NCBI GenBank assembly: GCA_964016885.1
Contig: OZ024743.1
Span: 11,904,001-11,968,000 of the forward strand
From: Eledone cirrhosa
Taxonomy: Eukaryota
Direction of reading: 5' to 3'
Length of the DNA stretch: 64,000 nucleotides
In this document: positions 1 through 64,000 of the stretch, piece after piece
How positions within the stretch are numbered: the stretch's first letter is position 1
How the letters are laid out: every line of letters begins with the position of its first letter
The notes under the pieces: model-generated
What the model was told of the DNA's origin: nothing
Seen by the model: the letters and a program-made list of their open reading frames with translations, nothing else
The model's database searches: none
Made by a program: the position numbers and the translations under genes

Positions 1-69
1 AGAGCACTCGATGTTTAGGTTCACTTCTGTGATGAGGTGTAGAACTATACAGAGTGTAATATATTGAAA

Positions 70-360
70 GGATAACAAGGACGATTGATTACTCCTTCAT
101 TGCATTTATTGATAGGTGACGCGCGTTTCGCCACTGATCAGCTCAAGGTTCGATCTGTATCGATCCTACCCGACTCAATAATCGGCGACTCGACGGACGC
201 TTTTAAAATGCTATAAGAAAATTTTAAAAGGGTCCGTCGAGCCGCCGATTATTGAGTCGGGTAGGATCGATACAGATCGAACCTTGAGCTGATCAGTGGC
301 GAAACGCGCGTCACCTATCAATAAATGCAATGAAGGAGTAATCAATCGTCCTTGTTATCC
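70..360. mobile_element. Fold-back palindrome (arms about 70-209 and 221-360) carrying the 3' half of a hammerhead motif; probable PLE terminal-repeat derivative
   Basis: GGATAACAAGGACGATTG... at 70 is the reverse complement of ...CAATCGTCCTTGTTATCC ending at 360. I saw two mismatches and an 11-nt loop. Each arm contains GGC-GAAA-CGCGCG-TC-ACCT followed by AATAAA. It abuts (TA)n. Confidence 0.75.
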
Positions 361-735
<375 letters not shown>

Positions 736-2804
736 GTTAATCATAAGTTACTTTAGGATTAAGTAGATCACTCATATCTATCTATTATATATATATATAT
801 ATATATATACATACATATATTGTGATAGATAAATATGAATTTTTTTTACTCACTGTATATACGAACAGATACTTATTTATTGATTTGGTGGCAATACTTA
901 AAGAAATCGTTATATTATGTGAGAGCGATATGTCCTTTTTCAGTGCCAGAACCTTGTTCCTTTGAAACTATGTTGAATGATTCCACTTAAACGTGTCATG
1001 TTTATCAATGGAATAAATAGTATTAGAGGACAGAGGAAAGTAAAATAAAAGTAAAAGAATGATAAATAATATATATATATATATATATATAAAGGAGGGG
1101 AATGACGTAAAGAAAACAAAAACCGAAAGAAGCAGTAAAGAAAACTCATGAAATAATAAAATCCTATATGATAATATACACTGTATTGAGACATAAACGG
1201 AAATAACTAAGAGAAAAAAGGAAAATTCTAAAAGTATGAAAAAATGATAAGAACGATGACTGAAAAAAAAAAAACATCACTAGAAGATGCAATCTCTTTT
1301 GAACATAAGAATCTTTGAGAGGAATTTTTTAATGAAATAACTTATAACTTTATCAAAAGTACTTTGTGCATCTACATTACCAAATATGAAAAAGTTTTAT
1401 AACATATTGTGTCAGTTGAAGACAGATCTGAATATTTCCTCTTCAAGTAGAGTATCTAAAATTAGCACACTCAAGTAGGCCCGAGAAATGGCAAGCTTGC
1501 AATAAGCCCAAAGACAGACGTAAAGATAAAACGTAACCCTTCGAAGCAGGAAATGTACCTGGGGAAGATAGGAAAATTGGGCACCATTTGAAGCTGCTCG
1601 TTAAATATTTTAGTGATTAGTTCTGAATACATATACTCACTGTATGGGATACAGGTATATATATATGAATGTAGTCTAAATGATAAAGAAAATAAAAGAA
1701 TGAGAGCTCCAGGTGAGTACAATGAAACTGCTTGATTTGAAACCGCTCATGAAATTTTATAGCAATCAATGCTAAATGCATTGATTTATGTGTGGGTTAC
1801 GAGTATATACATGTAGATATGGTGTACTTACTTCGCCCTCTCTCTCTCTATCATTCTCTGGAAGAAATCGGCTGTGTTTAAACATGGAGAGAGATGGGCT
1901 TCGTCGGGTTTGGAATGCTCAAGAAACTACATATCCATCGGGAGTTACGGGTTCATATATACATAGTATACTTGCTTTATTTAAAAGAAACAGAACAAAA
2001 TGAAAAATAGACCTAGAGGCGAGCAGCCTCCCTCAAAATCGTATGCTAACTAGCACATTTTCTCTCACTTTTGGTCTGGTCTCTGTATAAACTAACAAAA
2101 CAATCCAAAATGCTTATTGTACAGTTCTACTGCGACTCACAGCACTAAACGCATAGTACTAATAAACAATAATCTTTACTGAACTGTCACAAATGAGATA
2201 TTTTGAGCATGGTCACCGCATTGCGTCGATCTGATGCCTTTGTGACTGGTTTTCACTTTTCGAATCTTTAGGGGAAAAAGTAGAAATGGAAAAGTATGAC
2301 GGCAATACTCTTTTCAAGGTATATAAATGAAACAACACAGATGGAAACTACAATTATATTGCAGTCAAAGTGATTCTTAGGCATTACAGTACTAATCATC
2401 CGTATTAATCATCACATTTCTCCCGCTACACAATACCTCGACATACAATCATGTTCGAGGATTTGTTTCATTAAAACAGGAAGTAGCATGAATTAAACTA
2501 TTGTTGTTTTGGAGTTAGAAGAATAAGCAGAAAAGTGACAGAATTATTCTGATTCTTTTTTTCTATGTTATTTCAATTTGCAATGTGTGAACAACAGTTT
2601 CGCTCAGGTTTCCAATGTGCCAATCATTGGTTCACTGCTTTTCTAATCCTTCGCTGATATATATTGCCAAAATATTGACAAACACAGAAACACACATATA
2701 TTTATCTATGCATGTATGTATGCATGTTTGCATATATGTATATATATATATAAGCACGTACGCACACACACACACACATATATATATATGTATATATGTG
2801 TATA

Positions 2805-3420
2805 TAGAAATTAGAAGACCAAAGATAAACAGAAAGAATGAGTGGAACAACAACAACACCCAAACAAACAACACTGACCTAAGAGAAGTATAAATAAGTA
2901 AATAAAATAAAATAAAATAAGATAAATAAATACATACACAAGCACAATAACAACAAGCACATAAACACACACTAGTCACCCAGCAGACACAACACTATAC
3001 ACACTAGTCACACAGCACACATAACACTATACACACACGCAAACGGATGCGCAAAGAAGACAAAATAAAATAAAATAAACAAACAAGCAAATAAATAAAT
3101 AAATATATAGACAGACTGAATAAAAAATGGCGTAGACATACAACACAACAGGAGGAACAAAGAATATAACACCACTGACGATGTTGCAGATGTGCAACGA
3201 AAGATTTATGTAAATTATGTAAACTATATATATGTGTTTGTGTCTATATTGTATCTGTATTATTTTTGACCGTCGGTCAGTCAATGGCAACATTGAGGAC
3301 CGAGTAAGTTAGATCGCAGATATAAAAGACAGCGAGAAGCGAAAACCAACCAAACAGTGAGTGTGTTCTGTTATTAATTCTGGCAATATTACGCAAATAT
3401 GACCCTCCCCAAGTATAACA

Positions 3421-3424
<4 letters not shown>
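2805..3424 (+). mobile_element. Solo 3' end of a Penelope-like element related to the 55.3-59.2 kb family
   Basis: Encodes RPKINRKNEWN, compared with QPKLNRKYEWN at the C-terminus of the 55785-57386 ORF. Contains an HHR at 3173-3210. Shares the terminal motif ATGACCCTCCC(C/A)AAGTATAACAAT with about 55375-55398 on the minus strand. Ends in (TA)n. Confidence 0.75.
3173..3210 (+). ncRNA. Minimal type I hammerhead ribozyme motif (weak stem I)
   Basis: CA-CTGACGA-T-GTTGCA-gatg-TGCAAC-GAAA-GATT-TA-TG: intact CUGANGA and GAAA boxes with a 6-bp stem II. Confidence 0.7.
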
Positions 3425-3467
<43 letters not shown>

Positions 3468-4437
3468 CATATATATATATATATATATTAAGTGTAATGA
3501 ATTCTATTACAATGAAATTAGCTCAAAGAAAGAAATATTTCTGAGCCGTGTAAAACATTTAAATATAAATTAATATATATGATGAAACACAAATACCAAC
3601 ATATCTGTATTTATATTGTAAAAGAAAATTTAGTTAGTTAGAATGAAGTATACTAATTATAATATTACAGTCTGCCCATATCGATTTAAAATAATAAATC
3701 AACAAAGACAAACAGTATTGCCAAATGGCCATGATGTTTAGACACATTTAAATTTCAAAATCAAACCTGTTCCGTAGATAAGTTTAAACTTTAAAATCCA
3801 AATATGTTTCGAGATAAAAAAAGTGTAAGGATATCATGTCCTGCTCTCTTCAGTAAACATCCAGGAACAAATTGATATGCTTCACTTCCAAATATTTTAA
3901 AAGACTGTGTAACTTTCTTATTTACGTCTTTCATATAATTGTTCTGCATCTCCTTGCATAGAACCACAAAGTTACTAAGACAAAACATATATATTTGCTA
4001 ACATAGGTATGCATCTGTATACATATGTCGGTAGATATACTAATTCTTTATAATTATCTCCAAATTATTTGTTGAGCAAAATTTGCTGAAATTACTACTG
4101 TGATTAATAGTAGTGGCTAGGCTCTGTCTTAATAGCACCCCCACTCCTAGCTGATTAACCTCAGTGTCACGTGATTGATTCTTTTGAATTTGCCACTTGA
4201 CCAAGTAGGCAGTAAATTTTTCAATGTCTTGGAATCTAGCCCCCGCTCGCTTTTTTCCTTCCACTGAATTATTTTTATATAAGTTCCCAGTGTCCCCGCA
4301 TTGCCTGGAAGCTTAGTTGAGAATAGACTCCCTGATGACGTACACTCCGTAACCATATTTATCCTCTTACAGAAACTAATTAGTTGGAGTGAAATTTTAG
4401 TAAGTAAGTCAATTTTCATAACTTTCTTATTTACGTC

Positions 4438-4489
<52 letters not shown>

Positions 4490-4491
<2 letters not shown>

Positions 4492-4980
4492 ATAATAATA
4501 AATTTGAAGACTAAAATCCAAAGAGGGCTCGATAAGGATAAATATATATCAAATATATAAGAACCGTAGAGTAAATATTTATTAAAATAACAGATTAAAG
4601 TTTAAGCAAAGAATCGCTGCTTTCACCCTTAACGGGATCTTCTGAAACAAAAAAAAAAAAACAATCTGTGAACGAAGAAGTAAATATTTTAAAAAACGTT
4701 GCAACCGAAGAAAGACAGGAAGACGATACTTTGGTTCGTGGAAACGTTCCCTGGCAAAGAACGGATAAAGACAAAGATAATACGTCATAATTTGGAGCGG
4801 TGAAAACAATTACACGCAAAAACCAAAGTATCGTCTTCCTGTCTTTCTTCGGTTGCAACGTTTTTTAAAATATTTACTTCTGCGTTCACAGATTGATTTT
4901 TTTTAGTTTCAGAAGATCCCGTTAAGGGTGAAAGCAGCGGTTCTTTGCTTAAACTTTAATCTGTTATTTTAATAAATATA
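4490..4980. mobile_element. Fold-back element with about 160-bp inverted arms (about 4576-4736 and 4821-4980) and a one-sided tail (4490-4575), between TA arrays
   Basis: TTTATTAAAATAACAGATTAAAG...GATACTTTGGTT pairs with AACCAAAGTATC...CTTTAATCTGTTATTTTAATAAA. A related rearranged copy lies at 60800-60935. Confidence 0.8.
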
Positions 4981-5264
4981 TATATATATATTTATTTATT
5001 TATTTATCATATTATATATTCATTATTCTCTCACAACCCCTACCTCTTTCTCTCTATCTTTCTCTCTCTCTATTCATGAAGATATCCGAAAAAAAACCCG
5101 TATCTCTGGGACCCGGGCTCCGATTTACGCGAAACTTGTTTTATTCCATTTGTATTTGCATTTCAAATACTTCTTATCACAGTATTTTCTTACTATGCGC
5201 CGTTTTGACTATATTAAATTACAGACAAATTACATTCACAGAGTTTTAGTAGTATATAGATAGC

Positions 5265-5557
<293 letters not shown>

Positions 5558-5562
5558 GAAGG

Positions 5563-5740
5563 AACATGGCTTAGTGGTTAGAGCATTGTAGTTATAGTCG
5601 TGAGGTTGGGAGTTCGATTTCCGAACCGAGTGGCGCGTTGTGTCCTTGCAAGACATATTATTTTTCAACTGGAAAAAATGAGTTGCGACGTCACTGGTTT
5701 CAAGCTGTATCGGCTTTACATTACCTTTGCATAACATCGG
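5563..5740 (+). mobile_element. tRNA-derived SINE (family 2)
   Basis: A-box TGGCTTAGTGG, B-box GTTCGATTTCC, then the GTTGTGTCCTTG..CAAGACA body motif. A related minus-strand copy lies at 61100-61220. Confidence 0.7.
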
Positions 5741-5839
5741 AGACAGCTTATCTTTCATAAAAACACTTTGCCAGGACCTACTTTTCGGAGGGGAACATAC
5801 TAGGTGCAAATCCCATGAGGCTCTTTACCTGTAAACACA

Positions 5840-6452
5840 TTCGATTGCTTTAAATTATAGCTTAGACTAATTACCTTCATTACTCCCAAGGATTGAAAAA
5901 AGTAGACAGCGGTCGCTACGACAAATAGGACTCCGTATCTCAAACCATTGACCTACGATAATTAGATAAATATCTCGAACTGCCTTTGAATGTAACAACA
6001 TTGTATGCAAAGTATCAAACTATCGAAGCTACAATCTAGCTACTTATTAAATTCATAGAAAATATAGGAGTTCCAGATGCAGAAAATAACTGCAAAAAAA
6101 CAGTCGATTGCTATAAATAATAGCTTAGAAAATTGGATAAAATACTCTTGTGGACGGGAAAGGGGTCAACGGCCGTTACGAAGAATCGAACTTTAATTTT
6201 GGCTGAGTGCTCTAACTATTGAGATATGCGAGTTCTGACGATAATCTCCGCCGAAATTAGCTAAATCGAACAACTTTGGAATGTAAATAAAATATTATGT
6301 CAAGTATTGAACTGGGTAGTTATGAAATTCATAGAAAATGCTGGAGTCACAGGCGCAGAAGACAACTGTAAGAACAGTCGATTCGTATTAATGATAGCTT
6401 AGAATATTGGATAAAATACCTCTATGGACGGAAAACATTGTTCAACGGCCGA
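5840..6452. repeat. Diverged tandem repeat, about 275-bp unit, about 2.3 copies
   Basis: AAATTCATAGAAAAT..GGAGT..CAG..GCAGAA...CAGTCGATT...TAGCTTAGAA.ATTGGATAAAATAC..GGACGG..TCAACGGCCG occurs at about 6049-6175 and 6325-6451. A partial third copy starts at about 5840. Confidence 0.75.
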
Positions 6453-6466
6453 ATTCCGAATATATA

Positions 6467-6519
<53 letters not shown>

Positions 6520-6569
6520 GGGAGAGAGAGAGATGAAGAAAGCTAAAATTCGAAACCGCTTGCCGACAA

Positions 6570-6870
6570 TCTCTCATGTCGAGTTTTCCTCCTTAACACA
6601 GCTAGGCACGCAGCTCAAAAACTGACCCTTCACTTCAGAGCTACAAAATACTCCAAGCCCACTTATTTACTGGTCTTCTTCAAAGCTCAGGTGAGACTCA
6701 TAATGAAGTTCTGCTCCCATAATGGTTCTGCTGCAAACTCAGACATCATAGACAGCATCCAGGGAAATGCCATTCGACTAAATGGGATAAAGTCACTTAC
6801 AGAAACACTCAAGTCCTTAGCCCACAGACGTGTTTTCTCCTTTCTCTCTCAAATCACTATTACAATGGCC
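6570..6870 (+). mobile_element. Degenerate CR1/L2-type LINE 3' ORF2 fragment
   Basis: Translates to LFKAQVRLIMKFCSH...DSIQGNAIRL...LKSLAHRR, resembling the CR1 consensus LYKxxVRPxLEYCS...LxxRR. Confidence 0.55.
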
Positions 6871-8039
6871 TCAATCGTTTGTTTGGGAATTCAATATAAT
6901 TCCTTGATCAAACTCTCTCTTATAAAAGAGGAAAAAGGGAGAGAAACTAGAAAACAACAGAAAGATAGAATTAAAAGTTTAACAAAAACAGAGAGATTTC
7001 AAAAAGAAAGAAGAAAATGTAGGGAGAAAAAGAAACATCAAAAGTGAGAATTTCTGTACGAAAAAATTACTAAAAATCTTTTTCAATAGAATTTTTGAAA
7101 ATCCATATTTTCCTTTTATATACAAATTCTAAAAGAATAGCAAAGAAAAAGAAAAAAACTTTATTGACTGCCATATTGTCAGAAGTTTCAAACATACTTG
7201 TATAAAGTTTGAAACGTGCTCATAATAACAATAACGAAAAACGAAATGAACTGATTTCCGTTAGAGTTAAAAAAATAGAGTGGCAGCAGATATATTTCAG
7301 TGTTTATTAACCTTAGAATCATATTTGCTGAATGTTGTTTTTATATATATGTCTAGTACGAAAAAAACCAAGTGATGCAGGGAAAATCGGAGGTAAGAAG
7401 AAGTATAAAAACAGCAAATAATAACTTATATGAGTTCACAAATGAAAAAAAAAAAAAACATGAAATAAAAGAACAAAATATGTTTTTTGAGTGTTGAATG
7501 TACTTTGTTGTTCAAACAGGTCTGTTTATGACATGGAAAAAGTAGAGAAAGAGAACAGAATGGATAGTGCAATGAACGCAAAAGAAAAAGAAAGCACATA
7601 CACAGAAAGAATATAACAATGATAAATAGCAATAAAGAAAGAAAGCAAGTGGCAAATGTGAAAGAATATGAGAAATATAGGAAATTGAAATATAGAGAAA
7701 AAGAAAGATGTGTGTACAGACAGAATAGATATAAGAAAGAGAATTTGAATGGAGTGAATGAAGCAAGGGAAGAATGAAAAGGCAAAGGAATGAGTGAATG
7801 CAAAAAAAAAAAAGAATAAACAGACGAATTTAATGAAAAAAACGAAAAAGTTATTGTTTAGCCCTAGGACAACCTTGCTAACTGAGCAGTCTTATAAAAA
7901 GTGTTCAAGTTCTGACCATTTTGTCATTTTCTGAAACATTGATCGAATAGCAAAATAGACAATTTCTAACCTTGGAATATCCACGTTCATAGCCTAATTC
8001 TGTTTGTGACTATAATAGTTATATCAGTTCTAAGTGATA

Positions 8040-8249
8040 GCAACGTGGGCCATGTTCACGCCTGGGATACAGCAAATGGAGCCTTCGCAAAGGGGCAGCG
8101 CCTAAAATATCTACGAAGAGTCAAACAGATCTGCAGTAGGACTGAAATCTCATTTGAGGAGTGATGGGCGGAAAGATACTGTTAATGATAGAATTGTAGT
8201 ATCACAAGAGACGGCCATCATCTGTGAAGGTGGAACAATCACCATGCAC

Positions 8250-8255
<6 letters not shown>
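8040..8255 (+). mobile_element. Degenerate RTE-type 3' end with C2H2-finger remnant, followed by a (TATG)n tail
   Basis: 8127-8168 translates RSAVGLKSHLRSDG, compared with [14 protein letters not shown] in the 600-bp RTE element. It ends GGCCATC...CACCATG like that element and runs into (TATG)n. Confidence 0.55.
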
Positions 8256-8286
<31 letters not shown>

Positions 8287-8312
8287 TGTATGTATGTATG
8301 TATGTATGTATG

Positions 8313-11300
8313 TTTTCTCTTTCTCTTAATTTTGAGTATATTTTTTGACCGGCCACCTTCCTGGTGGCAAGGTTGTAAAAGAAAAGAAATTGTCATCCCT
8401 TGAATCGCAAGAATGTTTTGCAAATTTTGAAGGTGCCAGCTATCGCAGCCATTTGTAGACTATGAATTAGGGAGCTGCGCTTTTTGTCCGCAAATCCAAG
8501 TTCAGTCATACTTTGGTCCAAGCGGGTTGGTATATAACCCGTAGCACCAATAATGATGGGTATGAAGCTAAAGGTGTATCTTGGATACTGGATTTGTAAA
8601 CTCCTCATCAATGGTCCGTAGATGTCCTCCTTCTCCTGTATTTTTCTGACAACGTTTACATCAAGTGGGCAGCTGATCTCCACAACAGAACACGTTTTCA
8701 ATGTGTGGTCCCAAACTACAATATCAGGCCGGTTGTGCTTTAATTTGGTGGCAGTTTTTATTTTCAGGTTCCACCAGTATTCCTTAGTGCCATCTGTCTC
8801 AATATATTCTTCCTCGTTTGTTGTTAATTTTGTTTTCCGAAGTGCGTTCCAGATGGTTCTAGCTATCCCATCGTGTCTCATGGGGAGGTAGTAGCGAGAT
8901 GACATTCTTTCGCAGCTGGCAACAATGTGGCTTACATCCTCGATCTTTGTTTTACATAGCCTACATTTATTGTCAGCTGCTGGCCCTCCTCTTTTGTGCA
9001 GCAGATATTTGGTAGGGAGTTCTTGTTCCTGTATTGCATAGAGATATCCCTCAAGGTGTGATGTCATAAACTTGTCGGAACTCCATGCCAGGCTTTTTGA
9101 GTGGTTTATCCCCTCTATGGTCTGTGTTTTACGCCTCAAGTATCCATGCACAACTTTTTCTGTAAATTGGTCAATTTTTTTTTCTTGTTTGAACATTGAA
9201 TAGGATCTTCCGATTTCTCTGGGTGAGAGATTTATATCGGGCTTTATTCCATATCTCTCCTCCAGATCAGTCGCTATTCTAATGATATTTCTTTTTTCAT
9301 GGTCATAAACCTGGGCAAGATGGTTGCCAACCTTTTTCCTCTGTTGAAGGTGTTGCTTCAGTGTCACTATCCGGGTCTCATATGTTGTTAATATTGATTT
9401 TAGACCCCGGCCACCCTCCTTGCGTGAGAAGTATAGCCTATCCACATCACCATTGATGTTAAAGTTCCCAGTAACACTGAGAAGTTTTCGAGTTCTAACA
9501 TCCATCTCACTTAGTTCTTGCAATGACCAGTTCAGTAGGCCAAATGTTGGCGTTAGAATTGGCACAGCATAAGTATTGTGGGCAAGGTATTTGTTGTATG
9601 CTGACAGTTCTGATGACCATATTTTCTTTACTCTTCTGAGGTATTCAGTTCTGGTTCTCTCCTTATTTATGGGTCCATCATATCTGACATTCTCATCCTG
9701 TCCAAGATATCTGTAGTTGTCACCTGACTGCAGAGGTTGTATTGTCAGGCCGTTCATCTCTAGATTTCTAGAGGAGGGCACAGCTCTTCCACGTTTTACT
9801 GCCAAATATGCACACTTGGACTCACCAAATTTCATTTTGATGTCGGTTGAAAATTGTGTAATGAGGTCCAATTGTTTCTTGATGTCATTGATATTTGGCC
9901 CATACAACTTCAGGTCATCAACAAAGAAAAGATGGGAGATACTTCTGGTCCCACTTCTTTGTCGACCTTGTTTCCTGAGTAGGTAAGATAGTGGATTCAG
10001 TGAGAGAACGAAGAGTAGCACTGACAAGCTATCACCCTGAAAGATGCCCTTCTGGTAATGTATCTTATCAGTCTTAACCTGCTCCTTCTCACCTCTAAGG
10101 ATCAAACTGGTGTACCAGTTCTTGGTCAGGCGTTCAACAGCAGCTACCAATGGTTGTGGGACTTTAGCTAACTGTAAAGCCTTAACAATCCACCCATGAG
10201 GTACACTATCAAATGCTTTTTGATAGTCCAGCCACACGACAGTCATGTTTCTGCGATTCTTTGTTGTTTTTTCCTGAATCATTTTGTTAGTTAGTAGGTG
10301 ATCTATGCAACCCCACACCTCCCTCTTTCCACCAGCTTGCTCAGGTGTTATGATGTTGTTGGTAGCACAGTGATCCTGTAAGAACAGGTTAAGGCACCCA
10401 GTATATAATTTATACATGATGTTTTGGCAGGCAATTGGGCGGTAATTTTTAGCAAGGGTGGTTTGGCTATTTTTGGGAATGAGGAGAGTAGAGGCAGTTG
10501 ATAACCATCTGGGCAGTTCTTGTGTGCCCTTAATGGTTTCTGTAAACAGCCGTATGATATCTTGCCGATAGAAAGTGAAATTCTTCAACCAGTATCCTGT
10601 AATGAGGTCTGGGCCTGGCGATTTCCTATTCGACATTTTCTGTAGAGCTGTTTCCAGTATTGACCCATCTATGTCATATTGTTTTGTCTGGACATGTTGG
10701 CAGTAGTCCTGTTCCAGTTCTTTTAGCCAATTAGCTTGTCTGTTGAATCCGTCATCCGTTTCCCATACAGATCTCCAGTAGCTCTCAACCTGTTCTTTTG
10801 AAGGGTGTCATTTACAGAGATTGAGCTTTTGCCACCGAAGCTGCGATAAACTGATTTAGGATCTCTGGCAAACAATCTATTTAGCACTTGTCGTTTATGT
10901 GCTGTTGACTTATATTTTAGTCTTTCTGTTGTAGCTGTGAGTTGTTGTTTCAACTGGTGTAATTTGGAGTTCAAAGTTTTAAATTTTGTATCTCCAAATC
11001 TTCTCTCTAACTTTTTCTTTAGGTCTTCCTGGTGTTGTGTGAAGTTGCTCTCTATGTTGCATTTCATAACGACTGCGATGTGTGAGATACTTCGTCTCAG
11101 GGACAAAATTTTGGTTTTTAAATTTCGCATCCACGCTGGTTCAGGCTTTCTGTTTGTATCTTGATTGCGTGGTTTTAGATGTGTGTTATATGCTAGCAAT
11201 GTGACAGCTGAAACATATAACAAAACATTAAGCGTTTCAAATGTCGTTTCTACACCTTTAGATCGTATAGCCTTCAGATAATTGCCAGCTATTTCGTTCA

Positions 11301-12338
11301 CCGCTTCCAATTCCAATTTAGTGGGTTCTTTACTGACTCTAGTGTTGTATGGTCTGTCACTCACATTAAGGCTGTGTATCTCTTGAAACATATCATTCCA
11401 TATCACTTGTAGGGAGCCCACAAGTTTTTGGTGCTCTGTTTGTTCAGTAGAGTCATGAATTTCAGCCTCGTTGTTGATGTGGTGACAATTACTACTAGAG
11501 TCAGCTGACCTTTCTCGCTGTTCTTCAGTGGAAGTGGGATGAATTTCAGCAAAATTGTTGGTGAGCTGTTCACTGTTAGATTTAGCTGGCCATTCCCTTT
11601 GTCTGTCAGTGGAGGTGGGGTGGTTGTCTACAAGGGCTGTATTTGTAGTATCACTCGATTCCGTTAGATGTATCAATTTACATCTAATGATACGTTTTGC
11701 CTGTTCATTTAAATGCTTTGGAGAAAAGTCTAATTCTGGGTGTTTGGAGTTCCATAAAGTTTTTAGCCTTTGCATAAAACCGAACTTTTGGGGTTCAGAT
11801 TGTTTGTATGCTTCATATAATACTTTGTTAAGCTCGTAGGTCCACTGTATACAACGGTTGTAATTGCGATTTGGTCGAAGGAGACTTGTACTTTTTGCCA
11901 TGATGAGTTCGTCTATTCACTAATATTTCGTATTTATTTTTCAAAATAGTCGATGATCTTCTTTAAAAGTTACGACAAAGTTCTGTCAGAATCAAATTTA
12001 AAGTTATTCACAGCTTGAGTAATATTTCTTTTCAGTTAGTTTTTAATTCTACAGCTGTGTTTTATATAAATGTAATATTTCTTTATAAATGTAATATAAC
12101 AACGTTGCATTTATATGTTAAAGTGTATGTATCGTTCATATATCATAAGTGTATGTATCGTTCATATAAATAGGTGTTTTACAACACACTTACAGTTCAA
12201 ACACTTATGTAGAATTATTGTATGTAATCTTACCGCGTAATGTAGCTCAACTTTTTCCAATATATGGTATGTTGCCTTCATGTAAGCCGTAATTACACAC
12301 GTCCGATTATCGGACACTGACCACAACGGTCGCCATTT
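8313..12338 (-). mobile_element. Full-length R4/Dong-clade (RLE) non-LTR retrotransposon, family 1, inserted in (TATG)n
   Basis: One long ORF broken by a single frameshift, with a short 3' UTR. (TATG)n lies on both flanks (8259-8312 and 12343-12426). Confidence 0.9.
8393..11901 (-). CDS. R4-type polyprotein (RT, CCHC finger, restriction-like endonuclease), about 1169 aa if one frameshift near 10804 is repaired
   Basis: RT motifs KSPGPD, NYRPIAC, WLDYQKAFDSVPH, GIFQGDSLS and HLFFVDDLKLY. Finger CRLC...HIVASC. RLE motifs RHD and HNRPDIVVWD...VVEISCP. The upstream ORF continues in the shifted frame as PSKEQVESYWRSVWE. Confidence 0.9.
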
Positions 12339-12372
<34 letters not shown>

Positions 12373-12425
12373 TGTATGTATGTATGTATGTATGTATGTA
12401 TGTATGTATGTATGTATGTATGTAT

Positions 12426-13031
12426 GTCAGGTCAGTAGTTGGTGCTACTGGTAACATGTATCCCAGTACAACCTGTCTCATGGTCGAGTCGTTGGCGACT
12501 AAACTGGCAACCCCACCAAGGTTTCTTGGTGAGGAGGGTGACTTTGGACATCATGCAGGACTAAATACAAAACCTGTCAAAGGGCAAAGGAGCTCTTAAG
12601 AGTCAATGGCCATCCAAAATCACCGGGAGAGATGACCCCTTAGCCTTTGTCAAGGCAGAATTCTAGGAGAAGGAAAACTGATATAACACCTGCAACTCTG
12701 ATGGTATCCAATGATGTTGACTTGTTCTTCTTTTTGGTAAATATTATCTTAGTTAAGAGAGTGGGACTGGCTTTGTGCAGTGCCTTTGCTCACTATAAAA
12801 GCTTCACGGCACAGGCATTGCTTTATATCTGGAGATCTCTCTGCACTTGTCATCACATGGTACCATGGGCCCAGCACTATGTGTCAATAATTGTCACAAG
12901 TGTAGTGTTTGTACCAGAGTTTTCAAGTCGCTGGCTGGACTAAAAAGTCACACTTGTTCAGCGCATCAGTAGGGGTTCTCCTACACGGATATAAGGTGGT
13001 GGCCGTACTCGAAAACGAGTTGGCAGCCACC
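12426..13031 (+). mobile_element. About 600-bp RTE-derived non-autonomous retroelement (5' UTR-like part plus 3' end) with (ATGT)n tail, copy 1
   Basis: Near-identical copies at 13381-13961 (minus), 41119-41726 and 41946-42355. Carries the RTE 5' UTR-like motif CTAGGAGAAGGAAAACT, a terminal C2H2 remnant [25 protein letters not shown], and the 3' hairpin GGTGG...CTCG-AAAA-CGAG...CCACC. Confidence 0.8.
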
Positions 13032-13268
13032 ATGTATGTATGTATAGAAAGTTCCATCAATGGTTTTTTGAAGACAAAAACAACAATAGACATCTTTTAC
13101 ATAATTTCACTGTTCTACTGACAGATTGAATTTGCTGTATTACGAGTTAGATGGTGGATTTTTCTGTGTCTGAAAACTCTTATTTCTCAAGATTGCCACA
13201 TAGACACTCAGTAACATAAGCAGGTGCACAAATGATTATGAGTAGAATCTATAGTCTGGGTAAAAAGG

Positions 13269-13357
<89 letters not shown>

Positions 13358-13380
13358 CATACATACATACATACATATAT

Positions 13381-13961
13381 GGTGGCTGCCAACTCGTTTT
13401 CGAGTACGGCCACTGCTTTATATCCATGTAGGAGAACCCCTACCGATGCGCTGAACGAATGTGACTTTTTAGTCCAGCCAGCGACTTGAAAACTCTGGTA
13501 CAAAGACTACACTTGTGACCATTATTGACACATAGTGCATCATATTGACCATGTGATGACAAGTGCAGAGAGATCTCCAGATACAAAGCAATGCCTGTGC
13601 TGTGAAGCTTTTATAGTGAGCAAAGGCACTGCACAAAGCCAGTCCCACTCTCTTAACCAAGATGATATTTACCAAAAAGAAGAACAAGTCAACATCATTG
13701 GATACCATCAGGGTTGCAGGTGTTATATCAGAGTTTTCCTTCTCCTAGAATTCTGCCTTGACAAAGGCTAAGGGGTCATCTCTCCCGGTGATTTTGGATG
13801 GCTATTGAGTCTTAAGAGCTCCCTTGCCCTTTGACAGGTTTTGTTTTTAGTCCTGCAGGATGTCCAAAGTCACCCTCCTCACCAAGAAACCTTGGTGGGG
13901 TTGCCAGTTTAGTCGCCAACGACCCGACCATGAGACAGGTTGTACTGGGATACATGTTACC
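13381..13961 (-). mobile_element. RTE-derived 600-bp element, copy 2 (inverted relative to copy 1)
   Basis: Reverse complement of about 12450-13031, with the (CATA)n tail on its left. Confidence 0.85.
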
Positions 13962-14050
13962 ATACATATATACACACATACATACACACATACACACACA
14001 CATACACACATACACACACACATACATACATAAACACATACACACATACT

Positions 14051-14422
14051 GTAGTAACTGCCTCAATACAAATTTTGAGAAGCTAGGCTTCACAGGAACA
14101 GAAAGAACACAATTAGTTAGGAAATTACAAGTACAATCCATTAATGGAACCGTAAACATATGTAAAACATTCCGAAGATTTTGCATCTAATAACTGCATA
14201 TACACATGTACAGATACAAAGCATATGCACATGCACACATACAACTCAAGACATACACATCTACACATACAATAACATCCATATCTACACATGCATATGC
14301 ATGCATACATAATCTACCTAGTTGATGTTGCGTAAATTCCAATGAGAGAGTCTTGTGTCTATGTTAGAAACCGACTCTCTCTCTATTGGGAAAAAAATTG
14401 GGAAATTATAAAACCAGAAGAA
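14051..14422 (+). mobile_element. 5'-truncated 3' end of R4 family 2
   Basis: Encodes SNCLNTNFEKLGFTGTERTQLVRKLQVQSINGTVNICKTF, nearly identical to the end of the 27915-28241 ORF. Shares the 3' UTR and runs into (CATA)n. Confidence 0.9.
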
Positions 14423-15362
<940 letters not shown>

Positions 15363-15594
15363 AGGTACTGTACACACTTTCATCCATATATACATCACAG
15401 AAAACTGTAGAATCTATGAAAAACAGCTTGTGTGTCCAATGAACCATATAAAGATCAATGGAAGACAAGCGTTGATCAAACGAAACATTTGAAGCCACTG
15501 TATAATGTAATTTCAACTAAGGCACTGTTGTTTTCATGTTTGTTATTGTGGTCTTTCTCTTACTCTAGTAGATGTAATAGCTTCGGAAATGGTG

Positions 15595-16893
15595 TATTGC
15601 TGTTGTTGGTGTTATTGGTGTTGTTGTTGGTGGTGTTGTTATTGGTGTTGTTGTTGTTATTGGTGTTGTTGTTGTTAGTGTTGTTATTGGTGTTGTTGTT
15701 AGTGTTGTTATTGGTGTTGTTGGTGTCGTTGTTGTTGTTAGTGTTGTTATTGGTGTTGTTGTTGTTGTTAGTGTTGTTATTGGTGTTGTTATTGTTAGTG
15801 TTGTTATTGGTGTTGTTGTTGTTAGTGTTGTTATTGGTGTTGTTGTTGTTAGTGTTGTTATTGGTGTTGTTATTGTTAGTGTTGTTATTGGTGTTGTTGT
15901 TGTTAGTGTTGTTATTGGTGTTGTTGTTGTTAGTGTTGTTATTGGTGTTGTTATTGTTAGTGTTGTTATTGGTGTTGTTGTTGTTAGTGTTGTTATTGGT
16001 GTTGTTGTTGGTGTCGTTGTTGTTGTTGGTGTTGTTGTTGTTGTTAGTGTTGTTATTGGTGTTGTTGTTAGTGTTGTTGTTGTTAGTGTTGTTATTAGTG
16101 TTGTTGTTGTTGTTAGTGTTGTTATTGGTGTTGTTGTTGTTAGTGTTGTTATTGGTGTTGTTGTTGGTGTCGTTGTTGTTGTTGGTGTTGTTGTTGTTGT
16201 TGTTGTTATTGGTGTTGTTGTTAGTGTTGTTATTGGTGTTGTTGTTGGTGTCGTTGTTGTTGTTAGTGTTGTTGTTGGTGTTGTTGTTGTTGTTAGTGTT
16301 GTTATTGGTGTTGTTATTGTTAGTGTTGTTATTGGTGTTGTTGTTGTTAGTGTTGTTATTGGTGTTGTTGTTGTTAGTGTTGTTATTGGTGTTGTTATTG
16401 TTAGTGTTGTTATTGGTGTTGTTGTTGTTAGTGTTGTTATTGGTGTTGTTGTTGGTGTCGTTGTTGTTGTTGGTGTTGTTGTTGTTGTTAGTGTTGTTAT
16501 TGGTGTTGTTGTTAGTGTTGTTATTAGTGTTGTTGTTGTTGTTAGTGTTGTTATTAGTGTTGTTGTTGTTGTTAGTGTTGTTATTGGTGTTGTTGTTGTT
16601 AGTGTTGTTATTGGTGTTGTTGTTGGTGTCGTTGTTGTTGTTGGTGTTGTTGTTGTTGTTGTTATTGGTGTTGTTGTTAGTGTTGTTATTGGTGTTGTTG
16701 TTGGTGTCGTTGTTGTTGTTAGTGTTGTTGTTGGTGTTGTTGTTGTTAGTGTTGTTATTGTTGGTGTTTGTGTCATTGTTGTTGTTAATGATGTTATTGG
16801 TGTTGTTGTTGGTGTTGTTGTTAGTGTTGTTGTTGGTGTTGTTGTTGTTAGTGTTGTTATTGGTGTTGTTGTTGGTGTCGTTGTTGTTGTTGG

Positions 16894-16933
<40 letters not shown>

Positions 16934-17670
16934 ATTGGTGTTGTTGTTGTTATTGCTATCGTTGGTATTGTTGTTGTTATTGGTGTGGTTGTTCATGTTG
17001 TTATTGATATTGTTGTTAGTGTTGTTGTTGGTGTTGTTGTTGGTGTCGATGTTGTTGGTGTTATTGGTGTTGTTGTTATTGGTGTTGTTGTTGTTAGTGT
17101 TGTTGTTGGTGTTATTGTTAGTGTTGTTATTGGTGTTGTTGATGTCGTTGTTGTTGTTAGTGTTGTTGTTAGTGTTGTTGTTAGTGTTATTGCTGTTATT
17201 GGTGTTGTTGTTATTGGTGTTGTTGTTGTTAGTGGTGTTGTTGTTAATGGTGTTGTTGTCAGTGTTGTTGCTGTTATTGGTGTTGTTGTTGCTGGTGTTG
17301 ATGTTGGTAGTGGTGGTGGTATTGGTGATGGTGGCGCTGGTGGTAGTGTTGACAGTGGTTGTGTTGGTGTTTTTTGCAGTGGTTGTTGTTGTTGTTGTTG
17401 GTGCTGTTGGTGGTAATGATTGATAATCGCAGTGGTGGAAGCGGCTTCGGCGGTAAGATTTTTGTGGTGGTTATTGTTGTGGTGGTTTTGGTGGTGGGAA
17501 GATATTTGGTGGTAGTGATGATGATGATGGTAGTATTGGTGGAGTTGGTAGTGGTAATGGAGGTGGTATTGGTTTTGGTTGTTGTTGCGGTGTGTGGTGG
17601 TGGTTATGGTGGTGATGTTTGTGGTTTAGTAGTGATGGTGGCGTTGTGGCGGTTGTGGTGGTGGCAACAG
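15595..17670. repeat. About 2-kb (TTG)n-based trinucleotide array with higher-order GTG-TTG-TTA units, grading into (GTG)n
   Basis: Strict 3-nt periodicity over about 15600-17350. Recurring units such as GTGTTGTTATTGGTGTTGTTGTTGTTA. Confidence 0.95.
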
Positions 17671-18545
17671 TAGTTGAAAGTGGCCATGATAGTAGTATGA
17701 AAGAGAAAGAAGGGAAATAATAGCAACAGAAAACTGTCTTTAGTTGAAGCCACTATTTTCTGGACTTAACATTCCCATGAGTATAGGGAAAATAATTCTT
17801 ACATCATACAGCCATGTGTGATCGATAGAGAAGAAGATAAACCGTTCCTTATGAACGGCTATCATATACAAATACATTAATAAAGATATAGAGAAATGTA
17901 TTCTACCATTCTTCAGCACAGGCAAACTGGCACTTTAGTTAAGAGTTGTTGTTGTTGATGTTATTTTATATTAGTTGCAGGTGAACCCCCAACCGAACAG
18001 TACTATAGAACGCATGTAGCCGGACGAGACACGAGATCCGACCCACAAATACATCTTTCCAGTTCCATCATATCACCTGCCTGGCTGAGGATCATACTTG
18101 TGATAAATCGTATGTGGTGTAACATGTCAGTCGTGACATACTGCTCCCCCCTCTCTCTCTCTCGCTCTCTCTCTTTCTCTCCCTCTCGACTCTCTAGTCT
18201 ATACTTATGTGATCATAGATTCCAGTGGTGGGCAAGCTGAACTCGATTGAAGCGTGACAGTTGCTTTTCCTCTGCATTTTTTGGAGGAAGTGTGCAAAAT
18301 TCTGAAAACCTTGATTTTGGTTCTTGGTGGAATCAGTCACTTTACGATTTTTAAAGTTTGAAAAGTGTTTTGCTTTTCCTCATTGGTATGTGAATATGTT
18401 ATAATGTTATATGATAGGCGATCCAAAGAAAGTTGAAGGAAATGGCAATGTCTAGTAAAGCATTGTTGTACTTGGCTTGCTAAGATATGAAGAAATACCC
18501 TTTCTAGATATTTCTGACAGCTAGATTAGTTAGATCAGTCATCAC

Positions 18546-18659
<114 letters not shown>

Positions 18660-19489
18660 TCAGCCTATCAAATTATACTTTAAACTTGAGCCACTTTTTC
18701 TGCATAAAACTGAAGGAACTATGGCACTCAAGATCTTTGGCACGAAATTACTAAAGATTTTGATGTCTAATATCGTGATCTCACTCAATCTCCCAAATTG
18801 GACTTTAAACTTATTTGTATATATTAGTATAGATTGTATATGATGCAAAAGTAGTTGAGATATGATAATTATGTCACTGAACTTCTTGTCTGTAATGTTT
18901 GAAAAGGAGGATGAGTTGTGGTGAAGCTTATTTCATGATGGTGTTTATACGAGTTTTAAAGTGCTAAAGCAAGGGCGTGTAATCTAGTGAGACAGTTGGT
19001 GAGAATGGTTAGTGTACGTATATATTTATCATATTCATGTATTTCGTGTTGCTACATTTTAATTTAAAAGTCTGCATTTTTAACGCAGAGTTGTTTTTTA
19101 TTTGTTTACAAATAAATTTGTGTGTAATAGCATTTCTAGCTTAATTTGAATATACATTTTAAGGATTTGTACTTTGTTTTTTACTAATAAAATTGTTTCC
19201 TGAAACATTGATAAATGAAAGTCATGAATGACGATAAAATTATTTAATTCTGTTAAGGCATTTTTAGTGTCGTTTGTGCTGTATCACAGAATTTCTAGAT
19301 GTTTTTCCTGTCAGATTTACACATTTCATTTTGTGTGTAACTCATATATTTTTAAGTATATTCTTTTAGAGGTTTGGCGTTGTGAAGAGGGATAATGTCA
19401 GTTCCTCTTCATACTACCACTATCAGCCTCTAATTCCCCCTCCCACTACTGCTATCAAACCATTCCCGAGATATGTACAAATGTCAGAA

Positions 19490-19795
19490 ACAGAAATCAT
19501 TACATCTTTTTTTTTCTTTCTGTCCCTCTTACGTCGACAATTCGAAAATCTGGATATAAGTAAGAAACAAAAATATACAGAACTCGTCAATAAATGTATA
19601 AATAAACTTGTAATAGATGGAGAGGAAGCAGACAGAAAGAAAAGGAGAGGCAAGGGTATGATATGTAGCAATATAAAAATCAATGTGATTAGAATCAAAT
19701 TTAAGACATATTGAAATTTTCTATCAAAAAATTGATTCAATATATTTCTGAGGTTAAATCTAATTTGTCTTGCTGTCCTTCAGGCATATGTTTGA
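19490..19795. repeat. Outer inverted-repeat arm, partner at about 24345-24630 (diverged)
   Basis: CAATGTGATTAGAATCAAATTTAAGACATATTGAAATTTTCTATCAAAAAATT is the reverse complement of about 24407-24459, with weaker similarity on both sides. Confidence 0.8.
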
Positions 19796-19848
19796 TTGGT
19801 TGCAATTTATATAAATACATATAAACTTACATACATACACGCATGCCG

Positions 19849-19923
<75 letters not shown>

Positions 19924-20236
19924 GTATACATATGTATATATATACATATATATAATGTATATATAAGTTCATATATTTATGTATGTGTGTGTGAGAGTGT
20001 GTTTGTATGTCGGGTGTGCACATGCACTTACGTATGTGTTTATGTATGTAGCATGTATGTACGTATGTATGAATGTACGGTCACACATACATATGTATAT
20101 CTTTACATATGCATATGTACTTAGACACATGCATATATATATATTTCTCACTCTCTCTCACTAAATACACACACACATACACACATATATATATTTATAC
20201 ATATACATATATATATACATACACATACATACATAC

Positions 20237-20289
<53 letters not shown>

Positions 20290-20307
20290 TATATATACAT
20301 ATGTATG

Positions 20308-20443
<136 letters not shown>

Positions 20444-20478
20444 TATATGTGTATATATATATGTGTATATATATATAT

Positions 20479-20649
<171 letters not shown>

Positions 20650-20719
20650 TAGCTGCATATGTTTGTAGTGTGTTACGTATCTATTATACACAGTAGTTTG
20701 CAGACGAATGTCAATTATG

Positions 20720-21176
20720 TGGATGTGTTTCTTTTCCATCCCCCAAACAATATCATTGTTTCCTTGCTTCTATTATTTATTTACTTTCTATCTTATTCTA
20801 CCAGTGTTTAATGATGCGACATCTCCCAACAACATCATCATCATCGTCACCACCACCATCTTGTTATCTCCATTTAATTTTCTATCAGTTTTCCTATTGA
20901 TGTTAATAAATCGACAGTGATAAAACTGAATGTTATATTTTGATTAATTATCAGCCTCGGAGTCATTCATTGAGAACACTGCTGTAGAACTGATAAGCAT
21001 AAGCTGATGATAAGAAGAGGTCACGGTTGGATTTCGATTCCCACTAAATTGTTATTTACTTGTCATTTACATTGCATAGTGTACATAGACATGGCTAGAT
21101 GGTTAAATAGTTAATTTTACAATCACGAAGTTCTAAGTTCGATTACACTTCGTGGCATAATGGCCACGTGTGTTTT
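20720..21176. repeat. Inner inverted-repeat arm, partner at about 22201-22680
   Basis: About 20833-21176 is the reverse complement of 22201-22544 with one mismatch seen. The outer 110 bp or so is clearly more diverged. Confidence 0.92.
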
Positions 21177-21444
21177 TTTTGTTTTTTTTTTTCATTTTAC
21201 AAACCGGCTCTTTTCGTTCTGAATTCAAAGACCATCTTAGAACAAATGTTTATAATAAGATTTTGGCTACTTATCACATTAAGTTTGCAAACACTTTCGT
21301 TTAAAAAACATATTGATTTCTACTATAGGCTTAATAGCTCATGTTTTGGGGTTAGTTATAACCAACAGCCGTGTTCAATTGATGCGAATTGTGTCAATAA
21401 GCTGGAAGAACGAAGACAACTGCAACGTAAAGGGTCATCTTGAA

Positions 21445-21602
21445 GGCGGTGAATTGGCAGACATTTTAGAGTGTCGGATAGAATGATTTGCAGTATTCGT
21501 TACGGCTCTCTGCTTTCTGAATTCAAATCCTGCCGAGGTCAACTTTGCCTTTTATCCATTCAAGGTCGATAAAAAAGTACCAATCTAGTACTGAGGTCGA
21601 TT
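21445..21602 (+). mobile_element. tRNA-derived SINE family 1 (Meta-domain-like body)
   Basis: Head GGCGGTGAATTGGCAG...TTCAAATCC and body GTCAACTTTGCCTTT.ATCC...GGTCGATAAAA..GTACC. Confidence 0.75.
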
Positions 21603-22200
21603 CTTCCTCTATATCTCTTTCTCACTTCTCTCTCACTTTCTATCTTACTCTGAAAGAAATCTGCTGTACTCAGACCTGGAGAGAAGATGGGTGTCGCCAG
21701 GTTTAAAATGCCTTAGAGACGCTGTATGTTACTGCGGCGCCCCAATGACTCCATCAGGAGTTATGGGACTAAAAATAGAAGAAAGGGTCATCTTAAAAGA
21801 TATTAAACAATAAGATAGTTCCTCCGTCCTTTTCCATGATTAGTATTTTGCTGTTCGATCAATTGAATGTCCTCCTCTGTAAATTAAAGTGTAAGTATCT
21901 GAGTATTCTGCAGGAAATATATACGCTTCACATAATTCTGAAGCAGAATCAACGTGATACAATATGATAAAGCAGAACGTTTGAATTACAGATACAATCC
22001 AACCAATAAACTTCCACAATGTTTCAGTCTACTCTGTTCCACTAACAGACTTGAGTCGACAGAAGACAATTGAAAATGATACTTAATCATCATGTCACAT
22101 ATTGTGATCGGACCTGGAATCTTATGAATGTAAAGTGAACTTCGTAACCAATCAGCCAAGCCTATGCTTACTAAACAATACAAAATGCATATAATATGCT

Positions 22201-22680
22201 AAAACACACGTGGCCATTATGCCACGAAGTGTAATCGAACTTAGAACTTCGTGATTGTAAAATTAACTATTTAAACATCTAGCCATGTCTATGTACACTA
22301 TGCAATGTAAATGACAAGTAAATAACAATTTAGTGGGAATCGAAATCCAACCGTGACCTCTTCTTATCATCAGCTTATGCTTATCAGTTCTACAGCAGTG
22401 TTCTCAATGAATGACTCCGAGGCTGATAATTAATCAAAATATAACATTCAGTTTTATCACTGTCGATTTATTAACATCAATAGGAAAACTGATAGAAAAT
22501 TAAATGGAGATAACAAGATGGTGGTGGTGACGATGATGATGATGCTGATATATATCGCCTTAATACATACTGCTGATGTAAGATAGCAAGTAAATAAATA
22601 ATAGAAGCAAGGAAACAATATTGTTTGGGGGATGGAAAAAACAAAGACATATAAAAACAAACACATATAATTGACATTTG
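22201..22680. repeat. Inner inverted-repeat arm (right)
   Basis: See 20720-21176. Confidence 0.92.
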
Positions 22681-22773
22681 TGTGCACATAACTATATATG
22701 ATAGATACGTAAAAGTTTATACACAATACACACATGTATCACTGTTTCTCCCATCTCTCTCTCACCCCGTCTC

Positions 22774-22900
<127 letters not shown>

Positions 22901-23024
22901 CACGTGGAAAGAGATAGAAGGTAGAAGGTTAAACAATGCAAAATGGACTGTACGATGAGGTAAAGAAAAAGTAAGTTAGTTGATAATCTTTGTTTTGTTT
23001 TTTGTTGTTGGTGTTCTTTCTTCT

Positions 23025-23064
23025 GTCCTAATATTTCGGGACCTAAAATCCCTTCTTCAGAGTT
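23025..23064 (-). ncRNA. Minimal hammerhead motif, stem I decayed
   Basis: Minus strand reads CTGAAGA-A-GGGA-ttttagg-TCCC-GAAA-TAT-TA. Confidence 0.55.
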
Positions 23065-23237
23065 TAAGGAACTATCAGAGGATAATGTTCCGGTTTCTTC
23101 TTTTTGAGATTAAATCTTGATTTAAATTTCTTATGACATTTTCAAGCGTTTTTTTTTGTCTTTACCTCATCTTACAGTCCATTTAACCTTCTATCTAACT
23201 ATCTCTTTCCACATTATATATCATATACAATACCTCA

Positions 23238-23342
23238 AGCAAAATTCCGCCGAGGTTAACTTTGCCTTTCACCCTTACAGGGTCGATAACATAAAGTACC
23301 AGTAATACACTGGGATAATTGCTGGCCTTGTGCCAAAAGTTT
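23238..23342 (-). mobile_element. SINE family 1 fragment(s), rearranged
   Basis: Contains CCGCCGAGGTTAACTTTGCCTTTCACCC...GGTCGATAA...GTACCAGT...GCTGGCCTTGTGCC, family 1 body sequence. Confidence 0.6.
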
Positions 23343-23451
23343 TCGAAACAGCGAGCGAATTTGAAATTATAAATGTAAGCCATCGCCGTATTTTGACTAA
23401 AGAAATTAAAGAAAATTATTTAGTCTGATAGTGGGGTTAAGAACCCTCGGA

Positions 23452-23511
23452 GAAATGGAAAAAGATGAGTACTGACGTACATGTACGTCAATACTCATCT
23501 TTTTCCATTTC
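23452..23511. repeat. 60-bp near-perfect palindrome abutting (TA)n
   Basis: GAAATGGAAAAAGATGAGTACTGACGTACA / TGTACGTCAATACTCATCTTTTTCCATTTC, one mismatch. Confidence 0.85.
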
Positions 23512-23600
23512 GTTATATATATATATATATTTGACGCTATAGTCACTTATATATTATGGAATACTGTTGGCTTCTTGCTACAATAATTTCTATACTTTTC

Positions 23601-23641
<41 letters not shown>

Positions 23642-23644
<3 letters not shown>

Positions 23645-23767
23645 CGAAGGAATTGTGGTAAGGACCAGATGGACCATAACACACCAGAGTACTCAATACT
23701 TAGGATAGTAGAGTGGGTAATAGGAAAATGTATGACCCCGACGGCAGAGCTCAAGCCGTTTCTACGG

Positions 23768-23770
<3 letters not shown>
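23642..23770 (-). mobile_element. Half-hammerhead family A copy: tail plus one arm, truncated in stem II, between TA arrays
   Basis: The tail matches the reverse complement of 54427-54504. The arm reads GACCCCGACGGCAGAGCTCAAGCCGTTTCTACGGC. Confidence 0.85.
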
Positions 23771-23830
<60 letters not shown>

Positions 23831-24135
23831 GACAGGGGGAAGAAAAAATGGCTTCACTTGTGCTTTCAACAAATTTATTTTCTTCACAAAATCCAAAAAG
23901 AATTTTTTTCCGGATTAGAAAAAATTTTTTTTCTTAAAAAAAATTATACATATATATATAATTATGTGTGTGTGTTATTACTATTATAAGGATACTCTAC
24001 GGTTAAGCTGTTACCATTTCGATACCAAATAGATTTCTCATTTACTATCGAACTACACTCTACTTTTCTTAAGTATAGAGTACTACGGTGAATAAATATT
24101 TTACTGATTTTAACTAATAACTTCTCATATGTGCG

Positions 24136-24169
<34 letters not shown>

Positions 24170-24195
24170 ATATGTATACATATGTATACATATAG

Positions 24196-24246
<51 letters not shown>

Positions 24247-24247
24247 C

Positions 24248-24308
<61 letters not shown>

Positions 24309-24344
24309 CATCTGTGTATCTATGAACATTTATATGTATTTATG

Positions 24345-24630
24345 CAAACATACGGCTGAAAGACAGAAAGACTAATTAGATTTAACCTCAGAAAATATAT
24401 TGAGTTAATTTTTTGATAGAAAATTTCAATATGTCTTAAATTTGATTCTAATCACATTGTTTTTAATGTTATTCTTCTAACTCGCCGTTTTCTCCTTCCT
24501 TCTACCCATTCTCCATCTATTACAGGTTTATACATTTATTGACGAATTTTGTATATTTTTATTTTTCCTTTACATATGCAGCTTTTTAAGTTGTGGTGGT
24601 ATGAATGGGAAAATAGTGATTTCTGTTTCA
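24345..24630. repeat. Outer inverted-repeat arm (right)
   Basis: See 19490-19795. Confidence 0.8.
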
Positions 24631-25175
24631 GTTATTGGTTTGGGATATTGTGATAGTTTATAGTCGATAATATCAACATTAATCACCGCCACTAGATTTA
24701 CTGGGACTTAATTATTTTATAGATCAATAGATGGATGGAATGCAATATTGATCTATTTTGCCGTGATGTAAACTCAGAACGTAAAAGGACATAACTAAGT
24801 AATTATTTCTTACATAAGCATATCCACCTCAAATTGCTTTGTCTTAAAAGATAAGAAAGACACATTGGTCATAAAAATCTTTATTCGTCAATTTTTAATT
24901 AAATTATATGATATTTGCAATAAATAAATAAATAATTGTTTCTACCTTTTTTGCACAAGCCAGCAATCACCCAGTGTATTACTGGTACTTTATTTTATCG
25001 ACCCCGAAATAAATAATGAAAGTAAGGAAAAGAGAGTGGAGCGGCAGATTCTAGACCCCGATCTATGTGGTGTATCTCAGCTAAGATTTACGAAATAAAA
25101 GTGACAATAACGTCACAATTGGAAAACCATTAAACATAGATATATTCGCTCACGTCACGGCTGGCCTACAGCTAG

Positions 25176-25460
25176 ACATCACCACCACCACTACCATCAC
25201 CACCACCACCATCACTAACATCACCACCACCACTACCATCACCACCACAACCATCACCACCACTACCACTACCACTACCACTACCACCACCACCACTACC
25301 ATCACCGCCACAACCACCACCACCACCACTACCATCACCACCACCACCACCACCACCACCACCACTACCACAACCACCACTACCATCACCACCACAACCA
25401 CCACCACCACCACCATCACCACCAGCAACAACAACAACAAAAACAATAAAAATAACAACA
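25176..25460. repeat. (ACC)n/(AAC)n trinucleotide repeat
   Basis: Direct inspection. Confidence 0.95.
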
Positions 25461-27154
25461 GCCAATATACTGAGACAGTAAGGATGACTACCTGTTTGCT
25501 CAATCGATTAAAACTAGTAGCAACATCACAAACAAATTACACCCTATAGTCATAAAAAATATGAAATCATATTGGTTAATGTAAAATACTGTATGGTCAC
25601 AGCTGAAATGTCTCTGATCATAGATCTACTGAATGAGGGCTGACATGGGAATAGACAACAACAACAACAGAAAGACGAACAATAATTAACATCAATAACA
25701 CCCTGAAAATTATCTCTCGCCGAAACGACCTGCCCCCTGGACTCATCGTACGCATTAGTATTAAGAAGAGACTTGTTATATTATCAGACGTGGTGTGATA
25801 AATCTTTTAGGGAGCAAGATGGATCAATCCCAGTGAATGTATCAACAAATTATCGAGAAGGCTCAGATGTGTCTGAGTTAGAAATTTGTCTACTGGGGTG
25901 AGAATATACTTTTACAAATAAGAGACGATACAGATCGGTGTAAGCTTTGAATAGCGGTGACCACGAAATAAAAAAAAAAAGTACGAAAAAGTGAAATATT
26001 AGCAATTATATGTATGTGTGGATCCGTGACTCCTGGTGGAGTAGGGGCACCGTAGTGACATACGGCATTTATTGAATATCTTAGCAGTTACAACACCAAA
26101 TTCCCTACAAATTAATTATTTTTCGAACAACAATGAGTTACTTACTAGCACTCCAACAAAAGGCAAATAATGTCAGCCTTCTGTTGGAAATAACACTAAA
26201 CATTTGTAATGTAGTCGTTGTAAAATACACCTAGTAAATGAGTAAAATTGAAACCGGGATAAGCACGGGCTCAACGCGCTGCATGCAGCACACGAGGGCA
26301 TGCATGCGTTGTCGTTCTGATTTTGTATTGTACTGTTTATACCTTTTGTCTATCTGTTCATAGGATTGCTCCAGCAAATATTGAAGAGATAGAATTCCAG
26401 TGAAATGTTGCGAAATATCATGGGATAAATAAAAGACAGATGGTGTTTTATGAAAAGCAGTTAACCTTTCCGTTTTAATTTATTGATGGTTGATTGCACA
26501 ATCGTACGAGAAATTTCTCTGTTTGTTATATTGAATATTGTTATTAATAGGATTAACTGTGACTTGTCGTAGAGGAGAAGCATGGCATTTAATTATGATT
26601 TACTAAACATGGTTAAATGGGTAATCATTTTGCCTGGCAACCACGAGTTATCTTAGCCAATTGTATTTTGTCATAGTTTGAAGTCAATTTAAGCCTTGTG
26701 ATAGACTGAAACCGTGCGGAAGCTTGTCAGATGGATATAATGTGTAATTAAAAAATTCCAGCTTTGTCACATACTCTATCCCCATCATTCTGTCCATGGA
26801 TTAACTATATGTAGAATACTCAACCACGTCATTTAGTTAGTATATTTAATAAACAGCTACGAAATTTAGTACATAAATTATGTAATATTCATTTATTATT
26901 TATTCAAAGTAATCCAACTTATTTTACTAACGGGATAAAAAAATATATGCAGGACACAGCGCCGCAGCTCTCCCTTTATTATATTATGATTCAGCCCAGT
27001 ATAACTATATGAAGACGAAATATTCAATTGTGCTCCTACAAACCAATGGGTTACAGAGATTCTGAAACACAATACTACACAAGTGACTGCAAAACATCAC
27101 AACGCGGCTCTTTAATAAATACACTAACATATTAACCAGTGCTTACATGTCAAG

Positions 27155-27239
<85 letters not shown>

Positions 27240-27250
27240 GTGTGATATGA

Positions 27251-27287
27251 AGTAGTGGCCGTACTCGAAAACGAGTTGGCAGCCACC
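27251..27287 (+). mobile_element. Terminal 37 bp of the RTE-derived 600-bp element, followed by (ATGT)n
   Basis: AGTAGTGGCCGTACTCGAAAACGAGTTGGCAGCCACC is identical to 41690-41726. Confidence 0.85.
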
Positions 27288-27313
27288 ATGTATGTATGTA
27301 TGTACGTATGTAT

Positions 27314-27425
27314 GTTCTTGTGGTTTTACTTTTTTTTTATTTCTCATCAATAGAGTGAGAGCCGGGTTCTAGCATTAACACAAAACTCTTTCATTGGAAT
27401 TTAGACAACACCAACTAGCTAATTC
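27314..27425 (-). mobile_element. Diverged 3' UTR of an R4 family 2 relative
   Basis: TTCTTGTGGTTTTA...CAATAGAGTGAGAGCCGG.TTCTA...TCATTGGAATTTA...CAACTAG parallels 27681-27779. Confidence 0.75.
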
Positions 27426-27548
27426 TGTCTTTATGTATATGCGTGTTTGTGTGTGTATGTATGTGCAAATATTGATGTCAATGTATGTGTGCATCTATAT
27501 GTTTTGGGTTATATGTGCACATGCACATATATTTCTACAGCTATACGC

Positions 27549-27581
<33 letters not shown>

Positions 27582-27617
27582 TGTATGTATGTATGTATGT
27601 ATGTATGTATGTATGTA

Positions 27618-27652
<35 letters not shown>

Positions 27653-27680
27653 ATGTATGTATGTATGTATGTGTCTATGT

Positions 27681-30600
27681 TCTTCTGGTTTTATAATTTC
27701 ACAAAGTTTTACCAATAGAGAGAGAGTCGGTTTCTAACATAGACACAAGACTCTCATTGGAATTTACACATCAACTAGGTAGATATGTATGTATGTCTGC
27801 ATGCATGCATGCATGTGTAGATATGGATGTTATTGTATGTGTGGATGTGTATGTTTTGAGTTGTATGTGTGCATGTGTATATGCTTTATATCTGTACATG
27901 TGTATATGCAGTTATTAGATGCCAAATTTTTGGAATGTTTTACATATTTTTACTGTTCCATTAATGGATTGTACTTGTACTTTCCTAACTAGTTGTGTTC
28001 TTTCTGTTCCTGTGAAGCCTAGCTTCTCAAGATTTGTATTGAAGCAGTTACTAACATACCCCAGTGTCCCAATAACCACAGGCATAAATGTGAAGGTGTA
28101 ATCAGGGTGGAGTATCTGCAGATTTCTCATCAGTTCTGCATAAATATTCTCCTTTTCGCTAATCTTTGATATTATATTGGCATCTGCTGAGCAGCTAACT
28201 TCCACTACTGTGCATGCTTTCTTTTCCCTGTCCCATATCATAATATCTGGTCTGTTATGCCTGCATTTTATTGGGGTTTTTACTGGAACATTCCACCAGT
28301 ACTATTTCATATTATGTACATGGATGTCTTCCACATTGTTGTAGCTTTTAATGTGTTTATCATCGGGGCTATCTTTTTTACGAACTGCATTGTACAGTGT
28401 TTTGGCCACTACATCATGCCTCATAGGTAGATAGTACCGCGATGACATCTTTGGGCAGCTGCTGATGACATGGGTGATATCCTCGATGTTAGTTCTGCAG
28501 AGTCTGCACTTGTTATCACATCTAGGTGTTTTGCCTGCATCCCTATCTCTTTTGTGAATCAGGTATTTCGTGCTAATCTCCTGTTCTTGGATTGCAAAAG
28601 CGTATCCTTCAAAATGGGAGCCAATATAGCGGTTGTTGGTCCAAGATAGACTACTTTCCTTATCTATATTACTCTCACTCTGGAGCATCGTGGCAACATA
28701 TCCATGCATGATTTTTTGCTGATAGGCATGCAGTTTTTCATCCATGGATTCACTGCGATACTGCTGAGCGACATCCCTGGGTGTGAGTTTTTGATTATCA
28801 CACAGGGAATATCTCTCAAGGAGTTCCTTCCCAACTCTCATGATCTTATCTGTTTCATGCAGATAGACTTGCTAGAGAAGCGGGCTCCTACGCTACGAGG
28901 TTCGTAGATGTTGTCGGAGAGATATGATGCGACATTAAAATGTTGTCTGGACTGATGTTAGGCCTCTGCCTCCCTGCCTACGTTTCAAGTAAAGGCGGTC
29001 TATGTCACTGTTGATGTGGAAGTTTCCGGGGTTGTTCAGTATTTTTCGAGTTCCAACATCAACTGCTTGGATTTCGTCTATCGTCCAATTGAGTATTCCA
29101 AACGTTGGTGTTAGGACAGGCACAGCAAACACATTGTGAGCCACTGTTTTGTTTTGCGCAGAGAGTTCCGATGACCAGATCTTTCTTAATCGGGTGTAGT
29201 ATTCCCTGGTTACGCGTTCTTTATTACAGATACCATTATAGGATATGTTCTCATCTATCCCCAGGTATCTGTAGCAGTCCTCATCAGATATCGGTGAAAC
29301 AGTTAGACCATTGATGACAATGTTGCTAGATTGGGTTGTTGTTTTTCCCCGCTTTACAGTCATGTATGAGCATTTATCTTGGCCAAACTCCATTCCTATA
29401 TCCTTTGAGAACGTTGTAACCAGGTCAAGATTTTTCTTCATCCCATCCATGTTCTTGGCATAGAGTTTCAGATCGTCCACAAAGAAGTTATGGGTTAGGT
29501 TCGTATTTCTGTCCTCCTGTGAGCCAATGATGTATCCCTCACATTTCTTGAGCAGAAAGGACAAGGGGTTTAATGCAAGATGAACAATATCACAGAGAGA
29601 CTGTCCCCCTGAAATATACCCCTGCAATATTTTATTTTATCAGTGAAAATAGAGTCCTCCCTCTCTCTCTTTAACCTTAGGATAGTAGCTCAAGAAGAAG
29701 ACAGCCTCTCTATGCTCTGACAATAATGTCTGGGACTTTAGCAAGTTGGAGGGCCTCTATCATCCAAGAGTGGGGAACAGAATCGAAAGCTTTCTTGTAG
29801 TCCAGCCAGACTGTAGTCATATTCCTCCTAAGTTGTCGCACTTCCGACATCGCGGTTTTGTTGATTAGGAGTTGTTCAGCACATCCCCAAACCCTTTTCT
29901 TTCCAGCTGCTTGTTCATCTGTGATGATGTTATTATTTTCACAGTGATCTTGGAGGAATAGGTTCAGGCAGGCTGTATACATCTTATACATTAGGTTCTG
30001 GCATGCAATGGGTCGGTAGTTTTTTGCCAAGTGGGTGTCTTTGTTCTTGGGGACCAGTAACGTTTGTGCTAATGTCAACCATTCTGGTATAAGTGTATCT
30101 CCCTTAAGAACTTGTTGGTAGAGGTCAGTAAGATACCTCCGATAGAATATTAGTTTTTTGTACCAGTAGCCGACAATCATGTCTCTTCCTGGTATTTTCT
30201 TATCTTGGAGTTTTCCTATCACAGTCTCAAAGGTACACTCACTTATTTCGTATGTTTTTGTTGTAGTGTAGGAGTAATAGTTCTTTCGGATTTCTCTTAG
30301 CCACACTGCATCTTGGTTGAAATTCTTCTTTTCACCCCATATTTTTCTCCAAAAGGAATCTATGTCTTTCTGGGATGGGGCCTCAGTGACACTTATTATT
30401 TTGCCCTTCATATCTCTATAGACTGATGTTTGGTTTCGTCTGAATCTTTTATTAAGCATTTTTCTCTCATCTACCTTCTTCAGGTATCGGCGTTTTTCGC
30501 TAAAAGCTCTCAATTCTTGTTTGAGGGTGATCAGCTTATATTGGAGAGGTTTGGTTCTACTGTTACCAAACATCGTCTCTATTTTATTTTTCACTCTTTG

Positions 30601-31796
30601 TTGGTGAGGAGTGAGGTTTTTTTGTGTTTGTTTGCATGTAAGGAGCATTATCACATGTCCTATGTTTTTTCGTAGGTCAGCACTCTTTTTTTCTATTTTA
30701 GTTATATATGATGGTATTTTTGGTGGTGTTTTGTTCTTGCTAATATCTCTGCTATCACCAAGATAATGCTTCACTGTCATTGCTAAAGCATATAAACAGG
30801 CGTTGATTTGCCAAAATGTTGGGGTTTTTATCCGTCGTAAACATTCATCCCCTATTTCGTCAATAACACGTAGTATTTCATTATTTGGTTTTTTATTCAC
30901 CATTGTCATTTTAACACGTTCAGCAAGAGAGATATTTATACATGAGTTCATTTCTCTCTGGAAGATTTCGTTGAGGGAAATTTTCAATTGTTTATACTTT
31001 TGATTATCATTATCGATAGTATTTTCCACAAAGTCGAGGTAGACTCAGATGGTATACGTGGTGTCACATTTATTCGATTATTATTATTATTTCTTCGATT
31101 ATTATTATTATAGATAGTGTTTTCCCCAGCATTCGTGGTAGACTTAGATGGTACAGGCATAGTTATTTCAAGGCGCTGTTCGACCTGGCTGCTAGGAAGT
31201 CTAGTAGCATGGCGATCTGTAGCACGTGTTGTTGATTCCATATTTGTTGTGGAGAACTTACAATTAATAATATTTATCTTATTTTTACGTTCAACAAACG
31301 TCGCTTGTTGGCGTAATTGTTTCGCTGTGAAATAATTTAGCTCTGGGTGCATTTCGTCCCAGTGTAGCTTCATTCTATTCATATAGCCAATGGAGGGATT
31401 GTTTTTTGCCATTTTATAACAATTAAATAAATCATTATTAAGTTCGCAACTCCAAGAGAAATGCGATTTATAATTTAGGTTTCTTCTGTAGCTACAACTG
31501 AATAAAGTTTGATTACCTTCTTTGTTATTTGTCTTCGATACTTCCTTAATTTTCTTGTTGATGTTGTGTTCAGCCATGCTGTTTGTAGCAAATCCTTGTA
31601 AAATGAATTATGTATTTAGTCGGATATCACTACGAATTCGAATAAAAGGTGTCTTCAGAAGGGATAGTTAGAAGAATAACCAGTTATTCAACCTGGCTGT
31701 AGTTGTGGCATTACTGTCGGAGATAGTATTCATCTTAAATTTAATAAATAGTCTCCCACGCCAAAATATGCGACTGATCGCGTTGACTGATGGAGT
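27681..31796 (-). mobile_element. Full-length R4/Dong-clade non-LTR retrotransposon, family 2, inserted in (TATG)n
   Basis: ORF fragments are collinear with family 1. (TATG)n lies on both flanks (27553-27680 and 31797-31905). Confidence 0.9.
27915..31577 (-). pseudogene. Disrupted R4-type polyprotein (RT, CCHC, RLE)
   Basis: Five fragments carry NYRPIAC, WLDYKKAFDSVPH, HNFFVDDLKLY, CRLC...HVISSC, RHD and IWD...VVEVSC, separated by several frameshifts and stops. Confidence 0.9.
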
Positions 31797-32149
31797 TATG
31801 TATGTATGTATGTATGTATGTATGTATGTATGTATGTATGTATGTATGTATGTATGTATGTATGTATGTATGCATGTATGTATGTATGTATGTATGTATG
31901 TATGTACATACATACATACATACACCAACCAAGCTTACAGTGTTAACTGGGAGGTTTTTACCGTGTTACCTACACGGCCACATTACAGCGTGGACTGTGC
32001 GTTTTTTTTTTGTCGTGACACCTACACGACCTCATTTGTTTCGAACTGGATGTTGTGTTACCAACATAACTTCACATTTAAGGGGGTGGTGTGGATGGGA
32101 CGGGGGTTATTTCGTTAGAGGTGCCTACTGACTAGGTTTCGCTTTGTAC

Positions 32150-32862
32150 TTAGGCAAGGCGGGTCTTCTGTATAACTGTGTAGCGCCAAAGCTCTCGGTC
32201 CAGTGACATTGTCTTGGAGAGGTGTAAGTGTGTGAGGTCGGAATTTATCAAGTCGTCCCAGGTTTTTCTGGGTCTGCCTACTCCGTGGCTACCGTCTATT
32301 TTTATCGCCCTGCACTTTTTTTATACAGCTGTCGTCTTTCATGCGCATCACGTGTCCATACCAATGTAGCCTTCTCTCGAGTAAACATCTGATCCCTCTT
32401 ATTTCTAATTTTTCACTTAGTTCGTTTATGCTTTGCCGTTCACGTATATTACTATTATACATCCAGCGGAGCATGCAAGCTTCGTTCCTCTCTAGTCTGC
32501 GTATATCCTCTGCACACAATGCCCATGTCTCACTGCCATGCAACATTGCTATTCGTATGCAGGCATCATACAGCCTGCCTTGCATTTTTAGGGAGAACCC
32601 TTTAGCGGCTAATAGTGGTATAAGCTCTCTGAACTTTTTCCATCCAGTTCTGACTCTAGCTACTGTACTTTCAGAGCACCCTCCCCCACTGCTGATTTTG
32701 TCACCCTGGTAACGGAAGCTGTCCACTATTTCTATAGAACCATCTGTGCAATTGAAAAAGCTAGTATTCTGTGAACACTTGCTGCTACTTATTGCACCAG
32801 AGCACCGCCCACATATAAAATCTATGTTCTTAGTTAGCTTACCTGTGATCCCACTACATCTT
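32150..32862 (-). mobile_element. RTE-clade LINE 3' fragment
   Basis: [16 protein letters not shown]...ARVRTGWKKFREL...MLHGSETW...MLRWM...RRLHWYGHVMR matches the RTE RT C-terminal motifs. Confidence 0.85.
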
Positions 32863-33294
32863 TATATATATATACATGTATATATGTATGTATATATATA
32901 TATATATACATGTATATATATATGTATGTATATATATATATATATATACATGTATATGTGTATGTGTGTATATATATATATATATATACATGTATATATG
33001 TATGTATGTATGTATATGTATATATATATATATATATACATGTATATATATATGTATGTATGTATATATATATATACATGTATATATATATGTATATATA
33101 TATATAGATATATATGTACATGTATATATACATGTATATATATATATATACATACATATATACATGTATATATATATGTATGTATATATATATATATACA
33201 TGTATATATATATATACATGTATATATGTATGTATGTATATATATATATATATATATACATGTATATATATATATATACATGTATATATATATA
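32863..33294. repeat. (TA)n array punctuated by CATG and TATG
   Basis: Direct inspection; same style at 39934-40400 and 40576-41110. Confidence 0.95.
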
Positions 33295-35089
33295 TGTGTC
33301 GGACAGACGGGACGTCGCCTGGCGGACCGATTTACTGAGCACCTCCGGGATATTCGTCTCGGTGGTAGTTCCCTCATCGCCCGCCACTTTGGTGGCCCTG
33401 AACATTCCGCACGCCATCTCACAGTCTGTGGCCTACTCCAATGCCACGGAACACCCGCCAATCTCCTTAGAGTCGAACAAAGAACTATCTTCATCTTACA
33501 GACCCACAATCTCCCCGGCCTGAACTCCCCACCCTTATTCCTTTAGCCTTCGACCGCGCCCCTCCCCCCACACTTATCCCCCACTAACACCACTAACACA
33601 CCACTCCTTTTCACCGCCCACCCGACAACTAACAATACTAACACCTCCACTCCACTTCACCCCTCATCCGACCACCCTTCCCCAACTAACATACTAACAT
33701 CCCTCCCTTCTTCTCCTCCTTCCCCCTCCTTATCACACGCACACACCCACCGGCACATATATACACGCGCTCACACTAAAGACACACCCTACTACCACCA
33801 CTAACCCTCACCCCCACACCTCCATCCCACCACCCCGCAACTAACCTCACTAACACTCCCTGACCCCAAGCACACGAACACACACACCCACTTACACCAC
33901 CCACCCCACACGCAACTAACATCACTAACACCTCCCAACCCCACGCACACGTACCCACACACCCCCGTACACCACCAACTCTACACATCCTACCACCACT
34001 AACCCCCACTCACACCGGCATTCAACCCTTCCCCACCTCCCATATACTACACCCACACACCCCCTTCATCAAACTACACACACACCAGTACACCACACTC
34101 CCTCCATAGAACTACACTCACCCTTCTCTCCCCGCTCCACCCACACCCTCGCTCCACACTCACTCATCCCACTAACACCTCTACTAATACACACACACAC
34201 CCTCCTCACTCCAACTTTCACACCTACCCATCCTCGCCCCTTTACCATTCCACCGACTGCTGCTATGCCCACTGACCACCTCCCAGCACAAACAGACACA
34301 CAGCACTCCCACCGCTTGACCACTTCCTGTTGCGCGCGCACCCCACATCTCTCCTCTTCCGACCATCTCTTCATGGAATACTCGTATGCGGAACTTGACC
34401 ACCACAGAATCCACTAAACATCATAGGAACTTACCAACATTTCAATCATCCTCTTACGGAATCACCTATATAACTCACCCACACACGCACCCCAAAAAAT
34501 CTTTTCTCCCACACGCTACCTACACCCACAACACGCTTAAACCCCACACGCCACCTACACCCACAACACGCTTAAACCCCACACGCCACCTACACCCACA
34601 ACACGCTTAAACCCCACACACACGTGCTTTCCACCATATATTTACACCCTCAGCCTCCTGATTCCTCTACCCCACCCCTCTATCCACACACGCACAGACA
34701 CTCCGACCTACACCCCCCAACACACACCTCTTCCTGAACATGCAACCCCGTTCTTCCCCCAACCCTTACTTTCACATACACACACACACGTACACCTACA
34801 CACACGCACCACCTTCAGCCCTCCCCGCTCAGACACCCCGTCTCCCTCTCCCCACTCCACCCGCCACCACCCCTACACACTCCACACCCTTCCACCACCT
34901 GTTTTACCCCTTTTTAATTTCAGTTTATTTTGATCATGCTTTTATATTTAATTTTATTTCATTCCTTGTATTTTGATCATGCTTTATTTTTACTTTTATT
35001 TTTAATTTCATTCGCACCGTTTCCTTCCGCTATATGTCTCTCCACCACTCCCCTACACACCCTTTGAACTCTGTTCCCACACACTTCTC

Positions 35090-35120
35090 ACCTGAGGAAG
35101 GGCTTATACTCGAAACGTCG
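35090..35120 (+). ncRNA. Minimal hammerhead motif in the upstream pLTR
   Basis: C-CTGAGGA-A-GGGC-ttat-ACTC-GAAA-CG-TC: core intact, stem II mismatched. Confidence 0.65.
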
Positions 35121-35623
35121 TTCCCCACCACCACCCCACTCTCCAGAGCGTGAAATTAATAAACATTCGTTGTACTGCCTCTCTGTTTTGTTCCTGTTCA
35201 AATTTTTCCATTATATATAATACACGCTCACACGGCTTCCATTCCTTTGGAACATAACTTAACTACCGGCTCAACCCCGATCTAATCCGCCGTGACAATT
35301 CTCCGAACTTTACACACCTTCCCACACTTGGTCTTTCCTTCCACGCATTACCTTTGTTTGATTTTGTTACTGTACTTGTTTATTTCCGTATATGATTCTT
35401 TGCCTGTGTTCTTACAATTTTATTTCTATGATTTTTTGTTCATGATTGCCTGTGTTTTTACCTTTATGATTTTTTGTCTTTAATTTTCCTGTGTATACTC
35501 TCCCCTCCTTACGTTTTTCTGTTTCATTTTCCCTTCCCCGTCTCTGCCTATCCTTCGCACTCACTCCTTCGTTCACTCCACCCCGCTTCACATCCCTCCC
35601 CCTGCTTTCACCCAACGCCCATC

Positions 35624-38337
35624 ATGCCCAGCCTGAGATCCTTTCTCCACCAACTACATAATCGCCTCAAACTTTTCCTCACCCCCCTCCTCCCACCCTG
35701 CTATCTCCCCTCTGCCCTTCAACTCTCCTACCTTCTCTTCGCCAAAACCCGGCACTCTAGCCACATCCATTTCCTCAGCCACTGCCTCCGCCGCCACCTT
35801 ATCCCCCTCGGCTTCCGTCTACACTTCCACCCTTCCCCCGCCGCTTCCCCCTCCACGCAACGTATCCTCACCAGATCCTCACGCCTCCTGATGCGCAACT
35901 CCATCCGCGCCTCCCGTTCCACCCTCCACCCACTTGACCACCAACTGACCCCCACCCTCCCCCGCCTTAACTCCACCTGCCACCCCCTCCTCGCCCAAGC
36001 CATCTTTTCCTTCATCCAAAACCTCAACCACCTCTTCTTCCTCAGCTCCACCAAAGCCCGCAAGCTACACTCACTCCTCCCAACTACCCCCATCCACCAC
36101 CACCCGCCCATCCCCATACGCCCACCACTCTCCACCTCTCCCTCGACCCCCCCCCAATTCCCCCCCCCCCACACACCCAAACCCCACCACTTGTCACCAT
36201 ACCCCCTGACCCCCCCTCTCCGCACCTGAGCGCTCACTCCTTAGTAGAGGCCTTCGCTTCATACCCCACACTCCGCACAGCGACGAGTTCCGCACCCGAA
36301 TGGAAGTCGAGCGATTCGTGCGACGCACTAAGCTACAGGCACATTTCAGCCGAACGCCACCGGTTCTGGATGCCCCAGACCCGTTTCTCGCCCTGGGCCG
36401 ACGACCATCTTCTTGGACGCCTTCGTCGATGCCAGCCGTAGCGCAGTAAATCGTTTCGACTTCCGCCACCGTTCCAAACGGTACAATAACTCACGGGCGA
36501 ACTCCTTGCTCTCCGCTCCCTCCGTAGCCGAGATGACATCGTCATCAAACCGGCGGACAAGGGAGGCGCCGTGGTGGTGTGCCGCGCGGACCTCTACACG
36601 GCCGAAGCCCTCAGGCAGCTCTGTAACCCCCTCTTCTACCGCCCTCTACCCTCCGATCCCACCCCCTCTACCAACAACAAGTCTCCTCCACCATCCAAGA
36701 CCTTATCGCCTCCTCCCTCTTCCCCCCCACCGCTTCCCACCTCATCGTCCGCACCCCCCGCACCCCACCATCTACTTCCTCCCCAAACTCCACAAACCCG
36801 ACAACCCTGGCCGCCCCATCGTCTCCGCTTACAACTGGCCCACCGAACTCATCTCCGCCTTTCTCGACTCCATCCTCGCCCCCCTTGTCACCACCCTCCC
36901 CTCCCACATCTCTGACACCAACCACGCCCTGCGCCTTTTCGACTCCTTCACCTACCCACCTGGCCCACAGCCCTTCCTCTTCACCCTAGACATCAAATCC
37001 CTCTATACCGTCATCCCCCACGCCGACGGCCTACACGCCCTCAAACACTACCTCGATCTTCGCCCCTCCCCCATTCCCTCCACCCCCACCCTCCTTCACC
37101 TCGCCGAGCTGGTCCTCACCCTCAATTGTTTCTCCTTCTCGGGTGAGTTTTACCAACAGGTCACGGGGGTAGCCATGGGTACAAGAATGGGCCCGAACTA
37201 TGCCAACCTTTTTGTTGGCCATGTTGAGGCCCAAATCTTTGCCCAGTACACCGGCCCCACGCCCGAACTGTACGGTCGTTACATTGACGACTGTATCGGA
37301 GCCACGACCCTCACCCGAGAACAGCTCGACTCCTTTCTCTCCTTCTTCTGCTCCTTCCACCCCTCCCTCCACTTCACCACCTCCCACGTCCACTTCTTAG
37401 ACATCTCCGTCGCTTTCGACTCCTCCCACCACTCCCTCGTCACCTCCGCCTTCTTCAAACCCACCGACTCCCACTCTTACCTCGACTTCACCTCTTCCCA
37501 CCCAACCCACACTAAACACTACATTTCCTACTCCCAACTCCTTAGGATCCGCCGCCTCTGTAGCCGAGATGCTGACTTCGAGTCCCAGGCCCTTTCCCTA
37601 GTCAGCCATTTCATCCGCAGAGGTTACCCCCTCTCTCGTCCACACCGCTCTCACCCGCGCCCGTGCTGTCCACCGCTCCACCACCCTCACCCCACGCCAC
37701 CGCACACCCACCCACCGTCTCCCCTTCCCCATCACCTACCACCCCTCCACCTTACCCCTCCACCGCACCATCCGCCGCCTCTTCCGACGCCTCCAGTCCG
37801 ACCCCTCCACCTCCTACATCTTCCCAAACCCACCACTCCCCTCCTTCAAACGCGCACGCAATCTCCGCACCCTCCTCGTCCACAGCTCCCTACCCCCCAA
37901 CCCACGCTCTGTTTACCCCCGGTTCCTTTCCCTGTTCTAGGCCCCGCTGCAACACCTGTCCCCACATCACCAACATCACCACCTTCCAGGGTCCCAACGG
38001 CCCCCCTCTCTCTGTCCGGCATGCCTTCCTCTGCACCTCCTCCAACCTAGTCTACGGACTTAGCTGCACGGAGTGCAGCGCGACTTATGTCGGACAGACG
38101 GGACGTCGCCTGGCGGACCGATTCACTGAGCACCTCCGAGATATTTGTCTCGGTGGTAGTTCCCCCATCGCCCGCCACTTTGGTGGCCCTGGACATTCAA
38201 CACGCCATCTCACAGTCTGTGGCCTACTCCAATGCCTCGGAACACCCGCCAATCGCCTTCGAGTCGAACAAAGAACTATCTTCATCTTACAGACCAACAC
38301 TCCCCCCGGCCTGAACTCCCCACCCTTATTCCTTTAG
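35624..38337 (+). pseudogene. PLE polyprotein (N-terminal domain, RT, Cys linker, GIY-YIG), several frameshifts
   Basis: Motifs [89 protein letters not shown] and [27 protein letters not shown]. Confidence 0.92.
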
Positions 38338-39811
38338 CCTTCGACCGCCCCCCTCCCCCCACACTTATCCCCCACTAACACCACTAACACACCACTCCTT
38401 TTCACCGCCCACCCCACAACTAACAATACTAACACCTCCACTCCACTCCACCCCTCATCCGACCACCCTTCCCCAACTAACATACTAACATCCCTCCCTT
38501 CTCCTCCTTCCCCCTCCTTATCACACGCACACACCCACCGGCACATATATACACACGCTCACACTAAACACACACCCTACTACCACCACTAACCCTCACC
38601 CCCACACCTCCATCCCACCACCCCGCAACTAACCTCACTAACACTCCCTGACCCCAAGCACACGAACACACGCACCCACTTACACCACCCACCACACACG
38701 CAGCTAACATCAGTAACACCCCCCAACCCCACGCACACGTACCCACACCCCCGTACACCACCAACTCTACACATCCTACCACCACTAACCCCCACTCACA
38801 CCGGCATTCAACCCTTCCCCACCTCCCGTATACTAACACCCACACACCCCATTCATCAAACTACACACACAGCAGTACACCACACTCCCTCCATAGAACT
38901 ACACAAACCCTTCTCTCCCCGCTCCACCCACACCCTCGCTCCACACTCACTCATCCCACTAACACCTCTACTAATACACACACACACCTTCCTCACTCCA
39001 ACTTTCACACCTACCCATCCTCGCCCCTTTACCATTCCACCGACTGCTGCTATGCCCACTGACCACCTCCCAACACAAACAGACACGCAGCACTCCCACC
39101 GCTTGACCACTTCCTGTTGCGCGCGCACCCCACATCTCTCCTCTTCCGACCATCTCTTCATGGAATACTCGTATGCGGAACTTGACCACCACAGAATCCA
39201 CTAAACATCATAGGAACTTACCAACATTTCATCCATCCTTTTACGGAATCACCTATATAACTCACCCACACATGCACCCAAAAAATGTTTTTCTCCCACA
39301 CGCCACCTACACCCACAACACGCTTAAACCCCACACGCCACCTACGTGCTTTCCACCACATATTTACACCCTCAGCCTCCTGATTCCTCTCCCCCACCCC
39401 TCTATCCACACACGCACAGACACTCCGACCTACAACCCCCCACACACCTCTTCCTGAACATGCAACCCCGTTCTTCCCCCAACCCTTACTTTCACATACA
39501 CACACACACGTACACCTACACACACACACACCACCTTCAGCCCTCCCCGCTCGGACACCCCGTCTCCCTCTCCCCACTCCACCCGCCACCACCCCTACAC
39601 ACCCCACACCCTCCCACCACCTGTTTTACCCCTTTTTAATTTCAGTTTATTTTGATCATGCTTTTATATTTAATTTTATTTCATTCCTTGTATTTTGATC
39701 ATGCTTTATTTTTACTTTTATTTTTAATTTCATTCGCACCGTTTCCTTCCGCTATATGTCTCTCCACCACTCCCTTACACACCCTTTGAACTCTGTTCCC
39801 ACACACTTCTC

Positions 39812-39842
39812 ACCCGAGGAAGGGCTTATGCCCGAAACGTCG
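39812..39842 (+). ncRNA. Minimal hammerhead motif in the downstream pLTR
   Basis: C-CCGAGGA-A-GGGC-ttat-GCCC-GAAA-CG-TC: perfect stem II, U4-to-C core change. Confidence 0.6.
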
Positions 39843-39975
39843 TTCCCCACCACCACCCCACTCTCCAGAGCGTGAAATTAATAAACATTCGTTGTACTGC
39901 CACTCTGTTTTGTTCCTGTTCAAATTTTTCCATTATATATATACATGTATATATGTATGTATATATATATATATG

Positions 39976-40020
<45 letters not shown>

Positions 40021-40103
40021 ATATATATGTATATATATATGTATGTATATATATATATATATATATATATCATGTATATATATATATATATATACATGTA
40101 TAT

Positions 40104-40143
<40 letters not shown>

Positions 40144-40164
40144 ATATACATGTATATATGTATG

Positions 40165-40198
<34 letters not shown>

Positions 40199-40222
40199 CA
40201 TGTATATATATATATATATATG

Positions 40223-40327
<105 letters not shown>

Positions 40328-40400
40328 ATATATATATATGTATGTATATATATATATATATATGTATGTATATATATATATATATAAATGTATATATATA

Positions 40401-40575
40401 TATCTATCTATCTATCTAAGGCGGGTAAAATTCCCGAGATCCATGGACGAGTTCTCTCCAGCAGTCTCTGTCCCTCATTATCGCTGCCACGTCCTGCGTC
40501 TCCAACAGACCAGTGTCTGTCCTTAGGGCATCAACATATGTTAACCTTGGTCTTCCTCTTCCAGTGTGTCCATGC
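40401..40575 (-). mobile_element. 3' end of another RTE-type LINE with a (TAGA)n tail
   Basis: [23 protein letters not shown]...MRDRDCWR. A shorter copy lies at 61660-61752. Confidence 0.75.
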
Positions 40576-40577
40576 AT

Positions 40578-40623
<46 letters not shown>

Positions 40624-40630
40624 GTATATA

Positions 40631-40673
<43 letters not shown>

Positions 40674-40674
40674 G

Positions 40675-40747
<73 letters not shown>

Positions 40748-41028
40748 ATATATATATATATGTATGTATGTATATATATATATATATACATGTATATATA
40801 TATATATATGTATGTATGTATATATATATATATACATGTATATATATATATGTATGTATGTATATATATATATATACATGTATATATATATATATATGTA
40901 TGTATGTGTATATATATATATACATGTATATATATATATGTATGTATATATATATATATACATGTATATATATATATGTATGTATGTATATATATATATA
41001 TATATACATGTATATATATATATATATG

Positions 41029-41073
<45 letters not shown>

Positions 41074-41118
41074 ATATATATATGTATGTATGTATATATA
41101 TATATATACATGTGTTAT

Positions 41119-41726
41119 GTCAGGTCACCAGTTAGTGCTACTGGTAACATGTATCCCAGTACAACCTGTCCCATGGTCGGGTCGTTGGCGACTAAACTGG
41201 CAACCCCACCAGGGTTTCTTGGTGAGGAGGGTGACTTTGGACATCCTGCAGGACTAAAAACAAAACCTGTCAAAGGGTAAAGGAGCTCTTAAGAGTCAAT
41301 GGCCATCCAAAATCACTGGGAGAGATGACCCCTTAGCCTTCGTCAAGGCAGAATTCTAGGAGAAGGAAAACTCAGATATAACACCTGCAACCCTGATGGT
41401 ATCCAATGATGTTGACTTGTTCTTCTTTTTGGTAAATATCATCTTGGTTAAGAGAGTGGGACTGGCTTTGTGCAGTGCCTTTGCTCACTATAAAAGCTTC
41501 ACGGCACAGGCATTGCTTTGTATCTGGAGATTTCTCTGGACTTGTCGTCACATGGTACCATGGGCCCAGCACTATGTGTCAATAATTGTCACAGGTGTAG
41601 TGTTTGTACCAAAGTTTTCAAGTCGCTGGCTGGACTAAAAAGTCACACTCGTTCAGCGCATCGGTAAGGGTTCTCCTACATGGATATAAAGTAGTGGCCG
41701 TACTCGAAAACGAGTTGGCAGCCACC
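41119..41726 (+). mobile_element. RTE-derived 600-bp element, copy 3
   Basis: Matches 12426-13031. The finger reads [25 protein letters not shown]. (ATGT)n tail. Confidence 0.88.
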
Positions 41727-41761
41727 ATGTATGTATGTGTGTGCGCGTGTATGTGTGTGTC

Positions 41762-41831
<70 letters not shown>

Positions 41832-41945
41832 CGTGCATGTATGTATGTATGTAAGTATGTATGTATGTATGTATGTATGTATGTATGTATGTATGTATGT
41901 GTGAGAGATTGAATGTCTGCATACATTCATATGAGAAGTTATGTA

Positions 41946-42462
41946 TGGGAGAGATGACCCCTTAGCCTTTGTCAAGGCAGAATTCTAGGAGAAGGAAAAC
42001 TCTGATATAACACCTGCAACCCTGATGGTATCCAATGATGTTGACTTGTTCTTCTTTTTGGTAAATATCATCTTGGTTAAGAGAGTGGGACTGGCTTTGT
42101 GCAGTGCCTTTGCTCACTATAAAAGCTTCACGGCACAGGCATTGCTTTGTATCTGGAGATCTCTCTGCACTTGTCGTCACATGGTACCATGGGCCTAGCA
42201 CTATGTGTCAATGATTGTCAGAAGTGTAGTGTTTGTACCAGAGTTTTCAAGTCGCTGGATGGACTAAAAAGTCACACTCGTTCAGCGCATCGCTAGGGGT
42301 TCTCCTACATGGATATAAAGTAGTGGCCGTACTCGAAAACGAGTTGGCAGCCACCATGTATGTATGAATGTATGTATGTATGTATGTATGTATGTATGTA
42401 TGTATGTATGTATGTGTGAGAGATTGAATGTCTGCATACATTCATATGAGAAGTTATGTATG
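41946..42462 (+). mobile_element. Partial copy 4 of the RTE-derived element together with its downstream flank (local tandem duplication)
   Basis: The flank GTGAGAGATTGAATGTCTGCATACATTCATATGAGAAGTTATGTATG follows both copy 3 (about 41901) and copy 4 (about 42416). Confidence 0.85.
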
Positions 42463-43155
42463 AGCACGAATGGATAAACCGCTGAAATTAATGACAGATG
42501 AGTGCCGAAAGCTCTTGTTCATATTTGGCTGCGTTACTAAATTTAATGTAGATCAAAGGCATCAAATTAATACACATATTTAGCATCATACAAAATTCAG
42601 AGAACTACTTATGACTGTAAAACAATATTGCTTATATGAACTTATAAATTCACTTAGTAGTTTCGTATCTATGGCAACTGACGATTCTCAAAGCATCAGT
42701 GTAAAAGTTTTTTCCTGATTTTATTAACTTGAAAGGAATAATTATTTTTATCATATGTATAATTATAGTGTTAGGGGCCATCAACAGATACGTATATTAT
42801 TGAAAACAAAGTCTTGCCTCTACCTGCTTTATCGGTCTCAATAGAAATGACAGCTCTATGCCTTTCAGTCTGATCGTGCTTTGTTAAATAATGAAAGAAG
42901 ACATTCGTTAATGTCGTGTTACACCCCCTCCTAAAATGGTAATTGGTTTGCTCATCAGAATGGATCGAGATTTAAACACCACCATTTCTACCACCAACAC
43001 CCCCACCTCCAACAACAACAATGACGACGACAACCACAGTAGCAACAACAACCACAACAGAGTGCCTTTGTGATGGTAACTCATATTATATCCATACAAC
43101 TATTTTACTACTGTTTGCTTTCCTATGTACCCAATATATATATATATGCGCGCGC

Positions 43156-43191
<36 letters not shown>

Positions 43192-43477
43192 GTGTATATG
43201 TATTAATGTATGTATGTGTATATGTGTGTATATATGTGTTTGTGTATGTAAGTGTACGTTTTTATATATATGTGTATATGTATGTATGTATGCGTACATA
43301 TATATATATGTATATATGTATGTGTGTGTAAGTATGCTTTTGGGTTTTTTGTGTGTGTTTGCATGCGTAGTTTTATTTTATTTTATTTTTCCTTTCCTTC
43401 TCCCTTCTCCAGCCTCACTTTCATATAGATTGCATTTTTGTTTTTGTAATCCAAATTCAATAAACAAACCAGGATTT

Positions 43478-43537
43478 TTCCGTTCTGAGGATTGAAAGCA
43501 AAACCTTTTGCTTTTAAGAAACCACTGGTAAATGGAA
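43478..43537 (+). ncRNA. Complete type I hammerhead ribozyme motif (solo)
   Basis: TTCCGTT-CTGAGGA-TTGAAAGCAAA-acct-TTTGCTTTTAA-GAAA-CC-act-GG-TA-AATGGAA: 7-bp stem I, 11-bp stem II, 3-bp stem III, GUA site. Confidence 0.8.
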
Positions 43538-43636
43538 TAATTGCCTTATGTTGTTTATTACATAATAATAATAATTAAGCTCTGTTGCCTACATAGAGCA
43601 CTCTTTTTTCCTGGACTTTTCCGATGGAATTACTTC

Positions 43637-43670
<34 letters not shown>

Positions 43671-44279
43671 AATGACTGCAACAGCAATTGCTTTCAAAAT
43701 CGAGTCAATCTTGAGATATGATTGGAATCAGGTTTCCTTCCAGAAATGGCTACCTGTTGTATTTTAAGCATTAAAATCTATAATGGCATGGTTCATTCGT
43801 GCCATTTTATGTAAATTTCCTTCTGTTAATATCAGTTACACTACTCCATGTACTGTGTACTTACAGAACAAGTCATCATAAAATCGTTTGGAGTGGAAAC
43901 TACTACGGTCAAATATATGGTCCTATATCTATTTCACAAAATATCATGGTATATTGATATCATGGAAATATTGTAAAAGTTCGCAAATTCCTAATAAAAT
44001 ATATCATTGAAAGAAATCAGCTGAAAAGGAAATGAATTCACATCAACTTGTGACAGTTAATTCTTATTTGCATTCCACATTCATTAATTAAAGTTGGAAA
44101 TGATTTAGATATTAGAGCAGAGGGTTAAATGGTTTTAGTGATTTAATTTCGTTTGCCACAACTCTACATTAATCTGCGTTTTATACTTCCACCGGAAGAT
44201 GTAGATACAATAAAACATTCCTAAATATACTGGGAACCGAATAACGAAATTTACTTTTCTTCTTACAAAATTAATCTCG

Positions 44280-44545
44280 TGCCAACAAGTGAACCCGAAA
44301 CAACTAAGAAATCTCTTTATGGTTACAGGAAGCAATATCCAAATCTCTTTCATATTTTACAATGCCGTCTCAAAGGGTGGAAGAACAATTTGGATAATGT
44401 ATTCCTAGGTATACTATGTGACGGTCATTATTGCGGCGAGAACTCCCAGACCATAGCCCACATCCTCCGTGGGTGCTCACTGGGACCCACATGCTCCGAC
44501 CAAGACCCGAGGGAAGCAAACGACGCTGCACTTCAATAGATACGG
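44280..44545 (+). mobile_element. RTEX-like LINE C-terminal zinc-finger fragment
   Basis: W...LCDGHYCGENSQTIAHILRGCSLGPTCSDQD...A resembles the CxCGxxQTxxHIxxxC terminal motif. Confidence 0.55.
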
Positions 44546-44939
44546 CACTGGTGCAACAAGATATGATGATGACGATTATTGTAGCGCCTTTAAACACAGG
44601 TCTACTTCATTGGGGATTACTGAGTACTAAACAGCATTAACAACAACAGCCAACTTACGTCTATGAAATGTAAATATTTCCTTTCAGAGACTTTCTCAGT
44701 TCATCATACTACTTTTTGCCGCTTACCACTATGTTTTGTTTATGAGCTATATCATTCTGTATAAGTTCAGGATGCAAATATATCTTAATTCAGAAATTCC
44801 ACTCTTTCTTTCTCCCCCATCTCTGTTAAAACCTAATTCAATACTGCAAGCCCACGAAACACTTGTAGAATTTTGTTACCGTGTTGCCGTGGCCAAAATA
44901 CATCCGACTTGCAGTATTTGATAGATGAGATAGGGTCAT

Positions 44940-45650
44940 CTGCAGCCAGTATTGGTCTCCACATCAGTATCCAGTGTCAAAAAGACCAAGAACATGGTAT
45001 TCGCCCATCACCAACAATGTCTGCATCAATCAGGAGGATGTGGAGGTCGTGAACGACTTCACATACCTCGGAAGCTCTATCAACAGAAGTGGAGATATCG
45101 TGAAAGAAATTAATTAGAGAATAGGCAAAGCTTTGGCTCTCTTTAAGTAACTCAACAAGATCTGGAGAAGCAGAAAAGTTTTTGGCTTGGGACCAAGATG
45201 AGATTTTATAATAGCATTGGGCTTTCAACGCTCCTATAGGGGTGCGAAAAGTGGAGTGTGAAGACCAACTAAAAGAACAAATAAGATGCTTTTGACATCT
45301 AATGCCTACGCAAAATCCTTGGTATCAGGTGAGATGACTTCAGCACCAACAAGGACGTCCGTCAGCAAACTCACCAGCAACGTGTGTCTAACATCATGTC
45401 CAAGCAGCGACATGGCTGGTTGGGACAGGTCACACGAGTCACAAGCGACAGATGCTAATCAGGTCCGGTATTAATACCCTCCATGGAAAGAGGTGAAAAG
45501 GTTGTCCCAAGATGAACTGGCAGCAGACAATCGACAGGGACCTGAAACTAATCAACAAAAGTTGGAACGATGCATTGATAGATGCAACTGACAAGTGGCC
45601 ATTGGAGCACTTTGGTTTCCTCGTGCGTCTGAAAACACGGGAGCTTCTAA
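44940..45650 (+). mobile_element. Degenerate RTE-clade LINE 3' fragment
   Basis: Reads EVVNDFTYLGS, RRIGKA, LNKIWRSRK and TKMRFYNS, with stops and frameshifts. Confidence 0.75.
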
Positions 45651-46283
45651 ACAACGTTCTCGTATCTACTTAGAGTTGCGTATGAATTTAACCATTGAAA
45701 TCCAAATGTCTTACCTATAAACAACAAAATAGTATCGCTGACACGACTATCGACATAAACAGTGACAGTATTTGGCGTAATAAATTCTAAAAAAAATCAA
45801 TATTAAAAAAAGGGGAAAAAGAAATGAAAAAAGTATTTCATGAAACGAAAATAAAATAAAGCACAATTCAATTCAATAGAACTTTCTAGAGAGAGGTTTA
45901 GAATCAAATTTACATACGGCTGTTGCTATTTTCATCAACCAACAATTTCCCCTTCAGTCTCTCAAGCAAGAACATTTCTTGGCTATTTGTGTTAGGTGAT
46001 CATCAGAGCATTAATGAATCTTAGATTTTAAATTTTAATAATTACAACTTCATTCCTGTTGTCACCTGCCGGCTATTATTTGTGAACCTATTTAGAGGAA
46101 TGTCGATTTGAACATGTACAGAGAAAGGTGGCTTTATTACTAGGAATATGAGAAACATTGAGAGAGCGTTAATCAAAGGAGTAACGTATAAAGCAAATAG
46201 TAATGGTGAGGATGATGATGACAATGATGATGATATAGCAGTACAAGAAACCCTAGTACGAGCAATAAACAGTAACAACAACA

Positions 46284-46343
46284 TTATTATCATCCTCATC
46301 ACCATCATCAAGATCATATCATCATCATCACCACCATCATCAT

Positions 46344-46385
<42 letters not shown>

Positions 46386-46418
46386 CATCATCCTCATCAT
46401 CATCATCATCATCATCAT
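46284..46418. repeat. (ATC)n microsatellite; (ACT)n at about 46600-46645
   Basis: Direct inspection. Confidence 0.95.
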
Positions 46419-46600
46419 GAGGAAAATCACATTTCAAGCTGTTAAGATATATTTGTTCTATCCGAATAATTATTTAGGACTACTTATTGTGTTCTTATGG
46501 ATAGCAAAACCGAGATTTGAAGGAGTTCTATGTAACTAAAGTTTTATTCCTCTTCTTTTCCCCTTTTCCTCTTCTCCAGACGACAACAACCACAACAATA

Positions 46601-46645
<45 letters not shown>

Positions 46646-46707
46646 GTTGCTGCTAATACATTTACTGCTGCTGCTGACGTTTGATTGAGAGGATTAACAC
46701 TAGACAT

Positions 46708-47215
46708 TAATTATTTCTACTTTTGGCACAAGGCCAGCAATTACCCAGTGCATTACTGGTACTTTATTTTATCGACCCCGTAAGGATGAAAGGCAAAGTT
46801 AACCTCGGCGGGATTTGAACTCAGACCGTAAAGGGCCGTAACTCTATGCTGCAAAGCATGGTGTCTGACGCTCTATCGATACTGCCAATCCACCACCTAA
46901 CACTAGAAATTAATTGTTTCTACTTTTGGCACAAGGCCAGCAATTATCCCAGTGCATTACTGGTACTTTATTTTAACGACCCCAGAAATTAATTGTTTCT
47001 ACTTTAGGCACAAGGCCAGCAATTACCCAGTGCATTACTGGTACTTTATTTTATCGACCCCGTAAGGATGAAAGGCAAAGTCAACCTCGGCGGGATTTGA
47101 ACTCAGATGATAAATGGACGTAACTATGCTGGAAAGCATGGTGTCTGACCCTCTACCTATACTGCCAATCCACCGTCTGACCCTCTACCTATACTGCCAA
47201 TCCAACGACCCCAGA
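46708..47215 (-). mobile_element. Cluster of SINE family 1 copies (two full, one partial, and a local 30-bp duplication)
   Basis: Repeated AATTGTTTCTACTTT.GGCACAAGGCCAGCAATTACCCAGTGCATTACTGGTAC...GATTTGAACTCAGA...ACTGCCAATCCACC. Confidence 0.85.
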
Positions 47216-47377
47216 AATTAATACCACATAATTAGACAATCCCCTTCTGTACGTCCTTTTCCTAAATTTATTTTCCTTTACATCATTATGATCACCATTA
47301 GCAGCAACAACAGCATCTTTCGCCACATCAACATGATCCCTTTCCTCTTCTTTTCATTATCAATATCGTAATTATGC

Positions 47378-47588
47378 CGGTGGATTGGCAGTATCGGTAG
47401 AATCGGACAACATGCTTTGCAACATAGAGCTACGGTCCTTTACGGTCTGAGTTCAAATCCCGCCGAGGTTAACTTTGCCTTTCATCCTTACGGGGGTCGA
47501 TAAAATAAAGTATCAGTAACGTACTGGGTAGATTTAATTGATCCTCCTCGGCCCCCAAATTACTGGCCTTGTGCCTATACTAGAAATC
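47378..47588 (+). mobile_element. SINE family 1 copy, inverted relative to the 46.7-47.2 kb cluster
   Basis: GGTGGATTGGCAGTATCGGTAGA...GAGTTCAAATCCCGCCGAGGTTAACTTTGCCTTTCATCC. Confidence 0.85.
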
Positions 47589-50500
47589 ATTATCATCATC
47601 GTAATCGCTGTCGCAAAGGCTGTCGTCGTCACCACGGCAACTATTAAGACGAAGTTTCGACGTATTGCATTCTTGCGACTGTCGAGTCTATTTCTGTACT
47701 CCTGTAGATTTTGATGGTGGCCACAAAAGAGGCGGGTAAGGGAAAGCCGGTCGCATCTCTTCATAGCGTTGACTGTCTGCATTCAATGCAGTGTTTTCAG
47801 TTAATGAAACTATTGATGATGCATCCATTTGTATGTTTATGGAGAGATAAGGTTTCTAGGACGATATTTTAATAGTATTCTCTGGTGTTGCATATGTTTT
47901 TATGCGTTTAGGCTTGACTTTCATATAGTAACACGAGCGACGAGGGTTAAGGGTTACGGTAACAATGCACTTTACTCCTTTTATGAGGTCTTTCAGTTTT
48001 AGTATTTTTTCAATCGTAGCGAAATTCTCAAAGGTAAAACAGCGGATTTTCAACTCTAGTTTAAAGTAGCTATCATAAAACATACGGCTATTTTAAGCCA
48101 AGAGTCTATTGAGATTTATTCATTTACGGCGTTATTCATTCTGTTGGTCTCTGCCAGGTAATAATTTGAAAAACGATCTCGAACAAAAGAAAGCAGACTA
48201 CACATACACTACCACACGTATTTTGTATTAAACATTCTGAAACATCAACCATAGATTTTGTTTACGAGTCGAAGCAATCGCTTTTAACCTAAGTGATAAA
48301 TGTTTACATTGTAATCGAAGAGTTGTTATATTTAATGTGTTTGTTCTTTCTTTAAATATCTAACCACTTCCACACCAACAGACACATTTAATATCGCTTC
48401 GTGGTAAATGAACTATGAGAGTGGTCTGTGTGCAACTGGTGATGATGTAAAGTACATTGTTTAATGTTCTTTGAAGTTTATTGTAGTATATGGGAGACTG
48501 TGGACTCAGTCAAGGTTGATATATTTCATGATGAATCTTATGTGTTTTTTGTACATAATTGTTATTGTTTCTGCCTATTGGTCAGATGTGTTATCTCTGA
48601 GTTTTCTTTACATCTATGTGGGCTGTAAATTTCGTGGCGGCATTGTTTGTAACACTTAGTATTTTTATCTTATGTGTGTGTGGAGGGATGTGATAATTAT
48701 GTGTATTTGTGTGGGGAGTGTAAAAATGTTGTGTTTGTAGGAGGACTATAACAATTATGTGTGTTTGTGTGCGAGGGGTGACTATAACAATTATGTGTTT
48801 GTATGTGAAAGGGGAGAGAGAATATAATAATTTTGTGTGTGATAGATGGCCTATTTCATGTTCGCTGGTGTTTCTAGGAGGAAAGGGTGTGGTAGGTGCT
48901 ACTTTAAGTCTCTAAGAGGGGTTAAAAACTTTACTGATGTTGATGGCAGTTAGTAGATTGGAGATTGTTATTGTTGAAGCAGCCATACAGCCTTTGTATT
49001 AGAATGGTCAGCAGTGTTGAATTTGAGTGTAGGATTCTGAAGCCATGCGATTTGAAGAGAAGAATGAGTGGTTGACTGTCAGGAGTATATATCAAGCCGT
49101 TGGTTTAATTCACTCGGTGATTGCATTATTTAGAACTCTAAATATAATCACAGTTGAATGATCTATTTTTTCTAGCTAATACACTGAACAGAATCCTACA
49201 TTTATTTCTATATACCATATACTCAGATCCAATGCAGTCGGCTATATCTGTTATATAGGTTGTGCATTTAAACGTATTCGATTCGTATCCATGATATTTT
49301 ATACCTACACTTAGTAAAGGATATCAATATCTCCAAATGATTTTACCAGTGACTGTAATACCTTTACTTGTGATTATTATACTTCTGTTGAAGCAACTGA
49401 AATAACTAAAAGCTTTTTCTACACAATGTCTCATCAATCTTCACCAAATTCTAATAATATAGCATTAATAGCATTCTCGCTTCATTTCGACTGTCAGATT
49501 AATGCCGATGTATTCTGCAGATCCATTGAAATTTCTATTACTATGCTACATCACCACATTATTTATTTTGATATAGTTGCAGCTATAAAATCTAGCGTGT
49601 ATACTGCATCATTTGGTGTAGTTCACATTTCTTAGTAGTATTAGCCATACAATTTAAAGTCAGTTACGGGCAAATTGAATTTTGCGATCCCATCTCGATT
49701 CTCGATTGAAGCTATGCTACTTTACTTAACAATGTCGATGGATCCTGCATCGGTTTCAACGATGTGCATTCGGTTGTCCGATCATCTAAATGCCATTCTC
49801 GTTAAATTAACTTGCCCGTAATAACTTAACGTATTTCTCAGGATGAGTAACAGAATTTGACGTGTGGACATTTGAATTACAGAATAAATACATCCGATGG
49901 CTTCCATGCAATTTTCACTCACTCAGTTTCACTTACAGTGAATCAAACCCAGAACCTCATAAGTGCGAAGCAGATAGTTTAGCCACTTAGCCATACTTGC
50001 GTCTTCACCCCCATGCCACACAAACACTTTAAGTCGTTTATAGAAGCTGTTTAAATCACGTTAGCGATGACATTATATGCGAAATAGAAAACAACAATCT
50101 CTGATGACAAATGTGAATTTTTTAAATAAAGAGAATAAGGAGATAACACGTTTCTGGTTTACAAAGTGTATGTTTGTGAACGATTTCGTCCTCCACAGCA
50201 GTAGCCTTTGTGTACGTTGTCTACGATGCCTGTGTGTAATAAAAGCATAATGATGAAGAATGAAAATAACTTTCATTATAGGCGTCTCTCATGTAACAGT
50301 GGGCCAGTATAAAAATGATTTATTACATGTACTGTTGAGTGTTTGACCTTAGGTTATCAGACATTAATCAATGTATAACAAGTTGTATCAACCGCAGCAA
50401 GGTGAGAGAATGACTTTCATACCTATTCCCGAAGCATTAACTGATGATATTTCTAAATTTCTGTGTTGAATGATTTCAATTTTCTGCATAACCAACCAAA

Positions 50501-50842
50501 TATCTCGAGGCTTTTGTATTCGGTAGTTAAATAGGGAGTTTCTATCCGTCAAATATCCAGTCGTAATTAGGCACCCTATTGCTATACGTTCGTTTATACT
50601 GGACTCGTTTAAACTCAGAATCCTTATGGACAGTTTAGACGGTACTAAACACTGTTCAATGGCTTATAGAATATTTAAATGATTAGACCATTAGCCGATT
50701 AAGTGAAATAGCTCTAATTAGGAATTGAGCCTCTGACTGTGGACTATATTCACCATAATCTTATCATATACAGCACTGCCTACTTCATACCACAGCATAT
50801 TATGCTATGATAATTCGCTACATAATATCTCAATTCGCTAAA

Positions 50843-51031
50843 TAATTGTTTCTACTTTAGGCACAAGGCCAGCAATTACCCAGTGCATTACTGGTACTTT
50901 ATTTTATCGACCCCGTAAGGATGAAAGGCAAAATCAACCTCGGCGGGATTTGAACTCAGATCGTAAAGGGACGTAACTATGCTGGAAAGCATGGCGTCCG
51001 ACATTCTACCGATACTGCCAATCCACCGCCC
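50843..51031 (-). mobile_element. SINE family 1 copy with a probable target-site duplication
   Basis: Full copy. AATTCGCTAAATAAT occurs on both sides (about 50832 and 51034). Confidence 0.85.
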
Positions 51032-52614
51032 TAATTCGCTAAATAATATCGCAAAGCTCTCATGTCTAAATATTTGAACACGATGATTCCTGGAAAGTGG
51101 CTGTTATCTTTGTTTCAATGTGGCCAGCCTCGGCTCAAAGGCATTTCAACGATGAATGACCTATTTTCTCTTGGGGGGGGGGGGGGGGTTAAGGCATCCC
51201 GGGTCATATTACCCAACGTGTCGTTTTGGCTTTTGACAGTAGGGCGTGACATGAAGAAGATTTGGCTGCTATTTCTCGCAGGTAGATCTCTTACGTAGAA
51301 GATTCAAGTAAGCTAAAGTGTTGAAACACGTCAATTGCATTATTTTTCATATACTATTAGATATCAAAATAAATGTTTGTTTGCATTATAACGCCTAACT
51401 GCTATTCGAGGAAGGAAGACAGTTAGGCCTCATAAGGGATTGGCTAGGAATATAGTACAAACATTCCATGGTTAACTCGATACAGTAATTTTGTTCGATG
51501 CACTAACGATTCTGTTAAATCGCCGCCTTTGAACCTTCAGAAATTCAAATATTCTTAGGAACGGAGGAGAAATAAAAGTAATGAGCACTTCCTTCTCTAT
51601 TCCTGACTAATTAAATAATTTCTCACATAAGCACAAGGCTAGCAATTTGAGGAACGGGAAAAAATGATTTAAGCTGACCCCAGCGCTCAACTGGTACTTT
51701 ATTTCATCGATGAAAGGGAAAGTTGGTCTCTATTGGATTTGAACTCAGAACGAAAAGAGCCATAATTAATAATTGTTTCTAAATTTGCATATATTGAAAA
51801 AATATTTCAGGGCAAACATTTAGGAGAGATAAGCTGATGAAATCGACTCTAATACTTGACTGGTACTTTATTTTATCGACCCTAGAGTTATAATTGACCT
51901 CTCGTCAGTAATCATTAAATACAAAAGTCATGATGTCCCTCAAGGTTTACTTCATGGCTTCCATGCTCACCACACCGTTACAACATTACAAGAAATAAAA
52001 AAAATATTGATGGCGAAAAACATAGTAGCATATATATTTCTAACATTTAAAAAAATAAAATTCCGGATTTGTAAAGATGGAGTTATATTCGATTACACGA
52101 ACAGCACTACATGATAGATTTATTCTATTAGCCTCCGAGCAATGAAAGATGAAGTGGACATCCGATTTGAAAAGTACGAACAGAAATATTTGAAGGTATT
52201 AATGTTCTTTATCTTTTCTGTCATTCTGTCAGCTAAGATGATTGCAATGTCTGGCCTACAGAGTTTTTCTGTCTTTTCTCTGTATTTTTTCTGTCCTGTC
52301 TTTTCTACCGTTATTGTAGTGGTCTCTGCTTCTCGGAGCTATTTAGCATTGAGCCACCTCCACTCAATCCTTCTTGGCCCTCCCATATCTCATCTTTGTC
52401 ATCTATATTTTGTTAACAGCAGACCCCTCAATAACCAGCATAGCCAGCCCTTCTACAGAACAACCCCAACAAAATTCCCTCGATGCTATTTTTTTTTGTC
52501 CAACAGCCGTTATCTTGCAGCTATTTAAGAGGAATCCAATCCAATATAAATATAATGGTACACATATTCACATATCTAGATTTTGTGACAAACCATTGAC
52601 ACAACATGTAAGTT

Positions 52615-53345
52615 AGGACAGAATTGGCAGAGTATGAGAAAAATGTATTTACGTCTCTGCACGTTTTGCGTTCAAATGCTGCCGGAATAGATTTTACTAT
52701 TCATTTTTCATAATTGATAAAGTAGGTAACAAACAAATAACATAATCGATTTAATCATTTGTTTCCTCCCACAATATATTTTGTCTTGTGCCAAAGTTAG
52801 AAATCAATAGGCCAACAAATTGATAAAATTGATACAGTACCAGACAAAACAATGTGTAGTATTTAACTTTTCCGTTTTCTTTTCTAATTTCAAGATGGAA
52901 AATTGGTTGAGTCATTGGAGTGTAGGAAATACTACTTACGGTGTTTGTTTTGGCAGTCTGCGCTTTGAATTCAAATCTCATCGAGGTCACCTTTGCATTT
53001 TATCATTTCGGGGACGATAAAATGAAGTAACAGTCCAAAGCGGTGGATTGGTAGAATTGTTATAGCGTCAAACAAAATACGTTACAGGTCTTTACATTCT
53101 AAGTTCAAATCCTGTGGTCAACTTTGCCTTCGTGCTTTCTGGCTTGATAAAATAGAGTTTCAATCCAGGGCGGTAGATTGTCGGAATATTTAGAACGTCA
53201 AAGAAAATGCTTGCAGTATTTTGTTACGGATCTTTGCATTCTGGGTTCAAATTACGACGAGGTTAACTTTACCTTTCATCTCTTCTTGGTCGATAAAATA
53301 GATTACCAGTCCTTGCGGTATTTGTTCGGGCTCTTTGCGTTTTGA
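52615..53345 (+). mobile_element. Array of older, diverged SINE family 1 relatives
   Basis: Several GGTGGATTGG/GAATTGGCAG heads with GTTCAAAT B-boxes and AACTTT(G/A)CCTT...GATAAAAT bodies. Confidence 0.65.
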
Positions 53346-54241
53346 GATCTTGGGTGGTAATCCGTAGCCTGTTTTAACAATACAACTTAATTCTTGGGTG
53401 CCTTAAACGGAGTTCGCTCTATTGCAAGTTTTTGAATCAGGTCTCCAGTTTGAGATTAACTTCCTCCTATGTCCCCACTAGTCTCTGGGGTTGTGAATAA
53501 ATAAAGGGTCATAACCTTCGGCCTTCTTTTCCTGTTTAAGCTGTAAATAAATGTCCAAAGTTAAAGCCTACCGGAATCAACTTTACCATTAATTCGGAAT
53601 GTTTTTTCCTATGTAGTCAGGAATTCAACAGCAATGCCGAAGACTCTTCCCTGGGAGCCTGAGACTGGTGGGAAGGAGGCCAGAATGCTTACAACAAAGT
53701 TAACTCCACTAAAAGTACCCTAGGGACCGGATGGTGCTGTTAAAACGAGCAATGGATTAAGTCTGCCACCAAAAGTTAAGTCTACTTCCTAGGGTCAGTA
53801 GAATAAGGGCCTGTCTAGTATCGGGGAAGGAGTATATATGATCAACTATCCCTCCATTAAATGTGAAGCATTTCGTTAATGTTAGAAATCAATATCCATT
53901 AGGAGTCGAAGGTATATATATGGAAGACAAAATATGGCATCTTTTTCTCATTCCTGCAATAAATATAACCTTGTTTTTATTGTTTTTTCTTATTTTCTCT
54001 TTATTCACCGGATTTTGTTACGAGGTAGCTTATACCCGGATGATAAATGATCGATATCGGATGCCATTTCTTCTTTTTTTCTCTCTCTCCCTCTCTCATT
54101 CCCTCTCTCTCCTCTCTCTCTCTCATATTACTTTCTCCCTCCATATTTCTCTTTCTTTCTTACTTCCTTTCTTTAATTGTTTCCTCCTTATTCTCTTAGT
54201 CTTTCTGTCATTCTCATACTCATACACACCGTGTATATATG

Positions 54242-54312
<71 letters not shown>

Positions 54313-54316
<4 letters not shown>

Positions 54317-64000: not shown

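What the first reader, a model, noticed from the sequence alone, without database searches (positions are those of the whole stretch)
8040..12426. R4/Dong element sits antisense in the (ATGT)n tail of an RTE 3' end
Seen: an RTE-like terminus (RSAVGLKSHLRSDG remnant, ...CACCATG) is followed by (TATG)n, then the 3' end of a full-length R4 element, with (TATG)n again at its 5' end. All four R4 3' junctions in the window (8313, 14422, 27314, 27681) run into (CATA)n on the element strand. Established: Dong/R4-clade RLEs can target microsatellites, and RTEs end in short tandem repeats. Inference: a two-tier system in which RTE-type elements seed ATGT arrays and two divergent R4 families use them as orientation-specific landing sites.
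Basis: partly seen in the sequence, partly recalled or inferred. Interest (0 to 1): 0.7.

Follow-up and report, generated by a model that had tools for sequence, protein, structure and literature searches.

The report
CATA-repeat-homing retrotransposon beside other transposons
A jumping gene of the R4/Dong type sits inside CATA repeats at both ends, here and in other copies, so it likely homes to this repeat rather than to the TAA repeat known for its relatives, and its back-to-back position against other jumping genes likely reflects a shared landing site more than a dependence.

Summary
Observation confirmed. A structurally full-length R4/Dong-type LINE (8313-12338, minus strand, one frameshift) has (CATA)n on its own strand at both ends. 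All four R4 3' junctions and both full-length 5' ends in the window read CATA. So do two 5'-truncated copies seen in reads and a 50%-identical metagenome relative. CATA is therefore very likely a target, not just a tail. Related elements are flanked by (CTTA)n and form one well-supported branch, apart from TAA/CTA-flanked relatives. The two-tier model is only partly supported. The 8040 remnant has RTE-like architecture but no database match and ends 10 nt short of the array. Only 2 of 3 R4-bearing loci have an antisense RTE 3' end, against 3 of 9 other loci (p=0.36). One RTE neighbour is co-oriented. Best reading: two element types share one microsatellite with opposite strand preference. No genome was held, so the genome-wide test was not run. 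Verdict: a new target variant of a known behaviour.

The parts
8030..8246 (+). Degraded 3' remnant with RTE-like architecture: second half of a C2H2 finger (GLKSHLRS), ending CACC-ATG; left boundary approximate
   Evidence: same layout as the 607-bp element's 3' end (peptide score 41 vs shuffles 19+/-3.7, 0 of 2000, but picked on that motif; DNA 15 of 300 shuffles); no Pfam hit, only a spurious phmmer hit; no stable 3' hairpin (z +0.35)
8247..8312 (+). CAC + TTATATA spacer + (TATG)14; reads (CATA)n on the R4 strand; 3' flank of R4-A
8313..12338 (-). R4-A: structurally full-length R4/Dong-type LINE; 5' UTR 12338-11902, ORF 11901-8393, 3' UTR 80 nt
   Evidence: high-copy, 5'-truncating family (summed contig depth falls about 35-40x from 3' to 5' in runs X3 and X4)
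8393..10807 (-). ORF C-terminal part (804 aa): RT, CCHC knuckle (C615-C618-H627-C632), RHD motif, PD..D..E restriction-like endonuclease
   Evidence: Pfam RVT_1 5.7e-25 and zf-RVT; invariant columns; best PDB profile hits are R2 proteins, E 1e-61
10723..11901 (-). ORF N-terminal part, split off by a frame change near 10800-10804; residues ~22-74 form a predicted three-helix Myb/SANT-like domain
   Evidence: other copies carry one more base there; pLDDT 90-97; nearest folds mostly Myb/SANT class but Z only 4-5.6
12339..12426 (+). ATAT + (TATG)21; reads (CATA)n-TATA on the R4 strand; 5' flank of R4-A and 5' flank of the 607-bp element
12427..13047 (+).
   Evidence: 5 copies or fragments in the window, 94.9-97.1% alike; Pfam zf-C2H2 2e-5 on copy S3; hairpin z -5.1; no tRNA or Rfam head
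13355..13962 (-). Copy S2 of the 607-bp element with TATG tail; its 5' end faces the degenerate array 13961-14049
14052..14421 (+). 5'-truncated R4-B fragment with CATA/CA array before (13961-14049) and (CATA)n after (14422-14556)
27244..27315 (+). 3' stub S5 of the 607-bp element plus (ATGT)7, tail-to-tail with an R4-B-like fragment
27316..27523 (-). Diverged R4-B-like 3' UTR fragment (74% identical to R4-B)
27681..31796 (-). R4-B: second, degraded full-length lineage (three frame changes, at least four stops), (CATA)n on both sides (27552-27680, 31797-31906)
31905..32860 (-). RTE-like RT C-terminal fragment of another family with its own (TATG)5 tail; co-oriented with R4-B across an inverted TATG/CATA junction
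   Evidence: RTE-like by recalled motif pattern, no Pfam hit
41120..42415 (+). Copies S3 (full) and S4 (5'-truncated) of the 607-bp element, each followed by TATG arrays and the same 48-bp unique segment

Best explanation
This is an R4/Dong-type retrotransposon flanked on both sides by CATA repeats on its own strand; it likely inserts specifically into existing (CATA)n arrays, and it likely ends up antisense to RTE-like neighbours because those use the same arrays with the opposite strand preference. Shown: domain layout; CATA at 3' ends, full-length 5' ends and truncated 5' ends; (ATGT)n tails on the RTE-like elements; simple repeats at their 5' flanks. Inferred from R2/R4 biology: the Myb-like N-terminus and the restriction-like endonuclease would bind the array and nick the TATG strand, which primes reverse transcription, so the element always reads CATA. 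Each insertion leaves array on both sides, allowing stacking as at 27288-31906. Inferred for RTE-like elements: their (AUGU)n RNA tail would pair with a nicked CATA strand, so they read TATG. RTE tails add some new array, but either element can arrive first. At the focal site the likely order is old remnant and array, then the 607-bp element, then R4-A.
For: CATA at 4 of 4 3' and 2 of 2 full-length 5' junctions, plus the 14052 truncation, against 0.75% background. Two truncated R4-A copies run into the array at 5' breakpoints: 8418 (1 contig, X4) and 9047 (448 reads, X13). Relative L001 (50% aa) has (CATA)26 and (ACAT)28 at its two ends; L002 has CTTA at both ends; L003, L005 and L008 have CTTA at one end. 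These group with both window lineages at 100/98, apart from TAA/CTA-flanked relatives (99/98). RTE-like 5' ends sit in simple repeats in 5 of 6 cases. Published: R4/Dong insert into rDNA or microsatellites and have an N-terminal Myb-like domain (PMC7998251, passages). RTE 3' repeats correlate with the target site and may prime by base pairing (PMC6007223, passages).
Against: No genome-wide count was possible (no genome held). Of the 13 displayed loose ends on the element's 5' side, only 2 were TATG arrays. The other 11 look like diverged paralogue sequence, mixed RAD junctions or unknown DNA. Only 24 of 2,715 rows were shown, and the tool skips repeat ends, so strictness of targeting is unmeasured. 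5 of the 10 close metagenome relatives show no array (short contigs). Most CTTA rows share a contig-name prefix and may be one host. All 3 R4-bearing loci do have an RTE-like neighbour (vs 5 of 9 others, p=0.25), which leaves real dependence open. The 5' end near 27523 lies 20-30 nt from its array. In an octopus RTE insertion table, only 4 of 8 called TSDs (35 rows read) were simple repeats and TATGTATG occurred 0 times in the file, so not every octopus RTE favours TATG arrays; that may be another family. The nicking and priming steps are untested.
Confidence: 0.68

Rival explanations
1. Two-tier dependence: RTE-type elements create most TATG arrays from their tails, and R4 families depend on these as landing sites.
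For: (ATGT)n follows all 5 3' ends of the 607-bp element and the 31925 fragment. 3 of 3 R4-bearing loci touch an RTE-like element. R4-A appears youngest at the focal site. RTEs are known to generate microsatellite families (PMC2887409, passages), and an octopus RTE ends in a microsatellite (PMC9115989, section 6).
Against: The remnant is 10 nt from the array. Two of the neighbours face the array with their 5' ends, and one is co-oriented. Enrichment is not significant (p=0.25 and 0.36). At 27288 the R4 fragment is far more diverged from its relatives (74%) than the RTE stub is (93-96%). 4 of 9 R4-free array loci have no RTE-like neighbour.
Confidence: 0.2
2. No endonuclease specificity: R4 carries a (CAUA)n RNA tail that primes at complementary arrays, and selection or low deletion rate keeps elements piled up in repeat-rich non-coding DNA.
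For: The window is saturated with simple repeats (221 TRF rows); a tRNA-like SINE also starts near the TATG array at 5517; most displayed loose ends were not arrays.
Against: Strand and motif are fixed in every resolvable junction, and none lies in the far more abundant (TA)n or (CA)n. Related lineages switch cleanly between CATA and CTTA. R4-clade RLE elements are generally site-specific (PMC4640811, passages).
Confidence: 0.1
3. The 8040-8246 segment is not an RTE end (chance zinc-finger-like remnant), so the focal 'RTE tail' is a coincidence; this can hold together with CATA targeting.
For: No Pfam or phmmer support; no hairpin; DNA similarity to the 607-bp element's end is borderline (15 of 300 shuffles); single copy in the window.
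Against: GLKSH.RS sits about 100 nt before a shared GGCC...CACCATG end, the same layout as the 607-bp element and as described for RTE-2_OV.
Confidence: 0.25

Closest known systems
Dong (Bombyx mori), DongAg, DongBg, Darwinula Dong1/2 (R4 clade)
   Same: Single ORF with Myb-like N-terminus, RT, CCHC and RLE; inserts in a microsatellite with the repeat on both sides (PMC7998251, PMC3812793; passages seen).
   Different: Their target is (TAA)n, stated to hold for most insects, molluscs and cnidarians; here it is (CATA)n. TAA-flanked relatives form a separate branch at only about 32-39% identity.
Rex6 (fish R4-clade element)
   Same: RLE element associated with a microsatellite; (CTA)n target recalled, from no call.
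   Different: Trinucleotide; a CTA-flanked relative (L020) falls in the other branch.
Waldo (WaldoAg1/2, WaldoFs1)
   Same: Targets ACAY microsatellites, which include the same ACAT repeat (PMC3812793).
   Different: APE-type endonuclease, insects; convergent target use in a different LINE group.
Octopus Dong-R4 and RTE-BovB/RTE-2_OV LINEs
   Same: Both classes are abundant in coleoids; 5 Dong-R4 families with 1,129 recent insertions in O. vulgaris (PMC13282606); RTE-2_OV has a C2H2 finger and an ORF ending at a microsatellite (PMC9115989). Nearest named protein is from Argonauta hians, 64%.
   Different: The passages read give no target motif for octopus Dong-R4 and no link between the two classes; sequence identity to those families could not be checked.
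Bipartite non-autonomous RTEs (Bov-A, RTESINE, WALLSI3)
   Same: Short non-coding element with an RTE-like 3' end, microsatellite tail and no tRNA head (PMC5786205, passages), as for the 607-bp element.
   Different: Its 5' part could not be matched to a parent RTE here.

Membership tests
R4/Dong clade (for 8313-12338) | Single long ORF with central RT | tested here: met
   RVT_1 5.7e-25; colinear with 1,149-aa P0001 over residues 1-335 and 336-1147 across one frame change that other copies lack
R4/Dong clade (for 8313-12338) | C-terminal CCHC knuckle and PD..D/E restriction-like endonuclease, no APE domain | tested here: met
   Motifs in the translation, invariant in 26 homologues; R2 structures match profile positions 374-1145; no APE hit
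R4/Dong clade (for 8313-12338) | N-terminal SANT/Myb-like domain without zinc fingers | tested here: inconclusive
   Confident three-helix model; most top matches are Myb/SANT-type (Zeste Z 5.6, rmsd 2.5, 63 aligned; ISWI, CDC5L, TRF1) but Z is under 8; no Foldseek, Pfam or HMM hit
R4/Dong clade (for 8313-12338) | RT phylogeny groups with named R4, Dong or Rex6 | tested here: inconclusive
   No named reference was available; falls in a 37-row group (100/99) with TAA-, CTA- and rDNA-flanked elements, inner order unresolved
R4/Dong clade (for 8313-12338) | Site-specific insertion in rDNA or a microsatellite, motif on both flanks | tested here: met
Dong in the strict sense | (TAA)n target | tested here: not met
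   Flanks are (CATA)n at all resolvable junctions
R4/Dong clade (for 8313-12338) | Target-site duplication | tested here: inconclusive
   Both flanks read TTATATA(TA)TG(TATG)n on +, compatible with a long TSD, but TA runs border many arrays in this window
RTE clade (for remnant 8030-8246) | APE + RT single ORF | not testable with these tools
   Only about 200 bp remain; protein searches gave nothing
RTE clade (for remnant 8030-8246) | C2H2 finger near an ORF end that abuts the tail | tested here: inconclusive
   Half finger present, shared layout with the 607-bp element
RTE clade (for remnant 8030-8246) | 3' hairpin followed directly by tandem repeat | tested here: not met
   z +0.35; 10-nt spacer before the array; decay could explain both
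Bipartite non-autonomous RTE (for the 607-bp element) | RTE-type 3' end with hairpin and microsatellite tail, no small-RNA head | tested here: met
   zf-C2H2, hairpin z -5.1, TATG-type tail in 5 of 5 copies, no tRNA or Rfam head
Bipartite non-autonomous RTE (for the 607-bp element) | 5' part homologous to the 5' UTR of a parent RTE | not testable with these tools
   No repeat library or genome; resemblance is recalled only; protein search found no parent

The most novel reading that the evidence does not exclude
An undescribed branch of R4-clade LINEs, spread over several animal hosts, specialises in tetranucleotide repeats and has switched between (CATA)n and (CTTA)n. In cephalopods it is locked in a feedback loop with RTE elements: RTE tails make TATG arrays, R4 insertions duplicate them, and both expand on opposite strands of the same repeat, helping explain the cephalopod-specific R4/RTE expansions.
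Probability: 0.25. Interest if true: 0.62.

Novelty: new variant of a known kind. Interest (0 to 1): 0.4.

Why it matters
Dong-R4 is among the most active LINE classes in octopus and, among molluscs, is almost confined to cephalopods (PMC13282606, PMC10294476; passages). The papers read give no target for it or assume TAA. A (CATA)n target would predict where new insertions land, explain nested repeat clusters that confuse annotation, and affect tetranucleotide marker design. Close relatives whose targets differ by one base (CATA vs CTTA) offer a clean natural pair for mapping how an RLE element's Myb domain or nuclease sets specificity. The nesting in another element's tail is an expected side-effect of microsatellite targeting rather than a new principle.

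Tried and rejected
Whole-genome tabulation: no genome held. Database proof of RTE identity: phmmer of the 47-aa remnant gave one unrelated bacterial-type repeat protein; a homologue search with the 57-aa piece of the 607-bp element found nothing. Rfam over 8000-14600 gave only sub-threshold miRNA matches to the repeats, and no ribozyme or tRNA head. Short 5' hairpins of five full-length elements are not significant (z -1.6 to +1.1). Fold search with the 392-aa N-terminal model matched only generic coiled coils. Alignment A2 misaligned its first row and was not used. The N-terminal query was out of frame, so its Nhit column was ignored. I first read the 41841-41947 / 42356-42462 repeat as a long TSD proving RTE insertion into an array; a tandem duplication fits equally, so it is not used as evidence. 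I first thought R4-B older than the 607-bp elements; 18 mismatches in 364 aligned bases versus 3-5% pairwise does not separate them. Runs X8 and X9 (word shares 0.30-0.32) and the other unlaid runs were not used. Literature searches for a CATA/CTTA target found none; one search returned 0 papers. The library lacks most subscription papers, including Kojima & Fujiwara 2004 (seen only as cited), and Repbase/Dfam could not be searched, so prior description there is possible. PMC4400214 was not held.
Full report
SETTING. The window is AT-rich (37% GC) animal DNA crowded with simple repeats (221 TRF rows). The nearest named homologue of the element's protein is from Argonauta hians (64% over 62% of the query), so the host is probably a cephalopod (inference). 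No whole genome was held.

OBSERVATION. The minus strand of 8313-12338 carries a LINE with an ORF from 11901 to 8393, split by one frame change near 10800-10804. It has RT (Pfam 5.7e-25), a CCHC knuckle and a PD..D..E nuclease motif that are conserved in a 26-row alignment. Its best solved relatives are R2 proteins. Other copies in public runs carry one more base at the frame change and about 200 more bases in the 5' UTR. Summed depth falls about 35-40-fold from the 3' to the 5' end in two runs, as expected for a multi-copy, 5'-truncating LINE (depth is not a copy number). A second lineage, R4-B, is present as a degraded full-length copy (27681-31796), a 3' fragment (14052-14421) and a 74%-identical fragment (27316-27523). 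On the element strand, 4 of 4 3' ends run into CATA and 2 of 2 full-length 5' ends follow CATA; the 14052 truncation follows a degenerate CATA/CA array. The background frequency is 0.75% per position and strand.

IS CATA A TARGET OR A TAIL? The 5' flanks decide this. Besides the window's own ends, the reads show two 5'-truncated R4-A copies running into the array, at 8418 (1 contig, run X4) and 9047 (448 reads, agreement 0.94, run X13). This is not a rate: 24 of 2,715 loose-end rows were displayed; 13 were on the 5' side, of which 2 were arrays and 11 were not; and the tool skips repeat ends. A metagenome scan kept 80 of 162 related loci. Ten of them fall in the window elements' branch. L001 has (CATA)26 and (ACAT)28 at its two ends, L002 has CTTA at both ends, and L003, L005 and L008 have CTTA at one end; five show no array, on contigs that end within or soon after the element. 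Most CTTA rows share a contig-name prefix and may come from one host. These contigs end inside the arrays, so they cannot show what lies beyond. In a 43-row RT tree (28 of the 80 loci chosen by match score, including 6 distant ones as outgroup, plus 8 of 120 proteins and the two window elements), this branch has 100/98 support and is separate from an 11-row branch (99/98) holding TAA- and CTA-flanked elements. R4-A groups with L001 (CATA), and R4-B groups with CTTA-flanked rows (98/92), so the target differs by one base between close relatives. The N-terminus is predicted to be a three-helix domain whose nearest folds are mostly Myb/SANT-type, though at low Z. This agrees with the domain reported for R4/Dong (PMC7998251, passages).

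THE RTE SIDE. The 8030-8246 remnant has half a C2H2 finger and ends CACC-ATG, but 10 nt separate it from the array. It has no database match and no stable hairpin. That element starts at 12427, directly after the R4's 5' array. It occurs 5 times in the window (94.9-97.1% alike among the four long copies), has a zf-C2H2 remnant, a strong 3' hairpin (z -5.1), a TATG-type tail in 5 of 5 copies and no tRNA head. This matches the description of bipartite non-autonomous RTEs (PMC5786205, passages) and the end of RTE-2_OV (PMC9115989, section 6); its parent was not found. A further RTE-like fragment (31925-32860, minus) has a (TATG)5 tail set against an array of the opposite sense, so the tail is probably element-borne and 'seeding' is real to some degree. 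But 5 of 6 RTE-like 5' ends also lie in TA/TATG/CA repeats, which a tail cannot produce, so these elements land in existing repeat blocks.

TEST OF THE TWO-TIER MODEL. I grouped the 31 arrays by hand into 12 pre-insertion loci, leaving out one array inside R4-B. Three loci hold R4. All 3 touch an RTE-like element, versus 5 of 9 others (p=0.25). An antisense RTE 3' end is at 2 of 3 versus 3 of 9 (p=0.36). Geometries vary: tail-to-tail (8313, 27316), head-to-head across the array (12339, 14049) and co-oriented (31797). At 27288 the RTE-like stub is 93-96% like its family while the R4 fragment is 74% like R4-B, which suggests the reverse order unless that fragment is a separate young subfamily. 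In a published octopus RTE insertion table (PMC9115989, supplement 1, parts 2-3 of 13 read, 35 rows), 8 rows had a TSD; 4 were TA or TA/CATA repeats, and TATGTATG occurred 0 times in the file. That family may differ from the window's. Two of that paper's supplements were too large to read and may hold the family sequences.

MECHANISM. Shown: anatomy and flanks. Inferred from R2-group biology: binding by the Myb-like domain, a nick on the TATG strand and target-primed reverse transcription fix the element's reading as CATA and leave array on both sides, permitting stacking (27288-31906). A long TSD at the focal site (TTATATA(TA)TG(TATG)n on both sides) is compatible with the sequence but unproven. 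RTE-like elements with (AUGU)n tails would prime on the CATA strand (model in PMC6007223, passages) and so read TATG. Antisense adjacency then follows from two opposite strand preferences on one repeat. Confidence 0.68; strict two-tier dependence 0.2; no nuclease specificity 0.1.

COMPARISON AND NOVELTY. Microsatellite targeting by Dong ((TAA)n) and by Waldo (ACAY) is known (PMC3812793, PMC7998251, PMC4640811; passages). RTE-generated microsatellites are known (PMC2887409, passages). Dong-R4 and RTE-BovB are established, abundant cephalopod LINEs (PMC13282606, PMC8967140, PMC10294476; passages). Unchecked AI notes from other genomes describe TAA-Dong elements nested in other elements' tails, so nesting itself looks generic. 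I found no paper giving a (CATA)n or (CTTA)n target for the R4 clade, but Repbase, Dfam and most subscription papers were out of reach. Verdict: real, a new target variant of a known kind; interest 0.4.

Noticed in passing
L016 (whole, 4472 bp) and L023:3286-6704: Two related RT elements (34% and 26% to the query; sister rows 100/99) are each bracketed by the same 9-bp word. In L023 this lies just upstream of 5.8S and LSU rRNA matches, i.e. likely at the 18S 3' end. Candidate 18S-rDNA-targeting R4-like lineage.
   Followed up: partly
window 41727-41947 and 42356-42462: TATG array plus an identical 48-bp unique segment follows both S3 and S4 copies: either an unusually long TSD or a tandem duplication.
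   Followed up: partly
window 12427-13047 and 13355-13962: Two copies of the 607-bp element lie tail-to-tail about 300 bp apart as a 92% inverted repeat around a (TA)n tract.
   Followed up: partly
5' ends of R4-A (12338), R4-B (31796), L001, L002, L003: All show a GC-rich first 45 nt with a GGAYGTG/GGCGTG-like word and a small hairpin; folding is not significant. Possible promoter or processing signal.
   Followed up: partly
window 27700-27915 (R4-B 3' UTR): The 3' UTR contains degenerate CATA/CA-rich sequence, perhaps captured flank.
   Followed up: no
window 55785-59203 (-) and 33297-39945 (+): Penelope-like elements: RT + GIY-YIG on the minus strand; RT flanked by a 1.9-kb direct repeat (93%) on the plus strand.
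   Followed up: no
window 15590-17414: 1.8-kb degenerate TTG/TGG tandem repeat open in several frames; Thr/Asn/Gln-rich on the minus strand, possibly a mucin-like exon or pure repeat.
   Followed up: no
window 5555-5760: tRNA-like SINE head begins a few bases after the (TATG)n array at 5517-5552; ARAGORN also calls a tRNA-Met-like sequence at 59899-59972.
   Followed up: no
window 20537-21176 / 22201-22886, 19537-19986 / 24142-24594, 70-360, 4572-4982: Several long inverted repeats or palindromes (76-96%), MITE-like or fold-back elements.
   Followed up: no
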